64,000 nucleotides of DNA from Alphaproteobacteria bacterium. Lineage in GTDB: Bacteria; Pseudomonadota; Alphaproteobacteria; Bin95. The notes below the pieces were generated by a model. That model was not told the DNA's origin, searched no databases, and saw only the letters and a list, made by a program, of their open reading frames with translations. The position numbers and the translations under genes are program-made. Shown here in pieces: positions 1-64,000 of this stretch (positions are counted from its first letter, which is position 1; each line of letters starts with the position of its first letter). The stretch spans positions 5,056,001 to 5,120,000 of the forward strand of contig CBDBGH010000003.1 of NCBI GenBank assembly GCA_965205265.1. Reading direction: 5' to 3'.

Positions 1-930
1 TTCGTTGACTTCGAGCAAGGCCCCTTCGCCTGCCGAAAAGACAATGCGGGCTTCGGCGTCGATGTCCTGGCTCCAGCGGGGGAAATGACAATCGACAACG
101 CGCCGCGCGATTTGCTGGAGAGCGCGCCTGAATGTCATGTCATCCAGATCGCGCCGTTCCCCGAGAACCACGTCGAACATGCCCCGGACGGTTATGGCGT
201 CAAGGTTGACCTCCGGGTCGGGGCCATCGGCGGCCGCAACCATTGCCATATTCCCGAGGTGGACCCTCTCACCCGGGTCGCGGCTTTCCAGGAAAACGGA
301 GATGGTATGGATGCCGGCGTCCTGCATCGCCTCGGTAAGGCAGGCGAGATTGTGACGATGGCCCTCCTGCGCCAGACGCCGGTGAGCGGCCTCGCGGGGT
401 TCGTTGCGAATTTCCTCGTCCGAAAGCGGGGCAAGCAGCGGGGTCTGTTTCCAGGCCTCGGACGTCCACTGGAGGTCGGCCCGTTGGAGCCGGATGTCCG
501 CTTCGTTCGTGCGGACGGTGATTTCGGCCTCGCCGCCGAAGTCCTCGGACCAGCCGGAATACGATGCGTCGAGCACCTCGTCCAGAGTGTGTTGCAGCGC
601 CTCCACGAAGCTGAGCGAGGACATGGGTAGCCGGGCCCACCGGCCCGACTGCCCGTGAACCAGTTGCTGGAGGCCCGACACGGTGATCTGTGGCGGCCGG
701 TCCGTCAAAGGCTGGCCCGAGGCCGGAACATAACGGACCGGGCCGACGGTCACGTTGCCTTCGTGGCCGGAAATGCAGGCCTCGATCTCGGCTATGCCCG
801 CAATCTGCATGAAGCTCGTCAGCACCGCGAGATTATGGCGGGCGATGACGGCGGGGAGATCGTCGTCGGTCGCGGGGCCCGGTGGAGTCCTGAAATAGTG
901 GGCTTCGGAGATGCTGCGTTCGCTGGGCAT
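1..930 (-). CDS. DUF6878-like paralog (two divergent domains), 3' end runs off the window
   Basis: Translated by hand from ATG at 930 (GAGGA upstream): MPSERS...HNLAVLTSFMQIAGIAEIEACISG...YSGWSEDFGGEAEITV...HNLACLTEAMQDAGIHTISV...FPRWSQDIDAEARIVF. Same motifs as the 4.8-16.5 kb paralogs; absent from the ORF track because there is no stop in the window. Confidence 0.7.
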   Translation of the reverse strand, partial: MPSERSISEAHYFRTPPGPATDDDLPAVIARHNLAVLTSFMQIAGIAEIEACISGHEGNVTVGPVRYVPASGQPLTDRPPQITVSGLQQLVHGQSGRWARLPMSSLSFVEALQHTLDEVLDASYSGWSEDFGGEAEITVRTNEADIRLQRADLQWTSEAWKQTPLLAPLSDEEIRNEPREAAHRRLAQEGHRHNLACLTEAMQDAGIHTISVFLESRDPGERVHLGNMAMVAAADGPDPEVNLDAITVRGMFDVVLGERRDLDDMTFRRALQQIARRVVDCHFPRWSQDIDAEARIVFSAGEGALLEVNE

Positions 931-995
931 GTCAGCGGTCCTCGGTCAGGGCGTCGGCGCGTCATGATGCGGCGAAGCCGTGAAATGCCGAAACC

Positions 996-2027
996 TCATG
1001 GGCCGTCCGGCCCGGCCGGTTCGCGGGCTCCGGAAGGGAAGGCCAGTTTGACGCCCAGCACCTCCGCCAGAGGGGCCAGGGTCCGGGAAAGGTCCGGACC
1101 CGGGCCTTCCGGACCGATCTGGCCGAGTATCTCCTCCGGAACGGCGACGACGGTCTGTCCGTCGGATCCGTCCTCCAAGCGGATGGCGTGGAGTCTGTCC
1201 TCGAGACCGGGCGAAAGCGCCGGAAGCGCGGCCCGGAATTCGTCGCGGATCCGGGCGCGCAGAAAGCCGTCGCGCCATTGAAGCATCCGGTCTTCCCCGT
1301 AGGTCCGGGACATGAAGTCCATGGCGTCGAGGGCCGCCTGTTGCGCCTCTGGCTCGCCGACCCGGATGGCCAGGTCGAGCAGCGAGAGCGGTGCGCGCTC
1401 CCGGATGACCTCGCGCACCGGTTCCAGCTTTTCCCAAACTTCCCGGGGCGCGCCCCCGTAGGGAACGCCGTCCCACACGAAGACCTCGTGCCAGATATCG
1501 CCGACCCCGACCCGGGGACGTTCGGTCGGCGGGAGCAGGATACAGTATTCGCCGGGCGCATCGACGGGCTCGAACCCGTCGATATTGCCGCGGTTCACGC
1601 CGGACAGGGCACAGACGGCCGTGAATGCCGGGATGCCGCCGTCCCCGAACAGCGGCACGGAAGGACCGTGCCCGGGTTCGTTCAAACAGCCGACCAGCGG
1701 CATGGTTTCGTCGAGCCAGGAACGCAGGCCCCTCACGGCCTCGCGGGACCGCCACAGGATATCGCCGACCGGGCCGTGCCAGTCGAGGTCCCGGCTTCCC
1801 GGGTCCAGGCCCGCCTCGGCGCCCTCGAGATCGCCGGCGGCGTCGAGAAGCCGGATGTTCTGGTCGCCGGTCCGGTCGACATAGTCGTCCATGACCCTGT
1901 TCAGCGCCCGGACGTCCTCGAGGCCTGTCTGCTGCGAGCGCCCGATCGTGCCGTGCAGGCACTCTTTCAGGCGTTCCGTAGGATCGGCGGCGGTCGAGGC
2001 GGCGGCTATCGTCGAGGCTCTGGCCAT
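996..2027 (-). CDS. hypothetical protein with C-terminal ...GPDGP tail
   Basis: 343-aa ORF with protein-like composition; tandem operator upstream at 2064-2091. Confidence 0.7.
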   Translation of the reverse strand: MARASTIAAASTAADPTERLKECLHGTIGRSQQTGLEDVRALNRVMDDYVDRTGDQNIRLLDAAGDLEGAEAGLDPGSRDLDWHGPVGDILWRSREAVRGLRSWLDETMPLVGCLNEPGHGPSVPLFGDGGIPAFTAVCALSGVNRGNIDGFEPVDAPGEYCILLPPTERPRVGVGDIWHEVFVWDGVPYGGAPREVWEKLEPVREVIRERAPLSLLDLAIRVGEPEAQQAALDAMDFMSRTYGEDRMLQWRDGFLRARIRDEFRAALPALSPGLEDRLHAIRLEDGSDGQTVVAVPEEILGQIGPEGPGPDLSRTLAPLAEVLGVKLAFPSGAREPAGPDGP

Positions 2028-2063
2028 GCGGAGAGGCTCCTTCGGCAGGGCAAAAGTATATGC

Positions 2064-2091
2064 GTATTCGATTGTCCGGACAATCCGCTTG
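2064..2091. promoter_or_regulatory. tandem palindromic operator copy 1
   Basis: GTATTCGATTG-tccgga-CAATCCGCTTG in an intergenic gap. Confidence 0.55.
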
Positions 2092-2114
2092 TTGCGGCTG
2101 TCGGAGTCGGGGCT

Positions 2115-3107
2115 CTAGAAGAACGGCGGTTCGTATTCTTCCTCGGGCAGCGGTTCGCCGGCGTCCAGGGAGCGCCAGATGTCTTCAGAGAACCGGCTGC
2201 GCGACGGGATGGAAAGGATAGCGGGCCGACGGTCGGCATCCTTTCCTACATAGACGCTGGTCGCGAGCCAGTCGCTTTCGGCTTCCGGGTCGTCGGTCTC
2301 TATCCACCACACCTTGCCGGCCGGCAGATGGTCCGGGCGCCAGTGATAGCCGCGGTCCTTCATGACCTCGCGCGCCTGGAACGGGGCGCCTTCCGCGCAG
2401 ACCAGCCAGCGCGGCGTCTTGGCGGCGGTGTACATCTCCGCGAACAGGGGATGGCCGTCCGGCGACCGCCGTGTCAGGAGTCCGAGGACCGCCCGGCAAT
2501 CCTCGAGGGCATCGTGCGGGTTGTAGAAGAACCCGAATTCGGTGGCCAGACTCTCGAGGCTGCGGGAATTGAAGCCGTGGTCCTGCCACGCGATATCCTC
2601 CAGCGAGCAGGCCCAGGAACGATTCCTGAAGACGGGCCAGTGTTTTTCGACCATGGGCCGGTCAAAGGAGGCGTGATGGGCGACAATGATGTCCGCCTGT
2701 TCGACCAGGGTCTGGACCTTGCGGGTGTTGACGCTCTTTCCCTGAAGCATTTCGGGGGTGATGCCATGAACCGCCTGGGCTGCCGGGTTCATTTCCACCT
2801 TGGGCTCGCGCAGGCCGACATAGGTCGATTTCTCGCCGGCCACGCAGAGGCGGCCGGTCGACGGCTCAAAGGAGAACGGCAGGAGCGCAAGCTGGATCAC
2901 CTCGTCATAGGACAGGTCGGTACCCGTGGTTTCGGTATCCACCACCAGGCCGATCGCCCGGGGGGCTCCGGTAGGCTCGTCGAGCTGCCTGGGAAGTTTC
3001 AGCCTGCGAAGCAATTTCCAGTCTTCGGGACCGGCTTCGGGGTCGGGGCGGATAACGGCGGTGTTCGGGATGGAAAAGATATTGTCGGGTTGCAGCTGTG
3101 CGCCCAT
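2115..3107 (-). CDS. DEDDh 3'-5' exonuclease (DnaQ/Pol III epsilon-like)
   Basis: ExoI VVDTETTG, ExoII AHHASFDR, ExoIII HDALEDC; start placed at MGAQLQ. Confidence 0.9.
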   Translation of the reverse strand: MGAQLQPDNIFSIPNTAVIRPDPEAGPEDWKLLRRLKLPRQLDEPTGAPRAIGLVVDTETTGTDLSYDEVIQLALLPFSFEPSTGRLCVAGEKSTYVGLREPKVEMNPAAQAVHGITPEMLQGKSVNTRKVQTLVEQADIIVAHHASFDRPMVEKHWPVFRNRSWACSLEDIAWQDHGFNSRSLESLATEFGFFYNPHDALEDCRAVLGLLTRRSPDGHPLFAEMYTAAKTPRWLVCAEGAPFQAREVMKDRGYHWRPDHLPAGKVWWIETDDPEAESDWLATSVYVGKDADRRPAILSIPSRSRFSEDIWRSLDAGEPLPEEEYEPPFF

Positions 3108-3289
3108 TCGGTCCTCCGGATTCGGCGGGTCTTGGAGCGAAGCTAGGTCCGGGCGGTGAAAATTCAAAAAGCGAAGGGACGGTGCCGTCGGGCGGAGCTT
3201 GCACCGGAAAGTTTCGGGCTGCACATTATGCGCCCCTCGCTCGCGCCCCTGGGTGCGGGGCGGGGCCGTTGTTTGTCAGCGTCGATCAA

Positions 3290-3491
3290 TCGCCCGAAGC
3301 TGCGGCCGCGAAGCGAGCGGTCTGGCGGCGCCGGAACCCCCGGGGCCGCTCGAAAGTGTTACGGGACAAGGCTTCCAGGTCCGAATTCCGTGTTTGCGCG
3401 CGTCCAGGAAATGCCAGGACGGGTCATATCCGGAGGACCGCTCGAAAACTGGCCGCCCGAGCCTTGTCAGGCAAGGCTTTTCGAGGCGGCT
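3290..3491 (+). promoter_or_regulatory. putative CRISPR leader
   Basis: Non-coding segment directly before the best-conserved repeat; array polarity (conserved at left, degenerate at right) places the leader here. Confidence 0.5.
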
Positions 3492-4260
3492 CTCTCCCCG
3501 GCGTGATCGCCGGGTTCCCATTGAAGTCGCGCGAATCGAGCCGGCAGACCCAGGCATTCGTGAAACTCTCCCCGGCGTGATCGCCGGGTTCCCATTGAAG
3601 TGAGACGAGATGAACAAGGCAGCCTGGGATCGTTACGCACTCTCCCCGGCGTGATCGCCGGGTTCCCCATTGAAGTGCATCCGATTGCGCCAAAGCTCCA
3701 GCGCTTCGGCTCCTCTCCCCGGCGTGCTCGCCGGGGCCCCACATTGAAGTTCGTAGTAACAGACGTTTTTCGGCGGGCCCTTGGTGACCTCTCCCCGGCG
3801 TGCTCGCCGGGGTCCCCATCATTGAAGAAGCCGTCAACAGGATGCCGACGATGACGAGCAGCGCCGTGCTCGCCCCGGCATGATCGCCGGGGCTACCATT
3901 GAAGCGGTCAAATATGCCACCGCATAGCGAGCCCAAGCAGCCCCCACGCCGGCCTGCGGGCCGGATGCATACATTGAAGCCTCGGCAAACGCGTTTCGGA
4001 GCCACCGAATGTTCGGAAGTTTGCCCGGCCTCCGGGCCGGACACATTGAAGCCCTCATATTTCCGCCGCGGCAAGGCCCTCCGGGCAGGGCACTCGCACA
4101 TTGAAGCCGCCCCGAATCCCGGCAAGCTATGGTTCAATCGAAGAGATCTCCCCGGCCTCTGGCCGGGCACACCACACCACACATTGAAGGTAGGCAACAC
4201 CAGGCTTGATTGCCCCCTGGTTTGCCGGCCCCGGCGAAACTGCCGGGGCTCGAATTGAAG
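3492..4260 (+). CRISPR. orphan CRISPR array, ~11 repeats, consensus CTCTCCCCGGCGTGATCGCCGGGTTCCCATTGAAG(T), type I-G/I-C-like
   Basis: Repeats start at 3492, 3566, 3640, 3713, 3789, 3869, with degenerate units ending ATTGAAG at about 3979, 4051, 4106, 4189, 4260; unique 36-40 nt spacers in the first half; a GC hairpin in each repeat. Confidence 0.92.
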
Positions 4261-4353
4261 CAACTGCGCCGCCCGGCGACGGTCGGTTTATGGACGCGGC
4301 GCGCAATGTCGCGTATCTGCGCTGCGGTCTGCCCGTGGCCGGGAGATGCGTAC

Positions 4354-4767
4354 ATGCCGGAATTCTCATTCAGGCTTGAGGACTATGCGCATTTCATCCG
4401 TGCCAACGGATCGGACCGGGACGGGATCTACCGCAAACTGGTGCATGAGATTCCACGGTTCCTGATGGCTCTGCACCCCGACCGTAGAGCGGAGGTTCTG
4501 GCGTCGGCGCCGAGCCTGACAGCAACAGGCTGGGACGCCCTGCTTGCAGGAGTTGCCGAGCATCTTGCCGGCTTGCATGGCCTTCCGGTCCCGGAGTGGT
4601 GCAATGAGCCGGGACGGTTCATCGATCCGGTCTGGATCGTCTGTCCGGCGGTTGCCGAAAGGGCGCGTTTCGCGCCGCCGGCATTTCTGCGCCACGGTGC
4701 CCTGCCGGACCCGATGGATCTCGATGAAAGGGGGGGAGAGGCCGTCCCCTTCCGGCCCGAGCCCTGA
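4354..4767 (+). CDS. antitoxin-like C-terminal domain protein (WDALLAGVAEHLA...PVPEW...AFLRHG), lacking an HTH
   Basis: Resembles the C-terminal part of XRE-type partners of nucleotidyltransferase TA modules; no partner gene adjacent; ends RPEP. Confidence 0.5.
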   Translation: MPEFSFRLEDYAHFIRANGSDRDGIYRKLVHEIPRFLMALHPDRRAEVLASAPSLTATGWDALLAGVAEHLAGLHGLPVPEWCNEPGRFIDPVWIVCPAVAERARFAPPAFLRHGALPDPMDLDERGGEAVPFRPEP

Positions 4768-4791
4768 ACGGACTGCGCGCGCCCGGAACCG

Positions 4792-5532
4792 CTACGGGAT
4801 GACCTCCGCGTCCGCTTCGGGCGGTTCCGGTACCAGGAAGACCGGGAGCTCTCTGGCTATCGACTCAATGCGCCAGCCGAACTCGAATTTGGCAATATCC
4901 GGCGTGACGGTGATCGTGCCGGCGCTGCCCTCGCCGAGCTCCCAGCCTGGATAGTGTTCGTCGGCAACCTCGACGGCGAACGCCTCGCATATGTCGGTGA
5001 GGGTCTCCTTGCCCAGGGAGACCGGGCCCATGTCCGGCGGCGTCGTGGCCAGCAGGTCGCCAAAACCCCGATCTCCGTAACCGCTGACCTGAAGCCGGAT
5101 TTCCATGATGCCGTGCTTCTGCATCGCGTGACGGAGGAGGCCGAGAGGCTCCGCGGTTCCCGTGAGCAGAACGGGAGTCTCGGCGGTGTATTTTTCGTCG
5201 TTCCAGCCGATCTCGAGCCGGGCTTCGTCCGGGGTGACGGTGATCGCGCCGCTGCCGCCATCGCCCAGTTCCCATCCGGGATAGCAGTCGCTCGTTATGT
5301 CCGCCCCGAAATGCTGGCAGAAGTCCTCGAGCGTGCCGCCGTCGATCTCGATGGCCCCGGCCTCCGGGGGATCGATCGCCTCCAGCTCGGCGTGTCCCTG
5401 ATCGTTGTAGCCGTTCACCGCGATACGGACGGTGGCGATTCCATGGGCGCGCATGACGTTCTGGAGGTCGCCGAGGCCGGCCGCCTCGACGGGTTCAGGC
5501 GCTTGCGCCGAAGTGGATTCCTGATGTTCCAT
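4792..5532 (-). CDS. DUF6878-like tandem two-domain protein
   Basis: Two copies of M..HGI..(V/I)...GY.D.G ... YPGWELG(D/E)G..G.ITVTP. Confidence 0.75.
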   Translation of the reverse strand: MEHQESTSAQAPEPVEAAGLGDLQNVMRAHGIATVRIAVNGYNDQGHAELEAIDPPEAGAIEIDGGTLEDFCQHFGADITSDCYPGWELGDGGSGAITVTPDEARLEIGWNDEKYTAETPVLLTGTAEPLGLLRHAMQKHGIMEIRLQVSGYGDRGFGDLLATTPPDMGPVSLGKETLTDICEAFAVEVADEHYPGWELGEGSAGTITVTPDIAKFEFGWRIESIARELPVFLVPEPPEADAEVIP

Positions 5533-5541
5533 GATTCCCTC

Positions 5542-6253
5542 CTATGGCCCATGCTCCGCCCGGGGTTCACCCGGGCCGGACAGGAGCGGGATAATCCGGT
5601 AATCGATTTCCGGGCGGCGCCACGCGAACCGGAGCGCCGCCTCGTCCTGCGTGAGCAGGATTGTTCCCGTGCTCCCGGCCCCGTCCTTCCACCGGGGATA
5701 CAGGGTATCCAGGACGTCGGTCGACAGGCGCTCGACAAAGTCCTGGAACCGGGTGCCGGCGATGTCGCTGTCGGGCGGACGCGGCCAGGGTCCGTCCATG
5801 TCGTCGATCTCGGCATAGCCGTCGCCGCGTCGTCCGTGAAACGCCACTTCCATGCCGGAGATCGCGTTGAGCTGCATCCAGGAGTGCAGCCGCCCGAGAG
5901 CGCGGGCCGTACCGGCCGGCATGCGGGGATGGTCCCGAAGGCCGACGGACTCGATTGCCGCCGGCGCCATCCGGCGCTGTCCGAACTCGATAACCGCGCC
6001 GTCGGCAAGGACGGCAATGCGCCCGTGGCTGCCGTCATTGACCTCCCAGCCGGGAAAATCGGCCTCGATGACGTCCCGGATGACATCATCGGCGAAGGCG
6101 AGGGCAATCCGCTCGAGTTGCGGGTCATGGGTCCCGGAACCGGGCGCGGGCCTGACGACGGATACCTCGCCCTCGTCGCCATAGCCGTCGATCTCGATCT
6201 CCACGATTTCATCGCCGGTCTCGTGCATCCGGTCGCGGAGTGCCGCCAGCCGG
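5542..6253 (-). pseudogene. DUF6878-like two-domain gene, 3' portion; interrupted near codon 15 by an IS21 element (5' end at 10340-10382)
   Basis: Removing the IS and one GCCGG copy restores in-frame MPDADMSDPVCIPRLAALRDRMHETGDEIVEIEIDGYGDEG; RBS CAGGAG upstream of ATG 10382. Confidence 0.8.
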
Positions 6254-6347
6254 TGTTAGCGACGGTTAGGAAGGGCGTTTATTTGCTGGCGCGGAACGGC
6301 CGGTTTGTGCGGCTTGCGAGCAGCGTCGCATGGGTTAGGTGTTGCGT

Positions 6348-7241
6348 TCATCTGATTGGGCGGTCATCGGTTTCGAGCGGCTCGCCGTCGCGGTCACGGA
6401 TGAGCATGTCGTTCCAGTCCTGGTTTTCGAGGGCCGGTCGCATTCGGACGATTCTTGTGTCGTTGTCTTGCATGCGGCGGGCGGCGTGATCGCCGTATCG
6501 TGTAGCGTCCCAGGCACAGAAGATACGGCGCGGGTTCCAGGCCTCGACCCATTTGGGGATTCTGGCCGTGATGGCGCCGGTGGAGACGACGGCGCATTTG
6601 CTGCGTTTTTCCGGGACGAGGTGGAGGGAGAGGATCGACAGGGCGTCGAGGGCGCTGCCGGTGAGGATGACGGTGCCGGGCCAGTCGGGCTCCCATGACA
6701 TCCAGAAGCCGCCGTCTGCGGCCGGCTCCTGCGCTGCGGGGAGGGTCTCTATGCCGACCACCTTGCTGGCGGCGTTTCGGCGGAGGAACACGGGATTGCC
6801 GCGCCGGTCGGCACGGATCAGGCCGAGGCCTCGGCATAGCTCGACGAGCGCGTCGGCGAGGCCGCGCTGCTCGATGAGGTATTGCCGCAGCGCCGGCCAG
6901 CGAGGGTCCTGGCACGAGGGCTCCGCCTCACAGCGACTGTTCGGGAGCCGTGAGTGGCGCGGCAGTTGGGCGAGGAAGTCGAGGGCTTCGGTCGTTGGGC
7001 ATCCGAGCGCATGAACCGCCAGCTGGATGGCCCCGGCGCCTCCCTCTCCGCGCAGATGGTCGTAGAACATGAAGCGGTTGATGGAGAGGACCGAACCGGC
7101 TCGTCTCCAGCGCGCGGCATCGGCGGGATCGCGGCGATAGCCGAGGGCGTGGACCACGTCTTCGAGGGGGCAGCTTCGCAGCCCCTCGGCCCGCAGGCGG
7201 CGATCCCATGGATGCAGATGCTGCACGGCTGGCTCAGGCAT
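6348..7241 (-). CDS. DUF3991/TOPRIM primase-like passenger protein (acidic motifs degenerate)
   Basis: [39 protein letters not shown]; start MPEPAV overlaps the istB end. Confidence 0.7.
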
Positions 7242-8019
7242 CCCCCGTGTCTTGCGCCGTGCTCTTGCCCGCTCCTTTTGCCGATCGCCGCCGGCGGCGA
7301 TCGGCGCTGCGCTGCTTCTGGCGTTCCTCGGCCTCCTTGCGGCGGTATGAGTCGCCGTCGATGGCGAGGATCTCGGCATTGTGGACGAGCCGGTCGACAA
7401 GGGCCACGAGGCAGGCGGCGTTGGGGAAGGCCTCGCTCCACTCGGCGAAGGGGCGGTTTGTGGTGATGATGGTGGAGCGCTGCTGGCTGCGGCTTGAGAC
7501 GATATTGAACAGCAGGTCGGCATGACGGTTGGAGTAGGAGAGATATCCGACTTCGTCGATGACCAGGAGGTGCTGGCGGGCGTAGAAGCGCAGCCTGCGC
7601 TGGAGCATTGTGTCGGAGTCGATGGCGGCGAGCTCGCCGAGCAGGCTGGCGGCGGTTGCGAAGCGCACGGTGTGGCCTTCGAGGACGGCGCGGTGTGCGA
7701 TATTGGCGGCGATTGTGGACTTGCCGACGCCGTTGGGGCCGATGAGGACGACATTGGCGCCCTCGCGGAGGAAGTTGAGGGTCATGAGGTCCTCGACGGC
7801 CATGCGGTCGCATCGCCTTGGCCAGTCCCAGTCGAAGTCGGCGAGCGGCTTGAACTGTCCGAGGCGGGCGGCGGTGAGGCGTCGCCTGAGGCTTCGGCTT
7901 CGCCTCTCTTCCTCTTCCCATGCGATCAGGGGCGGGAGCCAGTCGCGCTCCGCAACCTCGCTCCAGTGGGCGAGGAGGCCGTGCAGTCCGAGCGCCGTGG
8001 CGCGGTCCTTGAGGGTCAT
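7234..8019 (-). CDS. istB: IS21 helper ATPase IstB
   Basis: Walker A GPNGVGKS, Walker [28 protein letters not shown]. Confidence 0.95.
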
Positions 8020-9521
8020 TCTTCGCTGTCCTCCTCGTGGTGGCTTGCGAGCCCGTCGTATCCGCCGAGGTCGTGATCGCGGACCGCGATATCGCGCAGT
8101 CTTGGATCGCCGGGCAGGTCGATGGGGATGGGTGGTGGCTCGTTGCGCTGTTCGCGCCGCCGGTTCAGGCTGAAGCGCACCGCATTGGGATGGGGGACGC
8201 CGCGCTCAAGGGCTTCATCGATGGCGGCTTCGAGTTCGACGGCTCCGTAGTCGTCGAGCAGGCGCAGCAGGGAGGCGACGGTTGTGCCGATATTGCCGCC
8301 GCGCCTGGCGGTCTCGGCAAGCAGGCGCTCGCTGTCGGGGGCGGCCTGGAGAAGGCGGCTCTGCCCGCGCAGGCGGTGGGCGTGACGTTTGAGCCTGACC
8401 AGCTCCTCGATGTGCTCGGGGGTCTCGATGCGGGCCGCCTTGTCGAAGCTGCGCGGATGACGGGCGACGGTGTCGGCGCCGTCGAGGATGCGTACCTCCT
8501 CCAGTGTCGCGACCACGGTGAGGGTGCGCCGCGTATGGGTATGCGGGACGCTATAGTCATTGAGGTCGAACCTGGCGTAGGGGGTCTTGCCGATCCTGAC
8601 CTCGACCCTCTCGTCGACGGGGGGCCGGTCGTCGGGCAGCGCCATCAGGGAGCCGCGCTCGCGCTCGAAGGCCTCGCGCACGGTGAGGGAGCGGTCGTCC
8701 GGCCAGCGACGGTCGGCGGCGACGCCGTCGCACCAGGCGCGGGCCCGGGCGTTCAGGTCGTCGAGGTCGCGCCAGGCGCGGGCGGCGAAGAAGTTGTCGC
8801 GCACATAGCGTATGGCGCGCTCCACGCGCCCCTTCTCGTTGCCGCGCGCGACCGCGACCGGCTTGGGCAGGAAGCGGTAGCGGGCGGCGAAGTCGAGGAG
8901 CCGGGGGTTGAACCGGATGGCGTCGCCCTGGCGCTCCAGCACGACGCTCTTCAGGTTGTCGTACCATAGCTCGCGGGGCACGCCCTGCCAGGCCTCGAAG
9001 GCCTCGACATGGCCGCGCAGGAAGTTGTCCATCGCGGCATTGAGGTAGAAGTGCAGGAAGATGCGGCGCGAGTAGCTCAGCACCATCACGAAGCCCATCA
9101 GCGGGCGCTCCGCGCGCCCGATCCTCACCTTGCCGAAGTGGGCCCAGTCCACCTGGGCCAGCTCGCCGGGCAGGGTCTTGAGGCGCAGATAGGCCTCGGC
9201 CACAGGCCGCGGGCGCTCCGGCGCGATCATGCGCCGGAAGTGGCTCTGGCTGCCCCGGTAGCCGCGCTCGACCGCCATCTGGTAGAGCCGGCTGGCTGGC
9301 AGCCTGGGCCAGACCGCCAGGGTCTGGCGGATGAAGGGCCGGAACGGATCGATCATCGAAGCCCTGCGCCGCCTCTCACGCGCGGGCGCCCCGGCGGCCG
9401 CTACCGCGCGCTCGACCGTGCCGTGGTGGACGCCGAGCTGGCGCGCGATCGTGCCGATCCTCCACTTCTCGGCAAAATACAGCCGCTGGATCTCGGCACG
9501 GGTCTGCTTGTCGATCGCCAT
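8016..9521 (-). CDS. istA: IS21 transposase IstA
   Basis: N-terminal HTH, PGELAQVDW, YDNLKSVV, KGRVER, NDYSVP; start MAIDKQ. Confidence 0.95.
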   Translation of the reverse strand: MAIDKQTRAEIQRLYFAEKWRIGTIARQLGVHHGTVERAVAAAGAPARERRRRASMIDPFRPFIRQTLAVWPRLPASRLYQMAVERGYRGSQSHFRRMIAPERPRPVAEAYLRLKTLPGELAQVDWAHFGKVRIGRAERPLMGFVMVLSYSRRIFLHFYLNAAMDNFLRGHVEAFEAWQGVPRELWYDNLKSVVLERQGDAIRFNPRLLDFAARYRFLPKPVAVARGNEKGRVERAIRYVRDNFFAARAWRDLDDLNARARAWCDGVAADRRWPDDRSLTVREAFERERGSLMALPDDRPPVDERVEVRIGKTPYARFDLNDYSVPHTHTRRTLTVVATLEEVRILDGADTVARHPRSFDKAARIETPEHIEELVRLKRHAHRLRGQSRLLQAAPDSERLLAETARRGGNIGTTVASLLRLLDDYGAVELEAAIDEALERGVPHPNAVRFSLNRRREQRNEPPPIPIDLPGDPRLRDIAVRDHDLGGYDGLASHHEEDSEE

Positions 9522-9522
9522 C

Positions 9523-9957
9523 TCACTCCCTTCGCGCCTGGCGCAGGCCCGGATAGACCGCCAGGCCGCAGAACCGACCGCAGCGCTCGCAGCGGAACAC
9601 CCGGGCGGGACGGTCGGGCCCGAAGGGCCGGGTTCCGGACCGCCCCGCCGGTATGCGCGCCACATCAGGACGCCGGCGCGCGACGGTCAAAGGGTGATGC
9701 GTCACTTTCTGCGCGATGGCCCGAACTGCCGGCTGCCGCACACGGCGCCGTTCGCGGTAGCGCCGCTGGCGCTCGGCATGCTTGTGACGGCCCCGGCGGC
9801 TGTTCTGGTAGCGCTGCCCCGCAAGGCGCACCGACCGACGCCGCGCCCGCCCGCTGCAACGCGGCGAACAGTAGATATGGCCAGAGTCGCAGCGCCGGCA
9901 GAGAACCACCTGGCGGCGGCACAGGGCGCAGGTGAACAGGCGGGCGGCGTTCCTCAT
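9523..9957 (-). CDS. Cys-rich (zinc-binding) basic protein upstream of istA
   Basis: CALC...CRRCD...YCSPRC and C-terminal CERC; inside the IS ends in both copies. Confidence 0.65.
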   Translation of the reverse strand: MRNAARLFTCALCRRQVVLCRRCDSGHIYCSPRCSGRARRRSVRLAGQRYQNSRRGRHKHAERQRRYRERRRVRQPAVRAIAQKVTHHPLTVARRRPDVARIPAGRSGTRPFGPDRPARVFRCERCGRFCGLAVYPGLRQARRE

Positions 9958-10406
9958 CGCGACCGATGAGAACGGGGTGGACCCACGCCCGGACGCGCAC
10001 GATACTGCGCTTCCGGGCCGCGCCTTGCATGGCTCGGGGGGTGCGGCGCCGGTCGTTGCCACCAAGCCAACGGGGCCGGCGCCGCATCGTTCTCAGAAGC
10101 CCCAGTCTACCCCCTGCCGCAGCCCGGGAACGGCCAACCCGGTCGCCAGGACGTCGCCGCCCTCCGGGAGGCGAAAATCTCAACGCGACGGGGGCCGAGG
10201 ACTCCGGTCGGGCTACGCCCTCCTTCCGTCCTCGGCCCCCGTCATAAACCCGGCCGCGCCTGTCTCACGCTGTTTGTCGTGCGCACCACAAAAGCGCGCT
10301 ACGCCAGCAAATATGCGCCCTTTATGATAATCACCGACAGCCGGGGGATGCAGACCGGATCGGACATGTCGGCGTCGGGCATCGGGTTTTCTCCTGTACC
10401 GGAACG

Positions 10407-11144
10407 CTAGGGTTCCGACGTGTCCGGCGCCGGCAATCCAACAAGCCGGAGCGGCGGGTCGTAAACGGTTGTCTCCTCGTAGAACCCCATATGCAGGGTA
10501 GCCTCGTCGGGAGTGATGGTCACCGTGCCGTTGCCGCCCTCGTTGGTCTCCCATCCGCGATAGTGGTGACTGACGGTGCCGGCTGCGAAGCCTACGGCGA
10601 AACGGTCGAAGGAGGTCCCGTCGCCGACATCGAGATGGCGGGCGGTCTCGGGCACGATGTGCCGGAGTTGAATGTTCCCTTCGTCGCTGTAGCCGGAGCA
10701 CTCCAGCTCGACACGTTCGACATTGTTGGCGCGCATCCATGCCTGGACCTTGCGGGTGGCGGGACTGCCCGAGAGGTCATCAGGATCCCGCAGGGCAAGC
10801 TCCTGCTCGTAGCGTCCGAAAGCGAGCGTGGCCTCGTCGGGCCCGATCGAGACGGTCCCGTTGCTGCCCGTGTCGATCTCCCAGCCCCTGCGGTGCTCGT
10901 GGAGCACGTCGTAGCCGACACGACGGGCAAAGTCTGCCAGGGACCTGTCGCCGACTTGCATGTCCAGGGCCTCCGGCGGCGAAACGCTGCGAAGATCCAC
11001 CCGCCCTTCGTCCCCATAACCGTCGAATTCGAGTTCGACGCCCGTGACGGCGTTCTCCTGCATCCACTCCTGCAGCCGAAGCAGTGCGGGGGGCGCCAGC
11101 CCCTCAAGCGTGGGCCCGGGACCGTCGGGAGCGTATCCGGTCAT
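10407..11144 (-). CDS. DUF6878-like tandem two-domain protein
   Basis: LQEWMQENAV..VELEFDGYGDEG...GWEIDTGSNG and second unit ...GYSDEG...GWETNEGGNG. Confidence 0.8.
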   Translation of the reverse strand: MTGYAPDGPGPTLEGLAPPALLRLQEWMQENAVTGVELEFDGYGDEGRVDLRSVSPPEALDMQVGDRSLADFARRVGYDVLHEHRRGWEIDTGSNGTVSIGPDEATLAFGRYEQELALRDPDDLSGSPATRKVQAWMRANNVERVELECSGYSDEGNIQLRHIVPETARHLDVGDGTSFDRFAVGFAAGTVSHHYRGWETNEGGNGTVTITPDEATLHMGFYEETTVYDPPLRLVGLPAPDTSEP

Positions 11145-11161
11145 CGCGATTCCTTCCCGGG

Positions 11162-11914
11162 TCAGGGCGAAGGGGCCTCTCCGGCCGCGGGCGCCGGTTC
11201 GGCTTCGAGACGGATCGGGTCCCGTACCTTGAAGTCCTCGTCATAATAGCCGAGCGAGATTACCGCCGAGCCCGGCTTGACCACGAGGGTGCCGTTACCG
11301 CCGAAATTGTTCTCCCAGCCGGGATAGAGCTTGTCCGCGAGCGTGCAGCCCAGCCGGTCGATGAACGGAGCCAGATTGTCGCCGTCGATCCCCGTGGCCG
11401 GCCAGTCCGGCTGGACATTCGTCACGGTGGCCCGGCCGGTGTCGCCATAGCCGTCGAGCCCGATCTCCACCTCCGGGATGCCGTGCTGCTTCATCCAGCT
11501 CTGCAGAACGGCGAGTTCGGGTGCGAGCGGATTGCCGTGGAGTTCCACCGCCTCGCGCTCCTGCATGAACATGTTCCGTGTGCCGAATTCCAGCTCCGCC
11601 GCGTCGGGCCTGATGACAATGTTGCCGGCACTGCCGTCATTGTCCTCCCACCCGAAGAAATGCCGGTCCAGGATGGCGACCGCCAATTTAGCGACGAAGC
11701 TGTGGAGGTCCTTCCCGGCGATCTGTACGCCCGGGTCCTGCTTCGGATGGATGTCCAGCACTTCGGCGCTGCCATTGTCGGAATAACCGTCGAACGTGAC
11801 TTCGATGATTGTGACGCCGCGCTCCTTCATCCAGTTCTGGAGAACGGCGAGTTCGGCGGACACCTTCAGCGGCTGGAGCGGTTCCGCGGAAGCGCTGGAG
11901 TCTTCTTGGGTCAT
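11162..11914 (-). CDS. DUF6878-like tandem two-domain protein
   Basis: FDGYSDNG...GWEDNDGSAG; LDGYGDTG...GWENNFGGNG; ends EAPSP. Confidence 0.8.
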   Translation of the reverse strand: MTQEDSSASAEPLQPLKVSAELAVLQNWMKERGVTIIEVTFDGYSDNGSAEVLDIHPKQDPGVQIAGKDLHSFVAKLAVAILDRHFFGWEDNDGSAGNIVIRPDAAELEFGTRNMFMQEREAVELHGNPLAPELAVLQSWMKQHGIPEVEIGLDGYGDTGRATVTNVQPDWPATGIDGDNLAPFIDRLGCTLADKLYPGWENNFGGNGTLVVKPGSAVISLGYYDEDFKVRDPIRLEAEPAPAAGEAPSP

Positions 11915-11931
11915 CGGCTGTGTTCCTCGTC

Positions 11932-12660
11932 TCAGGGTGAAGGGGCGGTCTCCGGCTCCGGGGCGGGGACAAGGGCCCGCTCCTCGTAGCGGAACCTTTC
12001 CTCGCGCCGGCCGAATTCGAGCAGGGCGCTCTCCTGGGTGAATTCGATCCCGCCTTCCCCGCCCAGATCGTCCTCCCAGTCGCCGTGCGTCCGGGAAAGG
12101 AGTTCGTCGAGGAAGGTCATGAAATGGTCGAAGTCTTTACCGGCTATTTGGATATTGCGGGCCTCCGGCGGGTCGGTGTCCCGGACCTCCACCACTCCCT
12201 CGTCATTGTAGCCATTGATGGAGACGAGTATGCCGCGGACGCCGTTCTCCTTCATCCACCCGTGAAGGATGGCGACCTCGGGCGCGCCGGTCTCGGCCAG
12301 ATCGACCGGCTCGCCCCATTGGATCTCCTCGCTGCGCTTGCCGAAATTCAGGGACGCCATTCCGGGCTCGATATGGATGCTGCCGGAAGCCCCCTCGTCG
12401 TCTTCCCAGCCGTCCGCAAAGGCATTGAGTATTTCATCGCCGAAATCGACCACCGATTTCTCGAGATCCTGACCGTTGATCCGCAGGGAGCGGGCGTGGC
12501 GCGGGGCGATGTCCGCCATCTCCACTTCGCCTTCATCCCCGTAGCCGTGGAAACCGACAACGATGGTCTCGACGCCGTTCTCCCTCATCCACGCCTGAAG
12601 TGTGGCCAGGGAATGGGGTGCCTCATATGGCGGGGCTGCTGTCTGGGGAGGTTCGTTCAT
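11932..12660 (-). CDS. DUF6878-like tandem two-domain protein
   Basis: FHGYGDEG...GWEDDEGASG; INGYNDEG...DWEDDLGGEG; start MNEPPQ; ends ETAPSP. Confidence 0.8.
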   Translation of the reverse strand: MNEPPQTAAPPYEAPHSLATLQAWMRENGVETIVVGFHGYGDEGEVEMADIAPRHARSLRINGQDLEKSVVDFGDEILNAFADGWEDDEGASGSIHIEPGMASLNFGKRSEEIQWGEPVDLAETGAPEVAILHGWMKENGVRGILVSINGYNDEGVVEVRDTDPPEARNIQIAGKDFDHFMTFLDELLSRTHGDWEDDLGGEGGIEFTQESALLEFGRREERFRYEERALVPAPEPETAPSP

Positions 12661-12697
12661 CGGTCCGGTCTCCTTGTCACGGCGATAGGGTGGCCTG

Positions 12698-13099
12698 TCA
12701 GGGCCCTGGTTGGACCTCTTCGGCCCGCTCCTTCGGGCCGCCGACAACCAGGTCGGGTTGAGCGACCAGCTCGCGCCAGCCGAATTCGATACGCGCGCCG
12801 TCGGGCGTGAACTCGATGGCCCCGCCGCTGCCGTCATTGTCCTGCCAGCCGGAGTAGAATTCGGCGAGCATGTCGCTTGCGAGACCGCATACGAACTCTT
12901 CAAGTTCCCGGCCGCTTATGGACCGTTCGAAGGCGTCCTCCGGCTCGCTCTCCACGCCGTAGACCGACCCCTCGTCCCCGAAGCCGTTGAAGGCGACGCC
13001 GAGCGAGGAGACATTCTGCTCGCGCATCCAGGCGCGCAGCGTGTCGAGATCCCCGAAATTGCCGGGGACAGGCTCGGTCGGACGGGCGGAATCGCTCAT
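12698..13099 (-). CDS. DUF6878-like single-domain protein
   Basis: LRAWMREQNV..FNGFGDEG...GWQDNDGSGG; start MSDSAR with AAGGGGAG RBS. Confidence 0.8.
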   Translation of the reverse strand: MSDSARPTEPVPGNFGDLDTLRAWMREQNVSSLGVAFNGFGDEGSVYGVESEPEDAFERSISGRELEEFVCGLASDMLAEFYSGWQDNDGSGGAIEFTPDGARIEFGWRELVAQPDLVVGGPKERAEEVQPGP

Positions 13100-13113
13100 T
13101 GCGTTGCTCCCCT

Positions 13114-13914
13114 TCAGGGCTGCGGCAGGCCCGCCGGGGTAGCGGGCCCGGCCTCCTCGCGGGGGTCGGGATCGAAGGTTAGCCAGAAGGTGTCGCCGTC
13201 GATATGGACCCGGGCCTCGCGGTCCGCGTCGAACCATCGGGGATGTTCAACCAGCAGAAGGTCCAGGGAAAGCTCCTTAAGGAGCTGGCCCAGTTCCCGG
13301 TCCGAGGTCTTCCACGGTCTGGTCGACCACGTTCCGTCGTCCGGGTCTCGGGACAGGTGCCGGATGCCGTCGAGCGCCGGGGCCGGATGCCTCAGCTTCT
13401 CCGGATGCCGGTCCACGACGATTTCATCGAGCCGCAGTTTGCCGTTTGTGGATTCGAACCTCACTTCGATCCCTCCCAGCTCGTGCCGGCGCAGGGTTGC
13501 GAGCAATTGCTCGAGGTTCCCGGTGGCCAGGTCGCCGGCCATGCGCAGATGGCTGGTCGTCATGTCGAGATCGGTCGAGATGAAGGGAAGATAGGCGAAA
13601 CTGGCCGCCAGCGGGCTGTTATGCCCGAAATAGGACATGAACGCCCCGTGCATGGCTTTCCTCACCTCGGGGGTGTAGCGGTGCAGGGGCAGAGTGCTCC
13701 AGGTCTTCAGCAGGAAGGCCTGCTGACCGGAGGTCCGGACATGAACCCCCGGACCGTCATAGGCGTCATCCTCATAGGCGATACGCACCAATTCGCAGGC
13801 CGGGCCCCGGCTGTCCGGATCGGGGTCGGCCGTCCGGCGCGCGAATTGCCGGAGGAACTCGATATCGCGGGCGGCCTTGCGCCCCGTGACGGTGTTCAGC
13901 AGCTTCTCCATCAT
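13114..13914 (-). CDS. protein with divergent DUF6878-like C-terminal domain; N-terminus shared with 13911-14765
   Basis: DIEFLRQ...LVRIAY N-terminus; NLEQLLATLRRHELGGIEVRF...EHPRWF C-terminus. Confidence 0.6.
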   Translation of the reverse strand: MMEKLLNTVTGRKAARDIEFLRQFARRTADPDPDSRGPACELVRIAYEDDAYDGPGVHVRTSGQQAFLLKTWSTLPLHRYTPEVRKAMHGAFMSYFGHNSPLAASFAYLPFISTDLDMTTSHLRMAGDLATGNLEQLLATLRRHELGGIEVRFESTNGKLRLDEIVVDRHPEKLRHPAPALDGIRHLSRDPDDGTWSTRPWKTSDRELGQLLKELSLDLLLVEHPRWFDADREARVHIDGDTFWLTFDPDPREEAGPATPAGLPQP

Positions 13915-14765
13915 GGCGAGGGGCCGTCCTCGTCATGCACGCTGCCAGGTTCGCGTTCCGGTTCGAAGACCAGCGGTCTGAAGCTGATCGAGACAATGGC
14001 GGTGCGGGGGTCGCCTGCACTGTCGCCCAGGCCGGAGAGCACGATGGAGCAGTCGGCGTCCGTGCCGAACAGTTCGGGGTGCTCGAGGCAGACCGTGTCG
14101 ACCGCAACGCGGAACAGCATGTCCCAGTAGTCCGCTTCCGGCTCGTTCCATGGCATGGCGGACAGGGTGCCGTCGGGCTGCATGACCGGCTGCTCGAGCC
14201 CGTCGGGCGGGGGTTGGGCGGAATCGATTTCCGTGTCCCTGGGAACGTGGTCGATGCGGTTTACCCAGAGGTCCCCGCCAACGGACGAGAAGTCGATGCG
14301 GAAATGAACGACATTCTCGCGGAGGCCGGGCAAAAGGCGCTCCAGGTTGCGCTCCGCGACGGCCTTCAGGACTCCGGGCAACGCTTCCCGTTCTCCGGGC
14401 TCCATAATGCGGACCAGATCCTGCGTCGGCGACGGGAAGAACCCGTAGCCCGCCTGGGCCAGATGGTTTCTGGCGGCGCCGACGGCGTCGCGGACGGCCG
14501 GTGTCTGCCTGTGCGGCGGCATCCGGCGCCAGACATGCAGGCAGGCGGCGAACTCGTGCGGGTCGCGCGGCTCGATGCCGGGGTCGGCACGGTTCCCGCG
14601 TCCATAGGCAAGGCGCACGAGCCGGGCCGGAGCGTCGTAACCGGCGATGTCCAGGTCGTCGAAGCCGTCGGGAAAGTCCTCCCGGAATCCCTGCTCCAGC
14701 AGGAACTCGACATCCTCCGTCAGCTGCTCGCGCGACGCGCCGGATATGGAGGCGGGGAGGGCCAT
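13911..14765 (-). CDS. paralog of 13114-13914, divergent DUF6878-like C-terminus
   Basis: DVEFLLEQ...LVRLAY; NLERLLPGLREN...EHPELF; ATGA overlap; ends DGPSP. Confidence 0.6.
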   Translation of the reverse strand: MALPASISGASREQLTEDVEFLLEQGFREDFPDGFDDLDIAGYDAPARLVRLAYGRGNRADPGIEPRDPHEFAACLHVWRRMPPHRQTPAVRDAVGAARNHLAQAGYGFFPSPTQDLVRIMEPGEREALPGVLKAVAERNLERLLPGLRENVVHFRIDFSSVGGDLWVNRIDHVPRDTEIDSAQPPPDGLEQPVMQPDGTLSAMPWNEPEADYWDMLFRVAVDTVCLEHPELFGTDADCSIVLSGLGDSAGDPRTAIVSISFRPLVFEPEREPGSVHDEDGPSP

Positions 14766-15556
14766 CAGGGGGCCGGGGCCTCCGGCCTGTCGTCGAGCGG
14801 TGCCGGTTCGGCATAGACGATGGAACCGGCATAATCGGGATGCACGAGCCTTTGTTCCCGGATGCCGAGATCCAGATTGGCCTCGCCGCCTTCCACCATG
14901 ACGGTGGCGCGGCCGCCCGGTCCGTTGCTCCAGTCATCATTGGCGCGGTCAGCGATGTCCCGGGCAAGCATCTTCATGGCGGCCGCGAATGCGAGCGGCC
15001 CGGCCGGTTCGCGTATCCATGTGTCGTCGGGACCGCGGACGACAGCCTGAAAGCCGTCGACTACCGTGATGCTCCCGTCGGCCGAATCCGGCGAGACCGC
15101 GATGTCCTCAAGAGTGGCATGGCCGTCCCTGCCGTTGAGCGTCACCGCGATTTCACCGATGTCCTGCCCCTCCATGAGAGAAGAGAGGATTGCCAGGTTG
15201 TGGCCGTTGGCGACCGCGAGCGCTTCGACCCTTGTCCGGGCATCCACGGGATCCCGGAAGAGATCTTCTCCGGTTCGCAGACCGAGAAGGCGCCTGGCGT
15301 CCGGCCCGGCCCGGCCAGGGTGGATCCTCAGCTCGGAAGCCGGCTGGCCGGGGGCGTCGTAGAAGGCGTGGCCGATCTCGACGGCGCCGGCGATACGGTC
15401 GGACATATCGTCCGGTTCCGCGGGTCTCCAGGCAACGCCCATCGAGAGCAGCTGCATGGCCTGGTTGGCAGCGTCGCCCACCTCCCAGAAACGGCCTCCG
15501 TCCTCAAGCCAGACGGTGCCGTCGGTCCGGTTTTCGTAGAGTCTGCGTTCGCCCAT
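14765..15556 (-). CDS. two-module protein: RRLYE N-terminal domain plus DUF6878-like domain
   Basis: RRLYENRTDGTVWLEDGG; HNLAILSSLMEGQDIGEIAVTLNG...DDWSNGPGG. Confidence 0.6.
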   Translation of the reverse strand: MGERRLYENRTDGTVWLEDGGRFWEVGDAANQAMQLLSMGVAWRPAEPDDMSDRIAGAVEIGHAFYDAPGQPASELRIHPGRAGPDARRLLGLRTGEDLFRDPVDARTRVEALAVANGHNLAILSSLMEGQDIGEIAVTLNGRDGHATLEDIAVSPDSADGSITVVDGFQAVVRGPDDTWIREPAGPLAFAAAMKMLARDIADRANDDWSNGPGGRATVMVEGGEANLDLGIREQRLVHPDYAGSIVYAEPAPLDDRPEAPAP

Positions 15557-15655
15557 GGAACGATTCTCCCCTGGCCGCTGCCCGCGCACGGGGAAGAGTA
15601 ATCCCGGACCGTGAAAACTCACACAGGGCCGCAGGCGCCATGCGGCCGGTCCGCG

Positions 15656-16465
15656 TCAGGGGGACGGGCTGTCCGCCGGTTCGTCCGCCGGCAACTTCCG
15701 GTGTGCGCCGGAAAAGGTCGTGCCGACCTGGGCCGTTTCGACCTGCCTCATGCTGACGGACAGATGCGCCTCTCCCTCGGAAAAGGTGATGACGCCGACG
15801 CTTCCAAGCTCGTCGTTCCAGTCGCTGTCGAAGAGATCGAGCATATCGAACGAGAGACGGCCGAGCGCCGCCTCAACGGTGCAGGACGGGGCCGCCCGGC
15901 GCGTCCACATGCGGGCATCGTCCGGAACGACCTCCTGAAGGCCGCGCAGGCGGGTTCCGAGGAGGTCGTAGGCAGCGGCGTCGGGATTGCCGGTGATCGA
16001 AACGACCTGGCCGGCCCGGTCGCGGCCGCGGAATTCCACGGAGATGCTGTGGACCCCGCCTTTTTCCATGCGGGACAGGATCTGGTGGAGATTGTGTTCG
16101 GTGGCCCTGTTGCGTTCGTCGAAATGTCGCCGCCAGGATCCCTTCGGGGGCTCCGGGTCATGTGTGACCTCCGTCCCGAAACCGAAAGCCCGATGCCCGG
16201 CCGGCCCCATGCGATCGAAATGGACCTGGAGATGGTCGGCATTGCGGTTCGGCGGCGTGAATTCGGAAAAGGCGATGACCGTGGCGCGGTCGAGCGCTTT
16301 GTGCGTGATGCCCCGCGCCGGGGGATAACGGTCTTCCCGGTCGACGCCGTGAAAGAGCGCAGCGCTGGCTGTGTTCATGCCGCCGGTGAGATTCCACACC
16401 TTCCCGGCGTCGTCCAGGAGCCACAATTGCTGGTCGTCGGTTTCGTAGAGTCTGCGCAACGCCAT
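15656..16465 (-). CDS. paralog of 14765-15556 (RRLYE domain plus DUF6878-like domain)
   Basis: RRLYETDDQQLWLLDDAG; HNLHQILSRMEKGGVHSISVEFRG...SDWNDELGS; RBS GGAGG; ends DSPSP. Confidence 0.65.
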   Translation of the reverse strand: MALRRLYETDDQQLWLLDDAGKVWNLTGGMNTASAALFHGVDREDRYPPARGITHKALDRATVIAFSEFTPPNRNADHLQVHFDRMGPAGHRAFGFGTEVTHDPEPPKGSWRRHFDERNRATEHNLHQILSRMEKGGVHSISVEFRGRDRAGQVVSITGNPDAAAYDLLGTRLRGLQEVVPDDARMWTRRAAPSCTVEAALGRLSFDMLDLFDSDWNDELGSVGVITFSEGEAHLSVSMRQVETAQVGTTFSGAHRKLPADEPADSPSP

Positions 16466-16622
16466 GACTGCCGTTCCTCCTGTGCCCGCGAATCAGGTGG
16501 GGTAAGATATAGGCGACATTCCTGAAAGAGCCGAATGCGGCGCGCCCCTGCGGGCGCGTTTCCGGAACAGGAAAAGACCGCCCGGCGCGGTGTCGGCGGC
16601 GGATTTGGAAAGGAAGGGGCCT

Positions 16623-17087
16623 GTGACCAAGGTCGAGATCTTCACGGACGGTTCCTGCCTCGGCAATCCCGGTCCCGGCGGCTGGGCCGCCCTTCTGCGT
16701 GTTGGCGGGAAGGAGAAGGAACTCCTCGGCGGCGAGGCCGCCACCACCAACAACCGCATGGAACTGATGGCGGTCATCGCCGCGCTCGAGGCGTTGAAGC
16801 GCCCGTGCGAGGCGGAGCTGTTTTCCGACAGCCGCTATGTGCTCGACGGCATCACGAAATGGATGGCGAACTGGCGCCGCCGGAACTGGAGGACGGCCTC
16901 GGGAGATCCGGTGAAGAACCGGGACCTGTGGCAGCGTCTGGACCGTGCTGCCGGTCCGCACCGGATCGGATGGAACTGGGTCCGCGGCCATGACGGACAT
17001 CCCGAGAATGAACGCGTCGACGGGCTTGCCAATGCCGAGGCCGCCCGTCAGGCGGAGAAGCGCGCCCCGGCGGCGCCCGCTCTCTAG
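16623..17087 (+). CDS. rnhA: ribonuclease HI
   Basis: [52 protein letters not shown]; GTG start. Confidence 0.96.
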
Positions 17088-17092
17088 CATTG

Positions 17093-17129
17093 CAATCCGA
17101 TTGACATGGCAATCGGGCAAGCATAGACA
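17093..17129 (+). promoter_or_regulatory. operator copy 2 overlapping a sigma70-like promoter
   Basis: CAATCCGATTG-acatgg-CAATCGGGCAA; TTGACA 17101-17106, N17, TAGACA. Confidence 0.6.
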
Positions 17130-17191
17130 CGGCAATATCGGGAAAGACCATGCCCGGGAGTCGCCCCGGTTGTCCGGGAAGGGGGAGGCGG

Positions 17192-18052
17192 ATGGAAGAA
17201 TACACCCAGGCCGAAGCCCATATCGTCCGTCTCTGCGGAACAGAGGGGCTTCCGGGCATACAGGCAGCCGGCCGCGACTGGTCGTGGCTGCAGGACGGCG
17301 AGGGCAACCGGGCGGAAGGTTTGCCCGAGCCGGAAGAGCAATACGGGTTCCGGCGATATGAATGGCCGGACGGCTCCGCCATCGTCACGTCGGGGAAGGA
17401 GTGGTTCTTCGGTTTCCACCGCTCCTGGATGGGCTATGACGAGGTCCGGTTCGGCGTCGCCGATTCGGGCGAGAACATTCCCGCGGAATTCACCAATCCG
17501 GCCACGCTCGGTATGGAGGACATGATTCGTCCGCGGGGCGGCCCGGGCCCGTCGGGCACCGCCCGACGGGAACCGGACCCGGGCGGAGGCGGCCAGGAAA
17601 GCGGCGCGGCGGCGCCGGAAACGGCAGGCGTGCCGGTGGAGGCCCCCGGGGCGGGCCGTGGAGCGTCGGAGGACGAGTCCCGGACCGGGTCCCCCGGATC
17701 CGATCGGGGGCAGGCCGGGGCAGGCCCTGAAACCCGCGAGGGCGAGCCTCTTGACGAAGTCATGGGCAGCTTTGAGGAACGGACCCCGAAGCCGGACGAT
17801 CCACCGGACGCCGCGATGGGGGCAGGTGGGGAACAGGACTCTTCGGCAGCCCGGCGCCTCCCTGCGGGGGACGGAGCGGAGAGCCCGCCCGGATTGCCGG
17901 AAATACTGACCGACCGGGACCGCCTGATCTATGTCGCCCTCGAATTCGGGCGTCTCTGGGAAGCGGCGCAGCGCGAGGACGACCCCGCTGTGCGTCTGCG
18001 GGCCGCACGGCTTCGTTCCATCCTGGACTATGGCGAAGGCCGGGACGGCTGA
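17192..18052 (+). CDS. hypothetical protein with long acidic low-complexity linker
   Basis: GGAGG RBS before MEEYTQ; downstream of the promoter at 17101. Confidence 0.6.
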   Translation: MEEYTQAEAHIVRLCGTEGLPGIQAAGRDWSWLQDGEGNRAEGLPEPEEQYGFRRYEWPDGSAIVTSGKEWFFGFHRSWMGYDEVRFGVADSGENIPAEFTNPATLGMEDMIRPRGGPGPSGTARREPDPGGGGQESGAAAPETAGVPVEAPGAGRGASEDESRTGSPGSDRGQAGAGPETREGEPLDEVMGSFEERTPKPDDPPDAAMGAGGEQDSSAARRLPAGDGAESPPGLPEILTDRDRLIYVALEFGRLWEAAQREDDPAVRLRAARLRSILDYGEGRDG

Positions 18053-18123
18053 CGCTTCCGCCACCCGGACGCAAGCCGGTCCGGGACGATATCTGCTGAC
18101 GACCCGGTATCCATGCCAACGGG

Positions 18124-19893
18124 CTATCCGGCCAGAGCGGCATCCGAAAGGACAAGCTGGACAGACTCCTGGCCGCGCCAGTCGTCGGCGCGGAGCGTGC
18201 CCGCGACGTGCAGGGGCCCGCCACCGGTATTGAGCAGCGCCTGGCCGAGCGGCGTTTCGGCGGAACGGAAAGCGATGGCCGCGAGCCGCCCGGGGCCGGC
18301 GTCGGCGAAATCGGCCCGGATGTGATTCTTGCCGACGATGCGGGCGTAGCGCACGCGCAGGTCCGGGAAGGCGAACACCGGTTCCGGATTGCCTCGTCCG
18401 AAGGGCTGAGCCGCCTCGATGTCGCGGAGGAGGGCGCGCGACGCTCCCGCAACCGACAGGCCCGCGTCGATATCGAGAGGAGGCGTATGGCCGCCCGCAG
18501 GGACCAGCGGTCCGAGGCGCTCTGCAAGGAAGGCCTCGAACGCCGCCCGTTTCCCGGCTTCCAATGTGAATCCCGCCGCCATGTCGTGGCCGCCGCCCGC
18601 CTCGAGCAGGCCGGCATTGCGGGCCTCGAGAATTGCGGGACCGATCGGCACGCCGGGGATCGACCGGGCGGAGCCGCGCACCTGTCCGCTGTCGACGGCG
18701 CCGACGAAGGCCGGACGCCGGTACCGGTCCACCAGGCGGCTCGCGACGATGCCGACAACCCCCGGATGCCAGCCTTCGCCGAACGCGAAGACAAGGGGGG
18801 CGTCATCTGCCGGCGAACAGGCAAGGGCGCTGCCGAGCACGTCGGCCTCCACCTGCCGGCGCGCGCTGTTGAGGCGGCTCAGAATGTCGGCGATGCTGAT
18901 TGCCTCCTCCGTGTTCTCGGTGGCAAGCAGTCGTGCCCCCAGGCCGGAGTCGCCTATACGTCCGCCGGCATTGATGCGCGGACCGAGAAGAAAGCCCAGA
19001 TGATAGGCGGTAGGCCGCCCCTCGACGCCGGCGGCGGCGAGCAGGGCGGTGATGCCGGGATTGCCTCGCCGGTCCATCACGTCCAGGCCACGGGCCACGA
19101 GGACGCGGTTGAGTCCGTTCAGCTCCATCACGTCGGCGACCGTGCCGAGCGCCACAAGATCCAGCCAGACGCGCGGGTCCGGTTCCGGGCGGCGGGCATC
19201 GAAGTGGCCGCGCCTGCGGAGCACCCGGTTGGCGGCGACGACGAGCAGAAAGGCAACCCCGACCGCCGCGAGACCGCCGAGGGCGCCGGTCTCGTCCTCG
19301 CGGTTGGGGTTTACGAGCGCCAGAGTGCGGGGCAGGCGGGCCTTGGGCAGGTGATGATCGACCACGATGCAGTCGAGCCCCAGACCGGCGGCATGCTCCA
19401 GCGGTTCCAGAGCCGTTGTGCCGCAATCGACGAGAACCACCAGCCGGTGACCTTCAGCGGCAAGGCGGTCGAGAGCCGTCTCGTTCGGACCGTAGCCTTC
19501 GGTCATCCGGTCCGGAACATAGAGCCGGACATTGCCGCCGACGGCCCGCAGGAAGCGCGCCAGCAGGGCGCCCGAAGTGGCGCCGTCCACATCGTAGTCG
19601 GCGAATACGGCGATGGTCTCGCCGCCCTGCGCGGCGTCGGCGATGCGTTCCGCGGCGGTGTCCATCTCCTTCAGGGAGGAGGGGTCGGGCAGCGACGTCT
19701 TGAGCCGGGGCTTGAGGAAGCCCGCCACGGTGTCCGGAGTCACGCCGCGGTTGGCGAGCACGCGCGCCGTTATCTGCGGGAGTCCCTCGGCGCGGGCGAT
19801 CGCGGCGGCGGCGCGTGCGTCCCCCGGGCGCTCGCGCCAGACGCGGCCCGAGAGCGAGCGCGAGACGCCGAGAAAAGGGGAGGAGGCGTTCAT
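18124..19893 (-). CDS. recJ: single-stranded-DNA exonuclease RecJ
   Basis: ADYDVDGATS, VDCG, DHH, GTVADV, GPRINAGGR, GSARS, GGHDMAAG. Confidence 0.96.
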   Translation of the reverse strand: MNASSPFLGVSRSLSGRVWRERPGDARAAAAIARAEGLPQITARVLANRGVTPDTVAGFLKPRLKTSLPDPSSLKEMDTAAERIADAAQGGETIAVFADYDVDGATSGALLARFLRAVGGNVRLYVPDRMTEGYGPNETALDRLAAEGHRLVVLVDCGTTALEPLEHAAGLGLDCIVVDHHLPKARLPRTLALVNPNREDETGALGGLAAVGVAFLLVVAANRVLRRRGHFDARRPEPDPRVWLDLVALGTVADVMELNGLNRVLVARGLDVMDRRGNPGITALLAAAGVEGRPTAYHLGFLLGPRINAGGRIGDSGLGARLLATENTEEAISIADILSRLNSARRQVEADVLGSALACSPADDAPLVFAFGEGWHPGVVGIVASRLVDRYRRPAFVGAVDSGQVRGSARSIPGVPIGPAILEARNAGLLEAGGGHDMAAGFTLEAGKRAAFEAFLAERLGPLVPAGGHTPPLDIDAGLSVAGASRALLRDIEAAQPFGRGNPEPVFAFPDLRVRYARIVGKNHIRADFADAGPGRLAAIAFRSAETPLGQALLNTGGGPLHVAGTLRADDWRGQESVQLVLSDAALAG

Positions 19894-20189
19894 CCCCGGG
19901 CCTTGAAGGCGTTGTCGAACCACTCGCCGAGGGAGCGGTCGCAGAAACCGGAGAACCGGGCGATTTCGAAGACGGCGCCGGTCGGGGGATCTTCCCGGTC
20001 GCCGTCCCGCCTTTTCCGGATGCCTGCGGCGGCAAGGATATCGTCCGGCACCGTGCCGTGACGGGCCGGAACCAGGAAAGCGGCGGGAGCGAAGGCCCAG
20101 GTGCCCCGATAGGCGGCGGACAGGCGCTCCTTCACCGCGTCGGCGGCCTGCGCCGACTTCTCCTCGAGGATGACGACGAACGGGATCAC
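19890..20189 (-). CDS. small hypothetical protein
   Basis: Coupled by 4-nt overlaps to the SIMPL gene and recJ. Confidence 0.6.
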   Translation of the reverse strand: MIPFVVILEEKSAQAADAVKERLSAAYRGTWAFAPAAFLVPARHGTVPDDILAAAGIRKRRDGDREDPPTGAVFEIARFSGFCDRSLGEWFDNAFKARG

Positions 20190-20992
20190 CGGGTGCCGCC
20201 CCCCGCGGTTTCGCCAGGCTCCGGAGGATGGTTCATTGCGTAGCTTGCCTGGACGGTAACGGTAAGAAGGACTCCCTCACCGGAATGGATGGCGATATCG
20301 GGGGCGACGGCAGCGCTCGGGGGCATACCGGATTCCGCACGGACCATCGCCTTTCCCATGGACATTCTGGCGGTGGGGGCGAGGGCGATGCTCATCGCAT
20401 CGCCCAGAACCATACCGGCGGCCTCTGCAAGGGCGTCGGCCCGCCTTGCGGCGTCCGCAAGGGCCCGGGTCTCGAGTTCCTTTTCCTTGCTGAAACGCTT
20501 CTCCGCATCCACCGTGAAGGTCAGGCTGCGGAATCCCGCCGCGCCTGCCGCGAGAACCTGGCGCAGGAAGCGGGGCGCGGCCTCGGCGTCGTCCGGATTG
20601 ATGGGCCGCGCCACCTCCATGGAGAGACGGGCGACATGGACAGGCATCCGCATCCGGTCGCCGGAGGTCGACCTGAGGTTTTCCTGCCTGACATGGAGAT
20701 GGAGGCCGTGCGTCCTGACTTCGCTGGCCAGGTCGACCCCGGAGCGCCCGAGAGCCTTCTTTACCTCCCCGAGCCGTTCGGCGAGCTGGTTGTAGGCACC
20801 CAGGGGGTTCTCCGTGCTGCGGCCCTCGACGTCGATGTCTATGCTGATGCGGTCGGGCGGGAGATAGGCGCTGGCCGCGCCGTAGGTTTCGATGGTGTGA
20901 TGTACCGGGGCGGTCGCGCCCGCGTCACCGCCGCCGGACAGGATGAAGGCCATGGCGCCGACGGCGAGCAACCAGTTTCGGAGAGCGGTCAT
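20186..20992 (-). CDS. SIMPL/DUF541 (YggE-like) exported protein
   Basis: Signal peptide; G.ASAYLPPD.I.I; ALADAARRADALAEAAGMVLG; terminal V.ASY. Confidence 0.8.
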   Translation of the reverse strand: MTALRNWLLAVGAMAFILSGGGDAGATAPVHHTIETYGAASAYLPPDRISIDIDVEGRSTENPLGAYNQLAERLGEVKKALGRSGVDLASEVRTHGLHLHVRQENLRSTSGDRMRMPVHVARLSMEVARPINPDDAEAAPRFLRQVLAAGAAGFRSLTFTVDAEKRFSKEKELETRALADAARRADALAEAAGMVLGDAMSIALAPTARMSMGKAMVRAESGMPPSAAVAPDIAIHSGEGVLLTVTVQASYAMNHPPEPGETAGGGTR

Positions 20993-21054
20993 CGGCGAGA
21001 GTCCCTTGCGTGTGGAATCGTGAGGGTCAGGCGGATTTCACGCCAAGGGTATGC

Positions 21055-21082
21055 AAACTGGATTGTCAATGCAATCGGATTA
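21055..21082. promoter_or_regulatory. operator copy 3 between divergent SIMPL and hipA genes
   Basis: AAACTGGATTG-tcaatg-CAATCGGATTA; TTGACA on the minus strand at 21064-21069. Confidence 0.55.
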
Positions 21083-21173
21083 TGTATTTTCGCTCGTCCT
21101 GTGCGTCGGGCCGGGTGACCGGCCGATCACTCGACCATTGCGGAATCTTCACATGAGGGGCCGTGGCGGACCC

Positions 21174-22439
21174 ATGAAGGAAGTCCGGGAGATCGAGGTT
21201 TGTGTCGGGCGGCAGGCCGTCCCGGCAGGAACACTCCATTTCGCGAATGACGGCAAACGCCAGCAGAGCGTGTTCCGGTATCGCATGTCGTGGCTGGAAC
21301 GCGCCGACAGCTTCGCCCTCGCCCCGGACCTTCCGCTGACGGACAGCCCTCATGCCCGGTCCGGGCGTGGAGCGGAGGTCCGGACGGCGCTGCCCGGCGC
21401 CCTTGCGGATGCGGCCCCCGACAGCTGGGGCCGGAGGCTCCGCCGCAAGGCTCTCGGGCGCTGGGCCAGCGAACTCGACCATCTCCTCCTGGCCAGCGAC
21501 GAAACCCGTCAGGGAGCCTTGCGGTTCCGGGATGAGCGGGGCGGCCTCTGTTCACGGCAACAGCGGGACATTCCGGAACCGGACGACCTCGCGCGCGTGC
21601 GGTGGCTGGTGGATCTGTGGGAGAACGACCCGGACGGCGTCGATGAGGCCTCGGTCCGGGAACTGGCCGACTGGATCGGGTCGCTTGGAGGCGCCAGGCC
21701 GAAGGCCGGTATCAGGGATTCCGGCGGGCTGTATCTCGCCAAATTCACCTCGGTATGCGACACGCGCCCGGTTGCCCGCCTTGAGGTGGCGACGCTGCAG
21801 CTCGCCGGGGCCGCCGGAATCGGGGTCCCCCCGGCCCGGCTTGCGATGGGCCGGACGGCGCGGCCGGTCGCGGTCATAACGCGCTTCGACCGCCGGGCGG
21901 AGGACCGGATCCCCTATCTCTCGGCTCGCTCCCTTCTGGGAATGGGACACGAGGGGGGCGGATGGCACACGGATATCCTCGACGCGATGCTGCGTCACGC
22001 TCCCGATCCGGCGCGGGAGATGGAGGAGCTTCACCGTCGCCTGATGTTCTCCATCCTGGTGTCCAATACGGACAACCACCTCCAGAATATCGGGTTCCTG
22101 TACGCTGGCCAGGGTCGGTGGCGTCTGGCGCCGGCCTTCGACATCAATCCGCAGCCGGACCGGGAGCGGCAACTGAAGACGGGAATTGCGGAGGAGTATG
22201 GCAGGGACGCCTCGATCGAGGCGGCGGTCGAGGCGGCTCCCTACTTCGATCTGGACGAGGACCGGGCTCTCGCCAGTCTGCGCGCCATGGTGTCCGTCAT
22301 CCGCGACCAGTGGGAAGCCCGTCTGCGGGGAACCGGCCTGACGGGTCGGGAGATTGCGGCCTGCAGGGCGGCGTTCGAACATGACGAGACCGTCAAGGCC
22401 GGGCGGATGACGGCTGCGCGGGTTGCGGCATCCCGGTAG
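21174..22439 (+). CDS. hipA: HipA-family Ser/Thr kinase toxin
   Basis: DAAPDSWGRRL, GSLGGARPKA, RFDR, NTDNHLQN, LAPAFDINP. Confidence 0.9.
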   Translation: MKEVREIEVCVGRQAVPAGTLHFANDGKRQQSVFRYRMSWLERADSFALAPDLPLTDSPHARSGRGAEVRTALPGALADAAPDSWGRRLRRKALGRWASELDHLLLASDETRQGALRFRDERGGLCSRQQRDIPEPDDLARVRWLVDLWENDPDGVDEASVRELADWIGSLGGARPKAGIRDSGGLYLAKFTSVCDTRPVARLEVATLQLAGAAGIGVPPARLAMGRTARPVAVITRFDRRAEDRIPYLSARSLLGMGHEGGGWHTDILDAMLRHAPDPAREMEELHRRLMFSILVSNTDNHLQNIGFLYAGQGRWRLAPAFDINPQPDRERQLKTGIAEEYGRDASIEAAVEAAPYFDLDEDRALASLRAMVSVIRDQWEARLRGTGLTGREIAACRAAFEHDETVKAGRMTAARVAASR

Positions 22440-22496
22440 CCCGGGGGCCGGTATCGGCCCGGCAGCCGAAATCCGGCATGGAAACGGTTTCGGCGT

Positions 22497-23222
22497 CTAT
22501 CCGGACTTCGTTCCCTGGGAACTCCAGTTCTCCGCCGGGATGCGCCGGTACAGCGTGGACCGGCTGATCCCGAGCTGTTTGCATACCTCGGCAACGGGCA
22601 CGCCCTCCCGAAGCAGTTTCAATGCCGCCCTGTCTTCCTTTGCCGTGACGGGCGAGCGCCGTTTGCGCGCCGATTCAGCGCCTGTCCCCGTGGCATCGTC
22701 GTGCTGTGCGGGATCCGGCGGCGGCGCGGCAGCGTCCGGCTCTTCGCCGACCATGGCCGCGACCAGCCGCCCGGCCATCGCCGTGTCCATGCGCGCCGTA
22801 TCGATGTCCTCGGCGAGAGAGCGCAGATGGCACCCGCTTCTGGCGAGGCTGTCGAGAACCGAGGCAAGGTCGGATGCCGACGACACGAGGTGATCGAGGC
22901 CCGGCACGACCAGGGCGGCCCCGGGCGGCAGGGAGGCAACAAACGGGGCCAGCTCGGGCCGGCTTCCGTCCGGCTGCACGGTTTCCGCCACGGTGCGGCT
23001 GCAGCTCTCCTGAAGGGCGGCAAGAGCGGCGCGGTGCCGATTCCGCGCTTCGGTCCCGGCACCCGCGGGGCCGGAGGAGTAGCCGAAGAGTTCAACGGCA
23101 ACTGCCGGGCCGGATGTCGAAGCGCCGCCGTCTGCGGCCGCGGGCTTCGCGATGGAAGCGACGCCCCGGCGCAGGGATTGCAGAATCCGGCCTGCCATGG
23201 TCTGGGTGCGAGCTGCGGGCAT
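22497..23222 (-). CDS. degenerate serine resolvase/invertase with C-terminal HTH
   Basis: RPEL...PG..LVV..LD.L, SLAEDIDT..GRLV, C-terminal GVPVAEVCKQLGISRSTLYR; catalytic GYARVS replaced by GYSSGP. Confidence 0.7.
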   Translation of the reverse strand: MPAARTQTMAGRILQSLRRGVASIAKPAAADGGASTSGPAVAVELFGYSSGPAGAGTEARNRHRAALAALQESCSRTVAETVQPDGSRPELAPFVASLPPGAALVVPGLDHLVSSASDLASVLDSLARSGCHLRSLAEDIDTARMDTAMAGRLVAAMVGEEPDAAAPPPDPAQHDDATGTGAESARKRRSPVTAKEDRAALKLLREGVPVAEVCKQLGISRSTLYRRIPAENWSSQGTKSG

Positions 23223-23351
23223 CTCCTTTCCCCTTCTCTACTGTTATCCTGCTGCGGTTGATTATAGGCTGAAATACCCGGAGCCGTGGCTTGGGATTTT
23301 CTGGCGCCCCGGATAGGGTCCGGATCCGGACGTGCAGCGGAGGAAGGGCAG

Positions 23352-23726
23352 ATGGACCGCGAATATCCCGATGACAGGGACATCCTGTTTCACCTGAAGC
23401 GCCGTCTTCGGGAAAAGCTGGACGGAGACAGGGACCATCTTCTCAGGATCGCCGGGGTCGAGTGCTCCGTCGATGCGCTCGGTGCCCATGTCGGCGCCGT
23501 GGTCCCGGACGACTATCGCCGGCTGGGCCTGATCCTGGCGGAAACGCCGGATCTGGGGTTTCCTGACGAGGTCTATCTGGGTGACGACAGCGTTTTCGCC
23601 ATCATCCGGAGGAGCATCGGGACAGAGCTGATGAAAGAGGCCGAGGCCTGGTTGGAGGCGGCACAGGAAGAAGCGGAGGCGGGACGGGAACGGGACGGGC
23701 TTCCCGAGCCGGCGCCGACGGCGTAG
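23352..23726 (+). CDS. hypothetical protein, paralog of 23777-24136
   Basis: Shared RDILFHL.R.LR and VP.D.RRLGLILAETP.LGFPDE; LPEPAP tail. Confidence 0.75.
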   Translation: MDREYPDDRDILFHLKRRLREKLDGDRDHLLRIAGVECSVDALGAHVGAVVPDDYRRLGLILAETPDLGFPDEVYLGDDSVFAIIRRSIGTELMKEAEAWLEAAQEEAEAGRERDGLPEPAPTA

Positions 23727-23776
23727 CGGGCGCCGTCGTCCGCCTGCATGGGACATGAAACCATAGGATTCCAGGA

Positions 23777-24136
23777 ATGCCGGCTAGAGAACCCGAGAGG
23801 GATATCCTGTTTCATCTTGAGCGCGAATTGCGCGCCGACATGGAGAATTACAGGGGCGAATTGGTCGCCTCCGGTTCGTCCGACGAAGAAGAGGCCGAAC
23901 TGCACGCTCTCGTCGAGGCCCTGGTTCCCGAGGACCACCGGCGCCTGGGCCTGATCCTGGCGGAAACGCCGACGCTGGGATTCCCGGACGAGGGCGTGAT
24001 CGAGGACGACAATGTCTTCCCGGTAATCCAGAAGTCCATCTACCGCCACCTCATGTCGAAGGCCGATGTCATTCTCCAGCAACTCCGGGAAGAGTCCCGC
24101 CATGACCTGCCGGAACCGGCTCCGGGGGGTTGCTGA
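23777..24136 (+). CDS. hypothetical protein, paralog of 23352-23726
   Basis: Same motifs as above. Confidence 0.75.
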   Translation: MPAREPERDILFHLERELRADMENYRGELVASGSSDEEEAELHALVEALVPEDHRRLGLILAETPTLGFPDEGVIEDDNVFPVIQKSIYRHLMSKADVILQQLREESRHDLPEPAPGGC

Positions 24137-24369
24137 AGGGATCCACAAGGAAAGGGTGGGGTCGATGAAGGAAACGCAGGGCCGGGACGGATCGAACGGC
24201 CGGCGCCGGGAGCCGGCGAGCGCGGGCGGGGCGTTTCGCGATGCCGGCCTGGAGAGATTCCTTTCGGAATCAAACGCGGCAGACGCCGGCCTGTTGCTGG
24301 TCGAAGAGCGCCGATCCGTGTCCTGATCCACTGTCAGGCGCCGTCCGGCATTCGTGTGCCGGGTTGAAG

Positions 24370-24470
24370 GAAGATGCTGGAGGCCGGCATCGCCTTCGAC
24401 ATGAAGTCGGGCAGCGTCGCCTCGATCCTGGAGGCGCTGGGCCCGCGACGCCCGGCCCGTATTCGAGGAC
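24370..24470 (+). pseudogene. possible hipB/XRE-HTH remnant
   Basis: Reads MLEAGIAFDMKSGSVASILEALG, resembling the C-terminal half of an XRE HTH, directly upstream of hipA; no intact N-terminal helices. Confidence 0.4.
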
Positions 24471-24489
24471 ATCAGGAAGGAATCCCAGG

Positions 24490-25893
24490 ATGACGCTCCG
24501 GGTCTGGGTCAATGATCGCCCTGTAGGCCGCCTCGACAGACATGGCAGGGGGACGACCTTCGTCTATGACAGGGATGTCGATCCGGCAGACGCCGTGAGC
24601 CTGACGATGCCCGTCAGGATCGCCTCCTATGACAGCGCCTGGGGCCTCCTTCCGGTTTTCGACACGAACCTGCCGGAAGGGATCCTGCGGCACAGGATCG
24701 AGACGTCCCTCGCGAAGGCCCATGGGCGCGTGGAACCGATCGACATCCTCCGCCTGACCGGGCGGAACCAGATCGGGCGCATCAGGGTCCTGCCGAAAGA
24801 TGAAGCCCCGGTGCGCCAGACTTCCGTCGGCAGCATCGACGAACTTCTCGAACGAAAGGCCACCCAGGCCCTGGTGGACCGGATGATGGACCGTTACGCA
24901 GCGCATTCCGGCGTGTCCGGGGCGATGCCGAAGGTCCTCGTCGAGACCGGTCCGGGCGCCGGGGCAGGGGACCGGGACGGCCGGGAGCCGCGGCATACGA
25001 TCCAGGCCCGGGCCTACATCCTCAAGTTCGACACGGAGGAACTCCCGGGCCTGTCCCTGAACGAGTTCTTCTGTCTTGAGGCGGCCCGGGAGGCCGGAAA
25101 CGACACGGCCCGGGCCCGGCTCAATGCCGACGGGCGCATGCTGGCCGTGCGCCGTTTCGACGGTGCCGACCCCGGATCGGGAACCGGGGCAGACTGGCGC
25201 CTCGGCTTCGAGGACCTCGCATCGCTCAACGCCAGGACGGCGCGGGACAAGTATTCCGGCAGCATGGAACGCGACCTCTTCAGGCGCGTCGGGGAGTTTT
25301 CCGGAGACCGCAGGAGGGAGAACCTGGAGGCCCTCTTCAGGCTCTGCGTTACCAATATCGCCATCCGGAACGGGGACGCGCACCTCAAGAACTTCGCCCT
25401 GCTGTTCGAGGATGCCGACAGGGGCCCGTTCACACTGGCCCCAGCCTATGACCTTGTGACCACCACGGCCTGGATCAAGGCGGACATGATGGCTCTGACC
25501 TTGGGGGGCTCGAAACGCTGGCCAAAGCCCTCCGCCGTCCGGCAGATGGGCGCCAGGGCCGGTCTGTCCCCGAAGGCAACCCGGGACATCGTCGCGGAGG
25601 TCGGGGCCGGCCTGCGCGCCGTCATGCCGGCCATGCTCGAGGCGTTCGAGGCGCATGGGGAGGGCGCGACCGGACGCAGGGTCGCGGCCTCCTGGAACGA
25701 AGGGCTCACAACGTCCCTCGGCGAGGAGCCGGGAATCGCGGCCACGAAACAGACCCGGGGCGGGCTTTCGCGGGGACAGGCAGGGGAACCGCCCGCTGAC
25801 GCGGTTGCCGCCTATCCTCCCGCAGTGGCAGGGAGCCGGTTCCTCCCGGAGCCGTCCCCGCCGGGTGACCCGACGGACCCGTTCAGTACATGA
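24490..25893 (+). CDS. hipA: HipA-family kinase toxin with N-terminal coupling domain
   Basis: VSLTMP..FDTNLPEG, SGVSGAMPK, RRFD, EDLASL, NGDAHLKNF, LAPAYD. Confidence 0.92.
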   Translation: MTLRVWVNDRPVGRLDRHGRGTTFVYDRDVDPADAVSLTMPVRIASYDSAWGLLPVFDTNLPEGILRHRIETSLAKAHGRVEPIDILRLTGRNQIGRIRVLPKDEAPVRQTSVGSIDELLERKATQALVDRMMDRYAAHSGVSGAMPKVLVETGPGAGAGDRDGREPRHTIQARAYILKFDTEELPGLSLNEFFCLEAAREAGNDTARARLNADGRMLAVRRFDGADPGSGTGADWRLGFEDLASLNARTARDKYSGSMERDLFRRVGEFSGDRRRENLEALFRLCVTNIAIRNGDAHLKNFALLFEDADRGPFTLAPAYDLVTTTAWIKADMMALTLGGSKRWPKPSAVRQMGARAGLSPKATRDIVAEVGAGLRAVMPAMLEAFEAHGEGATGRRVAASWNEGLTTSLGEEPGIAATKQTRGGLSRGQAGEPPADAVAAYPPAVAGSRFLPEPSPPGDPTDPFST

Positions 25894-26042
25894 TGTTTCC
25901 CGCAGACTTTGTGGCGGCCGTCCGTCGTTGAAAGAGCGGGGCCCCGGCGCGGGAATCCCCATAAATCGTCCCGGCAAGACAGTGGCGCCGGCAAATTTGA
26001 CTCTATGGTGCATCGATGGAGTCGATAGCCCGGAGGCACGGG

Positions 26043-27893
26043 ATGTCCACGCATGATTTCGGATCCGGTCCCGTAGCAGCCCATCGTCACCCGAATGGCG
26101 GCGGCTGGGTGGCCGAGACGGCATGGGTGGCCGACACGGTCTGGGTCGCGCCGGAGGCCACCGTGGCGGAATTCGCCCGGATATGGGACGAGGTAAGGTT
26201 GCTCGGGCGCGCCCGTGTATCCGGGCAGGCATGCCTGATGCAGCATGTCGTCGTATCGGGCGACGCTGCGGTGCGCGGCTCGGCGCGGGCGTTCGGGCAT
26301 GCCAGGATTGGCGGGCATGCCATCGTCGAAGGCCGGGCCACCCTGCTGGGCGGGGTAGTATTGGGAGGACACGCGCTCCTTTTCGGCTTTGCGGTAGCCT
26401 CGGGGCGTGCCGTTATGCAGGAGTGGTCACGGGTCGGCGGGGGCGCGGTCCTGGGCGGTCATGTGCATGTCCGCGGAGAGGCTCTGCTCGCCGGAATGTG
26501 TCAGGCCAGGGAGCACGCCGTGCTGGCAGGCCAGGTAAGGGCCATAGGCTCTTGCTATATCGGCGGCCACGCCGTGCTGGACGGAGTCGTGCGCATGGAT
26601 GGCAGTCCGGTTATCTGCGGCCATGTCGTGGTTTTCGGGTCGGGAGACGGCGTGCGGATCACCGGCCGGAGTCGACTTCAAGGGGCCCCCCGTATCAGCG
26701 GCAGCCCGCGGTTCATGGATGGGTGTTTCGTTTCGGGACATCCGGTGATCCGCGACAGGGTGGTCCTGCGCGACAAGGCGCGTGTCACCGGCGCGGCGCG
26801 GCTTGGCGACGATGTGCAGGTCACGGGCAACGGGGCCGTGGACGGGTCCGCGGAACTGCGCGGCGACCTGGTCGTGGATGGCGCCACGCGGCTCGGTGAC
26901 GACCTTGATGACCTCTTGCCCCCGCTGGACGCCGACGAGGGTCCGGGTCCCGCTGCAGCCGCAATGGAGCGGCAGGAAGTCACCGCGGGGTCGGCCGATG
27001 ACGAGAGGCGGCGGGCGGAATTCGACGAGATGCTGGAGGCGGCGGATTTCGGCTTGCCGGAAGAGGATGGACAGGACGGGGACCGGGGCGCGGCGCCACC
27101 GCGCGACGATGCGGAGCATGATGAGGAATGGGAGAGGTACAGACAGCGGCGGCTATGCCGGGTGTCGTCTCTCGAGACCGGGGGGCTGCGCGGGGATGCC
27201 GTGGATGGCGGACTGATTCTGAGCGCCGTTCCGCCGGCCCTGCGCCGGCCGAAGGAGCCGGAGCGGGCCGCGCCGGCCCGCCTGGAAGGGCCGGTCCCTT
27301 CCGAAGAGGCGCCGACGCAAGCGCCGTGGTGGCTTTCCGGCGCGGCGCCGACAATCGACGATATCCTCGAGCCTCTGGAGGCCTTGGCAAAAGAATTCGA
27401 GGATATCTCCGAACGCCCGGACGCCGCGGGACATGAGGAACCGGCTCCGGTGGAATTGATCTGCGTCAGCAGGGTTTCCCGGGAACACGGCCGGACCGGG
27501 TGGGCTACCCTGGCGGTCGGCCCCACGGAGGACGGCGGGGTAAGGGGCGGCTGGAATTCGGGGGACGCGCGGCGCCGCGCCGAGCTGATGTCGGTTATTG
27601 CGGGACTCGAGGCGCTGGAGGGCGCGGCGGATATCCGTGTGCGTTGTCCCAGTCACTATCTGCTGGACGGGGTCACCAATTGGGCGCGCGAGGCCCGCAC
27701 GAGGAACTGGCGCGGGAAACGCGGAACCAGGATTGCGCATGATGACCTGTGGCGCAGGCTCTTCGCCCTTACGGACGGGCGAAGCATAAAGTGGCTGTCC
27801 CGTCCGGACAGCGACAGCGCGGGGTGGACGGCCGTCCTGGCGGAAGCCGAACGGCAGGTCGCCGAAGCGCCCCGGGAAGATCGCACCTGGTGA
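26043..27893 (+). CDS. left-handed beta-helix (hexapeptide) protein fused through an acidic linker to a degenerate RNase H-like domain
   Basis: HRHPNGGGWVAETAWVAD then V.G.A hexapeptides; C-terminal RAELMSVIAGLEAL...SHYLLDGVTNW...DLWRRL...W. Confidence 0.75.
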   Translation: MSTHDFGSGPVAAHRHPNGGGWVAETAWVADTVWVAPEATVAEFARIWDEVRLLGRARVSGQACLMQHVVVSGDAAVRGSARAFGHARIGGHAIVEGRATLLGGVVLGGHALLFGFAVASGRAVMQEWSRVGGGAVLGGHVHVRGEALLAGMCQAREHAVLAGQVRAIGSCYIGGHAVLDGVVRMDGSPVICGHVVVFGSGDGVRITGRSRLQGAPRISGSPRFMDGCFVSGHPVIRDRVVLRDKARVTGAARLGDDVQVTGNGAVDGSAELRGDLVVDGATRLGDDLDDLLPPLDADEGPGPAAAAMERQEVTAGSADDERRRAEFDEMLEAADFGLPEEDGQDGDRGAAPPRDDAEHDEEWERYRQRRLCRVSSLETGGLRGDAVDGGLILSAVPPALRRPKEPERAAPARLEGPVPSEEAPTQAPWWLSGAAPTIDDILEPLEALAKEFEDISERPDAAGHEEPAPVELICVSRVSREHGRTGWATLAVGPTEDGGVRGGWNSGDARRRAELMSVIAGLEALEGAADIRVRCPSHYLLDGVTNWAREARTRNWRGKRGTRIAHDDLWRRLFALTDGRSIKWLSRPDSDSAGWTAVLAEAERQVAEAPREDRTW

Positions 27894-27909
27894 CCGGACC
27901 CCGGCGCTG

Positions 27910-28395
27910 TCATGGTCCGGTCCAGAGGCCGAGATCGTGCAGTTCGCGACGCAGGGACTCCGGAAGCCCGCCATCGTGGTGAACGCCGCCGGCGAGGTCC
28001 GGGGGAGCATCCCTGCCCTCGAGATAGCGCCAGCCGCGGAGGAAGCGCACCGGCCGCGGCTCGACCGCGACATGATGGGGCGAGCACATAATGGCGAAGT
28101 GATTTTCGAAGAACGGATCGTACCGGGTGGTGAATTCGCGCACCGGCTCCACCCCGACAAACGGCATCCGGAACATCGTATGGTTCCGATAGACGAAATA
28201 GACCGACCCGCCTTTCAGTTCATCGACCCTCCTGGGGCGCTGGCGCGCCCATGATCCGTAGAGGGTCCCCTGCCGTTGCCAGAGACGACAGCGGCGCAGC
28301 CAGACCTCCAGTGTCGTTCGCTCCCCGTCGAGGAACATCGGCAGCCGCTGCAGCAGGTGCAGTCGGCTGCTCATGCCGGAGAGGACCGGGTCCAT
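27910..28395 (-). CDS. DUF1489-like protein
   Basis: RPRRVDELKGGSVYFV...VEPRPVRFLRGWRYLEGRDAPPDL...LPESLRRELHDLGL; start 28395 or 28374. Confidence 0.75.
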   Translation of the reverse strand: MDPVLSGMSSRLHLLQRLPMFLDGERTTLEVWLRRCRLWQRQGTLYGSWARQRPRRVDELKGGSVYFVYRNHTMFRMPFVGVEPVREFTTRYDPFFENHFAIMCSPHHVAVEPRPVRFLRGWRYLEGRDAPPDLAGGVHHDGGLPESLRRELHDLGLWTGP

Positions 28396-28426
28396 TGCGC
28401 GGGCTGGGGAGTGTCCGGCAGGCCGG

Positions 28427-30769
28427 TCATGCGGGTCCCGTGATCCGCTCGAAGCTGTCCCGGACGACGTCCGGCCAGGGCGGGGGAACGCCGGACACCC
28501 CGAAATCGCCGCTCGCATCGTCCCGACCGGGGGCGGGACGGGGCGTGTCCGGAGCGTGCCGGTAGAGCCCGAGGACGCGCTTCGAGTCCGGCCGGGAAGC
28601 GGCAATGACCACGGCCATTGTCATGGGGCGCAGCAGGTCCGGATCCTGGGAGCCGGTCTTCAACCGACGGGAGAACCCCCAAAACCGGTGCAGGGTTGAC
28701 ATGACGCGTGAGGAGACGCTTTCCACGACAACGGCCGGCCCGCCGTCCTTCCAGACCGATGTGAGACGGCTCATGCCCTTGCGGATCGACGATCTGTAAC
28801 GTTCGGGTTCGGCCATCTTGAACACCGGATGGTTGACGAGATCCATGGCCAGGAACCGCTCAAGCTTTTCCTGCGGCATGCCGCCGGCCGCCATGGCGTT
28901 GACACGGTCCCGGAATGTCGCCCAGCGCGCCGGGTCATGCCCGAGATATTCCCAAGGGGTCATGTTGCCCTTGGCCTCGTTTTCCTCGATGCCGCAGAGC
29001 GTCTTGTTGTTGAAACTGTTCCTGTGGCTCGGGACCCGGGAACGGGGCCAGATATGGTCGATATTGTAGCGCGGGGTGCGGCCGAACAGGGCGTCGAAAG
29101 AAATGGTGGCCCCCGTGTAGGGGCACCGCTTGCCTGTTTCTACCCAGAGCAGCCAGCGCTCGATCTGGTTGTCGGAAGGCTTCCGGATGCCGTTCCTCGC
29201 AAGGTCGTCCTTGGCGGCGTTGCGCTGGACGATCCGCCGGCGGCGCGCGATCTCGGCGATCCGAGGGTCCGGGTCCATGGCCAATTCGGTGGCAAACAGC
29301 GCCCGTACACGGTCCGGGCGTCCGAACCGGTCGGAAAGCGAGCGGGCGAGCGTACACATCAGATGGAAGGAATCGGCAGGCCGGTTCCGGCCGTCTTCGG
29401 CGTTGTCCTCCTGGCCGGGGAACACCGTCCGGCGCCACTGCTTCCATTCCTCGGTGTTGAGCAGGGTCGAGAAGCGGATGCCGCGCTCCAGCTGCGGAAG
29501 TATCGTTTCGAGGGCTTCCGCAGAGAACGGTTCCGCCCCGGCGCTCATTTCGAGCGCGGCGAGCGCCTCGGCCCGCCGGGCGGACAGACCGTACTCGCGG
29601 CAGAACCGCTGGGCGGCCGCGCGGCGCAAGGCGAGGCGCTCACCGACGGGCCGGACGATCGGCCGGTTATTCCCGTTGGCCCGGTAGTCGGCCTCCCAAA
29701 GCAGACCGGAAACCCGTTCGCGTATCTCGTCCCTGCGCGGATGGCGGTTCCATCGCTCGCCGAAAGCGGTTTGCAGGGCAACCTCGACCGGGTTGGCGGT
29801 CAGGCCGGCCTCGCCACCCTCCTCGAAATTGAACCGGGGCGGAATGAGGGTGCGGGAGTTGGCCCGGCCAACCGTTCCGGCCTCGCCCAGGGTGCGCCAT
29901 GCCTCGTCCCAGGACAGCGCTGCGCTGTTTTCGAGGGCTTCCCTGGCCTTGCGGCGCCGCTCCTGGCCTATCGGCCCGAGAATGTCCCGCACCTCGTTCC
30001 AGGACAGGAAATGACGGGCGCGAAGGGCATCAAGCAGCGCCGTCCGTTCAGGGTCCGAAAGCCTTCGGTCCTGCGGATAGACGATCGAAAGCGCATTGAG
30101 CTTGTCGAGCATCTGCTTTTCACGGGCGAGCCAGGTGCTCTTGGGGCAGAGTGGGGCCCCCGGCACGAAGGGACATTGGCCCGGGAACCGGTTGGGCGTC
30201 CAACTGTGCGGGCTGTCGGGGACCAGCGCGGCCTTGAGGCTCTGCCGCACCCCCGGAGCGGACAGCCCGTCATGATGGACCGCCTGACTGTCCCAGAGGA
30301 CATCGAATTCCTTCAGGAGATCCTCGCGGCATCCGGGTGGGCCCGGGAGGCTGTCGCGCCCCGACAGGCCCGTCCGGACCGCGCTGCCGGAGGCGATATA
30401 GAGGTCCTCGCCACGGCGGTGCTGCACAAGCTGAAAGAGGAGCCGCCCGAATTCCCGGCGCGCGAGCGCCTCGCCCCGGGCGGCTCGCAGCCGCAGGTGA
30501 GCGAGATCGCCGGTATCCGCGACCAGCCAGCGCCACTCGGCGGTATGCTGGTCGGGCAGGAGGCGGTGGGCGGCAAGCAGGCGTCGGGCCTGCCTGCGCC
30601 GGCCCAGGCCGTATCGCCGGGCGGCGCGGCGACGCGCCGGTCCGGCGACGATGTCGACGGGTTCCAGGCCGACCGAAAGGATCCGGCCGCCGTCCCCGTC
30701 GCCATCGCGTTCGACCACGGCATAGCCGACAAGGTTCGGTTGGACATTGAAACCGAAGGTCAGGGTCAC
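28427..30769 (-). CDS. truncated type II-C Cas9 derivative (~780 aa): HNH intact, RuvC inactivated, no PAM-interacting domain
   Basis: RuvC-I-like FGFNVQPNLVGYAVVE; Arg-rich bridge; LRLRAARGEAL..EFGRLLFQLVQHRRG; GQCPF...PKSTWL...LNAL; HNH RCPYTG.TISFDALF...IDHIWPRSR...NSFNNKTLC...NEAKGNMTPWE; ends at PPPWPD; GTG start overlaps the upstream TGA. Confidence 0.88.
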   Translation of the reverse strand: MTLTFGFNVQPNLVGYAVVERDGDGDGGRILSVGLEPVDIVAGPARRRAARRYGLGRRRQARRLLAAHRLLPDQHTAEWRWLVADTGDLAHLRLRAARGEALARREFGRLLFQLVQHRRGEDLYIASGSAVRTGLSGRDSLPGPPGCREDLLKEFDVLWDSQAVHHDGLSAPGVRQSLKAALVPDSPHSWTPNRFPGQCPFVPGAPLCPKSTWLAREKQMLDKLNALSIVYPQDRRLSDPERTALLDALRARHFLSWNEVRDILGPIGQERRRKAREALENSAALSWDEAWRTLGEAGTVGRANSRTLIPPRFNFEEGGEAGLTANPVEVALQTAFGERWNRHPRRDEIRERVSGLLWEADYRANGNNRPIVRPVGERLALRRAAAQRFCREYGLSARRAEALAALEMSAGAEPFSAEALETILPQLERGIRFSTLLNTEEWKQWRRTVFPGQEDNAEDGRNRPADSFHLMCTLARSLSDRFGRPDRVRALFATELAMDPDPRIAEIARRRRIVQRNAAKDDLARNGIRKPSDNQIERWLLWVETGKRCPYTGATISFDALFGRTPRYNIDHIWPRSRVPSHRNSFNNKTLCGIEENEAKGNMTPWEYLGHDPARWATFRDRVNAMAAGGMPQEKLERFLAMDLVNHPVFKMAEPERYRSSIRKGMSRLTSVWKDGGPAVVVESVSSRVMSTLHRFWGFSRRLKTGSQDPDLLRPMTMAVVIAASRPDSKRVLGLYRHAPDTPRPAPGRDDASGDFGVSGVPPPWPDVVRDSFERITGPA

Positions 30770-31230
30770 GGGAGCCTGCCAGGGGAGACGTCGGCGGCAC
30801 CGGCCTCCCGGGAGGACGAGGAGGGGCGACCGAACTCCTCCTCCACTTCCTCGAGCCAGGTCTGCACGCAACGGCGCGCATGGGCGCGCTGGATTTCGTC
30901 CGCATCGGCATAGCCGGGGATGCGTGACCAGTCGCCTGTAGTGACGGCGCGGTGCGCGTCCGCCGGGGACAATACGGCTCCTCCGCCGCGCGAGCAGTGG
31001 ACCGCGAGGACCTGGTCGTCGCGCGTGGTTCCGGAATCATCGGACCAGTAGATGTAGTATTCGGAGCGCACGAATCCGTTGCGCTCGCGCCATTCGGCCT
31101 GCAGCCGGGCACGTTCGTTCATCCGGGTGTCGAAGCCGGCGGCGTCAACGGTCTTCCCGAGACTGTTGTACTGGTCATGCTGTGCCGCCGTCGGTCCGGG
31201 CAGCAGGGCGCTCCAGCGCGTGTAGGACAT
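30766..31230 (-). CDS. hypothetical protein, paralog of 31257-31685, coupled to the Cas9-like gene
   Basis: MSYTRWSALLP.PT.AQ...NGFVRSEYYIYW...DQVLAVH...DWSRIPGY...CV..W; GTGA overlap. Confidence 0.75.
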   Translation of the reverse strand: MSYTRWSALLPGPTAAQHDQYNSLGKTVDAAGFDTRMNERARLQAEWRERNGFVRSEYYIYWSDDSGTTRDDQVLAVHCSRGGGAVLSPADAHRAVTTGDWSRIPGYADADEIQRAHARRCVQTWLEEVEEEFGRPSSSSREAGAADVSPGRLP

Positions 31231-31256
31231 GGGTGATCTCCGGCCGGGAACCGCTG

Positions 31257-31685
31257 TCAGCCGCCGGTTTCCGGGGCGGGCGGTGCCGGGTATTTCGCGA
31301 CCACGTCCGCAATCCACTGGCCAACGCAGGCGCGGACATTGGCGCGCTGGACTTCCCCGCATTCCGTGTAGCCCGGCACGCAGGACCAGTCGTCACCGTC
31401 CAGCGCGTTCCGGGCCTGTGCCAGGGTGATCCGGGTGCGCGCCCAGGGGCCGCAATAATGGATGCAGAGAAGCTGGTCTTCGCATTTGTCTCCGGACCCG
31501 GCGTCCCAGTAGATGTAGTGGTCGGCGCGCACGAACCCGTTCGCCCGGCACCACTCGTCAATGCGCTCGCCGTAACTCTCGACCCATTCGAGCGGCGATC
31601 CCGCCCGGGCATAGAGGTCCAGATACGCATCGAGCTGGGCCTCCGTGGGTTCGGGGAGCAGACTGATCCAACGCGAGTAGGCCAT
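31257..31685 (-). CDS. hypothetical protein, paralog of 30766-31230
   Basis: MAYSRWISLLP.PT.AQ...NGFVRADHYIYW...DQLLCIH...DWSCVPGY...CV..W. Confidence 0.75.
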   Translation of the reverse strand: MAYSRWISLLPEPTEAQLDAYLDLYARAGSPLEWVESYGERIDEWCRANGFVRADHYIYWDAGSGDKCEDQLLCIHYCGPWARTRITLAQARNALDGDDWSCVPGYTECGEVQRANVRACVGQWIADVVAKYPAPPAPETGG

Positions 31686-31724
31686 GGTTCCTTCCCTTTG
31701 TCCGGCGTGCATCGGCGTGTCGGC

Positions 31725-32546
31725 TCAGCCGACTTCGCCGCCCCAGAGATCGGCGACGAAGATCTGCCATGCGATCCTCTCGCGAAGCAGCCAGCCCTCG
31801 ATCTCGCCCCTCGGGACGTCGGACAGAGGTCCCTGCGGATGCACGAGGTGCCAGAGTTGGTGTTCCCCGGTCTCGTCGGCAAGGGGGACGAAACCGCAGG
31901 ACCGGGCCAGGGCCTGGCTGTCCCGGGGGACCGCCCGGAGCATGTAGTGCTTGTGGAGGCGGTCATCGCCGGCGTTCTCGCCGGCGAGGATGAGGAGATC
32001 GGTTTTTTCCAGGTGCGCGTCCTCTCCGTTCACCAGGTAGTTGTCGGGGTTCCATGGCGTTGCGTTGCGGCCGATGAAAGCGCGCAGGCGCTTCAGCTCG
32101 CCGAGCAATTGCTCGGCGAGGACCTTGTCGCCGGTCGGCACGCGGCGGGCGGCGGGTCCGGCCGCTTCGCCGCCTTCCGGTTCTTCGGCCTCGCCGGCGA
32201 GAAGACCCCGCACGAGGGCATCGGCCCTTCGCGCCGCCTGCGGTGTCTTGCCGGGCCGGAAATTGCCATTGCCGTCCAGGGCCTCCAGGACGTCGTCGCG
32301 CACGGCCTCGAGAGCCTTGCGCATTTCGCCGTTCCGTGCGCGCAGCAGGTCGTTCTCCGCCGCCAGTTCGGGGGCGGCGCGCAGCAGGTCATGGTCCTCG
32401 GGCGACACCAGGATGGCGATCGCCTTGCGCCAGGCGCTGCTCTCGTCCGGGGCGTCATCGGGGAGAGGCCCGCGGAGCATGTAGCCGTTCGGGGCCCGGT
32501 CGATGAACCAGGGCGGCGGCGTGTGTCCTTCGATGTTCTTCATCAT
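31725..32546 (-). CDS. hypothetical protein (HTPPPW...D..L.RAAPEL N-terminus of phage/plasmid type)
   Basis: 273-aa ORF in the co-directional operon. Confidence 0.65.
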   Translation of the reverse strand: MMKNIEGHTPPPWFIDRAPNGYMLRGPLPDDAPDESSAWRKAIAILVSPEDHDLLRAAPELAAENDLLRARNGEMRKALEAVRDDVLEALDGNGNFRPGKTPQAARRADALVRGLLAGEAEEPEGGEAAGPAARRVPTGDKVLAEQLLGELKRLRAFIGRNATPWNPDNYLVNGEDAHLEKTDLLILAGENAGDDRLHKHYMLRAVPRDSQALARSCGFVPLADETGEHQLWHLVHPQGPLSDVPRGEIEGWLLRERIAWQIFVADLWGGEVG

Positions 32547-32767
32547 GATGCCCTATGGCGCTTCGGGCTGATGTCCCGGTCCTCCGCAAGTCCACCGTGC
32601 TGCGGGCAGCCTTCGCCGAGAAGGCGTTCATGGCCGCAGGCGCTGCACCGGAACAGCGCGGTCGTCCATCCGCATTCGGGGCAATGCCAGAGCCCCGCCG
32701 GCCGGTAGCGGCGGTGCCGGCAGACAACGCCCCAGACACGGGCGAGAAAGGTCGCGGCGACGATCAT
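32543..32767 (-). CDS. small zinc-ribbon protein
   Basis: CPECG...CSACG...CPQHG; ATGA overlaps on both sides. Confidence 0.6.
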   Translation of the reverse strand: MIVAATFLARVWGVVCRHRRYRPAGLWHCPECGWTTALFRCSACGHERLLGEGCPQHGGLAEDRDISPKRHRAS

Positions 32768-33009
32768 GCATCCCCGTCGTCGCTGAATTTGCAGTAGCTC
32801 CAGCCTCTCCAGCGCCGGTCGCGGCAGAAGACCTGGGGTTGCATGCTCGGAGACGGGCCGCGCGTTCCGCGGGCCAGGAAGAACCGGCCGGAGGGATAGT
32901 CGGTCTCGATCCGGATGTCGCGCAGCTGTTTCGACCGTTGCCGCCGGGCGGCGGCGGCTTCGTCCGTGCTTTCGTAGAACTGCACCCGAACGTTGATCGC
33001 CCTGCTCAT
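32764..33009 (-). CDS. small CRDxxWR-family protein (paralog 4)
   Basis: RVQFY...SGRFFL...VFCRDRRWRGWSYC. Confidence 0.7.
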   Translation of the reverse strand: MSRAINVRVQFYESTDEAAAARRQRSKQLRDIRIETDYPSGRFFLARGTRGPSPSMQPQVFCRDRRWRGWSYCKFSDDGDA

Positions 33010-33251
33010 TCCGGGAGACCCTCCGTTGGCCATACGCACCGGCTCCAGCCTCTCCAGCGCCGGTCCCTGCAGAACACCTTGCGCTGCGAGAGCGGATTGG
33101 CCTCGTCCGCCTTGCGGTACAGGAAGACCCGGCCGGACGCATGGTGAATGTCCGTCTCGACGGGCGCCCGCCTCGACAGTCTCTCCATGTCGGCGGCCGC
33201 AGCCTCGGAGGTCGTATAGAGGGCAACCCGGGAATCGTAGCTCGCGCTCAT
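33006..33251 (-). CDS. small CRDxxWR-family protein (paralog 3)
   Basis: RVALY...SGRVFL...VFCRDRRWRGWSRC.WP. Confidence 0.7.
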   Translation of the reverse strand: MSASYDSRVALYTTSEAAAADMERLSRRAPVETDIHHASGRVFLYRKADEANPLSQRKVFCRDRRWRGWSRCVWPTEGLPE

Positions 33252-33496
33252 GCCGCCGCCACCGATCTCGGCCACTCGCACCGGCTGACGACACGCCAGC
33301 GCCGGTCGCGGCAGAGCACCCGGCGTTCTTTCCACCAGAGGTTCGGCTCGTCCGGGTTGCGGGCCAGGAAGCGCTGGCCGGTGAGTCTGTGGACCCTGAC
33401 GTAAACTCTCTTGGGGTTCGAGAGTCCGCTGCGGGCGGCACAGGCGTCCCGCCGGGTCCCGTAGAACTGCACCCGGCGGTCGATGCCGCTGCTCAT
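33248..33496 (-). CDS. small CRDxxWR-family protein (paralog 2)
   Basis: RVQFY...TGQRFL...VLCRDRRWRVVSRC.WP. Confidence 0.7.
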   Translation of the reverse strand: MSSGIDRRVQFYGTRRDACAARSGLSNPKRVYVRVHRLTGQRFLARNPDEPNLWWKERRVLCRDRRWRVVSRCEWPRSVAAA

Positions 33497-34005
33497 GACG
33501 GCGGGCCGTCCGGCCATTGGCAGGCCGCGAAGGGACGCCACACCTTGTCCCGGCAGAGGGCGTGGCGCGCCAGGTAACCTGACCGGATCAGAAACCGGCT
33601 GTCGGAGACAGGATGGCGAGCGATCTGGATGTGCATTGTGGCCGGGTGCCCGTCGCGCTCCTCGACAGCGGCGAAATCGCTTCCGAAGAACAGCACTTCC
33701 TCCGGACAGGTGAGCAGGGCGTCGATGCGGTTGGCCATCTCGTTGGCCCTGGGGGCCAGCGGCAGTGGATCGCCGTTTCTGTGAGCGGCGTTGCTCATGT
33801 CCAGAAGCAGGGCGTTGCAGTCGGCCAGCGCGGCGCGAAGCCGGACATTCCGTTCCTCCAGTTCCTCCCAGCAGAACGGGCAGATGGCGCCGTCGCGGCC
33901 CCAGTCATGGCGGGAGCCCAGTCTGGCGTCGCAAAGCTCCTTCAGCTTGGCCTGGGCGGCCTCGCTGCCCATGTCCACTTCGTGCCTGTAGCAGCCCCAG
34001 CCCAT
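33493..34005 (-). CDS. CRDxxWR-family protein with N-terminal Cys/coiled-coil extension (paralog 1)
   Basis: CYRH...CPFC, coiled coil, then SRFL...LCRDKVWR..AC.WP; first gene after the promoter. Confidence 0.7.
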   Translation of the reverse strand: MGWGCYRHEVDMGSEAAQAKLKELCDARLGSRHDWGRDGAICPFCWEELEERNVRLRAALADCNALLLDMSNAAHRNGDPLPLAPRANEMANRIDALLTCPEEVLFFGSDFAAVEERDGHPATMHIQIARHPVSDSRFLIRSGYLARHALCRDKVWRPFAACQWPDGPPS

Positions 34006-34094
34006 GGGTCTCACTCCCCGGTTGCAATCGTTCGTTCGGCGGCCATTCGCGCAGGCTGTTCCGGCGGCCCATGCGATGCCGGTCCTGAGCATGC

Positions 34095-34148
34095 AGTTTA
34101 CCGGCAGCGGGCAATTATGTCAATCCGATTGTCATGATAAGCGGATTG
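34095..34148 (-). promoter_or_regulatory. sigma70 promoter plus operator copy 4 driving the Cas9-derivative operon
   Basis: Minus-strand TTGACA (34123-34118)-N17-TAAACT (34100-34095); CAATCCGATTG-tcatga-TAAGCGGATTG at 34121-34148 overlaps the -35. Confidence 0.75.
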
Positions 34149-34275
34149 CGGTTTTGTCCTCCAGATCGCGGGAGGGCACTGCGTTCATGGGCGATTTCCC
34201 TCCCTCCTGCCTTGCCCTTGGAGAGCGTCAAGCGCCTTGTCCCGGAAGCGGGCGCACGGGGAAGAACAATGCCGG

Positions 34276-34569
34276 TCAGGGTTCCATGGTGGAGTCGGGC
34301 TCCGCGGCCGTCGCGAGACCGGGAACCTCCTCCCGGAAAAAACGGCGCAGGCGGGACTTCATCGTCCCCCAATTGTCAAGGCCGCGCAGACAGTCCTCTA
34401 CGCCTTCCTTGACCCGGTCGGGGACCGGGCAAGCGTCGCCGGGCTCGAAGAGAAAGCGCTCGGGACGGCTCGGGCTCCAGGGGGTCTGCACGACATGGCC
34501 GATCTCGGCGCCTTCCGGGGTGGCCACTGCGGCCCGGTTGCCTGTTCGGGCGGAAACGGTGACTTGCAT
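34276..34569 (-). CDS. small hypothetical protein
   Basis: AAGGAG RBS; ends DSTMEP. Confidence 0.6.
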   Translation of the reverse strand: MQVTVSARTGNRAAVATPEGAEIGHVVQTPWSPSRPERFLFEPGDACPVPDRVKEGVEDCLRGLDNWGTMKSRLRRFFREEVPGLATAAEPDSTMEP

Positions 34570-34620
34570 GGGCGCTCCTTACGGAGTTTTCAAAGGGACT
34601 TGCAATAGTGAGTTGGCGGC

Positions 34621-34962
34621 TCACGCCACGGACCCGGTCTCGCTCCCCACGCTCTCCTTGGCGAAGGCCACGGCGTCCTTGAGCTGTTCGGCGGTCGCCG
34701 GCGTGGCGTGGAACCAGGCGACTGGCGGATGCGGCCGGACGGCGCTTTCGGCGAAGAGGGCCTCGACGCCGGCAATCAGCCGGGCGTTGATCTCCCGCAG
34801 TCGTGCGGCCTCCCTCTCCGCCGCATCGGCAATGCCGGCATGGACATAATCGACTTCCCTTGACGGATAGTCGCAGGTCCAGAGCCGCAGGCGCGGCGGC
34901 GGGTTCTTCGCGGTCTGCACATAGTGGGGAAGGCCAACGGCCGATTCCAGCTGAGCGGTCAT
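34621..34962 (-). CDS. small hypothetical protein
   Basis: Start MTAQLE overlaps the upstream stop. Confidence 0.55.
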   Translation of the reverse strand: MTAQLESAVGLPHYVQTAKNPPPRLRLWTCDYPSREVDYVHAGIADAAEREAARLREINARLIAGVEALFAESAVRPHPPVAWFHATPATAEQLKDAVAFAKESVGSETGSVA

Positions 34963-35420
34963 CAGGGTGTCTCCGTCCTTCCCGACTCGGGTGCCGGGTC
35001 TTCGCCGATGTGCTGGAGGATGATGAACCGGGCATCGACGACCGCGCACAGCGGTAGCAGCGCCAGGAGGAAGATGCAGGCAGCCGGGTAGAGAAGCGGC
35101 AGACCCGGTTCGGCGTCCGGCGAGAGAATCTGCGTGGGAAGCGTGAATGCCCGGAGACCGGCCTCAAACACCATGATGCCGACCAGAAACACGACGGAGT
35201 AGATTGCGGCAAGGAGACCGAGGGTAGTGGGCTGGCGCCATGGCTTGACGGCGGACCGCACCCAGCCGTGGCGCAGGGCATCCCCGACAGGCCCCAGGGC
35301 GGGGACCATGTAGATGAGCATGACGGAAAGCGGGTCGACGACGGGATCCAGAAGCAGGCCGACGGCGGTCACCAGGAATACGGTCTTGACGACCAGGATG
35401 ACGAAGGTGGGGCCGTTCAT
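34962..35420 (-). CDS. membrane protein (~4 TM)
   Basis: Four hydrophobic segments; ATGA coupling. Confidence 0.65.
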   Translation of the reverse strand: MNGPTFVILVVKTVFLVTAVGLLLDPVVDPLSVMLIYMVPALGPVGDALRHGWVRSAVKPWRQPTTLGLLAAIYSVVFLVGIMVFEAGLRAFTLPTQILSPDAEPGLPLLYPAACIFLLALLPLCAVVDARFIILQHIGEDPAPESGRTETP

Positions 35421-36055
35421 GGCCGTGTTCCTTGCGGACGTTGATTCAGACCGGGCTCGGGGTGCGACCGAACCGGCTTCGAGGCTGCGGACATCACGAG
35501 CGCCGCGCGCCTGTGGGCGGCGAGGGCGTCTATGATGTCCAGCACCAATTGCTGCAGCCGCCTCTCGGAGGGCACGGGATCCAGCCACTCGAACTCGATC
35601 GCCGCTGCGCCCGCCCGGTCGTAGAAGACGCCGCTGAGCAGATCCGCCTGTCCCTGGCCGGCCGAAACCCGGTGCGGGTCTTCGCTAAGGTCAACCAGCC
35701 GGCAGCGGAAACGGGGCGCCCAGGTGTGGACGAGATAGGTCCGCCGCTCGCCGCTCGGCATGGGAAGACCGTGGGCGATCAACCAGCGGTCCCGACGCCA
35801 CTTCGGCTCCGGGGGCGTCTGGCCGAGCAGGCGGACGATGCGCATCTGAATGCGCGGCGGAACCTTATGGAGGTCCGCGGCCCAGCGCCTGATGCGGAAT
35901 CCCGGCACCCGGAGTTTCCGGGCAAGGGCGTGCAGGGACGGTTGCGGGAACACGAGGCGTCCCAGGCTGTCCCGGCCCGGACGCCCGCACAGGGCGCGCG
36001 CAAGGTCGAGAAAGGCTTTCCTGGAGCGGAATTCCGAAGGATTGTTCCCGGTCAT
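35417..36055 (-). CDS. hypothetical protein with HTH-like N-terminus and YLVHT..PRF domain
   Basis: ALARKLRV..FRIRRW; RTYLVHTWAPRFRCRLV...FEWLDPVP. Confidence 0.6.
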   Translation of the reverse strand: MTGNNPSEFRSRKAFLDLARALCGRPGRDSLGRLVFPQPSLHALARKLRVPGFRIRRWAADLHKVPPRIQMRIVRLLGQTPPEPKWRRDRWLIAHGLPMPSGERRTYLVHTWAPRFRCRLVDLSEDPHRVSAGQGQADLLSGVFYDRAGAAAIEFEWLDPVPSERRLQQLVLDIIDALAAHRRAALVMSAASKPVRSHPEPGLNQRPQGTRP

Positions 36056-36732
36056 CCAGGCGGCTCCGGCGAAGGGCCTGCGCTCGGGGACTCGTCCGGG
36101 CCGTCGGCCGGAGCCCCGAGACCGCGGGCTTTCCCCATCATGCGCGCCAGGACATGTTCCTGAAGCTCCATTATCCAGACGCGGTCGGTGCGCCCATCGG
36201 CGGAGTCGCGCCAGATCGCGGCTTGCTGGGCCATGGAGACCGCCGCGCCCAGATAGGCGGGAGTCGGTGTATGGAGGTCGAGCAGGCACCACATGACGCA
36301 GGACCGGACAGCTCCGAAATGGGGCACCGGGGTTGCGGGCAGTGCAGCGATCCGGTCGCGCAGCCTGATCGCCTCCATCCCGAAGGCCTGCGGCTCGCCG
36401 GCCTCGCCGTTGCCGGCCAGCCTTGCGAGCAGGGAGGCGGCCTTTGTGACAACGGGGTCCTCGAGCAGGGACGGGGTTCCCTGCCGCTGGACAAACCCTT
36501 CTTCCGACCATTCCCACGGGCCGGCGAGCGGACTGGCGTCGTCGGTGAACAGCCAGTGCCACCATGCGGCCCGCCTGTCGGCCGTCATGGCCTGCAGCAG
36601 CGCGACGAGCGTTCCGCCGGTCCGCTCGTTCTGCCTGCCGAGTTGCCCGGCGAGTGCATGGCGCGGCATCCGGTATCGTTCCTGATCGGTCAGGATACCG
36701 GATTGCAGCTCAGGGACCGGGTCCGTCATCAT
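36052..36732 (-). CDS. hypothetical protein, one copy of a helical domain shared with 36710-37741
   Basis: LQAMTADRRAAWWHWLF..DASPL. Confidence 0.65.
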   Translation of the reverse strand: MMTDPVPELQSGILTDQERYRMPRHALAGQLGRQNERTGGTLVALLQAMTADRRAAWWHWLFTDDASPLAGPWEWSEEGFVQRQGTPSLLEDPVVTKAASLLARLAGNGEAGEPQAFGMEAIRLRDRIAALPATPVPHFGAVRSCVMWCLLDLHTPTPAYLGAAVSMAQQAAIWRDSADGRTDRVWIMELQEHVLARMMGKARGLGAPADGPDESPSAGPSPEPPG

Positions 36733-37741
36733 GCGGTTCTCCTGTGGGTTCCGGAGCCCCTTCCGGGTCGAGCCGGAAATGCATGGCGAGCAACGCATCC
36801 GTTTCGGCGTTGGCCTGGGCGACCGGGTCCAGGGCGGCCGCCTCCCATCCCGCAACGGAGCGCAGCATGCCGACGGCCATCGAGAGGAACCGCGGGTCCC
36901 TGCGGTCGGGCTGGCCGGCCAGCCAGATCGCGGCCTCGCGGACAGCATGGAGCGCCGGCAAGGAGGAAGTGCGGGTTCTGCACAGTGTGTCGTGCCGCTC
37001 GACGAGATCGGGCGCGGGCTCGCCGCGGGCAAGGCGTCCGAAGCAGGCGCCCAGCATGGCGACGGGCTCGTCATGGAACCAGTTGCGGGCGGGACTTTCG
37101 GCACCGGAGAAAGCCCAGTGCCGCCATTCCGCGAATTCCTTTTCGGAGGTCCGGCTGAGCCGGGAAACCAGGCTCGAGGCCAGCTCGTCATTGCGCATGA
37201 CCAGAAATTCCGGCCGGTCGTCGGCCTGGGCAAAGCGCCGGCTGGCCGCTGCCATCGAGCGAAGGTTCCGCCTGATCGCGGCCTCGAGTTCGCCGGCCGG
37301 CAGACCCGACCCCCATACCCGGGCGCCGGCGGCCTGGGCGACCGCAGGCGTCAGCATTCCGGGAACCGACATCCGGCGGTCTCCCGAGAGCCAGAGGGCG
37401 GCCTGATGGGCTACCGCCGGGGCCGGCTGCAGGGGCTCGCGGGTTGCGCGCAGGCGTTCGGCAAGAGAGCGGAACGCCTCGGGCCGGTGCGGTTCGGCGC
37501 GCCCGAACTCGTCGAAAAGGCGCACGGCTTCAGGAAGAACGGGATGGCTGCGCCATGAGGAGGGCAGCGGGCTCTCGGGAGAGTCGAACAGCCATGCGCA
37601 CCAGGCGGCGAAGCCCTGCGGTGTCATCGCCTCCAGTCTGGCCGCGATGAGGCGCTCGCGTTCGCGGTTTTCAGCCCAGAGACCGAGACCGGTCCCCGGT
37701 GCCTGCCGGTCTTCGTGAGACGTTCCGGTATTCGGGTTCAT
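36710..37741 (-). CDS. hypothetical protein with two copies of the W..W.F...SP domain
   Basis: LEAMTPQGFAAWCAWLFDSPESPL and FAEWRHWAFSGAESPA; ends DDGPGP. Confidence 0.65.
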   Translation of the reverse strand: MNPNTGTSHEDRQAPGTGLGLWAENRERERLIAARLEAMTPQGFAAWCAWLFDSPESPLPSSWRSHPVLPEAVRLFDEFGRAEPHRPEAFRSLAERLRATREPLQPAPAVAHQAALWLSGDRRMSVPGMLTPAVAQAAGARVWGSGLPAGELEAAIRRNLRSMAAASRRFAQADDRPEFLVMRNDELASSLVSRLSRTSEKEFAEWRHWAFSGAESPARNWFHDEPVAMLGACFGRLARGEPAPDLVERHDTLCRTRTSSLPALHAVREAAIWLAGQPDRRDPRFLSMAVGMLRSVAGWEAAALDPVAQANAETDALLAMHFRLDPEGAPEPTGEPHDDGPGP

Positions 37742-37807
37742 CTGTGCGGCCTCGTGCGGCAAGGTAGAGGGCAACAGCCTAGCATCCCGCCAAGAAAAAG
37801 CCGTGGC

Positions 37808-38392
37808 CTATGCGTATGCGGTCCACGGCAGCGGATCGAACGCGCCGTCCGGGCGCCTCTCGATCCGGATCGCCGCCGCGAAGCTGGCGATGCGCACGTC
37901 GTTCCGCGACGAGGCCCGGCGCCGGAAGGGGCGGCCGACGAAACGGTTCGGAACCGGGGTCGCTGTCCCCGTCATCGATCCGGTCGCCACGCTGTGCCGG
38001 GCGATCTCGCGAAGCCAGACCATGGTCCGGCCGGCGAGTGCGGTGACCTGGTAGAAATCGACATTGGTCTGGTTGTATCCCCAGCTGGAGGCGAGGATAT
38101 CGCCGACGGCCAGGGAATGCGGCGCGTTGCGCCTCCCGTCGGCGTGCCGGTGCCGCTCGCGCCGGTCCCTGAACATCCTCTCGATGGCGTTGTCGCGGCT
38201 TTCGATACTCGCGTAGCGAAAGCGCATGACCGGCTTCCGGGCCCTGCCCTCGAATCCGGCGAAACAGAACTCGGTCTTTCCCTCGACGACAATGTCCCAG
38301 AGCCAGGCGACAGCATCGCTCTGCGGGTCCTGGCGCCGGGTTGCGTGGGTGGGGAAGTAGTCTTCCCTGGAACGTGCGGCGGCTCGCGGCAT
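37808..38392 (-). CDS. conserved plasmid/phage hypothetical protein
   Basis: VGDILASSWGYNQTNVDFYQV motif; GGAGGAG RBS. Confidence 0.75.
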   Translation of the reverse strand: MPRAAARSREDYFPTHATRRQDPQSDAVAWLWDIVVEGKTEFCFAGFEGRARKPVMRFRYASIESRDNAIERMFRDRRERHRHADGRRNAPHSLAVGDILASSWGYNQTNVDFYQVTALAGRTMVWLREIARHSVATGSMTGTATPVPNRFVGRPFRRRASSRNDVRIASFAAAIRIERRPDGAFDPLPWTAYA

Positions 38393-38439
38393 GGCACTCT
38401 CCTCCCGAGGTCCTTATGACTGCCTTCCGACACGGTCCG

Positions 38440-38493
38440 AGCCTACCGTTCCTTTAGACATATGTCAAGTGGCTTGTTATTGTAAGCGGATTG
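38440..38493 (-). promoter_or_regulatory. sigma70 promoter plus operator copy 5
   Basis: Minus-strand TTGACA (38468-38463)-N17-TAGGCT; CAAGTGGCTTG-ttattg-TAAGCGGATTG at 38466-38493. Confidence 0.7.
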
Positions 38494-38729
38494 CAATGAA
38501 AAGCGGCTTATGGGAAAACGGGGTTTGCGGAACGGCAGGACAGGCGCGGGACGCTTGAGCTGGCCGCGGTTGCCCCGGCAGGGTTGGAAACCCGGAGGCT
38601 GGTGTCGATGCCCCGTGAGTTCAGCCCCGATGGAGCGGTTCGTGCCCGAGAGAATGTCGGAAGTGCCGCCGTCGCGGAGATAGCCGCAGCGGGGTCACCG
38701 GATGCCGCTGAACGACATGATTGTCGTCA

Positions 38730-38783
38730 CAATCCGATTATTTTGGCAATCCGCTTGACACAGTCACGCGGGACGACTATAAG
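38730..38783 (+). promoter_or_regulatory. tRNA-array promoter plus operator copy 6
   Basis: CAATCCGATTA-ttttgg-CAATCCGCTTG; TTGACA 38755-38760-N17-TATAAG. Confidence 0.8.
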
Positions 38784-38893
38784 AGTTCCGCGAGACAGTC
38801 AAGAACAACGCCCTGTCGTTTGAGCCGATCTGCCGGCTCCGTCGGGGCAGAGGAGGCGGACATAGAGACAGACCGAGAGGATCCCGGTCAGGC

Positions 38894-38969
38894 GCCGCAT
38901 TAGCTCAATGGACAGAGCGACGGTTTTCTAAACCGCGGGTTGCGGGTTCGAGTCCTGCATGCGGCCCCA
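38894..38969 (+). tRNA. tRNA-Arg(TCT)
   Basis: Cloverleaf, loop TT-TCT-AA, GGTTCGAGTCC, CCA. Confidence 0.88.
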
Positions 38970-38993
38970 GCCTCCGGGTTTCCAGCCCTGCCG

Positions 38994-39084
38994 GGGAGGG
39001 TGCCAGAGAGGCTGAATGGACCGGACTGTAAATCCGGCGGTACCGAAAGGGCCCGCGCAGGTTCGAATCCTGCTCCTCCCACCA
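38994..39084 (+). tRNA. tRNA-Tyr(GTA)
   Basis: CCGGA-CTGTAAA-TCCGG, long variable arm, ACCA. Confidence 0.9.
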
Positions 39085-39127
39085 GGGAACCGGGATACGG
39101 GGAAGCCGGGTCACGCCGACCTCCGGC

Positions 39128-39203
39128 GCCGCATTAGCTCAGCTGGTAGAGCAGTCGCCTTGTAAGCGACCGGTCGCGGGTTCGAGGCCTGCATGCGGCT
39201 CCA
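39128..39203 (+). tRNA. tRNA-Thr(TGT)
   Basis: GTCGC-CTTGTAA-GCGAC, CCA. Confidence 0.9.
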
Positions 39204-39206
39204 CCC

Positions 39207-39282
39207 GGCCCCTTCGTCTAAAGGTCAGGATACGAGATTCTCAATCTCGGGATGGCGGGTTCAAGTCCCCCAGGGGCCTCCA
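39207..39282 (+). tRNA. tRNA-Glu(CTC)
   Basis: CGAGA-TTCTCAA-TCTCG, CCA. Confidence 0.88.
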
Positions 39283-39386
39283 GAGGAACACTTACGGGCG
39301 CATGCCCCGTCTGCATGCGGGAAGAGGAACGAAGAAGGAGAAACAGCGCCGGGACACGGTGAAACACGACTCGGACATGCGCGGAT

Positions 39387-39461
39387 GCCGCATTAGCTCA
39401 ATTGGCAGAGCGGTCGTTTCGTAATCGACTGACGCGGGTTCGACTCCTGCATGCGGCTCCA
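39387..39461 (+). tRNA. tRNA-Thr(CGT)
   Basis: GTCGT-TTCGTAA-TCGAC, CCA. Confidence 0.85.
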
Positions 39462-39484
39462 GCCGGGATTTCCGGAAGCGGGAC

Positions 39485-39560
39485 GACCCCTTGGTCTAAC
39501 GGTCAGGATACGAGACTTTCAATCTCGGGGCGGCGGGTTCGATTCCCCCAGGGGTCACCA
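39485..39560 (+). tRNA. tRNA-Glu(TTC)
   Basis: CGAGA-CTTTCAA-TCTCG, ACCA. Confidence 0.88.
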
Positions 39561-39563
39561 AAC

Positions 39564-39657
39564 GGAAGGATGCCGGAGTCCGGTTTATCGGGGCGGGTTG
39601 CTAACCCGTTGTGCGCCGCAAGGCGCGCCGTGGGTTCGAATCCCACTCCTTCCGCCA
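39564..39657 (+). tRNA. tRNA-Ser(GCT)
   Basis: GCGGG-TTGCTAA-CCCGT, long variable arm, GCCA. Confidence 0.9.
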
Positions 39658-39696
39658 CCGGCCGCCGGGACAGCAAGGGGAGACGGAAGAAAACAC

Positions 39697-39771
39697 GATG
39701 CGGTGGGAGAGAGGCTTATCCGCGGGGCCGCAAACCCCGTTACGCCGGTTCGAATCCGGCCCGCATCTCCA
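39697..39771 (+). tRNA. tRNA-Cys(GCA), C at position 33
   Basis: CGGGG-CCGCAAA-CCCCG, U73, CCA. Confidence 0.8.
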
Positions 39772-39779
39772 GAACGGCA

Positions 39780-39857
39780 CGGGGTGTGGCGCAGTCTGGT
39801 CAGCGCGTCTGCTTTGGGAGCAGGTGGCCGCAGGTTCGAATCCTGCCACCCCGACCA
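39780..39857 (+). tRNA. tRNA-Pro(TGG)
   Basis: CGGGGTG acceptor, loop TTTGGGA, ACCA. Confidence 0.9.
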
Positions 39858-39865
39858 TGACACGG

Positions 39866-39939
39866 GCGTTCGTAGTTCAAAGGGAGAATACCAGGTCGCC
39901 ATCCTGGTGATCCCGGTTCGAGTCCGGGCGGACGCTCCA
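39866..39939 (+). tRNA. tRNA-Gly(GCC), C at position 33
   Basis: CCAGG-TCGCCAT-CCTGG, TCCA. Confidence 0.8.
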
Positions 39940-39948
39940 GAACATCCA

Positions 39949-40024
39949 TGGCCAGTAGCTCAACCGGCAGAGCACTGGATTGTTACTCCAGGGGTTGCAG
40001 GTTCGAAGCCTGCCTGGCCAGCCA
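39949..40024 (+). tRNA. tRNA-Asn(GTT)
   Basis: CTGGA-TTGTTAC-TCCAG, GCCA. Confidence 0.88.
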
Positions 40025-40025
40025 A

Positions 40026-40135
40026 GCGTCCGTGGTTCAAAGGAACGGTTCCGGGCTTCCGGGCGGCCGTTCCGAGGAAGGGCACCGGTTTTTTCAACAC
40101 CGGGGATGCGGGTTCGAATCCCGCCGGACGCTCCA
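40026..40135 (+). tRNA. atypical tRNA-like gene (Gly-type acceptor, D-loop hairpin insertion, 9-nt anticodon loop)
   Basis: GCGTCCG/CGGACGC-TCCA acceptor; canonical T arm GCGGGTTCGAATCCCGC; CCGGT-TTTTTCAAC-ACCGG. Confidence 0.6.
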
Positions 40136-40197
40136 GACACGTTACCGGCCGGCAGGCATCGCCAAGGTCCTGCCGGCCGGCACCGAGGGGACACGGA

Positions 40198-40473
40198 ATG
40201 GGACAGACAGTGTACAAGGAACATGTCACCGACGCCCTTGAGGGCGCCATGACCGGCCTGGCCCGCGAGGCGGGCGTGACCATGCCCTCGCTGATGGGCG
40301 CCATCGTGGTGTCGGTGCACCAGTCGCAGGAGGACGGGGCGCCGCCCGGGCTCCATATCGCGACGAACCTGCCCCGGGAGCTGTTTCACGAGGCTGTGGA
40401 ACGCCTTGCGGACCGGCAGGGGGCAGGGAAGGTCGAGCCGGACACGGAGGGCTATGCATCGGTCGGTTCGTAA
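40198..40473 (+). CDS. small hypothetical protein inside the tRNA array
   Basis: GAGGGG RBS, MGQTVY..., 91 aa. Confidence 0.55.
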   Translation: MGQTVYKEHVTDALEGAMTGLAREAGVTMPSLMGAIVVSVHQSQEDGAPPGLHIATNLPRELFHEAVERLADRQGAGKVEPDTEGYASVGS

Positions 40474-40478
40474 CTGGC

Positions 40479-40555
40479 GGGAGAGTGGCGGAAAAGGCAT
40501 ACGCGCCGGATTTAGGTTCCGGTCTATCCGGGTTCGAGTCCCGGCTCTCCTACCA
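40479..40555 (+). tRNA. tRNA-Leu(TAG), short variable loop
   Basis: CCGGA-TTTAGGT-TCCGG, ACCA. Confidence 0.82.
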
Positions 40556-40574
40556 GACGGCCGTGAAAGGACAG

Positions 40575-40648
40575 GCGGGTGTAGTTCAAAGGTAGAATGT
40601 CAGGTTTCCACCCTGAATATGCGGGTTCGATTCCCGCCATCCGCTCCA
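40575..40648 (+). tRNA. tRNA-Gly(TCC)
   Basis: TCAGG-TTTCCAC-CCTGA, TCCA. Confidence 0.9.
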
Positions 40649-40679
40649 GCGCCGGCCTGGGAACGGAATTCAACATGAG

Positions 40680-40752
40680 GGCCTCATAGCTCAGTGGATA
40701 GAGCAGCGGTTTCCGGGACCGCAGGTCGAAGGTTCAAGTCCTTCTGAGGCCT
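40680..40752 (+). tRNA. tRNA-Arg(CCG), CCA not encoded
   Basis: GCGGT-TTCCGGG-ACCGC; followed by CTA. Confidence 0.85.
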
Positions 40753-40839
40753 CTAGGACACCCCGGCACGACGCGCGTGGAAAGAGAGAACAAGACGCGG
40801 TTGCGCAGGGTTGAAGAAGGGAACGGGAGTGAAGTAAAG

Positions 40840-40931
40840 GGAAGCGTGCCGGAGTGGCTTAACGGGGCAGTCTTGAAAACTGACATGGGCCGGGAGGTCC
40901 ATCCTGGGTTCGAATCCCAGCGCTTCCTCCA
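40840..40931 (+). tRNA. tRNA-Ser(TGA)
   Basis: CAGT-CTTGAAA-ACTG, long variable arm, CCA. Confidence 0.9.
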
Positions 40932-40964
40932 TCCCCGTTCCTTCATGCGGGAGAAACAGTTCCA

Positions 40965-41039
40965 GGTCTCGTCGTCTAGTGGTAAGGACACCGGATTGTC
41001 GATCCGGCAACGCGGGTTCAATTCCCGCCGGGACCGCCA
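40965..41039 (+). tRNA. tRNA-Asp(GTC)
   Basis: CCGGA-TTGTCGA-TCCGG, GCCA. Confidence 0.9.
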
Positions 41040-41047
41040 AAACAAAC

Positions 41048-41123
41048 GGGGTCGTAGCTCAATCGGGAGAGCGTCTGCTTTGCAAGCAGAGGGTTGAGGG
41101 TTCAAGTCCCTCCGATTCCACCA
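41048..41123 (+). tRNA. tRNA-Ala(TGC)
   Basis: TCTGC-TTTGCAA-GCAGA, G3-U70, ACCA. Confidence 0.9.
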
Positions 41124-41125
41124 AT

Positions 41126-41162
41126 GGCCTCTCCACGGCCCACCAAGGCCCGTGGAGAGGCC
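41126..41162. repeat. 13-bp inverted repeat (hairpin) between tRNAs
   Basis: GGCCTCTCCACGG...CCGTGGAGAGGCC. Confidence 0.6.
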
Positions 41163-41207
41163 TCCAGATCGTACAGGGAGAAGATCCCGAAAAGAACACA
41201 GAAGGAC

Positions 41208-41283
41208 GGTCTCGTAGCTCAATGGACAGAGCGTCTGACTACGGATCAGAAGGTTGCGGGTTCGACTCCTGCCGAGACCTCCA
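41208..41283 (+). tRNA. tRNA-Arg(ACG)
   Basis: TCTGA-CTACGGA-TCAGA, CCA. Confidence 0.9.
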
Positions 41284-41286
41284 GAT

Positions 41287-41362
41287 GCCCGGGTAGCTCA
41301 GCTGGTAGAGCGCTGCGTTGAAGGCGCAGGCGTCGGTGGTTCGATCCCATCCCCGGGCACCA
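41287..41362 (+). tRNA. tRNA-Phe(GAA)
   Basis: CTGCG-TTGAAGG-CGCAG, ACCA. Confidence 0.9.
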
Positions 41363-41366
41363 TTGC

Positions 41367-41442
41367 GGCCCCGTAGCCAAGCGGTCAAAGGCTCCGGGTT
41401 CTGATCCCGGGATCCCTGGTTCGAATCCAGGCGGGGCTTCCA
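41367..41442 (+). tRNA. tRNA-Gln(CTG)
   Basis: TAGCCAAGCGGTCAAAGGC D arm; CCGGG-TTCTGAT-CCCGG. Confidence 0.88.
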
Positions 41443-41579
41443 GTTGCACCGGAGCGGTAAAGGCTATGGCGAAGTTTTCGGGCGAAGCCGCTAAAGGAGC
41501 CATGCGGTCCGGGTCGCCGCGATCCGATCCGGGTTCCGGCAAACCGGCCGCGCGGGCCTGCGGGAAGGAAGGTCGAAGG

Positions 41580-41891
41580 ATGATCCAGACGATAGAATGG
41601 GACAGCTACACATACCGGTCCTATGTAGGCCAGTGCGAAGAGAACATCGCCCGCCTCGAGGCGGAGCTCGATCGGGCGAAGCACCATCTGTCGTTCGCGC
41701 AGGCGCAGTTCCAGGCGGTTGTTCCGTTGGGGATGGCAGATTCCAGCCTGCCGTCCAATTTCGGCGAAATCGTGCTGGCGGCCGAATTCAACGCGGGAAT
41801 GCTTCCCGAGGGTGTCGAGATCGGCGCCAAGATCAGGAAGATTGCCGCCGACATGATGACGGGCAGCCAGTCGGCCCCTGTTCGGCGGTAG
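41580..41891 (+). CDS. small coiled-coil hypothetical protein
   Basis: GAAGGA RBS, MIQTIEW... Confidence 0.55.
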   Translation: MIQTIEWDSYTYRSYVGQCEENIARLEAELDRAKHHLSFAQAQFQAVVPLGMADSSLPSNFGEIVLAAEFNAGMLPEGVEIGAKIRKIAADMMTGSQSAPVRR

Positions 41892-42014
41892 CTCGACCCG
41901 GCAGGCCGCCACGCCCGGTGCCGGTCCAGGTATGCCGGCCACCATCGTCATGGACATGATGTTCGACCATGCATACTGGCGTTAGACAACAATAACCAGT
42001 ATTGTTGTCTAACC

Positions 42015-43097
42015 ATGCCATCCGCCCTCCGGTTCCACAGCCATTCCGGCCACGCCGCCTACCAGGATCTCCGGCGTCGGCTCATGGATGCGGCCGTGTC
42101 GGAAATCCGCGGCACCCCGACCCGGCTCGCCGTCAAGGGCCGCTATTTCTGGTACGACAAATACCGGGTCGGGACGGAGGTGAGACAGCGCTATATCGGC
42201 CCCGAGACCGACGGGCTGCTCGCCAGGCTGGACCGCCTGGCCGATTTGCGCAGGGATCGAAGGGCCACGGAGCGGGAACAGGCCCGACTCATCCGTTTCC
42301 TGCGGGCCGACAGCTATAACTCGCTGGACCGCGGCACCGGCAGCCTCCTGGCCTCCTTCGCCGGATGCGGCGTCTTCCGCCTGGGCGGCACGCTCATCGG
42401 GGCTGTCGCCTTCCAGCATTACGAGGGCGAACTCGGCGTGGTCATGGATTTCGAGCGGATAGCCCGGACCGACGACATCGACATCGCCAGCTTCGAACGA
42501 CTGTCCTTCGCCATCGGCGACAGCGTCGAAACGCCCTTGGAGGAGGTCTTTCGAGAGCTGAAGTTCCAGCCCGTTCCGTCCCTGGACCAGCGGCATGTCT
42601 GGCGCTGGCGCCAGACGACCGGCTCCGTCCTGGTCGAATTCCTGATGCCGGCGCACGGGGAGGAAGGGATACGCAGACTGCCCGCCCTGGGCGTCAGCGC
42701 CCGTGCGCTTCGTCATCTGGACTATCTTCTCGAAGATCCCGTTCCGGCCGTGTCTCTCTACCGGTCAGGCGTGCTTGTCCGGATTCCGCGTCCCGAGCGG
42801 TTCGCGATCCACAAGCTCATCGTGGCCGAACGCCGTCGGGGCGGCCCGGATTCCCTGAAGGCCTCCAAGGACCGGGCCCAGGCGGATTTCCTCATTGCCG
42901 CCCTGGCGGAAATGCGCCCGGATGAACTGGCTCTCGCCTATGGCGAGGCCATGGGTCGAGGCCCCGGCTGGAGCAATCGCATAACGGCAAGCCTGAACAG
43001 GCTGCCGGGCGCAAGGGAGCGCGTCCTGGGCGTTGTCGGCGCCGACGACGCCCATCCGCAGCCGTCGGCCTCCTCAACCATATCCGGCCCCGCCTGA
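42015..43097 (+). CDS. GSU2403-like nucleotidyltransferase-fold protein
   Basis: RQRYIGPET, GVFRLGGTLIG..AF..YEGELG, RTDDIDIA, PERFAIHKLIV, KDRAQA. Confidence 0.8.
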   Translation: MPSALRFHSHSGHAAYQDLRRRLMDAAVSEIRGTPTRLAVKGRYFWYDKYRVGTEVRQRYIGPETDGLLARLDRLADLRRDRRATEREQARLIRFLRADSYNSLDRGTGSLLASFAGCGVFRLGGTLIGAVAFQHYEGELGVVMDFERIARTDDIDIASFERLSFAIGDSVETPLEEVFRELKFQPVPSLDQRHVWRWRQTTGSVLVEFLMPAHGEEGIRRLPALGVSARALRHLDYLLEDPVPAVSLYRSGVLVRIPRPERFAIHKLIVAERRRGGPDSLKASKDRAQADFLIAALAEMRPDELALAYGEAMGRGPGWSNRITASLNRLPGARERVLGVVGADDAHPQPSASSTISGPA

Positions 43098-43498
43098 AGC
43101 AGGATCCGACATTCCGAATTCCAAGGTCCGCTGTTCCACAATATCGGGACTGGAGCCCCGCAAAGTTTGCAGCGGTTTTTTTGGTTGACTGCGGCGATTT
43201 GAACGCTAGATTGGCGGCCCATTGATCCACGGGGCTTGAGGCAGAACCTCTCCTTCGTGTTCAAGACGGGGAAGACAGGACCATGGCGAGAGTCATAAAA
43301 CCGAGCGTCAGCCGCAAAGCGTGCTTGAGCTTGCCGGTCCGTCACCAATTGTGGCCGTGGTGGCCTCATATTATCTGCGGCGTGTAAGGGCAGGACCCGG
43401 ACCCGTTAACCGAAGCAGTCCTGTGGCAAGCACCTGAAGCGGTTCCAATCCGTCCCGGTGGCCGAACGACCCCTTCCGCCGAAGCAGCCTCCATCCAT

Positions 43499-43574
43499 AG
43501 CCCTATAGCCAAGCGGTCAAAGGCTCCGGGTTTTGATCCCGGGATCCCGGGTTCGAATCCCGGTAGGGCTTCCA
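43499..43574 (+). tRNA. tRNA-Gln(TTG)
   Basis: CCGGG-TTTTGAT-CCCGG, TCCA. Confidence 0.88.
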
Positions 43575-43597
43575 ATACACACAACCTTTGCAACCGG

Positions 43598-43673
43598 GCG
43601 CCTGTAGTTCAACTGGCAAGAACATCGGTCTCCAAAACCGAGGATACAGGTTCGAATCCTGTCGGGCGCGCCA
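43598..43673 (+). tRNA. tRNA-Trp(CCA)
   Basis: TCGGT-CTCCAAA-ACCGA, GCCA. Confidence 0.9.
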
Positions 43674-43707
43674 ACCCTGAAACCGGGAGGTACGGACAGA
43701 AAACGGA

Positions 43708-43784
43708 GCGCGGGTGGTGAAACTGGCAAACACACGGCATTCAAACTGTCGGCACTGGGGGTTCGAGTCCCTCCCCGCGTACCA
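43708..43784 (+). tRNA. tRNA-Leu(CAA), short variable loop
   Basis: Leu-type D arm GGTGAAACTGGCAAACAC; CGGCA-TTCAAAC-TGTCG; ACCA. Confidence 0.8.
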
Positions 43785-43792
43785 CCCCTTCC

Positions 43793-43866
43793 AGGCGTGT
43801 AGCTTAATGGTAGAGCAGCCGACTGATAATCGGCCGGTCGAGGTTCAACTCCTTGCACGCCTACCA
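43793..43866 (+). tRNA. tRNA-Ile(GAT)
   Basis: GCCGA-CTGATAA-TCGGC, ACCA. Confidence 0.88.
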
Positions 43867-43883
43867 ACCGCATATGCCACGGC

Positions 43884-43958
43884 AGCCCCATAGCCAAGCG
43901 GCAAAGGCTCCGGGTTTACACCCCGGGATCCCCGGTTCGAGTCCGGGTGGGGCTACCA
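43884..43958 (+). tRNA. tRNA-Val(TAC) on a tRNA-Gln-like scaffold
   Basis: CCGGG-TTTACAC-CCCGG, A73, CCA; body nearly identical to the two Gln genes. Confidence 0.8.
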
Positions 43959-43961
43959 ATC

Positions 43962-44035
43962 GGGCCCGTAGTTCAACGGTAGAACGCTCGACTTTTAATC
44001 GAGGAATGAGAGTTCGATTCTCTCCGGGCCTTCCA
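43962..44035 (+). tRNA. tRNA-Lys(TTT)
   Basis: CTCGA-CTTTTAA-TCGAG, CCA. Confidence 0.88.
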
Positions 44036-44045
44036 TCATCCTGCT

Positions 44046-44119
44046 GTGCCGGTAGCTTAGTCGGTCAAAGCGCCAGGTTGTGGCCCTGGAGATCGGGTTC
44101 GATTCCCGCCGGCACCCCA
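44046..44119 (+). tRNA. tRNA-His(GTG)
   Basis: CCAGG-TTGTGGC-CCTGG, C73, CCA; no encoded G-1. Confidence 0.82.
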
Positions 44120-44205
44120 CAGCACCGTTATATGCCCGGCGGCCGGGTGCCGCCGTTCCAGGACGGCGCCCTTCCCGCAGGAATTGCGGACCCCTCTAGC
44201 GGAAG

Positions 44206-45135
44206 CTACGGGGAAGGGGATTCTTCGGCCTGCGCCCGCGGTCCGGGACTATACGGGGCTTCCCAGACACGCCGCTCGCCGAGCAGCAGCTTGCGCATGT
44301 CGTGAACCAGGCTGTCTTGCGCCTCGACGAACTGTTCTTCGAGCGCGCGGTCCGGTGCGCCCGGCATGCCCGGCATGCGGCATCGGTTCCATACATGCTC
44401 AAGCAGCCAGTGGTGTTGCGCCGCTTCCCAGAACGCCGCCTTCCCGAGTGGGACGCTCTTCCGGCAATCGGCGTGGAATTTGCGGGCGCGGTCCTCCGTT
44501 ATCTCATGGCCCGCGCTGCGGACCGCATCGATATTGGCCGCGGCGATATCGTCTGCAAATTCGAGGTCCAGCTTAGTCGGGATATTGCCGATCCTCTTGC
44601 CGGAATGCTTCTCGATGAGCCACGCGCAGACACCGATATGCTGCGGCCGGCACAGAGGCCCCTTTCCCTGGCGGAAGCCGGTATCCTTTCCGGCCAGAAG
44701 CTCGTCGCGCATCTCCAGGGCAACCGTATCGCGAGCGGTTCCAATCCACCCCCAGGCCGCGCTTTCCGGCCACTGCGGGTGCTCGCAACTCTGGTAGTCG
44801 AGGCATCCGAGATAGGCGTGGGCCTCGGCTGTGCTGCAACTGATCGGTGCGGCGATCCGGCAAGCCTCCATATAAGCCCGGCCGGTCTGCTCGCCGGGAA
44901 TCATGTCGGCCAGCGGGTCTTCTTCCGGGCCGGGGTCGCCAGCGGCCATGCCCATCTCCCGCTCATAGAGGTCCCGGGCCTCGGGACCGTAACGGAAGGC
45001 GACGCTTTTCAGGTTTTCCAGCGCAAGCGCCTGGGCGATGTCCGCCGGGTCCATATTGGCGGCGGCGGGAACCGAGTCCGCGATGATGCGGGCGCAGGTT
45101 GCGATATGAGTCTCGTTGCAGATGAAGGCGCTCAT
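44206..45135 (-). CDS. hypothetical protein with internal duplication
   Basis: MSAFIC..THI...ENLKSV.FRY...CLDYQSCEHPQW; second unit LC..QHI...ANIDAV; ends EESPSP. Confidence 0.7.
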   Translation of the reverse strand: MSAFICNETHIATCARIIADSVPAAANMDPADIAQALALENLKSVAFRYGPEARDLYEREMGMAAGDPGPEEDPLADMIPGEQTGRAYMEACRIAAPISCSTAEAHAYLGCLDYQSCEHPQWPESAAWGWIGTARDTVALEMRDELLAGKDTGFRQGKGPLCRPQHIGVCAWLIEKHSGKRIGNIPTKLDLEFADDIAAANIDAVRSAGHEITEDRARKFHADCRKSVPLGKAAFWEAAQHHWLLEHVWNRCRMPGMPGAPDRALEEQFVEAQDSLVHDMRKLLLGERRVWEAPYSPGPRAQAEESPSP

Positions 45136-45619
45136 GAGCGGCTCCTCTGGCTACATGCCGTTCGCCAGTCCGTTGCATTGCAACCTAAGTGGGCGATGTG
45201 AAAACGCCAAACCCGAAACCCGGCCGGACCGGCGTCAATCCCATGGCGACGGAGGCGGTGGTCGGGGCAGCCGGAAGCGTGCGGAGCGAAGCAGCTGTCA
45301 GGCGAAAGGACGGGTCCTAGAGGCGCCCCGACCCTTTCGAGCGGAAGGTGGCAGCCGCTCTGCGGCCCGCTCGCCTGTCTGCTGACAGATCCGCGGAATT
45401 GCGAGCGGACATGACAGTCCGCCCCAAAATTATCCTGCGGCCCGGCCTTGAAGTCCCGGGGCCGCCGGTCTATCTGGCCGTGGTAACCCAACGGGCGTTC
45501 CCGAGGCGAACGCGGATTTCGGAGAGTTCCACTTCTTCCACACACCGGTTGCGACAGGAAGTTTCGGGCGGCGGGTGGACCGGCTCTTCCCTTGGGTCAA
45601 GGGAAATATCCCATCGGAT

Positions 45620-45696
45620 TGCGGGATGGCGCAGACGGCAAGCGCGCCTGGCTCATAACCAGGAGGTCGAAGGTTCGAGTCCTTCTCCCGCAACCA
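45620..45696 (+). tRNA. tRNA-Met(CAT), initiator-like acceptor
   Basis: CCTGG-CTCATAA-CCAGG, TCCCGCAACCA end. Confidence 0.88.
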
Positions 45697-45731
45697 ACCT
45701 CTCTCTTCCGGAGAGGGAAGCGCCCGCTCGG

Positions 45732-46391
45732 CTACATGTCCGGCTCCGGCCCGTCATGGGCCTCCGCGGCCGCGGCCCCTTCTTCGAGCGCCTCACGGCG
45801 CCGGGCATAGAGGTCCTCCAGGCGGCCCTCGATCGCCTCGATCTGGGCCAGGACGGCTTCCCGGCGCCCTTCCAGCGCCGCTATCTCTGCATCCAGGTCG
45901 CGCGGGACGATCTCGACCTCCCATTGGTCGGGATCGACAGTGTCGAGAGCGGGCACGGGCATCTCCCTTACGGAGAGCACGGTGCCCTCGGGAATCCGGA
46001 CCCGCGGCTCGTCATGCGTACCGGCCGTCTCAATGGAACCGGAGACCACGAGAACGCCTTCGGCGGTCCGCGCTCCCTTGTCGAAATCCCATGCCTGGAC
46101 GAGCGGGCGGCCGGCGAGGCGGGCGGTGGTAACGCCGCCGGCGTCGGGCCCGACATCGAGCAGCGCCCGCGCTGTCACCTGGATGTCCACGGTCTCGACC
46201 GGAGATCCGTCCGAGCCGTATAGTTCCAGACAGGTTTGCCGGACCAGTTCCGCGGCTTCGATGTCGAACACCCACTGACCGGTTGGCCGGTCGCATTTGC
46301 CGCCCAGCTGCCGGGCCCGTGTGACGAACTCGGGGTCGTAGGGGCTGTCGACCCTCACGACATGCGGCGTCTCCAGCAGTCTGACCGTCAT
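45732..46391 (-). CDS. phage/plasmid-type hypothetical protein
   Basis: SPYDPEFVTRARQLGGK...WVFD...LYG; C-terminal coiled coil. Confidence 0.7.
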   Translation of the reverse strand: MTVRLLETPHVVRVDSPYDPEFVTRARQLGGKCDRPTGQWVFDIEAAELVRQTCLELYGSDGSPVETVDIQVTARALLDVGPDAGGVTTARLAGRPLVQAWDFDKGARTAEGVLVVSGSIETAGTHDEPRVRIPEGTVLSVREMPVPALDTVDPDQWEVEIVPRDLDAEIAALEGRREAVLAQIEAIEGRLEDLYARRREALEEGAAAAEAHDGPEPDM

Positions 46392-46425
46392 GCCCGGCCT
46401 CCTTCCGTCTGCGTACCGGGGGAGG

Positions 46426-46767
46426 TTACAGCGGAGGCATGAAAATCCCGCGAGCCGGGACGGCGGAGAGCGGATGCAGTGCCGGCGGGGTTGAGCGGGA
46501 CGGGCTGCGGAGCCGCCTACGGGCGGAAATCCTCCTCGGCCTCCTCCGGGTCGCCCCACTCCTCAAGCCAGAACGGCTCCATGATGTCGACCATGACAGC
46601 GACTTCCTCGCCCGCGACCCCGTCTCCTCATCGAATAGATAGATGCCGAAGGTCTGGTGCGCGCAGAACTTGCGTCCACCGCTCTCGACCTCGGCAATCG
46701 CCCCATCCAGGGTCGTCGCCTCCAGAGGCACCTCGAGTCCGTTTCCGGTGGCGATATATCTGGTCAT
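46426..46767 (-). CDS. small hypothetical protein (3' end uncertain)
   Basis: GGAG RBS, MTRYIATG... Confidence 0.45.
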   Translation of the reverse strand: MTRYIATGNGLEVPLEATTLDGAIAEVESGGRKFCAHQTFGIYLFDEETGSRARKSLSWSTSWSRSGLRSGATRRRPRRISARRRLRSPSRSTPPALHPLSAVPARGIFMPPL

Positions 46768-46822
46768 TGGGGATCTCCGTGCAGCGGGTGGACCGCGTGG
46801 GATGCGGGACGCCGTCCGGCCG

Positions 46823-48391
46823 TCATTGCGCCCGGGCCGGGACGAATGGCGTATCGGGCGGCCTGAACCCGAGCAGCACGCGGTAATCGGTTGCCCGGAC
46901 CGCGCTCAGGCCTGTCCCGTCATTCGGACCGGAATCGGGGAAGGATATGTCCGTGGTCCAGTGCCGGGAGTCCGGGTCATGGCGCCAGACGACAATGGCC
47001 CTGCCGTCGCTGCCGCCGAGGATGGCCGCGACTCCCAGGCGGCGGACGATATCTTCCGACATCAGCTCGAAAACTTCCTTCAGAAAGCCGATCCGGAGGA
47101 CGGACCTGCAGGGACTGTCGTCCGATGCATGCACGACGACAGTCGGAATGCGATCGGAAGCGTCGGGCCGCCAGCCCGTCTGCCAGCCGGTCCGGGTAAC
47201 CCACCTTGTGGACATGTCGGCCGCATTCGCGCCGCGCCAGCGGCCCAATTGGACGGTCGCCCCCCGAATGCCGGCGCGGGCGGCCGTCTCGATGGCGCAG
47301 CCGGCGACGGCCTGCTTGATCTCGAGGCTTATCCGGGAGGTGAGCGCGGGGGGATGCTCTTCGGGCGGGAACACCCGGAGGGCTTCCTCCCGATGCCGGT
47401 CGCGAAGGCCGGATGTCACGATCTGCGCTGACACATGCCCGTGACGGGCGACAAGGACCGGCCAGGCATCGTCGTCGCGAACCTCGTCGAGGCTCTGCAG
47501 GGTGAGGGCTGCAAACAGCTTTTCGGTGTCGAGATTATGGCGCTGGCGGCGATGGCGCTCGAGTTCGCTGCGCGCGACCGCCGGCGCTCCCTCCCGGACC
47601 GTGAGGCCCGCCTGCGACCAGTCGAGCGCGCCGCGGAGCATGTGCCAGTAGCCGATCGCCCTGTCACGCTCGAGGCCGTCCGGCCAGCCATAGAGGTCCT
47701 GAATGCGGCGGCCGCCCGTATTCCCGGCGGGAGAGCAACGCCAGAGGCGGTCGGCGGTGTCTCCGTCCACCCGCACGCTCTCGCTTTCGAGGAAGGCCTC
47801 GAAGGACGAGCCGATGAGGGCGGCAAGGACGGCTCCGGGAACCGGGGCGCCTTCGTCCGGGACCGGGCTGCCCGTGGCGTCTAGGATGCGCCGGCAGTGT
47901 TGCGAAAGCTCCCGCGGTCCGCCGGGCGGGCCGTTCAGGAGCGCATCCGCCATGGTTTCGCAAAGGTCCCGCCCGGCCCCGGTGGGCTCGCGCCGCAGTT
48001 CGGCGAACAGGGCCTGGGACCATTGATGGGCAAATCGTTCGCAGAGGCGTGTGTCGTCATCGTCGGCCAGCGTTATCAGCGGATAGCCGTCGAATTCCAT
48101 CTCCAGGACAGGGCCCGGTGCGGACAGGGACCTGTCGTCCGGTGACACCGTCGACACGAGAATGGCGACCCGGCGTCCCAATCCGACTTGGTCGGGCGGC
48201 ATGCACATCAGCGAAGCGAAGTCACGCAGTCCGCCTTCAAGATCCTCCAGAATGTCGTGCCGCATGGCGGCTTCCAGGGCGGTCTCTACCGGAAGCACGA
48301 TATCGCGCAGCCCGAAGCGGATCTGGATACGCCGCTTGTTGCTTTCGCACAGGAGCAGCGCCTCGGGGTCGGGCTGTCGTTCCTGGGCCAT
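46823..48391 (-). CDS. hypothetical protein (~522 aa)
   Basis: GGAGG RBS before MAQERQ; protein-like composition. Confidence 0.65.
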   Translation of the reverse strand: MAQERQPDPEALLLCESNKRRIQIRFGLRDIVLPVETALEAAMRHDILEDLEGGLRDFASLMCMPPDQVGLGRRVAILVSTVSPDDRSLSAPGPVLEMEFDGYPLITLADDDDTRLCERFAHQWSQALFAELRREPTGAGRDLCETMADALLNGPPGGPRELSQHCRRILDATGSPVPDEGAPVPGAVLAALIGSSFEAFLESESVRVDGDTADRLWRCSPAGNTGGRRIQDLYGWPDGLERDRAIGYWHMLRGALDWSQAGLTVREGAPAVARSELERHRRQRHNLDTEKLFAALTLQSLDEVRDDDAWPVLVARHGHVSAQIVTSGLRDRHREEALRVFPPEEHPPALTSRISLEIKQAVAGCAIETAARAGIRGATVQLGRWRGANAADMSTRWVTRTGWQTGWRPDASDRIPTVVVHASDDSPCRSVLRIGFLKEVFELMSEDIVRRLGVAAILGGSDGRAIVVWRHDPDSRHWTTDISFPDSGPNDGTGLSAVRATDYRVLLGFRPPDTPFVPARAQ

Positions 48392-48527
48392 TGCGCCTCC
48401 GCGCACAGCTGTGGATAAATCACGGTTATAGGGCGCAAACCGTGCCACGTCGAGGATTTGGCGCTGTCCGTCCGCAGCGGCAACCGATTGGCGGACCATG
48501 GCGCCTGGGGACCGCACCGGCCTGCCT

Positions 48528-49064
48528 TTACAGGGCGGGCTCCGCCGAAGCGCGGTCGCCGTTCCGGGGAGCGGCATGGCGCTCCATCTTGGCGAGGAAA
48601 TGGAGCTTGATCGCCTCGTCGTCGATATGTTCGTTCCGCCGCCATCCCGGACGGTTCCTTGCTTCATGCCACGGGGTGTCGGGGCTATGCCCCAGCTCGG
48701 CCAGCTCATGGGCGGTCCAGTCCCCGTAAACCTCCCAAATGCGCTTCAGGAAATCCGATGCCCGTGTGTCTTGGCGAGGAACGTCCGGGGTAAAGACGGT
48801 TGAATTGTCGTCCAGATCCGTGGCCAGCCTGGTTATTGGCCATTGGGCGCCGAACTCCCTGAACTCGCAATAGACGGACGGGTATCCGGGGCCGTATTGC
48901 CAGGCCTCGACATACTCGTCTCCAATCAGCGGCGTGTGGCGAAGAGCGAGATGCCAGCCATGCGCGACATACAGGAGTTTCTGCAATTTGAGCGGACCGA
49001 TCCCGGCCCTTCCGTAACAGCGAAGAAAGTGGTTGGCGACAGCCTTTGCGGAGTATCCCTCCAT
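48528..49064 (-). CDS. Panacea/DUF4065 (SocA/GepA-like) antitoxin domain protein
   Basis: YSAKAVANHFL, LKLQKLLYVAHG, EAWQYGP, TPW. Confidence 0.9.
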   Translation of the reverse strand: MEGYSAKAVANHFLRCYGRAGIGPLKLQKLLYVAHGWHLALRHTPLIGDEYVEAWQYGPGYPSVYCEFREFGAQWPITRLATDLDDNSTVFTPDVPRQDTRASDFLKRIWEVYGDWTAHELAELGHSPDTPWHEARNRPGWRRNEHIDDEAIKLHFLAKMERHAAPRNGDRASAEPAL

Positions 49065-49070
49065 CCCGGT

Positions 49071-49850
49071 TCAGGGTTCCGGTGTCTCGCCGGAACGAAC
49101 CTGCAGAAGCGTGACGGCCTCGTCGAGGTTGTTGCGTCGGGCGATGTCGGCCGGGGTTTCTTCCCATTCGTTCCGGGCAGCCGGGTCCGCGCCGGCCTCG
49201 ATCAGGGCCAGAATGGCCGCTGGATCGCCATAGAAGGCCGCCGTATGCAACGGGGTGGTCTCATGGTCCGCCCTCGCATTGGGATCGGCGCCGCCATCGA
49301 GAAGGATCATGGCGATATCGGGGCGTTCGTTCCGGAGAGCGACATGGAGCGGCGTGCAGCCCCGGGCGTCGGCGGCGTCCGGTTCGGCGCCCGCCTCGAG
49401 AAGCATCCGCGTGGCGCGGCGATTGACGGCCTGACCGCTCATGGCGGCGCGGTGCAACGGCGTGTTGCCGCTGCGGTTGCGGGCCTCGATGTCGGCGCCG
49501 GCCTCGATAAGGAGCCGGACGGCCCCGATGGTCCCGCAGACGGCCGCGAGATGCAGGGGCGTTTCCCCCGCCCGGTCGCCGGCCTCGAGCCCGGTCGAGC
49601 GGGAGAGCAGCAGGGCAAGGGCCTCCTCGTTCCCGCTGGCCGCGGCCAGATGCAGGGGCCGGGCCCCGCCGACCGTCCTGGCTTCCGTGTCCGCCCCTGC
49701 GTCGAGCAGGGTCCGGACGATATCGGCCGCTCCCCGGCCACCGGCGGCGGCATGCAGGGGCGTGTAGCCGTAGGTGTCCACGGCCTTGGGGCTTCCGCCC
49801 CGGGAAAGCCAGGCGCGAAGCTGGCGGCTTGAAACGGACCGGAAGTCCAT
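49071..49850 (-). CDS. ankyrin repeat protein
   Basis: About seven G.TPLH.AA...LL.AGAD repeats; ends GETPEP. Confidence 0.93.
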   Translation of the reverse strand: MDFRSVSSRQLRAWLSRGGSPKAVDTYGYTPLHAAAGGRGAADIVRTLLDAGADTEARTVGGARPLHLAAASGNEEALALLLSRSTGLEAGDRAGETPLHLAAVCGTIGAVRLLIEAGADIEARNRSGNTPLHRAAMSGQAVNRRATRMLLEAGAEPDAADARGCTPLHVALRNERPDIAMILLDGGADPNARADHETTPLHTAAFYGDPAAILALIEAGADPAARNEWEETPADIARRNNLDEAVTLLQVRSGETPEP

Positions 49851-49934
49851 GGAGACGGTCCCCTCTGCGTTCTGGCGACAGGAGTATTGGCCATATCGGT
49901 GAAAAGTCGAAACGCATGTCAACTCCCGGGGATC

Positions 49935-49962
49935 TTGTGGCGATGCCGGGAACTGGTATAAT
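49935..49962 (+). promoter_or_regulatory. extended -10 promoter for the pentapeptide gene
   Basis: TTGTGG-N16-TATAAT with TG immediately upstream of the -10. Confidence 0.5.
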
Positions 49963-49994
49963 ACTAGACAACTCTGCGGGGGGACCCGGGCGGT

Positions 49995-50867
49995 ATGGCG
50001 ATGACGGCCGAGGAGCTTCTGGAGCGCTATGCGGCGGGCGAGCGCGACTTCTCCGGTCTGGACCTGAGGGGCATCTTCCTGAAGGACCGGATCCTGAACG
50101 GCGCAAGGTTTGCTGGAGCGGACCTGACCGGGGCGAGCCTGTTCCGGGCGAAGCTGATCGGCGCCGATTTCACCGGTGCCGACCTGACCAGGGCGAGCCT
50201 GGGATGGGCGACCCTGTACCGTGCGATTCTCGACGATAGCGTGTGCGTCAAGGCCAATTTCGGTTCGGCTAGGACAGTGGCGCGAGGACGGTATCTGCCG
50301 GGGGTCACGAGTTTCCGGCGCGCGAATTTCGCCGACGCGAGGATGCCGTCGATCCGGTTCGAGTGGACCGACCTGTCATATGCCACTTTCGCCGGGGCCG
50401 ATCTTTCCCGGGCCACGTTTTCCGAGTGTCACCTGGACCATGCCGATCTGACCGCGGCAAGGGCGCGCCGCAGCGAGTTCTGGATGTGCAGTCTTGCGCA
50501 GACGAGCTTCGCCGGCGCGAACTTGAAGGAGTCCGTCCTGCAGCGGTGCGCGTTCCACGATACGGGATTCCCGCAGGCCGATATGAGACGGATGCTGATG
50601 GACTTGCAGGATTCGCGTAACGCGGAGGGCAAGGACATGAAGCGCAACGGCAGGGTCGATTTGTCCGGCGCCGACATCCGGGGGACCCGGCTGGACGAGC
50701 TTGCCGACGCGATAACGAACGGCCTGATACGTCTCGACGGCGCAAAGGCGGACGGGACGACGGATTTCCGCTGGTCTGGCGATGCATATATCGAGGAAGA
50801 AGAGCGGGAGGAGATCGAAAGGCTCCTGGGCCTTCAGGTTCGGGAACAGGAAAGCATCAGCCCGTGA
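49995..50867 (+). CDS. pentapeptide repeat protein
   Basis: MTAEELLERYAAGERDFSG, A(D/N)L/F repeats. Confidence 0.92.
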   Translation: MAMTAEELLERYAAGERDFSGLDLRGIFLKDRILNGARFAGADLTGASLFRAKLIGADFTGADLTRASLGWATLYRAILDDSVCVKANFGSARTVARGRYLPGVTSFRRANFADARMPSIRFEWTDLSYATFAGADLSRATFSECHLDHADLTAARARRSEFWMCSLAQTSFAGANLKESVLQRCAFHDTGFPQADMRRMLMDLQDSRNAEGKDMKRNGRVDLSGADIRGTRLDELADAITNGLIRLDGAKADGTTDFRWSGDAYIEEEEREEIERLLGLQVREQESISP

Positions 50868-50900
50868 CGGCTCCATGGGAGGCGCCGGAGACCGTGCCGG

Positions 50901-51176
50901 TCATTTCCCGCGCCATACCATGCGCAGCGTGCCGCAATGATCCCGCGCGGCTTCCTTGATCCCGGACCATGCGCCGATCAGCAATCCCAGCACCATCGAG
51001 ATCGGGAATGTCAGCACTATCGCGCACACCAGCACGGACCAGGGCATCCATCGCACATATGGTTTCAGCCGCTGCCGGTAGTCCCGGCCCATCCCGCTCT
51101 CTCCCCGTCCGGCAATGTACATGAGCTGCGAAGGGAACTCCCATGAATTGTTGCGGACAAAGGGCAGGAATCCCAA
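50901..51176 (-). CDS. small membrane protein (start uncertain)
   Basis: Single long hydrophobic segment. Confidence 0.4.
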   Translation of the reverse strand: MGFLPFVRNNSWEFPSQLMYIAGRGESGMGRDYRQRLKPYVRWMPWSVLVCAIVLTFPISMVLGLLIGAWSGIKEAARDHCGTLRMVWRGK

Positions 51177-51298
51177 TAGCCTGAAACGTCATGTGCGCCA
51201 GCAGTCCGGCGGCAGGTATCCAAGGGGTCAATGATGGGCCCCGACCTCATCTCCCCCGGAAGCGGGGAGCCGGACATTTTCGGAGTGAGGACGAAAGC

Positions 51299-51637
51299 AT
51301 GAGCGACACAGCCAACATCCTGTTCGCCGCCGCGGACCTGGTTGACCGGGGCTGGACCCAAAAAGCCTACGCTGTCGGCAGTGACGGGCGGTCCGTTGTT
51401 CCGGATGGCCCCTTGGCCAGAAAATGGAACGTCATCGGTGCTATCGCCGCGGCGGCCGGGCGATTTCACCGTGGCGCGGAACTCGCCTTGACGAACCATC
51501 TGGATGTTTGGGAACTGGAACTCTGGAACAACGAGCCCGGCCGCACGCAGGCGGAGGTGAGCGCCGCGCTCCGGGAGTGTGCGTTCCTCCTCCGGGGCGA
51601 CGGCGCCCCGGCCTCATCGAGGTTCGCGAGCGCATGA
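51299..51637 (+). CDS. DUF6197-like small protein
   Basis: L.AAADLVDRGWTQ...GAI...WNNEPGRTQAEV; ATGA coupling to parE. Confidence 0.6.
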   Translation: MSDTANILFAAADLVDRGWTQKAYAVGSDGRSVVPDGPLARKWNVIGAIAAAAGRFHRGAELALTNHLDVWELELWNNEPGRTQAEVSAALRECAFLLRGDGAPASSRFASA

Positions 51638-53631
51638 GTGGCGAGAACGTCGTGCCGATGCCGGGCCTTTTCGCGGAAGACGAAGCCGCGAATTCCTACA
51701 CCGCCGAGCATATCGAGGTGCTCGAGGGCCTGGAGCCGGTGCGGCGCCGGCCCGGCATGTATATCGGCTCGACCGGCGAAGCCGGCCTCCATCACCTGGC
51801 CGCCGAACTGCTCGACAATGCGATGGACGAGGCGGTCGCGGGTCATGCCGACCGCATCGAGTTCGCGCTCGGCCGGGACGGCTGGGTCGAGGTCCGCGAC
51901 AACGGGCGCGGCATTCCCGTGGAGCCGCATCCCAGGTTTGCCGACCGTTCGGCGCTCGAGGTGATCCTGACCACCCTCCACTCGGGAGCGAAATTCGCCG
52001 ACGGGGCCGACAGCGCCTACCGCACGGCCGGCGGCCTGCACGGCGTCGGAATTTCCGTGGTCAATGCCCTCGCCGCCGAACTGGTGATCGAGGTCACGCG
52101 CGAACGCATCATGTGGCGCCAGAGCTACGAGTGCGGCAAGGCGGTATCGAAGCTGGAAAAGGTGGGTATCTCGCGCAACAGGCGCGGAACCGCCGTCCGG
52201 TTCCGCCCCGACAGGGCGATCTTCGGTGAAGCGACCCGTTTCAGGCCCGAGCGGCTGTATCGCATGGTCCGCTCGAAGGCCTCCCTGTTCGCCGGCGTGC
52301 GCCTGCTGTGGCGTTGCCATCCCTCGCTGCTCGCGGGGAACCCGGACGTGCCGGCGGAGGCGGAGCTGCACTTTCCGGGCGGTCTCGCCGACTATCTCGA
52401 CGCTTCCACGCAGGACCGCGAGCGCGTCGCCGACGCGGTGTTCTCGGGCCAGGTGGAGTTTCCCGGGGATACCGGGCGGGTCGAATGGGCCGTGACCTGG
52501 CTCGCCGACGGCGAGGGCTTTACGCAGAGCTACTGCAATACCATCCCGACGCCGCTCGGGGGCAGCCACGAGGCCGGCCTGCGTCTGGCGCTGATGAAGG
52601 GGCTGCGCACGCATGGCGAGCATGTCGGCAATCGCAAGACCGCCCGGATCAACGCCGATGACGCCATCGGCGGCGCCGGCGTCATGCTGTCGGCCTTCAT
52701 CCGGAACCCGCAGTTCCAGGGCCAGACCAAGGAGAAGCTCGAGAGTCCGGAGACGCAGCGTCTGGTCGAGCAGACCGTAAAGGACCGGTTTGACCACTGG
52801 CTGGCGGCGGATACCGAGGCGGCCACCGCGCTCGCGGCCTTTGCGGTGGAGCGCGCGGAGGAGCGCCATCGGCGGCGCGAGGAGCGCGACCGGCGCAAGA
52901 AGGCCGCCGGGACACGGCGGGCCCGCCTGCCGGGCAAGCTGACCGACTGCTCGAGGCGCGAGCGCGACGGCGCCGAGATATTCCTGGTGGAAGGCGATTC
53001 CGCCGGCGGTTCGGCAAAGCAGGCCCGGCGGCGCGAGACGCAGGCCATCCTGCCGCTGCGCGGCAAGATCCTGAATGTCGCCAGCGCCACCGCCGACCGG
53101 GTCCGGGCCAACCGCGAGGTCGCCGATCTCGAGCTCGCGCTCGGCTGCGGGACAGGCGATGGCTACCGCGATGAGGATCTGCGCTATGAGCGCGTCATCA
53201 TCATGACGGACGCCGACGTCGACGGCGCGCATATCGCGGCCCTGCTGATGACCTATTTCATGCAGGAAATGCCGGGCCTGGTCGAGGCCGGACGGCTCTA
53301 CCTGGCCCGGCCGCCGCTCTACAGGCTCTCCGCAGGCGGCGTCACCGCCTATGCGCGCGACGATGCGCACCGCGCGGAGTTGCTCGAAACGGTCTTCAGC
53401 GGCAGGCGGAAAGTCGAGATATCCCGGTTCAAGGGCCTGGGCGAGATGCCGCCCGGCCAGCTGCGCGACACCACCATGGATCCGGCCCGGCGCAGCCTCC
53501 TGCGGGTCGAACCGGACAGGGGCGGAGCATCCTTCGACATCATGGAGCGGCTGATGGGGCGCAATCCGCGCCACCGGCTGGACTTCATCCGCGAGAACGC
53601 GGACGGGGCCGCGGTCCTCGTGGACGCCTGA
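51634..53631 (+). CDS. parE: DNA topoisomerase IV subunit B
   Basis: IEVLEGLEPVRRRPGMYIG, DNAMDEAVAG, GGLHGVG, VEGDSAGGSAKQAR, PLRGKILN, MTDADVDGAHI, RFKGLGEM; no GyrB insertion. Confidence 0.93.
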   Translation: MSGENVVPMPGLFAEDEAANSYTAEHIEVLEGLEPVRRRPGMYIGSTGEAGLHHLAAELLDNAMDEAVAGHADRIEFALGRDGWVEVRDNGRGIPVEPHPRFADRSALEVILTTLHSGAKFADGADSAYRTAGGLHGVGISVVNALAAELVIEVTRERIMWRQSYECGKAVSKLEKVGISRNRRGTAVRFRPDRAIFGEATRFRPERLYRMVRSKASLFAGVRLLWRCHPSLLAGNPDVPAEAELHFPGGLADYLDASTQDRERVADAVFSGQVEFPGDTGRVEWAVTWLADGEGFTQSYCNTIPTPLGGSHEAGLRLALMKGLRTHGEHVGNRKTARINADDAIGGAGVMLSAFIRNPQFQGQTKEKLESPETQRLVEQTVKDRFDHWLAADTEAATALAAFAVERAEERHRRREERDRRKKAAGTRRARLPGKLTDCSRRERDGAEIFLVEGDSAGGSAKQARRRETQAILPLRGKILNVASATADRVRANREVADLELALGCGTGDGYRDEDLRYERVIIMTDADVDGAHIAALLMTYFMQEMPGLVEAGRLYLARPPLYRLSAGGVTAYARDDAHRAELLETVFSGRRKVEISRFKGLGEMPPGQLRDTTMDPARRSLLRVEPDRGGASFDIMERLMGRNPRHRLDFIRENADGAAVLVDA

Positions 53632-53647
53632 CAGGATAGGGGGGACG

Positions 53648-54370
53648 ATGACGGGACTGAGCAGGGTCGATCAGGGCGATTGGGATCTCGACTTCCTGGC
53701 GGCGCTCTGCGCCCGCCTGACCCTTGGGACCCTGCAGCGGGCGCCCGCCGCCGGTCTCTGGCCGGTCGCCTACCTGCGCGGCGACGAGGTATGCGTCGAT
53801 CTCGCGGACAGCCTGCGAAGGCAGTGGTTCCGGCACCGGGCCTCCAGGGCCTCCAGGGTCTGGCCGGACCCGTTTCCGCACATGGCGCCCCGCACGGTCC
53901 GGGTGCTGTGGAAGGCCTGTGCGCATCACGGTCTGCGGCGTCTGCGCACTATCGGCGTATCCGGGGTTCGGGTGACGCTGTCCTGCTGGCAGGAGGGGCT
54001 CGCAAGGGAAACCGAGGTCGAGTGGGCGATGCGGTCTCCCGGCCTGCCGGGAGAGACTGCGGCCGGGGAGCCCGTGGCGATGATGGCCCAGGAAGGGCTG
54101 AGCGGCGCCTGGCGCCTCATTTGCGCGGATGGGCGCACGATGATGGAGACGCTGTCGGACGATGTCGCCGCTTTCGTGCTGAGCGGGAATGAGCGCTTTC
54201 GACGGACCGGCCCGGTGGTTGTGCTTTGGGATGTCGATCCCGATGAATCGGAGCGCGCTTTCGGCTTTCAGGTTATGAGCCTGGACGGCGAGGACGGCGC
54301 TCCCGTGGCCATGCCCTGCGCCTTCCGGGACTATCGGGACATCGCCAGGAGCGACATGGTCACGGAGTGA
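53648..54370 (+). CDS. hypothetical protein
   Basis: RBS, co-directional with parE. Confidence 0.6.
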   Translation: MTGLSRVDQGDWDLDFLAALCARLTLGTLQRAPAAGLWPVAYLRGDEVCVDLADSLRRQWFRHRASRASRVWPDPFPHMAPRTVRVLWKACAHHGLRRLRTIGVSGVRVTLSCWQEGLARETEVEWAMRSPGLPGETAAGEPVAMMAQEGLSGAWRLICADGRTMMETLSDDVAAFVLSGNERFRRTGPVVVLWDVDPDESERAFGFQVMSLDGEDGAPVAMPCAFRDYRDIARSDMVTE

Positions 54371-54483
54371 CCGCTCATCGGGCCTGGCGTTTGCCGCATT
54401 TCGACCGGAGATGGAAAGATTGACGCCCTTTCCGGCATTTCCTGCCCTATGCTCGGCACGCATGCCGGGAGGAGGTGATCGAC

Positions 54484-54771
54484 ATGACAATTCGAAAGAC
54501 AGTATTCGCCGCCATGGCCTCGGCGCTTCTGCTGGCGGCTTCGCCGGTGTCTGCGCTGCAGGAGAAAATGCAGGTCGAGGAGCAGTTCATAGGCTGCTGC
54601 ATTACCAGCAAGGGAGACTGGTGCTGCTTCATCGGCCTCCCCACCTGTCAATGCCGGGTTGGCCATGCTTCCGCCGCCATGACGCCCTTGCCGGATGGCA
54701 AGTATTCCGGCGACAGCCTCAGGGAAGCCATGCAAAAGATGATGGATGCGCTTCCGGACGACGGGACATAG
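54484..54771 (+). CDS. small secreted Cys-rich protein
   Basis: GGAGGAGG RBS, signal peptide ending VSA, CC...WCC...CQC. Confidence 0.65.
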   Translation: MTIRKTVFAAMASALLLAASPVSALQEKMQVEEQFIGCCITSKGDWCCFIGLPTCQCRVGHASAAMTPLPDGKYSGDSLREAMQKMMDALPDDGT

Positions 54772-54845
54772 AACCGCCAGGACGCTGAAACGGCATCCTG
54801 CAACAAGACGCGAGGCCGGCCACAGCCTGCCGCCCCTGTGTCGGG

Positions 54846-55325
54846 TCACGAGAAGGTCGCGCCAAATCCAGGAGCTGCATCGACCACTTCGCGGACCTGT
54901 CCCGCCTTCAGCTTCCTCAGCGGAACTGCGGTTTCATCTTCGAACGGCCATTCCTGTGTGAGAAACGCCCAGGCCAGTTCCGGGTCCCCGATGGCATCGA
55001 GAATTTCCGGCAGGCCGGGGATGACCTTGCGGGGGCCCAGGATCTGCGCGGCCGGAATCCGCAGGCCGCCCTGGGGTGCCCTCCAGGCAAGAAGCGTTCC
55101 CTTGCGCGCCCAGTCGTAGATGGTTGTGCGCGATACCTCCAGTCGTTCGGCCGCTTCGGTCGCGCCGATTGTAGCCAACCCGCATTCGGGGCTGTCCCGG
55201 ACAAACCGCCTGAGCCGGACCGGCAGATCCTTCCCGGGTTTCTCGATGGCGCGCCGTCCGGCCGCGGCGTGTCGAGCGGCGGCAACGGCGACGCGCGCAG
55301 TTCGGGGGTCGTGGTTATCCGGCAT
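54846..55325 (-). CDS. HTH plus Xre/MbcA/ParS-like antitoxin-type protein
   Basis: EAAERLEVSRTTIYDW..G.LLAW...P..Q...AWAFL...PL..LKAG. Confidence 0.7.
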   Translation of the reverse strand: MPDNHDPRTARVAVAAARHAAAGRRAIEKPGKDLPVRLRRFVRDSPECGLATIGATEAAERLEVSRTTIYDWARKGTLLAWRAPQGGLRIPAAQILGPRKVIPGLPEILDAIGDPELAWAFLTQEWPFEDETAVPLRKLKAGQVREVVDAAPGFGATFS

Positions 55326-55718
55326 TGGCGATCCGGTGTCGGTGATTATCATAAAGGGCGCATATTTGCTGGCGTAGCGCGCTTTTGTGGTGCGCACGAC
55401 AAACAGCGTGAGACAGGCGCGGCCGGGTTTATGACGGGGGCCGAGGACGGAAGGAGGGCGTAGCCCGACCGGAGTCCTCGGCCCCCGTCGCGTTGAGATT
55501 TTCGCCTCCCGGAGGGCGGCGACGTCCTGGCGACCGGGTTGGCCGTTCCCGGGCTGCGGCAGGGGGTAGACTGGGGCTTCTGAGAACGATGCGGCGCCGG
55601 CCCCGTTGGCTTGGTGGCAACGACCGGCGCCGCACCCCCCGAGCCATGCAAGGCGCGGCCCGGAAGCGCAGTATCGTGCGCGTCCGGGCGTGGGTCCACC
55701 CCGTTCTCATCGGTCGCG

Positions 55719-56153
55719 ATGAGGAACGCCGCCCGCCTGTTCACCTGCGCCCTGTGCCGCCGCCAGGTGGTTCTCTGCCGGCGCTGCGACTCTGGCCATA
55801 TCTACTGTTCGCCGCGTTGCAGCGGGCGGGCGCGGCGTCGGTCGGTGCGCCTTGCGGGGCAGCGCTACCAGAACAGCCGCCGGGGCCGTCACAAGCATGC
55901 CGAGCGCCAGCGGCGCTACCGCGAACGGCGCCGTGTGCGGCAGCCGGCAGTTCGGGCCATCGCGCAGAAAGTGACGCATCACCCTTTGACCGTCGCGCGC
56001 CGGCGTCCTGATGTGGCGCGCATACCGGCGGGGCGGTCCGGAACCCGGCCCTTCGGGCCCGACCGTCCCGCCCGGGTGTTCCGCTGCGAGCGCTGCGGTC
56101 GGTTCTGCGGCCTGGCGGTCTATCCGGGCCTGCGCCAGGCGCGAAGGGAGTGA
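55719..56153 (+). CDS. Cys-rich protein of IS21 copy B
   Basis: Identical to 9523-9957. Confidence 0.65.
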   Translation: MRNAARLFTCALCRRQVVLCRRCDSGHIYCSPRCSGRARRRSVRLAGQRYQNSRRGRHKHAERQRRYRERRRVRQPAVRAIAQKVTHHPLTVARRRPDVARIPAGRSGTRPFGPDRPARVFRCERCGRFCGLAVYPGLRQARRE

Positions 56154-56357
56154 GATGGCGATCGACAAGCAGACCCGTGCCGAGATCCAGCGGCTGTATT
56201 TTGCCGAGAAGTGGAGGATCGGCACGATCGCGCGCCAGCTCGGCGTCCACCACGGCACGGTCGAGCGCGCGGTAGCGGCCGCCGGGGCGCCCGCGCGTGA
56301 GAGGCGGCGCAGGGCTTCGATGATCGATCCGTTCCGGCCCTTCATCCGCCAGACCCT
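56153..56357 (+). repeat. 205-bp target-site direct repeat (second copy 58274-58478)
   Basis: AGATGGCGATCGAC...CAGACCCT flanks both ends of the IS1634-like element. Confidence 0.9.
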
Positions 56358-58273
56358 CCTGACTTCGACGGTTGATTCGCATAAGTAGTTGATATTGCCT
56401 GGTTCTCATTTCGGCTAGGCACTACATCCGGCATTTCTTCGAGCCGTGCTTCGTCGACGGTCAGGCGAGTTGATACGGGGTGATCGTCAGGGGCAGCCCC
56501 ATGGTTGCGTAAATCTGCTCCGCCGCCGGTGTCGGCTTCGAGGGGATGACGTAGCGGTTGCCCGATTGCCGACAGCGCAGCAGGGAGCACTGGCGGTGGA
56601 CGAGGGCGGAGCGGATGACCTCCGGGGACATCCGCCGCTTCTGGATGGCGACGCGGTACGCAAGGTGTCGAACGCAGGCGAAGGCCAGGAAGGCGATGGC
56701 GATGTGAGCGCGGATCCGGTCCGGGTTCCAGTGCCAGATGGGACGTATCTTCAGGTCGTGTTTGGTGATCCGGAAGCTCTCCTCGACCTGCCAGAGCCCC
56801 TGGTAGTGAGCCATCACTTCGGTGACGCGCGCGTCGCGCAGATTGGTGATGACGCCGGTGAGCCCGTCCCATCGTGCGGCCTCGGCGATCTTCTCCGGGT
56901 TCACCGTGAGCCGTGCGTCGCCCTCGACGGCGATGAAGCGCTTCGCCCCGTGATTGGAGAGCAGTTCCCTGGGATTGTCGCTGCGGGCCAGCCTGTCGAG
57001 CAGGCGTTCCACCTGATGGCGGCGCTCGTGCGCGTCCTTGCGTGCGCGCTGGGGGCAGAAGACGACGATCAGGCGACGGCCCTTGTACTCCCACTCGCCG
57101 ACCCGGCGGTCCTGTGAGCCCTCCAGCGGGGCATAGGTCCCGGGGTCGAGAACCTGCCCCAGCAGCGCGAGCGGCAGCTTGCGCAGCCGCGCGCCGACGA
57201 CATACTCGCCGCCGATGGCGTCCATGGCGTCGAGGTTGTCGGCGCTCAGCATGCCCCGGTCGGCCACGCATACCGTGCGCTCCACCTGGTGGCGGCGCTG
57301 CATGTCCTGCAGGACCGGGACCATGCTGTGTCCCTCGTAGGTGGCGCCGGGGAAGACCTCGTAGCTGATCGGCAGCCCTTCGCGCGTCACCATCAGCGCC
57401 AGCAGAACCTGCGAGTCCTTGTGTTTGCCGTCCTTGCTGAAGCCGTGCTGGCGAAGCTCGTCCTCGGCGGCCGTCTCGAAGTAGAGCGTGGTGCAATCGA
57501 AGAAGAGGATCGCGACCGGCTCCGGCAGCAGCGACCGGCTCGCCTCGCCGACGCGCGTGCGCAGTCGCTCGATCACCGTCGCGTCGAGCTGATCCATCAT
57601 CCGGTAGACCTTCTCGAGCGGAAGACTCACGCCGAAGTCCTCCTCGAGCCGGCGCACGCTGCCCCGCTTGCTGTCGGGGTTGGCTACCCGCGCCATCACC
57701 ACATGGAACAGCGCGTCATGGGAGGCCCGGTAGCGCGAGCGCGGCAGCAGCGCGTCGAGGCCCAGCAGCCGGTAGATCTCGCCATAGACCTCGTGGATGC
57801 CTGTGATCAGGCGCTGCTCCTCTTCAAGCTGCTTGAGGTCGACCGGGAGTTCCTCCTTGCCGTCCCCCCGGCGGCCGACACGGATCGCCTGCTCAGCGAT
57901 CTTCTCGGGCGCAAACAATGCCGGCTGACGCTCGTCCTCCAGCTTCGCCTTGACGTACTCGCCGAGCTGCCTCAGGCGCTCGAGCTCGTCCTCGTCCATG
58001 GCCACGCCGACATGGCGGACGATGCGCTGTCGGACCTTGCCGCCGTCGCGCACGGCCTCGACGATCTGGACCGAGCGTCGCGGGCTGTTGGGGGAGGTCT
58101 TGATGCGCACGAACATGGGGGGAGTGTAGCGCGTGGCGGAGGCATTGACAGTCTCAAAGATTTACTAGGCACTACAACGCAGCTTGACCGCACCGCAACT
58201 GCCAACTCATTGGCTTTACTGAAAACTCCAGACGCGAGATCGGTCAGAAGTCAGCCCAACCGTCGAAGTCAGG
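56358..58273 (-). mobile_element. IS1634-family insertion sequence
   Basis: 17-bp perfect IRs CCTGACTTCGACGGTTG / CAACCGTCGAAGTCAGG; long direct repeats. Confidence 0.9.
56461..58116 (-). CDS. IS1634-family DDE transposase
   Basis: FFDCTTLYFE, GFSKDGK, VADRGM, Y..LWQVEESFR..K.DL.IRPIWHW...RIRAHI. Confidence 0.92.
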   Translation of the reverse strand: MFVRIKTSPNSPRRSVQIVEAVRDGGKVRQRIVRHVGVAMDEDELERLRQLGEYVKAKLEDERQPALFAPEKIAEQAIRVGRRGDGKEELPVDLKQLEEEQRLITGIHEVYGEIYRLLGLDALLPRSRYRASHDALFHVVMARVANPDSKRGSVRRLEEDFGVSLPLEKVYRMMDQLDATVIERLRTRVGEASRSLLPEPVAILFFDCTTLYFETAAEDELRQHGFSKDGKHKDSQVLLALMVTREGLPISYEVFPGATYEGHSMVPVLQDMQRRHQVERTVCVADRGMLSADNLDAMDAIGGEYVVGARLRKLPLALLGQVLDPGTYAPLEGSQDRRVGEWEYKGRRLIVVFCPQRARKDAHERRHQVERLLDRLARSDNPRELLSNHGAKRFIAVEGDARLTVNPEKIAEAARWDGLTGVITNLRDARVTEVMAHYQGLWQVEESFRITKHDLKIRPIWHWNPDRIRAHIAIAFLAFACVRHLAYRVAIQKRRMSPEVIRSALVHRQCSLLRCRQSGNRYVIPSKPTPAAEQIYATMGLPLTITPYQLA

Positions 58274-58275
58274 AG

Positions 58276-59781
58276 ATGGCGATCGACAAGCAGACCCGTG
58301 CCGAGATCCAGCGGCTGTATTTTGCCGAGAAGTGGAGGATCGGCACGATCGCGCGCCAGCTCGGCGTCCACCACGGCACGGTCGAGCGCGCGGTAGCGGC
58401 CGCCGGGGCGCCCGCGCGTGAGAGGCGGCGCAGGGCTTCGATGATCGATCCGTTCCGGCCCTTCATCCGCCAGACCCTGGCGGTCTGGCCCAGGCTGCCA
58501 GCCAGCCGGCTCTACCAGATGGCGGTCGAGCGCGGCTACCGGGGCAGCCAGAGCCACTTCCGGCGCATGATCGCGCCGGAGCGCCCGCGGCCTGTGGCCG
58601 AGGCCTATCTGCGCCTCAAGACCCTGCCCGGCGAGCTGGCCCAGGTGGACTGGGCCCACTTCGGCAAGGTGAGGATCGGGCGCGCGGAGCGCCCGCTGAT
58701 GGGCTTCGTGATGGTGCTGAGCTACTCGCGCCGCATCTTCCTGCACTTCTACCTCAATGCCGCGATGGACAACTTCCTGCGCGGCCATGTCGAGGCCTTC
58801 GAGGCCTGGCAGGGCGTGCCCCGCGAGCTATGGTACGACAACCTGAAGAGCGTCGTGCTGGAGCGCCAGGGCGACGCCATCCGGTTCAACCCCCGGCTCC
58901 TCGACTTCGCCGCCCGCTACCGCTTCCTGCCCAAGCCGGTCGCGGTCGCGCGCGGCAACGAGAAGGGGCGCGTGGAGCGCGCCATACGCTATGTGCGCGA
59001 CAACTTCTTCGCCGCCCGCGCCTGGCGCGACCTCGACGACCTGAACGCCCGGGCCCGCGCCTGGTGCGACGGCGTCGCCGCCGACCGTCGCTGGCCGGAC
59101 GACCGCTCCCTCACCGTGCGCGAGGCCTTCGAGCGCGAGCGCGGCTCCCTGATGGCGCTGCCCGACGACCGGCCCCCCGTCGACGAGAGGGTCGAGGTCA
59201 GGATCGGCAAGACCCCCTACGCCAGGTTCGACCTCAATGACTATAGCGTCCCGCATACCCATACGCGGCGCACCCTCACCGTGGTCGCGACACTGGAGGA
59301 GGTACGCATCCTCGACGGCGCCGACACCGTCGCCCGTCATCCGCGCAGCTTCGACAAGGCGGCCCGCATCGAGACCCCCGAGCACATCGAGGAGCTGGTC
59401 AGGCTCAAACGTCACGCCCACCGCCTGCGCGGGCAGAGCCGCCTTCTCCAGGCCGCCCCCGACAGCGAGCGCCTGCTTGCCGAGACCGCCAGGCGCGGCG
59501 GCAATATCGGCACAACCGTCGCCTCCCTGCTGCGCCTGCTCGACGACTACGGAGCCGTCGAACTCGAAGCCGCCATCGATGAAGCCCTTGAGCGCGGCGT
59601 CCCCCATCCCAATGCGGTGCGCTTCAGCCTGAACCGGCGGCGCGAACAGCGCAACGAGCCACCACCCATCCCCATCGACCTGCCCGGCGATCCAAGACTG
59701 CGCGATATCGCGGTCCGCGATCACGACCTCGGCGGATACGACGGGCTCGCAAGCCACCACGAGGAGGACAGCGAAGAATGA
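58276..59781 (+). CDS. istA: IS21 transposase IstA (full length, restored by the target duplication)
   Basis: Same protein as 8016-9521. Confidence 0.93.
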   Translation: MAIDKQTRAEIQRLYFAEKWRIGTIARQLGVHHGTVERAVAAAGAPARERRRRASMIDPFRPFIRQTLAVWPRLPASRLYQMAVERGYRGSQSHFRRMIAPERPRPVAEAYLRLKTLPGELAQVDWAHFGKVRIGRAERPLMGFVMVLSYSRRIFLHFYLNAAMDNFLRGHVEAFEAWQGVPRELWYDNLKSVVLERQGDAIRFNPRLLDFAARYRFLPKPVAVARGNEKGRVERAIRYVRDNFFAARAWRDLDDLNARARAWCDGVAADRRWPDDRSLTVREAFERERGSLMALPDDRPPVDERVEVRIGKTPYARFDLNDYSVPHTHTRRTLTVVATLEEVRILDGADTVARHPRSFDKAARIETPEHIEELVRLKRHAHRLRGQSRLLQAAPDSERLLAETARRGGNIGTTVASLLRLLDDYGAVELEAAIDEALERGVPHPNAVRFSLNRRREQRNEPPPIPIDLPGDPRLRDIAVRDHDLGGYDGLASHHEEDSEE

Positions 59782-60563
59782 CCCTCAAGGACCGCGCCAC
59801 GGCGCTCGGACTGCACGGCCTCCTCGCCCACTGGAGCGAGGTTGCGGAGCGCGACTGGCTCCCGCCCCTGATCGCATGGGAAGAGGAAGAGAGGCGAAGC
59901 CGAAGCCTCAGGCGACGCCTCACCGCCGCCCGCCTCGGACAGTTCAAGCCGCTCGCCGACTTCGACTGGGACTGGCCAAGGCGATGCGACCGCATGGCCG
60001 TCGAGGACCTCATGACCCTCAACTTCCTCCGCGAGGGCGCCAATGTCGTCCTCATCGGCCCCAACGGCGTCGGTAAGTCCACAATCGCCGCCAATATCGC
60101 ACACCGCGCCGTCCTCGAAGGCCACACCGTGCGCTTCGCAACCGCCGCCAGCCTGCTCGGCGAGCTCGCCGCCATCGACTCCGACACAATGCTCCAGCGC
60201 AGGCTGCGCTTCTACGCCCGCCAGCACCTCCTGGTCATCGACGAAGTCGGATATCTCTCCTACTCCAACCGTCATGCCGACCTGCTGTTCAATATCGTCT
60301 CAAGCCGCAGCCAGCAGCGCTCCACCATCATCACCACAAACCGCCCCTTCGCCGAGTGGAGCGAGGCCTTCCCCAACGCCGCCTGCCTCGTGGCCCTTGT
60401 CGACCGGCTCGTCCACAATGCCGAGATCCTCGCCATCGACGGCGACTCATACCGCCGCAAGGAGGCCGAGGAACGCCAGAAGCAGCGCAGCGCCGATCGC
60501 CGCCGGCGGCGATCGGCAAAAGGAGCGGGCAAGAGCACGGCGCAAGACACGGGGGATGCCTGA
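59778..60563 (+). CDS. istB: IS21 helper ATPase IstB
   Basis: Same protein as 7234-8019. Confidence 0.95.
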
Positions 60564-61449
60564 GCCAGCCGTGCAGCATCTGCATCCATGGGATCGCCGC
60601 CTGCGGGCCGAGGGGCTGCGAAGCTGCCCCCTCGAAGACGTGGTCCACGCCCTCGGCTATCGCCGCGATCCCGCCGATGCCGCGCGCTGGAGACGAGCCG
60701 GTTCGGTCCTCTCCATCAACCGCTTCATGTTCTACGACCATCTGCGCGGAGAGGGAGGCGCCGGGGCCATCCAGCTGGCGGTTCATGCGCTCGGATGCCC
60801 AACGACCGAAGCCCTCGACTTCCTCGCCCAACTGCCGCGCCACTCACGGCTCCCGAACAGTCGCTGTGAGGCGGAGCCCTCGTGCCAGGACCCTCGCTGG
60901 CCGGCGCTGCGGCAATACCTCATCGAGCAGCGCGGCCTCGCCGACGCGCTCGTCGAGCTATGCCGAGGCCTCGGCCTGATCCGTGCCGACCGGCGCGGCA
61001 ATCCCGTGTTCCTCCGCCGAAACGCCGCCAGCAAGGTGGTCGGCATAGAGACCCTCCCCGCAGCGCAGGAGCCGGCCGCAGACGGCGGCTTCTGGATGTC
61101 ATGGGAGCCCGACTGGCCCGGCACCGTCATCCTCACCGGCAGCGCCCTCGACGCCCTGTCGATCCTCTCCCTCCACCTCGTCCCGGAAAAACGCAGCAAA
61201 TGCGCCGTCGTCTCCACCGGCGCCATCACGGCCAGAATCCCCAAATGGGTCGAGGCCTGGAACCCGCGCCGTATCTTCTGTGCCTGGGACGCTACACGAT
61301 ACGGCGATCACGCCGCCCGCCGCATGCAAGACAACGACACAAGAATCGTCCGAATGCGACCGGCCCTCGAAAACCAGGACTGGAACGACATGCTCATCCG
61401 TGACCGCGACGGCGAGCCGCTCGAAACCGATGACCGCCCAATCAGATGA
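60556..61449 (+). CDS. DUF3991/TOPRIM-like passenger protein, copy B
   Basis: Same as 6348-7241. Confidence 0.7.
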
Positions 61450-61543
61450 ACGCAACACCTAACCCATGCGACGCTGCTCGCAAGCCGCACAAACCGGCCG
61501 TTCCGCGCCAGCAAATAAACGCCCTTCCTAACCGTCGCTAACA

Positions 61544-61664
61544 TCCGGGAACGGTAACGGCGGACCGCGTCCAGGCCTGCCCCTGTCGGCGGTGGCGGAT
61601 TGCCGAGAGCTTCCAGCAAGGCCCTGCTGTCCTGTTCCGACAGCGTCGTGGTCCGATCCGGCAT
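61544..61664 (-). pseudogene. DUF1778-like antitoxin C-terminal fragment, cut by IS21 copy B (original 3' end at 55315-55331)
   Basis: TTLSEQDSRALLEALGNPPPP; removing the IS gives ...RRYRSRIANAG* overlapping the ATG of 54846-55325. Confidence 0.55.
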
Positions 61665-62063
61665 TTCGTCGTTTACGGCCGTCTTCCTCTCCGAGGACAA
61701 TTCGGTTTCTCCTGTGTGTCCCGACCATGTGTCGACTCTCGGATGTGCGCAATCATGCAGGTCAGCCGATGCTGGCGTTGCATGGTCCCGTAATCGCAAG
61801 TCCCATGGGATTGTTCCAGTCGTACCGGCGCTGCGGCGGCGGCATGGACTGCTCGGCTGGAAAACGGCCCAAACGGGAAAGTCGCAGAGACTCCTCATAC
61901 TGCCCGGATGCCGATCGGAGCAGTTCAATCACCTCGGCGTCGCTCGGACGGCCAGGCGCCGGCGACCTGGGGAGAAACCGGTCGGAGTCGGGCATGCTGT
62001 GTTCTCCGTGATGATCTCCGTGATGACGGAAGCACGCCTGGATATGGGCACACGTTGTCCGTT

Positions 62064-62453
62064 TCACGCAAAGTCGCCCTGCAGATCGCCTCTTGCGGCC
62101 AGCACCACACGCTCGACCTCGCCCCGCGCCAGAAGCGCGAGGGGAGCCGCTCCGTCGAGAGACGGCCGAGGTGTGGTCAGCCAGACCCAGCGCACGTAGC
62201 CATCGGCAAACAGTCCGGCCATGCGTTCAAGGCCCGCCAGCGGACGGTTCCGTTCGTCGAGCTGCGCTGCCGGGAACACGAAACCCTGCAGCCCGTTCCG
62301 CCAGCCGACGATCCGGCCCTTCCTGCGCCAGTCATGCACCGACCGGAGCGTTCCGAGACCGATCCGGGCTTGGCACTTTTCCCGTCGATCAGGTGCTGGA
62401 CAGGCTCTTTCCTCGATACGCCCATCTTCTCGCACTCTCCCTGCGCGTTCCAA
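62064..62453 (-). CDS. Xre/MbcA/ParS-type antitoxin-like protein (5' end apparently decayed)
   Basis: SVHDWRRKGRIVGW...FP.AQ...WVWLTTPRPSLDGAAPLALL.RG. Confidence 0.6.
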   Translation of the reverse strand: MERAGRVREDGRIEERACPAPDRREKCQARIGLGTLRSVHDWRRKGRIVGWRNGLQGFVFPAAQLDERNRPLAGLERMAGLFADGYVRWVWLTTPRPSLDGAAPLALLARGEVERVVLAARGDLQGDFA

Positions 62454-62720
62454 GAGGACGCGGCCTCAAATTCCGAGGGGCAGGGTATCCTTCATCGGTA
62501 TGCCCGTCCTTCTTTCCGGAGCCGACCGCGCTCGCGCAGCATCGGCAGATCATGGCTGTCAGGAAACCGCCCGTCAATGCGGCCGTCAGCGCAACGGGCG
62601 CAGGGCAGCCTTTCGCGGAGGATGTGGTTGGTCGTCATTCCAAGAAGATGCGAAGCATGACGCATACTGAGATTGCCAATTGTCAGGATGCGGGTTCGGA
62701 GTCAGGGACGCGCGGCTCTC

Positions 62721-62993
62721 TCAGGGAGCGATGCCCGCCCGGGCCCGGCGAATGAGAGTCAGGACCTCGTCGGCGCCGGCCCGGCCAGACCGGGCCGTGT
62801 CCAGCGGCGTCTTGCCATCCAGCAGCGGATGGGGCCGCGTCAGAAACGCCCTGATGCGGGCCATGTCCCCGCGATAGGCGCATGCGAGGGCGATGACAAC
62901 CCGGGCAACCCCATATAGCCTTTGGGCTCCGGTCACCGTCCTGATGCGGCCATATGAAGGCTCGGCCACAGGATCACGCGGCGGGATGGTCAC
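62721..62993 (-). CDS. Xre/MbcA/ParS toxin-binding domain-only protein
   Basis: RLY.VARV...AFLTRPHPLLDGKTPLD.A...G.DEV..LI. Confidence 0.7.
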   Translation of the reverse strand: MTIPPRDPVAEPSYGRIRTVTGAQRLYGVARVVIALACAYRGDMARIRAFLTRPHPLLDGKTPLDTARSGRAGADEVLTLIRRARAGIAP

Positions 62994-63195
62994 CGGTCGC
63001 TCGCGGCAGACCCGCGAGCCACGCGTCGATCTCCGAGGCCCACCAGCGCACGGCGTTGGAGCTGATCTTGAGCGGCAGCGGGAATTCGTGAGCCCGCATC
63101 AGCCTGTAGATGGTCGAGGTGGAGAGCCCCGTCCGGGCCTCGACTTCGGACCGCCGCAGCAGTCGGTCACCTGGGTCGGTCATGGACATGTTCAT
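62974..63195 (-). CDS. AlpA-family transcriptional regulator/excisionase
   Basis: RLLRRSEVEARTGLSTSTIYRLM...FPLPLKI....VRW..SEIDAW. Confidence 0.9.
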   Translation of the reverse strand: MNMSMTDPGDRLLRRSEVEARTGLSTSTIYRLMRAHEFPLPLKISSNAVRWWASEIDAWLAGLPRATGDHPAA

Positions 63196-63240
63196 CCCTG
63201 TTTTCCATCATTCACCGGGATTGTGGGCAACAATATAGCA

Positions 63241-63268
63241 CAATCGGATTGTCATGACAAGCAGATTG
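63241..63268. promoter_or_regulatory. operator copy 7 upstream of the AlpA gene
   Basis: CAATCGGATTG-tcatga-CAAGCAGATTG. Confidence 0.65.
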
Positions 63269-63276
63269 CTTTAAAT

Positions 63277-64000
63277 GGGTGCACGTCCTGATTTTGCGAG
63301 GTTGAGAAATGCCATGGTTCCGCCACGATATCTGTTTCTTATATTCGGGGGGCAGATGGAGGCGGACATGGCCAGGACCGATCACGACGGCCTCGTCGAA
63401 CAGCGTGGCGAGCTGCTGCGGGAGATTGCGGGCATCGGCGACCTCCGTCAGGGTTCGCTCAGGGCACAGTACCGCAAGTGCGGCAAACCGAACTGCCATT
63501 GCGCGGTCGAGGGGGCGCAGGGGCATGGCCCCTACTGGTTGTTGACCTGGCCGGACAGGGAGACGGGGAAGTCCCGCGGCCGCACCGTTCCCGCCGACGC
63601 CATTGAGGGAACGCGGGCGCAGATCGCGGAATACCAGCGGCTTCGCGGTCTGGTGCGCGCGCTTGTCGAGGTCAGCGGCCGGATATGCGATGCCAGGCTG
63701 GACGCGGACAAGCCGGCCGCGCCGGGAAAAAGGGGGGTCTCGACGCAGCGATCGCGGAGGAGGTCGAGGCCGAGGTCGAGTGGCTGATCGGCGCGGGCGT
63801 CGTCGATGACTTCCAGGCGATCGAGATCGAAGCGCGGCGGGTTGCGTTGCAGATCATGGGGCAGGCCGTCGCCCACAGGCTCAATGCCGACCGTTCCGAC
63901 AACCGGGGACCGTGGCTGTCGTGTGCGTGCGGCGGCGAGGCGCGCTTCGCCGGCCGCCGGCCCAAGACCTTCACCACCGCTCTCGGCCCTCTGACGCTGG
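63277..64000 (+). mobile_element. ISKra4-like element, left part (truncated by the window edge)
   Basis: Probable left end GGGTGCACG; DUF6788-like ORF followed in the -1 frame by a transposase N-terminus (CACGGEARFAGRRPKTFTTALG). Confidence 0.7.
63356..63787 (+). CDS. DUF6788-like OrfA of the ISKra4-like element
   Basis: GSL..QYRKCGKPNCHC....GHGPYW; AAAAAGGGGGG slippery run at 63727-63737. Confidence 0.75.
   Translation: MEADMARTDHDGLVEQRGELLREIAGIGDLRQGSLRAQYRKCGKPNCHCAVEGAQGHGPYWLLTWPDRETGKSRGRTVPADAIEGTRAQIAEYQRLRGLVRALVEVSGRICDARLDADKPAAPGKRGVSTQRSRRRSRPRSSG

What the first reader, a model, noticed from the sequence alone, without database searches (positions are those of the whole stretch)
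4792..16465. Tandem array of ~10 modular DUF6878-like paralogs (an eleventh at 1-930)
Seen: co-directional, closely packed genes built from a ~110-aa acidic domain with conserved GY.D.G and GWE...G..G motifs. Five are two-domain, one is single-domain, two are fused to a DxEFL..LVR.AY module and two to an RRLYE..W module. Paralogs are strongly diverged at DNA level, so the expansion is old and maintained. The family name is from recall, and I know of no function for it. Inference: diversified acidic binders or nucleic-acid mimics targeting variable host proteins (anti-defence) or forming a hetero-oligomer.
Basis: partly seen in the sequence, partly recalled or inferred. Interest (0 to 1): 0.7.

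Follow-up and report, generated by a model that had tools for sequence, protein, structure and literature searches.

The report
Expanded array of DUF6878 genes
Ten neighbouring genes are diverged copies of a small acidic protein of unknown function that normally travels as one gene, paired with a conserved partner, on conjugative plasmids and phages, and its amplification here suggests a repertoire of binders aimed at variable targets.

Summary
Ten co-directional minus-strand genes (4792-6228 and 10407-16465), plus an eleventh at 1-930, carry one or two copies of a ~115-aa acidic domain. Pfam names it DUF6878 above its cut-off for 7 of the 11.

New findings:
- The family has 25-32 genes in this genome, all within C3:4.95-5.21 Mb. 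It was absent from 36 of 36 other genomes of the same taxonomic family.
- Elsewhere it is a single gene (79 of 80 genome loci). It sits in ParB/SSB/ArdC/antirestriction blocks of alphaproteobacterial plasmids and also occurs in phages.
- It lies next to a conserved His-rich gene, DUF6915, in 77 of 80 genome loci and 63 of 71 viral loci. DUF6878 was the faster-evolving partner in 10 of 10 comparisons. This genome has one DUF6915, outside the window. Earlier scan notes on other DNA had already named this pair.
- Models give an alpha/beta domain with no solved relative. A homodimer model passed its controls.

Function remains unproven. My best reading (0.4) is a diversified set of target-binding counter-defence or establishment proteins, possibly working with DUF6915. 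No paper in the searched library mentions either DUF.

The parts
1..930 (-). Paralog K, two divergent DUF6878-like domains. The gene continues about 100 nt beyond the window start (343 aa in the genome).
   Evidence: Pfam PF21798 at 18.4 bits, below the cut-off. Family profile A2 gives E 4e-12 with domains at 30-152 and 191-304. Related to I and J at 28-31% identity.
4792..5532 (-). Paralog A, two DUF6878 domains, 246 aa, pI 4.16.
   Evidence: Pfam 35.9 bits. Two profile domains. Its two domains are sisters in the tree with 99/99 support.
5542..6228 (-). Paralog B, main part (two domains). It is cut from its first ~13 codons by the IS.
   Evidence: Pfam 26.9 bits. The open frame ends exactly at the IS border, 6254. 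Removing the IS and one 5-nt target copy in silico restores one frame.
6254..10339 (-). IS21-family insertion, not part of the family: IstA 8016-9665, IstB 7234-8019, DUF3991 passenger gene 6348-7226, imperfect terminal inverted repeats, 5-nt target duplication GCCGG.
   Evidence: There are 14 copies of at least 4000 nt at about 100% identity in the genome. Contigs of 3 other runs cross one or both of its junctions.
10345..10382 (-). The displaced 5' end (start codon and ~12 codons) of paralog B.
   Evidence: Reading-frame check across the insertion point.
10407..11144 (-). Paralog C, two domains, 245 aa.
   Evidence: Pfam 42.4 bits.
11162..11914 (-). Paralog D, two domains, 250 aa. This is the paralog that was modelled.
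   Evidence: Pfam 58.0 bits. AlphaFold2 model with pLDDT 92.8 and pTM 0.78.
11932..12660 (-). Paralog E, two domains, 242 aa. The start is taken at the ATG at 12660; my gene caller preferred 12588.
   Evidence: Pfam 41.3 bits on the longer ORF.
12698..13099 (-). Paralog F, single domain, 133 aa, pI 4.05.
   Evidence: Pfam 29.2 bits. Model with pLDDT 78. Homodimer model ipSAE 0.58 against a best control of 0.00.
13114..13914 (-). Paralog G: orphan N-terminal module (about 1-128) plus a divergent C-terminal DUF6878-like domain.
   Evidence: No Pfam hit. A2 profile E 1e-3. The C-terminal part hits a Pfam-positive paralog at C3:5187863-5188375 with E 6e-5. Picked up by jackhmmer.
13911..14765 (-). 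Paralog H, same architecture as G. Its start overlaps the stop of I, and its stop overlaps the start of G.
   Evidence: G and H are 27% identical, E 9e-18. H C-terminus against G C-terminus gives 2e-8. The N-terminal module has no relatives other than G in the word-indexed search.
14765..15556 (-). Paralog I: RRLYE..W N-terminal module plus a C-terminal DUF6878-like domain.
   Evidence: A1 profile 2e-13, A2 profile 1e-5. I and J are 30% identical, 2e-22.
15656..16465 (-). Paralog J, same architecture as I. It is the first gene of the run, divergent from the RNase H gene at 16623-17087 (+).
   Evidence: Pfam 25.8 bits at residues 124-233. The N-terminal module has no relatives other than I.

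Best explanation
Each gene encodes one or two copies of an acidic alpha/beta domain (helix, hairpin, long helix, long hairpin). The domain is modelled to pair through its last strands into a dimer, or into a covalent pseudo-dimer in the two-domain forms.

The family is the fast-evolving half of a two-gene module. The other half is the conserved His-rich DUF6915. Conjugative plasmids of Alphaproteobacteria carry the module among their establishment and anti-restriction genes, and phages carry it too.

In this genome the variable half has been amplified to 25-32 genes inside an accessory region of about 0.3-0.45 Mb. The conserved half stayed single.

I read the array as a repertoire of target-binding proteins, acting either as decoys or inhibitors on their own or as interchangeable adaptors for DUF6915. 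Their targets would be variable proteins of hosts or rival elements, giving a counter-defence or establishment role.

Shown here: homology, architecture, distribution, the gene pairing and the rate difference between the two partners. Modelled only: the fold and the dimer. Inferred: binding to any target, the link to defence, and cooperation with DUF6915.
For: Homology and a conserved fold core.

Acidity: pI 4.05-5.77 for the paralogs, and 147 of 151 family representatives below pI 5.

Variable positions lie at exposed strand and helix positions and in the loop after strand 2. Glycine turns, Trp and the hydrophobic core are fixed.

Plasmid members lie co-directionally with ParB, SSB, ArdC-like zincin, antirestriction, RadC, DUF932, an N6-methylase or H-NS genes in 5 of 5 loci viewed. 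The family hits 125 plasmid records, 56 of them conjugative and 16 mobilizable. These are the gene classes that passages I read in PMC11541004 describe as enriched in leading-region 'anti-defence islands', together with many uncharacterised families.

The family is present in 71 IMG/VR loci and one BFVD phage protein.

DUF6915 is adjacent on the same strand in 77 of 80 genome loci and 63 of 71 viral loci (Pfam-confirmed in 5 of the 6 neighbours tested). DUF6915 is more conserved than its DUF6878 neighbour in 10 of 10 locus pairs, for example 85% against 39%.

Small tandem arrays recur in phages (12 of 71 loci), so duplication of this gene is a repeated event.

The same region has also amplified ankyrin and pentapeptide-repeat genes, which are other binder families.

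All ten genes have intact frames, strong coding scores (46-103) and translational coupling.

The homodimer model gave ipSAE 0.58 (runs 0.58, 0.40, 0.63) against a best control of 0.00. Contacts agreed at 84% or more and partner pLDDT was at least 73. That mark was reached by 20 of 30 proteins solved as homo-pairs and by 1 of 23 solved as single chains.
Against: No target is known and none was tested.

No match in PADLOC, PHROGs or NCBIfam.

No solved structure resembles the fold beyond Z 5.7, so there is no structural link to any known inhibitor.

The invariant Gly/Asp/Trp/Glu turns could mark a conserved ligand site rather than a pure scaffold.

The host region shows none of the conjugation or capsid markers searched, so 'leading region' logic is borrowed from relatives.

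The window's array has no DUF6915 beside it. The only copy lies about 61 kb before the window.

One paralog is already broken by an IS, so not every copy is indispensable.

The phage neighbourhoods are mixed (DNA metabolism, lysis, unknown) and do not point to a single function.
Confidence: 0.4

Rival explanations
1. Immunity or antitoxin array. DUF6915 would be a small toxic enzyme and DUF6878 its acidic inhibitor. The array would be a stock of orphan inhibitors against DUF6915-like enzymes brought in by rival elements.
For: The module is a two-gene pairing of small proteins on plasmids and phages. In genome loci DUF6878 comes first in all adjacent cases counted (79 downstream, 0 upstream), which from my own knowledge is the usual antitoxin-toxin order. 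DUF6915 has 36 invariant positions among 6 sequences, many of them His, Asp or Glu, which suggests an enzyme. There is weak fold likeness to the immunity protein EsaG (8guo_A: Z 4.7, rmsd 3.7, 91 aligned; TM 0.35). Toxin-antitoxin genes are enriched in leading regions (PMC11541004, passages read).
Against: DUF6915 is 45-85% identical between distant plasmids and phages, so there is little toxin diversity for about 30 diverged inhibitors to match. The gene order is reversed in most phage loci (51 upstream against 14 downstream). No DNA-binding domain for autoregulation was found. The core pI of DUF6915 is only 6.7-7.9. The EsaG likeness is within the range of chance matches (note).
Confidence: 0.15
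2. Ligand sponge or small enzyme. The conserved G-[YF]-G-D-x-G and G-W-E-x-N-x-G-x-x-G turns would form a pocket at the dimer that binds a nucleotide-like signal or a metal. The paralogs would differ in ligand.
For: Across 52 family members the invariant or near-invariant residues are Gly, Asp, Trp and Glu in two turns. A dimer was modelled. About 20 of the top 50 VIA matches are nucleotide-grasping ATP-grasp enzymes (best Z 5.7, rmsd 2.8, 69 aligned).
Against: All structural matches are weak (Z 5.7 or lower) and cover about 65-95 residues of much larger enzymes. I had no coordinates, so I could not check whether the two turns are even neighbours. Sponges are not known to need about 30 diverged copies.
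Confidence: 0.1
3. Hetero-oligomeric structural assembly. Neighbouring paralogs would co-assemble through the same strand-pairing interface into a mixed filament or scaffold.
For: The strand-exchange interface is generic. The genes are translationally coupled in one operon. Two-domain forms show that two different domains can pair.
Against: Elsewhere a single gene suffices (79 of 80 genome loci). No hetero-complex was modelled. The paralogs are spread over about 260 kb on both strands.
Confidence: 0.1
4. Functionless duplicates that drift in a region tolerant of repeats.
For: One copy is IS-disrupted. The region is full of IS elements. The array was not seen in 36 related genomes.
Against: At 28-40% identity all ten frames are still open. 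They keep the family's invariant residues, coding-type codon usage and coupled starts.
Confidence: 0.03

Closest known systems
Pfam PF21798 (DUF6878), the single-gene form on alphaproteobacterial conjugative plasmids and ICEs
   Same: Same domain, scoring above Pfam's cut-off for 7 of 11 genes. Same motifs and same acidity.
   Different: Elsewhere there is one single-domain gene per locus, next to DUF6915 (79 of 80 and 77 of 80 loci). Here there are ten genes in a row with 16 or more domains, two kinds of orphan N-terminal module, Pro-rich acidic tails, and no DUF6915 in the array.
Leading-region 'anti-defence island' genes of conjugative elements (Samuel and Burstein 2024, PMC11541004; passages read)
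   Same: Plasmid relatives sit co-directionally among SSB, ParB, ArdC-like, antirestriction, orphan methylase and toxin-antitoxin genes.
   Different: The family is not named in the passages I read. Its supplementary tables were not opened. The window's host region shows no relaxase or T4SS with the models searched.
Acidic anti-restriction DNA mimics (ArdA, Ocr); properties recalled, not tested here
   Same: Small, strongly acidic, dimeric, and encoded by mobile elements near the DNA that enters first.
   Different: No sequence or fold match to any solved structure. Charge spacing along a DNA-like surface was not examined.
Tandem arrays of EsaG/DUF600-type immunity genes (array behaviour recalled; structure 8guo)
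   Same: Tandem, strongly diverged paralogs of a small alpha/beta protein. Weak fold likeness (Z 4.7, rmsd 3.7, 91 aligned).
   Different: No toxin gene or secretion system stands beside the array. The fold match is within chance range. The conserved partner here is a small His-rich protein that hardly varies.

Membership tests
Pfam DUF6878 (PF21798) | The whole-protein score reaches Pfam's gathering cut-off of 24.3 bits. | tested here: met
   Met for A 35.9, B 26.9, C 42.4, D 58.0, E 41.3, F 29.2 and J 25.8 bits. K scores 18.4, below the cut-off. G, H and I have no hit. Overall 7 of 11 are met. The other four are joined only by custom profiles or transitive hits.
Pfam DUF6878 (PF21798) | The conserved turns G-[YF]-x-D-x-G and G-W-E-x-x-x-G-x-x-G. 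| tested here: met
   Invariant G, G, W, G, G across the 11 core domain copies. The same columns are invariant or nearly so in 52 family members.
Canonical DUF6878-DUF6915 two-gene module | A DUF6915 gene within 400 nt on the same strand. | tested here: not met
   No DUF6915 in the window. The only copy in the genome is at C3:4994612-4995148, inside the other paralog cluster. The pairing holds in 77 of 80 genome loci and 63 of 71 viral loci.
Leading-region anti-defence island gene | Lies in the first-transferred region of a conjugative element, on the transferred strand, near oriT and the relaxase. | tested here: inconclusive
   Relatives sit in ParB/SSB/ArdC-type blocks on plasmids typed MOBP/MPF_T. 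Positions relative to oriT were not determined. In the own genome there is no VirB4, MOBP relaxase, TraI_2 or TIGR03744 match. For TIGR03744 nothing rang in the control genomes either.
Known anti-defence protein (anti-restriction, anti-CRISPR, signal sponge) | Measured inhibition of a defence system, or homology to a protein with such activity. | not testable with these tools
   No homology to any solved structure. No library of anti-defence proteins was on hand.
Anti-phage defence system component (PADLOC) | Match to a PADLOC model. | tested here: not met
   0 of 14 proteins matched at E up to 1e-3.
EsaG/DUF600-like immunity protein | Shared fold plus a cognate toxin gene beside it. | tested here: inconclusive
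   Fold match Z 4.7, rmsd 3.7, 91 aligned and TM 0.33-0.35, both in the chance range. No toxin-like gene lies inside the array.

The most novel reading that the evidence does not exclude
DUF6878 and DUF6915 form a widespread, undescribed two-part establishment device of plasmids and phages. A conserved His-rich enzyme (DUF6915) would be aimed at host or rival-element proteins by an exchangeable, fast-evolving acidic dimer (DUF6878). This genome's element would then carry a library of about 30 alternative targeting subunits for its single enzyme, and many of its proteins would be marked by a common Pro-x-Pro C-terminal tail.
Probability: 0.15. Interest if true: 0.85.

Novelty: new variant of a known kind. 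Interest (0 to 1): 0.58.

Why it matters
DUF6878 and DUF6915 are carried by many alphaproteobacterial conjugative plasmids (125 PLSDB records hit) and by many uncultured phages. No paper in the searched library mentions either name. A module that both plasmids and phages keep among their early or establishment genes, with one frozen half and one fast-evolving half, is a good candidate for an unknown counter-defence mechanism. This genome offers about 30 natural variants of the variable half, ready for comparison and testing.

Tried and rejected
Fold searches with both models found nothing convincing.
- Foldseek against PDB: best E 0.079 for F and 3.2e-3 at TM 0.12 for D.
- VIA wide: best Z 5.7 (biotin carboxylase, rmsd 2.8, 69 aligned) and Z 5.5 (MHC-like m144, rmsd 4.3, 87 aligned across both domains).
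- The ATP-grasp and MHC-platform likenesses were not taken further because they lie in the chance range.

A profile search of PDB sequences gave only spurious repeat hits to designer PPR proteins. For DUF6915 nothing scored below E 0.77.

PHROGs, PADLOC and NCBIfam gave no family for any paralog.

The INPHARED phage collection gave no tblastn match with a plasmid member as query, although IMG/VR and BFVD do hold relatives.

No orthologous arrays were found for a dN/dS test.
- 0 of 36 genomes of the same taxonomic family matched.
- The metagenome scan with D found none.
- The scan with the family alignment gave only distant members.
- Runs X2-X5 hold the array with no differences in the paralog parts, so no rate test was possible.
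- At 28-40% identity the paralogs themselves are saturated.

Expression: no RNA holder was listed.

No contig joined across the IS, so no uninterrupted allele of gene B was seen.

The N-terminal modules of G/H and I/J have no relatives beyond each other, though the search is limited by its word index.

Rfam at gathering scores found nothing but tRNAs in the window and nothing in five plasmid loci.

The promoter and terminator scan found nothing above chance.

The tree of the 11 core domains is star-like, with 7 of 8 inner branches unresolved. Only A1/A2 are sisters, so no duplication order could be given.

Searches failed because the alignment lacked a conserved stretch.

Full report
**What is there**

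The window has 67% G+C and is C3:5056001-5120000 of a 5.7-Mb genome in three contigs. On the minus strand, a codon-usage gene caller trained on this genome and the ORF list give ten genes between 4792 and 16465 (A-J) and an eleventh (K) at 1-930.

Translations, all-against-all BLASTP and a domain alignment show a repeated domain of about 115 aa. A, B, C, D and E have two copies and F has one. G and H carry a shared N-terminal module of about 130 aa, and I and J carry a different one of about 115 aa. Each of those four has one C-terminal copy of the domain. K has two divergent copies.

Identity among A-F is 28-40%. I, J and K form a second group at 28-31%. G and H are 27% identical to each other.

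Pfam names the domain DUF6878 (PF21798). It scores above the cut-off for A, B, C, D, E, F and J, below it for K, and gives no hit for G, H and I. A profile of 52 family members recovers I, K and weakly G. H joins through G, and G joins through a Pfam-positive paralog elsewhere in the genome.

Spacers are 9-37 nt, or stop and start codons overlap, and Shine-Dalgarno-like sequences precede the starts. The run therefore looks like one or two operons.

Positions 6254-10339 are a 4086-nt IS21-family element holding IstA, IstB and a DUF3991 passenger gene. It has imperfect terminal inverted repeats and a 5-nt target duplication. It sits inside gene B. Taking it and one target copy out in silico restores a single frame that begins about 13 codons upstream, at 10382.

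The element has 14 copies of at least 4000 nt at about 100% identity in the genome. A second, inverted copy lies in the window. Contigs of four public runs from three studies hold the array without a single difference in the paralog parts. Contigs of three of them cross at least one IS junction, and none bridges the insertion point.

**The family in this genome**

A profile of the core domains, run against all six-frame ORFs of the genome, hits 25 ORFs. All lie between C3:4952320 and 5210392, and none lies elsewhere. Jackhmmer raises the count to 32 genes. A second cluster of about 14 genes lies at 4.988-5.006 Mb on the plus strand.

None of 36 other genomes of the same taxonomic family, 16 of them in the same genus, has a match at E up to 1e-5.

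The surrounding region was surveyed with Pfam from 4.936 to 5.243 Mb. It is accessory DNA. It contains:
- about 30 pentapeptide-repeat genes and about 20 ankyrin-repeat genes;
- Fic and Uma2 genes;
- a Cas9-Cas1-Cas2 set and a type I-G effector;
- 30 tRNA genes;
- RecQ, RecJ, GyrB, topoisomerase, RNase H and RNA ligases;
- a release factor and ClpS;
- a Rep_3 initiator, ParA, four integrases and many IS elements.

I found no VirB4, MOBP relaxase, TraI_2 relaxase, TIGR03744 ATPase or HK97 capsid in the genome. For TIGR03744 the control genomes did not ring either. The only T4CP-like match nearby is weak, at C3:4729624. What kind of element this is remains open.

**The family elsewhere**

The core profile finds 1238 representatives at E up to 1e-3 among 1.84 billion clustered proteins. 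All 34 longer ones that I scanned carry only DUF6878. Of the best 151, 58 have two domains, so the two-domain form is not special to this genome.

With a plasmid member as query, tblastn finds 125 PLSDB records with one place each. Of these, 56 are conjugative, 16 mobilizable and 53 non-mobilizable, mostly from Rhodobacterales and Sphingomonadales.

In all five plasmid loci I opened, the gene lies co-directionally among large ParB, SSB, ArdC-like zincin, antirestriction, RadC, DUF932, N6-methylase, H-NS or toxin-antitoxin genes. Passages of Samuel and Burstein 2024 (PMC11541004) describe these classes as enriched in the leading region of conjugative elements, together with many uncharacterised families.

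The family is also in phages:
- ESM-Atlas clusters with DUF6878 are mostly labelled viral.
- IMG/VR holds 71 loci.
- The only significant BFVD match of the D model is a DUF6878 protein of an uncultured phage (E 1.9e-13, TM 0.53).

In 80 loci from species-representative genomes, 79 hold a single one-domain gene within 10 kb on each side. In the viral loci, 59 are single, 8 are double and 4 are triple. An array of ten, or about 30 per element, is therefore exceptional.

The closest metagenomic relatives, P0007, P0008 and P0009, sit on contigs of 302,850 and 188,107 nt. I could not fetch those contigs.

**A conserved partner**

Earlier notes of this scan named a DUF6878-DUF6915 pair, so I tested it. 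Pfam identifies the gene next to DUF6878 as DUF6915 (PF21866) in two plasmid loci and three phage loci, and identifies one gene of this genome at C3:4994654-4995151. PHROG 8143 is the same gene.

I built a profile from these six sequences. It finds a same-strand neighbour within 400 nt in 77 of 80 genome loci, always downstream. It finds one in 63 of 71 viral loci, where it lay upstream of a DUF6878 ORF in 51 adjacent gene pairs and downstream in 14. It finds only the one copy in this genome.

DUF6915 has 36 invariant positions among the six sequences, many of them His, Asp or Glu. It has no relative among solved structures. In 10 of 10 comparisons between the same pairs of loci it is more conserved than its DUF6878 neighbour, for example 85% against 39% and 71% against 27%.

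DUF6878 is therefore the fast-evolving half of a near-obligate two-gene module. Only that half has been amplified here.

**Structure**

The single-domain F, modelled with 52 relatives, gives pLDDT 78 and pTM 0.70. Its order is helix, hairpin, short helix, long helix, hairpin, followed by a poorly defined tail.

The two-domain D, modelled with 45 relatives, gives pLDDT 92.8 and pTM 0.78, with the same unit twice and long final strands.

Neither model has a convincing match among solved structures. The best Z values are 5.5-5.7, to ATP-grasp enzymes and to MHC-like platforms. The MHC-like match spans both domains of D. The immunity protein EsaG appears at Z 4.7.

A homodimer of F was modelled with controls. 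It gave ipSAE 0.58 (runs 0.58, 0.40, 0.63) against a best control of 0.00. Contacts agreed at 84% or more and partner pLDDT was at least 73. That mark was reached by 20 of 30 proteins solved as homo-pairs and by 1 of 23 solved as single chains. The interface is an antiparallel pairing of residues 100-122, exactly the part that was disordered in the monomer model. The model supports a dimer but does not show one. It fits the idea that two-domain paralogs are covalent pseudo-dimers.

**Sequence variation**

In the 11 core copies, the glycine turns, the Trp, one Met and the alternating hydrophobic positions of the strands are fixed. The outward strand positions, the loop after strand 2 and one face of the long helix are highly variable.

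The proteins are acidic, with pI 4.05-5.77 and net charge -8 to -33. In the family at large, 147 of 151 representatives have pI below 5.

The tree of core domains is unresolved except that the two domains of A are sisters (99/99). Within-protein identity of the two domains is 36-44% in A, C, D and E. The two-domain genes therefore did not simply multiply as units.

**Interpretation**

The evidence supports a real, maintained, diversified family. After more than 60% replacement, all frames are open, the invariant residues are kept, codon usage is of the coding type and translational coupling is intact.

The family context points to a role when a mobile element enters or takes over a cell. That context includes establishment blocks on conjugative plasmids, presence in phages, and a frozen partner beside a racing one.

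My best reading, at confidence 0.4, is a repertoire of dimeric acidic binders. They would act as inhibitors or decoys, or as exchangeable adaptors for DUF6915.

The rivals are an orphan antitoxin or immunity stock against DUF6915-like enzymes, a ligand-binding sponge, a hetero-oligomeric scaffold, and neutral duplicates. The low diversity of DUF6915 argues against the first. The need for about 30 copies and the weak structural hints argue against the second. Single-gene sufficiency elsewhere argues against the third. The conservation pattern argues against the last.

No target, ligand, activity or expression has been shown.

**Novelty**

The domain is a catalogued DUF. No paper in the searched library mentions DUF6878 or DUF6915. 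Other agents of this scan had already noted the pair on other DNA.

What is new here:
- the scale and modular variety of the expansion;
- the quantified near-obligate pairing and its rate asymmetry;
- the dimer model;
- the one-to-many ratio of partner to paralogs in this genome.

Noticed in passing
window 6254-10339 and 55337-61543: Two inverted, 100%-identical copies of a 4086-nt IS21-family element that carries a DUF3991 passenger gene. The genome holds 14 copies of at least 4000 nt. The right-hand copy is itself split by a DDE_Tnp_1 insertion (about 56358-58272) flanked by a 206-nt duplication of IS sequence, which is unusually long for a target duplication.
   Followed up: partly
window 3492-3904 (+): A small CRISPR-like array of six 36-37-nt repeats spaced 73-80 nt apart, degenerating towards the right (0 of 100 shuffles reach 6 matches). 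It lies between the 3'-5' exonuclease gene (2115-3107) and paralog A, about 7 kb from the type I-G effector genes reported earlier just before the window.
   Followed up: partly
C3:4.85-5.30 Mb (whole window included): Proteins of unrelated families in this region end in a Pro-rich acidic tail with P-x-P in the last 8 residues: 98 of 435 genes, against 133 of 4433 in the rest of C3. Every 50-kb bin at 15% or more lies in this interval. The last residue is Pro in 21% of these genes against 8% elsewhere. For the DUF6878-like genes, 19 of 32 have at least two Pro in the last six residues. This may be a shared signal or an imprint of the element's origin.
   Followed up: partly
window 38894-45696 (+): An array of 28 tRNA genes found by ARAGORN. 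Rfam adds one tRNA-like match of 107 nt at 40026-40132 that ARAGORN did not call. An NTP_transf_8 nucleotidyltransferase gene (42015-43097) sits inside the array.
   Followed up: no
C3:4.936-5.243 Mb (loci L003-L016 and the window): A giant accessory region. It holds about 30 pentapeptide-repeat and about 20 ankyrin-repeat genes, Fic and Uma2 genes, Cas9-Cas1-Cas2, a type I-G effector, RecQ, RecJ, GyrB, topoisomerase, a release factor, ClpS, RNA ligases, Macro-NADAR, Rep_3, ParA and four integrases. None of the conjugation or capsid markers I searched was found.
   Followed up: partly
window 28427-30871 (-): An 814-aa protein whose only Pfam match is HNH_4, at residues 583-640. The region's 1056-aa Cas9 has its HNH domain at the same position (586-641). 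It could be a shortened Cas9-like paralog.
   Followed up: no
window 21174-22439 (+) and 24490-25893 (+): Two HipA-like kinase genes about 2 kb apart. Between them are diverged direct repeats (23490-23618 and 23912-24040, 73% identical).
   Followed up: no
C3:4994654-4995151 (L005:18297-18794): The genome's only DUF6915 gene lies inside the second DUF6878 cluster and has a C-terminal extension of about 60 aa that the plasmid and phage versions lack.
   Followed up: partly
proteins P0007, P0008, P0009: The closest outside relatives of the window's paralogs lie on metagenome contigs of 302,850 and 188,107 nt, so similar large elements probably exist elsewhere. The contigs could not be fetched.
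   Followed up: no

Follow-up and report, generated by a model that had tools for sequence, protein, structure and literature searches.

Organization of the locus

Ten genes lie on the minus strand of an alphaproteobacterial chromosome and extend to 27910 from a promoter and an operator at 34095–34148 (positions are those of the window, the whole stretch of 64,000 nucleotides that was analysed). The features are as follows:

34122–34147, no strand: operator, a 26-bp palindrome with the consensus AATCCGATTG-N6-CAATCGGATT, unique in the window
34112–34140, minus: putative embedded promoter P1, TTATCA (within the operator), 17 nt, TAATTG, proposed from the layout
34095–34123, minus: promoter P2, TTGACA, 17 nt, TAAACT, with 10 of 12 consensus matches
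33493–34005, minus: g1, 170 aa, a Cys/His-rich N-terminal part and a C-terminal CRDxxWR domain
33248–33496, minus: g2, 82 aa, CRDxxWR paralog, pI 11.6, ATGA overlap with g1
33006–33251, minus: g3, 81 aa, CRDxxWR paralog by sequence comparison
32764–33009, minus: g4, 81 aa, CRDxxWR paralog with a metagenomic relative, P0009
32543–32767, minus: g5, 74 aa, zinc-ribbon-like with four Cys, CPEC...CSAC being read in the sequence
31725–32546, minus: g6, 273 aa, orphan, conserved in its N- and C-terminal parts and variable between them
31257–31685, minus: g7, 142 aa, YIYW paralog with an ortholog, P0016, at 56% identity
30766–31230, minus: g8, 154 aa, YIYW paralog by sequence comparison
28427–30769, minus: g9, 780 aa, Cas9 derivative (Cas9d) with HNH_4 and TIGR01865 matches
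27910–28395, minus: g10, 154–161 aa, DUF1489 protein with a match to Pfam PF07370

The gene list and gene order agree with an earlier sequence-only reading of this DNA, all of whose elements, promoter and operator included, were found in place. It had described the genes as joined mostly by ATGA or GTGA overlaps, which holds for six of the nine junctions (ATGA at g1/g2, g2/g3, g3/g4, g4/g5 and g5/g6, and GTGA at g8/g9), the remaining three being gaps of 39, 26 and approximately 31 nt. Two of its starts were revised. The start of g1, put at 34092, is probably 34005 instead, because an RBS-like GGGGAG lies upstream of 34005, and Cas9d starts at GTG 30769 rather than at TTG 30871.

The CRDxxWR paralogs g2, g3 and g4 (81–82 aa) share 28–45% identity, and the YIYW proteins g7 and g8 share 38% identity (E 2e-30). 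The same 170-aa protein as g1 was found in a public protein library (P0008). The orphan g6 has one ortholog, P0005, at 68% identity, and a sample of 400 genomes from the class yielded no relative. The Pfam zinc-ribbon matches of g5 stayed under the cut-off, and the fold search with the AF2 model of g3 (pLDDT 84.7) gave no match. Apart from Cas9d and DUF1489, no gene of the operon matched any Pfam, PHROG, PADLOC or NCBIfam family; therefore, we regard the module as undescribed. Profile searches with the ten proteins gave no match to an HTH family, and none of the proteins matched the known Acr, Aca or anti-restriction families.

A shared operator marks a mobile region

P2 was the sole sigma-70-like match in 27000–36800, where shuffled sequence gave a mean of 0.6. 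The genome has 6 copies of the exact operator arms at N14 spacing, whereas spacings of 0–60 gave 0.58 on average. With at most one mismatch, 17 sites were found in this genome, 0 with the reversed control, and 0–2 per genome in the 36 other genomes of the family. The operator family comprises 17–22 sites, depending on whether the search is strict (one mismatch) or relaxed, and 21 of the 22 relaxed sites fall within positions 4,787,710–5,319,297 (approximately 530 kb) of the contig, C3. At most operator sites, a -35 hexamer is followed after 17 nt by a TAnnnT box, and the P1-type layout, in which the -35 lies within the left half-site and the -10 follows 17 nt on, is seen again at most of the 22. 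P2, a strong promoter, overlaps the operator, which about 20 other promoters of the region share. An arrangement of this kind, with 17–22 sites confined to one region, fits, we believe, repressor-controlled early or establishment genes, as judged from the sequence.

The region that holds the operator family (C3:4.79–5.32 Mb) is strain-specific and contains an array of 28 redundant tRNAs, IS copies, two HipA genes and a resolvase, with a conjugation cluster and a relaxase in the wider setting. The part of the window from 20 to 40 kb was unique among 17 genomes of the genus, HipA-like stretches excepted. A complete type II-C locus with the nearest CRISPR array lies 37 kb from Cas9d, within the operator-marked region; its Cas9 (1056 aa, L005:7293–10463) is a full-length homolog with RuvC and HNH, and an IS has cut the 3' end of its gene, so that the conserved last ~14 residues are gone.

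It is unlikely, in our view, that Cas9d is a DNA-binding regulator or nickase, guided by RNA or protein, that serves the replication, transfer or ssDNA processing of the element itself and plays no part in conflict. Such a role would suit a gene embedded in the repressor regulon of the element, and one whose neighbours include many nucleic-acid enzymes (RecJ, RNase H, an RNase T-like exonuclease and a GyrB-like protein). However, no origin or relaxase is close by. The nearest TrwC relaxase, with its coupling protein, lies at C3:4.73 Mb, approximately 325 kb off. The Cas9d family is also extremely rare, as would be expected of fast-evolving conflict genes more than of core functions of an element.

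Cas9d is a shortened, RuvC-dead Cas9

Cas9d matched HNH_4 (4e-16) and, over residues 148–642, the NCBIfam Cas9 model TIGR01865 with 186 bits, above the cut-off of 100. It resembles canonical type II-C Cas9 (the resident protein, 6jdq and 8ja0) in its identity of 34–38% over approximately 725 aligned residues, with 38% to the full-length resident Cas9, and in the order RuvC-I, bridge helix, REC, RuvC-II, HNH, RuvC-III. The Arg-rich bridge helix and the REC lobe are kept, and residues 35–480 align with the resident Cas9. Unlike canonical Cas9, it has lost the RuvC catalytic residues: Asp of motif I is replaced by Asn (His in the ortholog P0002), Glu of motif II by Leu, and the stretch aligned with motif III is without His or Asp. 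In contrast, H572, N584, N588 and N597 of the HNH domain are invariant across 8 aligned Cas9 sequences, and the HNH domain is predicted from these residues to be catalytically complete.

The C-terminal WED/PAM-interacting (PI) part is also missing, since the alignment stops approximately 280 residues before the end of full-length Cas9, and the PDB profile matches to type II-C Cas9 structures end at about chain residue 787 of 1082. A family-specific insertion of approximately 30 aa lies in REC. In the tree, Cas9d and P0002 were placed among the Cas9s of the genus itself, on a long branch (1.62). No cas1, cas2 or tracrRNA lies beside Cas9d, and no CRISPR array was found in the window. The search with the 36-nt repeat (blastn-short) gave no repeat or anti-repeat match of at least 12 nt in the window and three 11-mers at chance level; against the whole genome, it found only the resident tracrRNA (C3:5130508–5130529). 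There was no Rfam match in 26000–38500, and a leader structure was absent (z +1.38). The phage matches to Cas9d amounted to a single weak HNH match.

P0002 is a metagenomic ortholog with 59% identity to Cas9d and with RuvC and C-terminal losses identical in kind. The two proteins share 82% identity in HNH and 72–78% in REC residues 161–240, and the REC stretches conserved in the pair have just 25–42% identity to the resident Cas9. The divergence of REC and the long branch argue, at the level of sequence comparison, for a new specificity of the pair and not for mimicry. The contigs of P0002 and of the g6 and g7 orthologs are of 7340 bp each, and the three genes appear to lie on one 7.3-kb metagenomic contig. 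The 273-aa protein, a YIYW protein and the Cas9 derivative therefore appear to form a conserved core; this synteny outside the present genome rests on that single contig.

This ortholog bears directly on the idea that Cas9d is a decaying cas9 duplicate among chance open frames, without function. The loss of the RuvC motifs and of the C-terminus would agree with decay, as would the IS interruption of the neighbouring cas locus, but the conservation of P0002, with matching boundaries and conserved HNH and REC, contradicts it. Cas9d has 780 open codons with coding-type GC3, the partner genes have orthologs as well, and the genes of the operon appear to be translationally coupled. We consider decay very improbable.

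Comparison with the phage-encoded II-C2 variant

Judged by the published descriptions, the closest known system is variant II-C2, a phage Cas9 that has an inactivated RuvC but an active HNH, described as a 'biomimicry anti-CRISPR' (Altae-Tran et al. 2023, PMC10910872; Makarova et al. 2025, PMC12669027). In the sections of these papers that describe it, II-C2 agrees with Cas9d in several respects: Cas9d is derived from type II-C, its three RuvC motifs are inactivated and its HNH is intact, no array adjoins it, and it lies on mobile DNA in a cell that also carries an active-type II-C locus. It differs from II-C2, as described there, in being shortened and without WED and PI, in lacking a nearby tracrRNA whose anti-repeat matches the repeats of the host, and in having no SNF2 helicase neighbour (no SNF2 domain was found by Pfam in the 57 ORFs of the window that were scanned). 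It is carried by a chromosomal mobile region that is rich in IS copies and has a tRNA array, not by a recognisable phage, and it is the ninth of ten genes in an operon with conserved orphan partners and DUF1489.

Cas9d might be a pure decoy of the II-C2 type, which would sequester the tracrRNA:crRNA of the type II-C system resident in the same genome, the other nine genes being unrelated cargo. We think this doubtful. In its favour are the pattern of a dead RuvC with a live HNH and no adjoining array, the cognate type II-C locus in the same genome, the place of Cas9d in the tree, and the published proposal for phage RuvC-dead Cas9 in the parts that describe it (PMC10910872, PMC12669027, PMC11656645). 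However, Cas9d has no tracrRNA or anti-repeat of its own, no SNF2 helicase among the neighbours scanned and no WED/PI; its REC lobe is diverged and carries the insertion, and g6 and g7 apparently accompany it in the second contig.

DUF1489 and a possible defence nuclease

The last gene of the operon matched PF07370 with 82.7 bits (cut-off 25) over profile positions 14–138. Its model (pLDDT 78, pTM 0.73) suggests a PUA-like fold of the YTH/ASCH/EVE kind. The best fold matches were YTH, ASCH, EVE, THYN1, the McrB N-domain, VcaM4I and a 5hmC-specific endonuclease, with Z scores of 5.1–6.7 (the caution line of the tool is 8), rmsd of 3.4–4.7 Å and 101–126 aligned residues; Foldseek gave a best probability of 0.90 (an ASCH domain), with E values of 0.018 or worse. 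The genome has three DUF1489 copies, g10 included. A mobile copy at C3:4.972 Mb adjoins a C5 methylase, and a mobile copy in another genome (G001) adjoins a DPPW-motif methylase, which from its motif is presumably MT-A70. Of the 37 genomes of the bacterial family, 34 have a housekeeping DUF1489 copy, which shows that DUF1489 proteins are not specific to defence.

These results raise a further possibility, of modest probability in itself, that the operon encodes a nuclease for defence or for competition between elements. The HNH domain of Cas9d would cut and DUF1489 would act in trans as a modified-base reader that finds the target, with the 273-aa and YIYW proteins as structural partners, by analogy with the EVE-HNH enzymes and other modification-dependent (type IV) restriction. 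In EVE-HNH enzymes such as VcaM4I (PDB 6yex, which matched the DUF1489 model with Z 5.3), a PUA-like reader likewise goes with an HNH nuclease, whereas here the putative reader and the nuclease are separate genes and the nuclease sits on a whole Cas9 scaffold. The conserved HNH residues, the fold matches of DUF1489, the methyltransferases next to its two other mobile copies and a conserved multi-gene core typical of defence systems all point in this direction. Against it, the fold matches stay below Z 8 and above a Foldseek E of 0.01, DUF1489 and Cas9d were linked at one locus only, the housekeeping copies are widespread, and a strong repressible promoter with a run of tiny orphan paralogs is unusual for restriction-like systems.

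A tentative role in anti-defence

Taken together, we tentatively favour the reading that the ten genes form a conflict operon, early and repressor-controlled, which belongs to a large mobile region and whose Cas9d interferes with type II-C immunity. We speculated that absence or titration of the repressor, such as might occur when the element enters a new cell, would switch the operon on. Cas9d, which would neither recognise a PAM nor open double-stranded DNA, could use its REC lobe and bridge helix to bind single-stranded nucleic acid or guide RNA, and might nick the bound nucleic acid with its HNH domain. By competing for guide RNAs or their targets, it would disturb type II-C CRISPR immunity. 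The CRD proteins, which are small and basic, may be co-factors or further independent inhibitors, as may the acidic YIYW and 273-aa proteins. The absence from Cas9d of the WED part, which in full-length Cas9 holds the repeat:anti-repeat duplex, counts against this reading.

The operon shares features with leading-region anti-defence islands and Acr-Aca operons, in the parts of the reports that describe them (Samuel et al. 2024, PMC11541004; PMC13551039): a strong, repressible promoter that carries an inverted repeat and drives several small orphan genes, which evolve fast and lie on mobile DNA. It holds, however, no HTH Aca-like repressor gene and no known anti-defence family.

The sequence-only reading had proposed an undescribed anti-defence or establishment module. 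Its novelty is borne out, and its setting in strain-specific mobile DNA, the shared operator and the published precedent (an array-less phage Cas9, dead in RuvC but active in HNH, proposed as an anti-CRISPR in the parts of PMC10910872, PMC12669027 and PMC11656645 that treat it) speak for it. The anti-defence part is weakened, since there is no Acr, Aca or anti-restriction match among the proteins and no tracrRNA or anti-repeat nearby, and an HNH nuclease with a putative PUA-like reader is equally defence-like. We also counted against the anti-defence reading that a conserved core of several genes and a putative PUA-like neighbour are reminiscent of defence systems. We believe that an anti-defence role for the operon is plausible, that a nuclease-based defence role ranks little below it and is nearly as likely, and that Cas9d is probably a weapon or a shield in the conflicts between mobile DNA and CRISPR defence.

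One spacer of the resident type II-C locus matches a TrbI-like conjugation gene on the same chromosome at 30 of 30 positions. The loss of the last ~14 residues of the resident Cas9 to the IS could by itself explain why this self-targeting spacer is tolerated.

Structure of the operon

The ten minus-strand genes (g1 to g10) form one string from 34005 to 27910, as the sequence-only reading had described, in a window (C3:5056001-5120000) with a G+C content of approximately 67%. Its statement that the genes are joined mostly by ATGA or GTGA overlaps was also borne out when the sequence was read directly. The 4-nt overlaps were found at six of the nine junctions, with ATGA at g1/g2, g2/g3, g3/g4, g4/g5, and g5/g6 and GTGA at g8/g9; at the remaining three, the genes are separated by 39, 26, and approximately 31 nt.

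The CRD paralogs g1–g4 have in common a domain of approximately 80 aa that ends in C-R-D-x-x-W-R...C, with identities of 28–45%. The g5 protein carries a CPEC...CSAC zinc-ribbon signature, with Pfam matches under the cut-off, g6 encodes a protein of 273 aa, and the YIYW paralogs g7 and g8 share 38% identity (E 2e-30). In Pfam, g9, the Cas9 derivative Cas9d, matched HNH_4 (4e-16), and g10 matched DUF1489 (2.6e-23). The eight other operon proteins had no match in Pfam, PADLOC, PHROGs, or NCBIfam. The leader RNA (34006-34090) was unstructured, and the operon is closed at its end because a convergent gene stops at 27893:

26016-27893, plus strand, RNase H / hexapeptide-repeat gene (625 aa), convergent on the operon end

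The hexapeptide-repeat (beta-helix) segments of this protein match the phage families phrog_5070 and phrog_7964, and its RNase H domain is C-terminal.

Cas9d is a shortened, RuvC-dead Cas9

Cas9d starts with GTG at 30769 and has 780 aa. It is co-linear with the 1056-aa Cas9 of the resident type II-C locus to the right of the window (L005:7293-10463), with 34% identity over 814 columns and 38% over 725 aligned residues. Motif I reads FGFN in Cas9d and FGFD in the full-length Cas9, motif II has Leu in place of Glu, and the motif III stretch (DLLRPMTMAVVIA, against DHRHHAVDALVVA in the full-length protein) has neither the His nor the Asp. The HNH residues H572, N584, N588, and N597 were invariant in 8/8 sequences, and Cas9d also retains an Arg-rich bridge helix and a REC lobe. 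Because Cas9d ends shortly past a PWP motif that itself follows RuvC-III, approximately 280 WED/PI residues are missing. The PDB profile matches of Cas9d to type II-C Cas9 structures stop at chain residue ~787. Cas9d scored 186 bits against the NCBI Cas9 model (cut-off 100), over residues 148–642 only, and pipelines therefore label it as Cas9. No paper on a Cas9 homolog without WED/PI was found in open-access text.

Among 8000 candidates scored from 5.8 billion proteins, one close relative was found, P0002, with 807 aa and 59% identity. Neither 37 family genomes nor phage and plasmid records yielded a further close relative; in those records, the protein-level matches were distant Cas9/HNH proteins only. 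When genome_contigs, viral_contigs, and metagenome_contigs were searched with the Cas9d pair, they returned distant Cas9/HNH loci only, and plasmids gave no nucleotide match. P0002 has lost the same RuvC motifs as Cas9d, is truncated at the same point, and carries the same REC insertion of approximately 30 aa. Their identity peaks in HNH at 82% and is 72–78% over REC residues 161–240, a stretch in which either protein shares only 25–42% identity with the resident Cas9. The two grouped as a single clade (100/100), with a long branch of 1.62, in a tree of 8 sequences and one outgroup, which is indicative only. In the same small tree, this pair joined among the type II-C Cas9s of the genus, with a placement that lacked resolution.

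By these comparisons, Cas9d is a selected, re-specialised protein. A pseudogene was considered and rejected, because P0002 has the same losses, HNH and REC are conserved, and the pair forms its own clade; decay as an explanation takes a very small share of the probability left over by the readings of function weighed below.

Partner proteins

The 273-aa protein and the YIYW pair each had one relative, P0005 (68% identity) and P0016 (56% identity). P0002, P0005, and P0016 are each recorded on a 7340-bp contig of the same source class, and we infer that this is one contig with at least three module genes. As to the synteny search called for by the sequence-only reading, the orthologs of g6, YIYW, and Cas9d probably stand together on that contig. 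The profile of the 273-aa protein had no credible match in a sample of 400 genomes of the class.

Among 1.84 billion representatives, 7 proteins matched the CRD profile, three of them from the window itself. P0009, on a 589-bp contig, is a close relative of g4, and P0010 and P0012 are distant CRD relatives. P0011 was rejected as a repetitive sequence and a probably spurious match. The predicted model of the CRD domain was confident (pLDDT 84.7), but none of its fold matches was convincing: SPOR-type domains came first (Z 3.8), and the BFVD matches had E values of 0.18 or worse. The single-domain CRD copies are strongly basic (pI 9.2–11.6), and the YIYW and 273-aa proteins are acidic. In the ESM Atlas, the leads for g6 were weak and pointed to early proteins of phages (Phage_P22_Y8K6, 0.88; Ead_Ea22, 0.83), g7 had no match, and a PDB sequence search gave only noise for g6. 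The CRD, YIYW, and 273-aa proteins are new and very rare families.

DUF1489 as a candidate reader of modified nucleic acid

The source genome has three copies of DUF1489. The first is a housekeeping gene present in 34/37 family genomes, the second is g10 of the operon, and the third lies in mobile DNA, as does a copy in the related genome G001:

L033:10220-10651 (C3:4972220-4972651), third copy in the source genome, 41–45% identity to g10
L036:1501-1950, copy in mobile DNA of G001, adjoining a DPPW-motif methylase with a Gam-like gene

The third copy adjoins a C5 DNA methylase with nucleoside deoxyribosyltransferases. A model was predicted from a 21-sequence alignment (pLDDT 78, pTM 0.73). Its best structural matches were almost all PUA-like readers (Z 5.1–6.7), including YTH, ASCH, EVE/THYN1, the McrB N-domain, VcaM4I, and a 5hmC endonuclease; the Foldseek matches were weak. 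Consistent as the match list is, its scores are modest, and we treat the predicted PUA-like fold as a lead. The methyltransferase neighbours and this model suggest that DUF1489 may read modified nucleic acid. No DUF1489 match was found by PDB sequence search and no DUF1489 papers in open-access text, and the PUA-like model would be the first structural lead for a protein present in most genomes of this alphaproteobacterial family. The complex prediction for Cas9d with DUF1489 scored 0.00, which gives no verdict either way.

The promoter, the operator family, and the mobile region

The promoter and operator proposed before g1 were both read at 34095-34147. The promoter (TTGACA-17-TAAACT, 34123->34095, minus strand) is the sole sigma-70-like site within 27000-36800, and it overlaps a 26-bp palindrome that, in its exact form, occurs once in the window. 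The copies of the palindrome inside the window are as follows:

34122-34147, copy overlapping the operon promoter
63242-63267, second copy

The exact palindrome arms occurred six times in the whole genome at a spacing of 14 nt, against a mean of 0.58 at the other spacings from 0 to 60. Further inner bases were common to five of these six sites, giving the consensus AATCCGATTG-N6-CAATCGGATT. With at most one mismatch per arm, 22 sites were found genome-wide, 21 of them in C3:4,787,710-5,319,297, which is 9% of the genome. An independent count with at most one mismatch gave 17 sites in the source genome and 0 in the reversed control; among the relatives, G010 had 1, G013 had 2 (overlapping), and the other 34 family genomes had 0. 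Most operator sites have a -35-like TTGnnn within the left half-site, followed after 17 nt by a TAnnnT box. At the operon, this embedded promoter is weak (TTATCA / TAATTG) and is directly followed by the consensus-like promoter. Given the site counts and the promoter layout, the operator is real. It marks the regulon of one large accessory region, of which the operon is a member. The operator family, with 17–22 copies in one strain-specific region of approximately 530 kb, looks like the regulon of a giant mobile element under one putative global repressor. The delimitation of this mobile region, whose limits are defined by the operator sites only, is a result of independent worth.

The region around the operon is strain-specific. 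The stretch from 20 to 40 kb of the window had matches in 3 of 16 other genus genomes, all of them in HipA-like stretches, and probes at 4.90 and 5.01 Mb matched mostly IS copies. Of four sequence runs compared with the window, all of them contigs, three contained pieces 100% identical to it and are therefore the same strain, and the one listed as RNA covered only tRNA pieces. A search for a duplicated tRNA end that would bound the island gave none for tRNA-Ser, tRNA-Ile, or tRNA-Lys. The mobile features are as follows:

6250-10343 and 58264-61549, two inverted IS21-type copies of ~4.1 kb (IstA-like, IstB-like)
21051-22439 and 24241-25893, plus strand, two HipA-type kinase genes
22497-23222, resolvase gene between both HipA genes
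56461-58116, DDE_Tnp_1 transposase gene abutting the right IS21-type copy
C3:4.73 Mb, TrwC relaxase and coupling protein, just left of the first operator site
C3:4.76 Mb, Dot/Icm-type conjugation cluster

The IS21-type element has approximately 16 copies in the genome.

The resident type II-C system

A type II-C locus with cas9, a tracrRNA anti-repeat, cas1, and a 12-repeat array lies 37 kb to the right. It is inside the operator-marked region, with operator sites at 5,119,242 and 5,137,516, and its cas genes are separated by an insertion:

L005:5484-7315 (C3:5125484-5127315), 1.8-kb IS with ~11 genome copies, between cas9 and cas1

This IS is missing from that place in G010, G011, G012, and G015. 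It replaces the conserved last ~14 Cas9 residues, and the protein ends in ...RSPKKGCTS where its relatives end in ...DPIGRxRPAND. Spacer 4 (L005:3544-3573) matches 30/30 a TrbI-like gene at C3:4761995-4762024, which belongs to the Dot/Icm-type conjugation cluster of the same chromosome, and is thus self-targeting. The self-targeting is tolerated, and the cause may be either damage to Cas9 or something that inhibits it. Spacers 3 and 10 are identical. The operator flank at 34141-34151, a conspicuous position, shares 11 nt (GCGGATTGCGG) with positions 4–14 of the CRISPR repeat; the identity is at chance level (BLAST, E 24) and was rejected as meaningful.

Possible function of the operon

To our knowledge, mobile elements have rarely recruited Cas proteins to other tasks, and we know of no RuvC-dead Cas9 lineage in print other than II-C2. 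Cas9d would be a second such lineage and a more stripped one, with conserved orphan partners and neither WED/PI nor its own RNA gene. It would reveal the abilities of the Cas9 REC-HNH core without PAM recognition, a matter that bears on anti-CRISPR mechanisms, Cas9 evolution, and compact nickase scaffolds. In PMC10910872, PMC12669027, and PMC11656645, II-C2 is the name now given to a RuvC-dead, HNH-active phage Cas9 without an array, proposed to be a sponge for host crRNAs via its own tracrRNA. Our locus is alike in its catalytic pattern, its mobile carrier, and a type II-C system in the same cell, but it differs in having its own conserved partners, no tracrRNA, no SNF2 helicase among the 57 window ORFs scanned with Pfam, and no WED/PI domains. 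A pure decoy of the II-C2 type has a share of the remaining probability, as has a function in DNA handling by the element itself.

The functional inference of the sequence-only reading, an anti-defence or establishment module, is a reasonable hypothesis. Our preferred reading, although we hold it to be less likely than not, is a counter-defence or establishment operon in which Cas9d would interfere with type II-C immunity. A defence-type nuclease, in which the HNH domain would be paired with the PUA-like reader, we consider somewhat less likely again.

It is quite improbable that Cas9d is a natural PAM-blind, HNH-only Cas9 with the missing PAM-reading end supplied in trans. One possibility under this reading is that Cas9d takes its crRNAs from the type II-C array of the element itself and cleaves the incoming ssDNA of rival conjugative elements; the TrbI-like conjugation gene is matched by one spacer. 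Alternatively, Cas9d would be gated on a modified base by DUF1489, the PUA-like protein encoded downstream. If a PAM-blind Cas9d were true, Cas9-derived effectors would gain a new functional class, whose protein partners (the 273-aa and YIYW proteins) are absent from every known CRISPR system.

Other features of the window

The window also carries a tRNA array:

38894-45696, plus strand, 28 tRNA genes for all 20 amino acids

It is interrupted by an NTP_transf_8 nucleotidyltransferase gene (42015-43097) and has no anticodon beyond those of the 58 tRNAs elsewhere in the genome. RecJ, RNase H, and an RNase T-like exonuclease are encoded as well. Seven tandem or near-tandem genes matching DUF6878 (228–323 aa, 4792-16465, minus strand) form another expanded paralog set, on the strand of the operon. 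A pentapeptide-repeat protein is encoded directly upstream of a GyrB-like topoisomerase subunit of 735 aa (49995-53631, plus strand), with an ankyrin-repeat gene on the opposite strand to this pair. A 74-nt tandem repeat with 2.5 copies and 84% matches was found at 3492-3677 in apparently non-coding DNA.

Follow-up and report, generated by a model that had tools for sequence, protein, structure and literature searches.

A RuvC-inactivated, C-terminally truncated Cas9 derivative with a complete HNH site and two orphan partner genes in a strain-specific genomic island

The window analysed here, the whole stretch of 64,000 nt, carries on its minus strand a Cas9-derived gene (28427-30769) that runs from a GTG start to a TGA stop and encodes a protein of 780 aa, P0002; a plus-strand reading of the same interval was rejected because it contains many stops. 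The frame between stops spans 28427-31036, and its earliest listed start, TTG 30871, would give 814 aa. The start at GTG 30769, which gives the 780-aa form, is supported because it lines up with an internal Met of the homologue P0003, described below, and because the residues upstream of it are unconserved. This GTG overlaps the TGA stop of a 154-aa ORF upstream (P0156; 30766..31230, minus strand) as GTGA, in keeping with the translational coupling described in the first-pass annotation of this DNA. Further upstream on the same strand are a 142-aa tandem paralogue of P0156 (31257..31685; 38% identity over 140 aa), a 273-aa gene (P0158; 31725..32546) and about ten further small ORFs called by the codon model (32764..38392), which have no Pfam or PHROG match and include three tandem paralogues (32764-33541). 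A sigma-70-like promoter site at 34095-34123 agrees at 10/12 positions. On the other side, 31 nt downstream of the derivative and also on the minus strand, lies a DUF1489 gene (27910..28395; PF07370, E 2.6e-23), which has two paralogues elsewhere in the genome (38-41%) and for which no solved structural relative was found.

P0156 and P0158 are orphans with exactly one homologue each, P0157 (147 aa, 45%) and P0159 (271 aa, 68%), respectively, both on a 7340-bp ENA contig. P0156 had no match in Pfam, PHROG or PADLOC and no usable match in the Protein Atlas. Its predicted fold, a weak model (pLDDT 69.5, from a 3-row alignment), returned 0 PDB matches at E <= 0.001, and a complex prediction of the derivative with P0156 (score 0.00, mark 0.32) is evidence in neither direction. 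P0158 also had no Pfam or PHROG match, and the Protein Atlas pointed only weakly (0.83-0.90) to hypothetical proteins and to phage early proteins. Judging from the source (ENA), the contig count of 1 and the size of 7340 bp, P0003 appears to share a single contig with P0157 and P0159. The conserved module would thus consist, going by sequence, of the derivative and the two orphan genes, that is, of at least three genes.

P0002 matched the Cas9 model TIGR01865 (E 9.4e-55; 186.4 bits against a cut-off of 100) and, over the full model, the Pfam family HNH_4 (E 4e-16; model positions 1-54 of 54). Its AF2 model (mean pLDDT 80.3) had SaCas9, ThermoCas9 and Nme1Cas9 as best Foldseek matches (E 1e-22), and Cas9 accounted for 50/50 of the PDB matches listed, the best 50 of 174 at E <= 0.001. 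P0002 is therefore homologous to Cas9 in both sequence and fold over RuvC, bridge helix, REC and HNH. The annotation had read the locus as an unbroken 780-aa frame colinear with type II-C Cas9 and had called for a structural comparison; translation, TIGR01865 and alignment agree with this reading, and the structural search returned the Cas9 fold. The coding score of the gene (160 for 780 codons, from codon-model gene calls) is ordinary for the genome. Contigs from three other runs showed 0 differing letters from the window in pieces >200 nt, all listed pieces being identical, so polymorphism was unusable.

Along the minus strand, the protein opens with a RuvC-I remnant (residues 1-42; 30644..30769) in which FGFNVQ takes the place of the FGFDIG of the nearest Cas9s, the catalytic Asp being N8 (His in P0003) in the alignments. 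The Arg-rich bridge helix that follows (residues 43-70; 30560..30643) is shortened on both flanks by deletions of 8 and 4 residues, and its R46, R52, R57, R58, R62 and R63 do not vary among the aligned derivatives and full-length Cas9s. The REC lobe (residues 71-465; 29375..30559), which matched TIGR01865 model positions 206-661, has a deletion of ~45 aa and an insertion of ~28 aa. In the RuvC-II remnant (residues 466-505; 29255..29374), RVRALFATE aligns with IRVELTRD of the nearest Cas9s, placing Leu at the catalytic Glu, with a 17-aa deletion just upstream. The linker and HNH nuclease domain (residues 506-640; 28850..29254) retain D571, H572, N588 and N597 within the motifs NIDHIWPRSR, FNNKTLC and ENEAKGNMTP. 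In the RuvC-III remnant (residues 641-724; 28598..28849), LLRPMTMAVV aligns with DHRHHAVDAL, so that the catalytic His and Asp are both replaced (RPMTMA). The C-terminal tail with PPPWPD (residues 725-780; 28430..28597) is predicted to be disordered (pLDDT < 50 over residues 724-780 in the AF2 model), and the protein has neither the remainder of RuvC-III nor WED and PI.

The four RuvC catalytic positions (D, E, H and D) are therefore N, L, P and M in P0002. Across a 103-row alignment these residues are present in 97/103, 100/103, 101/103 and 100/103 rows, respectively, the named deviant rows being P0002, P0003 and the full-length P0011, and the HNH catalytic His is present in 103/103. P0002 stops 19 residues past PPPWPD, while its full-length relatives go on for ~250 residues, which leaves it about 250-280 aa shorter than a canonical type II-C Cas9. 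The annotation had described replacement of the catalytic sites at all three RuvC motifs, a complete HNH site, and a protein with shortened bridge helix and REC that ends just after PPPWPD and before WED/PI, and each of these descriptions held on alignment. Having lost its WED/PAM-interacting end, the derivative would have no PAM-based way to locate or unwind double-stranded DNA.

A homologue with the same truncation and the same neighbours had been suggested as a check on the locus, and one was found. P0003 (807 aa, 59% identity to P0002) has an uninterrupted frame and the same end point; its RuvC-I Asp is replaced by His rather than Asn, and the Glu-to-Leu change and RPMTMA are common to both proteins. 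With two derivative members known, the conservation figures represent one comparison, in which HNH is the best-conserved domain (91/135, 67%; 54% to the resident II-C Cas9), followed by the bridge helix (18/28, 64%) and REC (234/394, 57-64% by part; 35-45% to the resident Cas9), with RuvC-III at 58% (27% to the resident Cas9), RuvC-I at 48% (29%) and RuvC-II at 47% (20%). The difference between HNH at 67% and RuvC-I and RuvC-II together at 47.5% (38/80) was significant (Fisher p = 0.006). In full-length Cas9 relatives RuvC is the best-conserved part (68-91%), and the order is thus reversed in the derivatives. A tree of 53 sequences placed the two derivatives together (support 100) as sister to the clade of the resident II-C Cas9 with P0004 and P0005 (SH-aLRT 95), on a very long stem (1.46) and with tips (0.29 and 0.41) ordinary for active Cas9s. 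P0002 is nested inside the II-C Cas9 tree and, on this sequence evidence, is a descendant of the same II-C lineage as the resident Cas9.

The annotation had also raised the possibility that the missing C-terminus is encoded elsewhere. When C-terminal segments of 250-266 aa from three Cas9 relatives were used as tblastn queries against the genome, no separate WED/PI gene was found; the search recovered the full-length resident cas9 and nothing else at E < 0.03. A truncated homologue with the same RuvC replacements, co-conserved neighbours, domain-specific conservation and the lack of a separate WED/PI gene together argue for exaptation over decay, as the annotation had held, and we consider it quite probable that the derivative is not decaying and is a selected, repurposed Cas9 in a conserved three-gene module.

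The family is small, with two members known among ~15 billion proteins. Of 8000 candidates scored in a word-indexed protein search, 5 reached E <= 0.001, the truncated form being represented by P0003 alone. Exhaustive HMMER against 1.84 billion representatives gave 2488 matches at E <= 0.001, and none of the best 150 listed covered the whole query besides the query itself; the others were of roughly full Cas9 length or were shorter partial matches. Assembled genome contigs yielded 7 loci at 25-29% identity, and metagenome contigs 6 loci with similarity confined to the HNH region. No match was found on viral contigs searched with the two-member alignment or, at E <= 0.001, in BFVD. The phage collection contained 1 record (27% identity over 28% of the query), and 0 of 49 plasmid records covered 80% of the query. 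The truncated form was not found in 60 related genomes, where matches were partial or lay in far longer frames (the best four 1042-1086 aa). In a search of viral contigs for proteins like the phage-encoded II-C2 Cas9s, compared below, the pattern of the derivative was seen at 0/28 Cas9-relative loci; the search was biased against such proteins, in that one of its three search patterns required an intact RuvC-III motif.

The derivative had been described as solo, with no cas1, cas2, type II repeats or tracrRNA nearby. This is accurate within the 64,000-nt window, where no cas1, cas2, type II repeat or anti-repeat was found. It does not extend to the genome, which has three full-length cas9 genes and in which each type II array stands beside its own full-length cas9. 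Just beyond the edge of the window, at a distance of 37-44 kb, is a complete resident II-C locus (cas9, cas1, cas2, 11-12 repeats and an anti-repeat); its cas9, the derivative's nearest relative in the genome, is ~41 kb from the derivative, and two more type II loci lie elsewhere. A blastn-short search for an anti-repeat near the derivative gave chance matches of 11-12 nt only, while the same search recovered the resident anti-repeats, and repeat-pairing scores in the island were not above the genome background. Since the island is without array, cas1, cas2 and anti-repeat, a guide would have to be supplied in trans. An 1815-bp IS sits in the resident II-C cas9 ~16 codons before its stop, so there is perhaps little left to inhibit in this strain, and the IS alone could explain a tolerated self-targeting spacer.

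The island carrying the derivative is strain-specific, being absent from 16/16 same-genus genomes save for HipA, tRNA and HNH fragments; 4 of these 16 have an orthologous II-C Cas9 and none has the derivative. Divergent from the operon, on the plus strand, are 28 tRNA genes (38894..45696; ARAGORN, Rfam), whose anticodons are redundant in 28/28 cases with those of the genome's 58 other tRNAs; they form part of the island context, and a functional link to the operon is putative. The island is matched by a type III-B spacer at 33/36 positions. The tRNA array and the strain-specificity of the island, like the three full-length cas9 genes, had been missed when the locus was first read. Toxin-antitoxin-type genes are abundant, with two HipA-like kinases and a Panacea domain. 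PHROGs matched 0/10 neighbours, and searches of the genome found neither the PF05065 capsid nor the VirB4 family (conjugation), which makes the island at most a putative phage or conjugative element. The island boundary did not emerge from a blastn scan of the contig C3 tail for diverged paralogues.

The three functions put forward in the annotation, an anti-CRISPR decoy, a PAM-independent nickase or RNA-cutting nuclease, and a guide-free nuclease, are all candidates on the present results. Our leading reading, put forward tentatively and short of likely, is that the derivative is a Cas-derived mimic, or guide sink, that may act on the type II-C pathway in trans. Its bridge helix and REC lobe would hold crRNA/tracrRNA-type RNA from the related resident system, and this binding might withdraw or misuse the guides of that system, a role proposed in published descriptions of the phage II-C2 Cas9. 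With HNH retained, the only substrate open to cleavage would be a single strand paired to the bound RNA. The derivative is carried with its two orphan partner genes in a strain-specific island, apparently of mobile type. Ancestry, architecture, conservation and context are observed, whereas RNA binding, target and anti-CRISPR direction are inferred. We count in favour of the mimic the Cas9 sequence and fold, the tree position beside the resident II-C Cas9, the truncated homologue, the co-conserved neighbours, the higher conservation of HNH than of RuvC, the six invariant bridge-helix arginines and a guide supply that exists only in trans, along with the strain-specific island, the 28 extra tRNAs, the III-B spacer match and the II-C2 precedent as described in print. 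In known Cas9s, WED and PI help to hold the guide scaffold, and since both are missing, guide binding by the derivative may be weak or lost. Cas9s at a REC-lobe distance of 35-45% identity often no longer share guides, and this is the distance between the derivative and the resident Cas9. Also weighing against the mimic are the conserved HNH catalytic residues, which would be superfluous in a pure RNA sink; the lack of an anti-repeat above background and of a nearby SNF2 gene, two features of II-C2 as published; the absence of capsid and VirB4 from the genome; the IS in the resident cas9; and the two known members.

A more specific, and unlikely, version is that this half-Cas9 may be a PAM-independent, HNH-only enzyme, captured from the host lineage's cas9 and remodelled, that loads trans-supplied II-C crRNA/tracrRNA-type RNA and, with its partners, destroys or sequesters guides or cuts paired ssDNA or RNA.

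The conserved HNH residues fit another explanation, possible if doubtful, in which the derivative would work as a stand-alone HNH nuclease module, its Cas9 scaffold serving as a guide-free or differently loaded nucleic-acid-binding platform for HNH and the orphan partners regulating or targeting it in defence or mobile-element competition. HNH is the most conserved domain with its catalytic set intact, translational coupling joins the derivative to an orphan gene conserved in the sole other instance, and at least three genes make up the module; a stem branch as long as 1.46 points to a change of function, and the surrounding island is rich in toxin-antitoxin-type genes. However, the six bridge-helix arginines and the whole REC lobe, not obviously needed without a guide, are kept, no sensor or regulator domain was recognised in the partners, and no PADLOC model besides Cas9 fits, PtuB being matched (E 5e-4) through HNH.

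Guides could be obtained in trans from three type II arrays, which would also allow a host-side role as a PAM-independent RNA-guided nuclease that uses resident type II crRNAs to cut single-stranded DNA or RNA with HNH and so extends immunity. PAM-independent cutting of single-stranded DNA or RNA occurs in some II-C Cas9s, and retention of bridge helix, REC and HNH with loss of PI is the set expected for guide-paired single-strand cleavage rather than duplex opening. We regard this role as improbable: the derivative is missing from the 16 other genus genomes, among them the 4 that have an orthologous II-C Cas9, its surroundings are the orphan genes of a strain-specific island and not a cas locus, and guide-scaffold binding without WED/PI is putative. 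Loss of all RuvC catalytic residues and of the C-terminus, together with a family of two among ~15 billion proteins and contigs from other runs that are 100% identical and so give no population data, would suit a decaying cas9 pseudogene whose frame is open by chance. Two unbroken frames of 780 and 807 aa with 59% identity and the same architecture, unequal domain conservation with HNH highest, tip branches no longer than in active Cas9s, a coding score typical of the genome and co-conserved neighbours make this very improbable. The chance that P0002 is half of a split normal Cas9, with the WED/PI part, array and tracrRNA elsewhere, is negligible despite the type II arrays and anti-repeats present elsewhere in the genome, since the C-terminal search recovered only the resident full-length cas9, every type II array has its own full-length cas9, the RuvC site would remain dead and P0003 ends at the same place.

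To our knowledge, very few Cas proteins have been repurposed after loss of the array, and we know of no such Cas9 case that has been bench-tested. The derivative is informative through what it has kept and lost: without PI it cannot do the normal DNA-targeting work of Cas9, and yet a guide-binding helix, REC lobe and HNH active site are kept in two lineages together with two partner genes. If it binds resident guides, it would represent a small natural mimic able to block or redirect Cas9 immunity and would reveal the capabilities of the REC-HNH half of Cas9 by itself; should it bind no RNA, the Cas9 scaffold would have been reused as a guide-free nuclease. Either outcome bears on the recycling of CRISPR effectors in conflicts between hosts and mobile elements, and destruction or sequestration of guides by the half-Cas9 would constitute a new, enzymatic class of Cas-derived anti-CRISPR.

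Compared with known systems, the derivative shares with canonical II-C Cas9 (the resident protein; Nme1Cas9, 6jdv; SaCas9, 5axw) the order RuvC-I, bridge helix, REC, RuvC-II, HNH, RuvC-III, and differs from it in having no RuvC catalytic residues, no WED/PI and no adjacent cas1, cas2, array or tracrRNA. The engineered Cas9 D10A nickase and Cas12k, which like Cas12m is a natural nuclease-impaired class 2 effector, have each lost one nuclease site and kept nucleic-acid binding, and exemplify Cas effectors put to new use after catalytic loss. Cas12m, as described in the published text, is likewise a Cas effector that lost a nuclease site, kept nucleic-acid binding and was repurposed (PMC11656645). 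Unlike these three, which keep PAM recognition and their own guide locus, the derivative keeps neither. With IscB/OMEGA it has in common an HNH inserted in a RuvC fold, small size and no array. IscB has no REC lobe and has its own omega-RNA, whereas the derivative has a Cas9 REC lobe and branches inside II-C rather than basally. The concept of a mobile element that uses a Cas-related protein against CRISPR is shared with viral Cas4, AcrIF3 (a Cas8f mimic) and AcrIII-1 (PMC11656645). These are small proteins that work through different routes, and the inhibitory role of the derivative is putative.

The novelty first claimed for the locus was too high, as array-less, RuvC-dead, HNH-live Cas9s on mobile elements are already in print and have been proposed to be anti-CRISPRs (PMC10910872, PMC12669027, PMC11656645). 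According to the text of the II-C2 studies (Altae-Tran et al. 2023, PMC10910872; Makarova et al. 2025, PMC12669027) and of PMC11656645, II-C2 is a phage-encoded Cas9c with inactivated RuvC motifs, an apparently active HNH and no array; its published loci are in phage genomes, beside an SNF2 helicase, and have their own tracrRNA with an anti-repeat to host repeats. Our comparison was with this published description, and the II-C2 proteins may themselves be truncated or akin to the derivative clade. Against that description, the derivative has no SNF2 gene nearby (the sole PF00176 match, at C3:3538882, is ~1.5 Mb away), no anti-repeat or tracrRNA at its locus and no phage structural genes found, its partners are two orphan proteins, and it is without WED/PI. 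A form without WED/PI was not found in the text searched, and the II-C2 figures and supplements, outside that search, may show lengths and sequences. The likenesses are that the derivative is II-C-derived, has three dead RuvC motifs and an apparently active HNH, has no array, lies in non-core DNA and shares its genome with a related active-type II-C system. By published description, the phage II-C2 Cas9 is thus the known system to which the derivative is closest.

The minus strand of the window encodes, at 28427-30769, a 780-aa Cas9-derived protein (P0002, referred to herein as the derivative) that is under selection, keeps the bridge helix, REC and HNH, and has lost RuvC catalysis together with WED and PI. 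Two orphan genes appear to be conserved along with it, it sits in acquired DNA, and its nearest relative is the genome's own II-C Cas9. A plus-strand reading of the interval was rejected, as it is full of stops, while the minus strand holds a single open frame, 28427-30871 when counted from the first TTG. The 780-aa form starts at a GTG at 30769, which forms a GTGA overlap with the TGA stop of the preceding ORF and aligns with an internal Met of P0003, an equally truncated homologue, where the conserved part starts; residues before the GTG are unconserved. Because of the overlap and this alignment, we accepted 28427-30769 as the derivative. As the first-pass annotation had proposed, this frame is colinear with Cas9: it scored 186.4 bits against NCBIfam TIGR01865 (cut-off 100; E = 9.4e-55), with residues 148-642 corresponding to model positions 206-661, and contains a full-length HNH_4 domain (Pfam, E = 4e-16). 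A phmmer search of the PDB returned 42 sequences at E <= 1, led by Neisseria Cas9 (3e-19), and an AlphaFold2 model derived from an alignment of 103 rows (mean pLDDT 80.3, pTM 0.69; last 57 residues predicted to be disordered) had only small Cas9s as its best PDB fold matches (SaCas9, ThermoCas9 and Nme1Cas9, E ~1e-22). The feature is real.

This 103-row alignment, together with one against the nearest full-length relatives, upheld the claim that all three RuvC motifs are replaced and that the HNH site is complete. At RuvC-I, FGFDIG of the nearest Cas9s reads FGFNVQ in the derivative and FGFHVR in P0003; at RuvC-II, IRVELTRD reads VRALFATE, the Glu being Leu in P0003 too; and at RuvC-III, DHRHHAVDAL reads DLLRPMTMAVV, P0003 likewise having RPMTMA. 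Across the 103 rows, the four RuvC positions hold the catalytic D, E, H and D in 97, 100, 101 and 100 cases, respectively, and only the two derivatives and P0011 deviate there. The HNH His is present in 103/103 rows and the two HNH Asn in 102/103 each. Alignment with the nearest full-length relatives also agreed with the description of a shortened bridge helix and REC and an end before WED and PI: deletions of 8 and 4 residues flank the bridge helix, approximately 45 residues are deleted from REC and 17 directly before RuvC-II, approximately 28 residues are inserted, and the protein stops 19 residues past PPPWPD, where relatives extend about 250 more (RuvC-III end, WED, PI). Six arginines of the bridge helix, R46, R52, R57, R58, R62 and R63, are invariant with full-length Cas9s. 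P0011 (1027 aa, ENA contig of 26628 bp) is a full-length II-C Cas9 with RuvC-II Glu to Lys, RuvC-III Asp to Thr and HNH left intact; since its place in the tree is with P0016 and apart from the derivative (support 99), it is an independent case of partial RuvC inactivation. In the alignment, a 1068-aa Cas9 relative on two IMG/VR contigs (L041 and L042) carries Q in place of both the RuvC-I Asp and the RuvC-III His, with N replacing the HNH His, and may be a fully dead viral Cas9.

The description of the protein as a solo Cas9 held locally but not genome-wide, as the 5.70-Mb assembly has three full-length cas9 genes. The nearest, the resident II-C cas9 (C3:5127293-5130463; C3 is contig CBDBGH010000003.1, with the window at 5056001-5120000), is accompanied by cas1, cas2, an array of 11-12 repeats (5123375-5124047) and an anti-repeat (5130508-5130529), and this locus (L034) lies 37-44 kb from the derivative. 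The two others, at 3.78 and 5.45 Mb, are 1190-aa frames identical to each other, and each has a large array beside it. In a maximum likelihood tree of 53 sequences (IQ-TREE, LG+G4, short search), the derivative clade (support 100) was sister to the clade of the resident Cas9 and its full-length relatives P0004 and P0005 (SH-aLRT 95); the derivative thus descends from the II-C lineage used by the genus. None of the 16 other genomes of the genus carries the truncated form, and four of them encode an orthologue of the resident Cas9 (frames of 1042-1086 aa). Numerous genes containing DUF6878 occur across the window (4792-6228, 10407-12588, 15656-16465) and one more (L034 11746-12243) adjoins the resident II-C locus; with such genes at both sites, the derivative and the resident cas9 may lie within one large accessory region.

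The resident cas9 is damaged by a 1815-bp IS (L034, G000:C3:5125493-5127307, G000 being this assembly) inserted approximately 16 codons before the stop, and the C-terminal coding piece that it displaced is found beyond the IS, in the stretch separating it from cas1. Copies of this IS elsewhere are 99.4-100% identical. Spacer 3 of the II-C array matches, at 30/30 positions, a TrbI-like gene (L035, G000:C3:4761995-4762024) within a Dot/Icm-type (DotH/IcmK, DotI/IcmL) transfer gene cluster; since this target is on the same chromosome, the spacer is perfectly self-targeting. Self-targeting spacers often signal an inhibitor. As the damaged cas9 may be enough to explain the self-targeting, it is here a weaker clue to one.

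Searches of the window bore out the statement that no type II repeat or tracrRNA lies near the derivative. Rfam detected only tRNAs in the window. Using blastn-short with the two type II repeats, we recovered the three resident anti-repeats and, near the derivative, only 11-12-nt matches of a kind present hundreds of times genome-wide. An ungapped pairing score allowing G:U reached at best 27/36 within the island (the strain-specific region around the derivative), a value attained at 410 genome sites. The genes around the derivative are packed, the largest gaps being 218-500 nt. As there is no guide locus near the derivative, a Cas9-type guide, if used, must come in trans. Elsewhere in the window, at 3491-4046, is a degenerate orphan CRISPR-like array of 7-8 palindromic repeats of approximately 36 nt ending ATTGAAG, spaced 73-80 nt; its repeat is not type II and it has no adjoining cas genes.

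A codon-usage gene model places approximately 15 genes in one run on the minus strand between 38392 and 27910. Upstream of the derivative lie a same-strand 154-aa gene, whose stop overlaps the derivative start, a 142-aa tandem paralogue of it (38% identity) and, also on the same strand, a 273-aa gene and three tandem paralogues of 81-97 aa followed by further small ORFs; none of these upstream genes had a match in Pfam, PHROGs or PADLOC. A DUF1489 gene lies 31 nt downstream, and convergent with it is a gene (26109-27893, plus strand) for a 594-aa protein whose long N-terminal region consists of hexapeptide-like repeats and whose C-terminus is an RNase H domain (E = 6e-7). In the 5.8-billion-cluster database, the 154-aa protein (P0156) has exactly one homologue (P0157, 147 aa, 45%), as does the 273-aa protein (P0158; homologue P0159, 271 aa, 68%). 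P0157, P0159 and P0003 are each from ENA and each on one contig only, of 7340 bp. This common source and single 7340-bp contig point to a conserved module with three or more genes, comprising the derivative and the 154-aa and 273-aa genes, so that the truncated homologue appears to share these neighbours. The predicted fold model of the 154-aa partner was weak and gave no fold match.

We tentatively favour a reading in which the derivative would still bind guide-type RNA and would act in trans as a mimic of the II-C effector, taking up or misusing the resident crRNA:tracrRNA. Against this stand the conserved HNH site, which a passive sink would not need, the loss of the scaffold-binding WED domain, and the interruption of the resident II-C cas9 itself by the 1815-bp IS. 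The main rival, which we regard as doubtful, has an HNH module working without a guide under the control of the orphan partners; it would draw on the retained HNH and the co-conserved genes. It is improbable that the intact HNH serves the host in a PAM-independent RNA-guided nuclease. A Cas9 without PI cannot license duplex DNA opening, and HNH cuts only the guide-paired strand.

That the derivative is a pseudogene is very improbable. A word-indexed search of 5.8 billion clusters returned five proteins: the derivative, P0003 and three full-length Cas9s (27-32%). P0003 (807 aa; 59% identity, 99% coverage) is the one homologue found with the same truncation. An exhaustive HMMER scan covering 1.84 billion representatives at 50% identity gave 2488 matches at E <= 0.001, the best apart from the query being a 1061-aa Cas9 (2e-97), and the truncated architecture was absent from the best 150 of these 2488. 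The deletions, insertion and end point are common to P0003 and the derivative, as are the Glu to Leu change and RPMTMA; the RuvC-I Asp is His in P0003 and Asn in the derivative, as expected at a position that no longer matters. Between the two, identical over aligned residues amount to 91/135 in HNH (67%), 18/28 in the bridge helix (64%), 234/394 in REC (59%), 49/84 in RuvC-III (58%) and 38/80 in RuvC-I plus RuvC-II (47.5%; HNH versus RuvC-I plus RuvC-II, Fisher p = 0.006). The opposite was seen in full-length pairs (resident Cas9 versus P0004 or P0007), in which RuvC segments are 68-91% identical and HNH 56-64%. In the tree, the two derivatives share a stem branch of 1.46 substitutions per site, and their tip branches (0.29 and 0.41) do not exceed those of active Cas9s; a long stem with ordinary tips is consistent with rapid change that later gave way to constraint. 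Within the limits of a two-sequence comparison, ordinary decay is excluded, and exaptation, the interpretation first put forward, is supported. A split gene with its C-terminus encoded separately is barely credible and was rejected, as tblastn of the C-terminal 250-266 residues of three related Cas9s against the genome found the resident cas9 and nothing else at E < 0.03.

The 20 kb around the derivative are missing from 16/16 same-genus genomes, except that a HipA gene, tRNAs at scattered positions and a short stretch coding for HNH have counterparts there. Divergent from the operon, 28 tRNA genes covering all 20 amino acids are arrayed at 38894-45696 (plus strand); all 28 anticodons are duplicated among the 58 tRNAs elsewhere in the genome, which has no other cluster of four or more. 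The array, of lower G+C (0.63), is split by a PF12281 nucleotidyltransferase gene (42015-43097), and its tRNAs are only 76-92% identical to housekeeping tRNAs. The array resembles an extra tRNA set of the kind carried by mobile elements. The setting is rich in toxin-antitoxin genes: there are two HipA-like kinase genes, two small tandem paralogous ORFs (49% identical) upstream of the second of them, and a SocA/Panacea-domain gene (together at 21174-22439, 24490-25893, 23352-24136 and 48528-49064). Ankyrin and pentapeptide-repeat proteins are also encoded in the window. Inverted copies of an IS21-family element (IstA-like, IstB and a DUF3991 gene; approximately 15 copies genome-wide) bracket the region at 6348-9521 (minus) and 58276-61449 (plus), and a DDE transposase IS (56461-58116) has more than 70 copies in this very IS-rich genome. 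Second copies of RNase H (16623-17087; 66% to the copy at C3:1.42 Mb), RecJ (18124-19893; 76% to C3:2.18 Mb) and a GyrB/ParE-like gene (51634-53631; 78% to C3:1.89 Mb), the last adjoining a pentapeptide-repeat protein (49995-50867), hint, as diverged copies of housekeeping type, at a large acquired replicon-like region, which fits the assembly 'contamination' figure of 7.3%. One of the 164 spacers from the genome's arrays matches the island (46687-46722, 33/36 positions); it is number 19 in the array that adjoins a type III-B locus (C3:3.40-3.41 Mb) with Cmr2-Cmr3, RAMPs, a Cas4-Cas1 fusion and Cas2. Neither phage capsid (PF05065) nor VirB4 family genes were found in the whole genome, and no SNF2 helicase lies closer than 1.5 Mb to the derivative. 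The island looks like acquired, mobile-type DNA.

Phage genomes have been described to carry a II-C Cas9 with RuvC inactivated and HNH active, which adjoins an SNF2 helicase, is without an array, has its own tracrRNA pairing perfectly with host repeats, and was proposed to bind crRNAs and so derail host immunity (Altae-Tran et al. 2023, PMC10910872). This variant was given the name II-C2 (Makarova et al. 2025, PMC12669027) and is listed among rare Cas-derived anti-CRISPRs (Koonin and Makarova 2024, PMC11656645); all of this work is computational. The derivative's pattern was present in 0/28 Cas9 relatives from a scan of viral contigs, and BFVD held no fold match to it at E <= 0.001. Going by the published descriptions, the derivative is unlike II-C2 in being without an SNF2 partner, a tracrRNA or a recognisable phage context; the derivative itself has neither WED nor PI. 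Like II-C2, it has the same catalytic pattern, no array of its own and a related resident II-C system. The derivative, known from two sequences only, is a variant of an already published type, with no PI, no tracrRNA and new partners.
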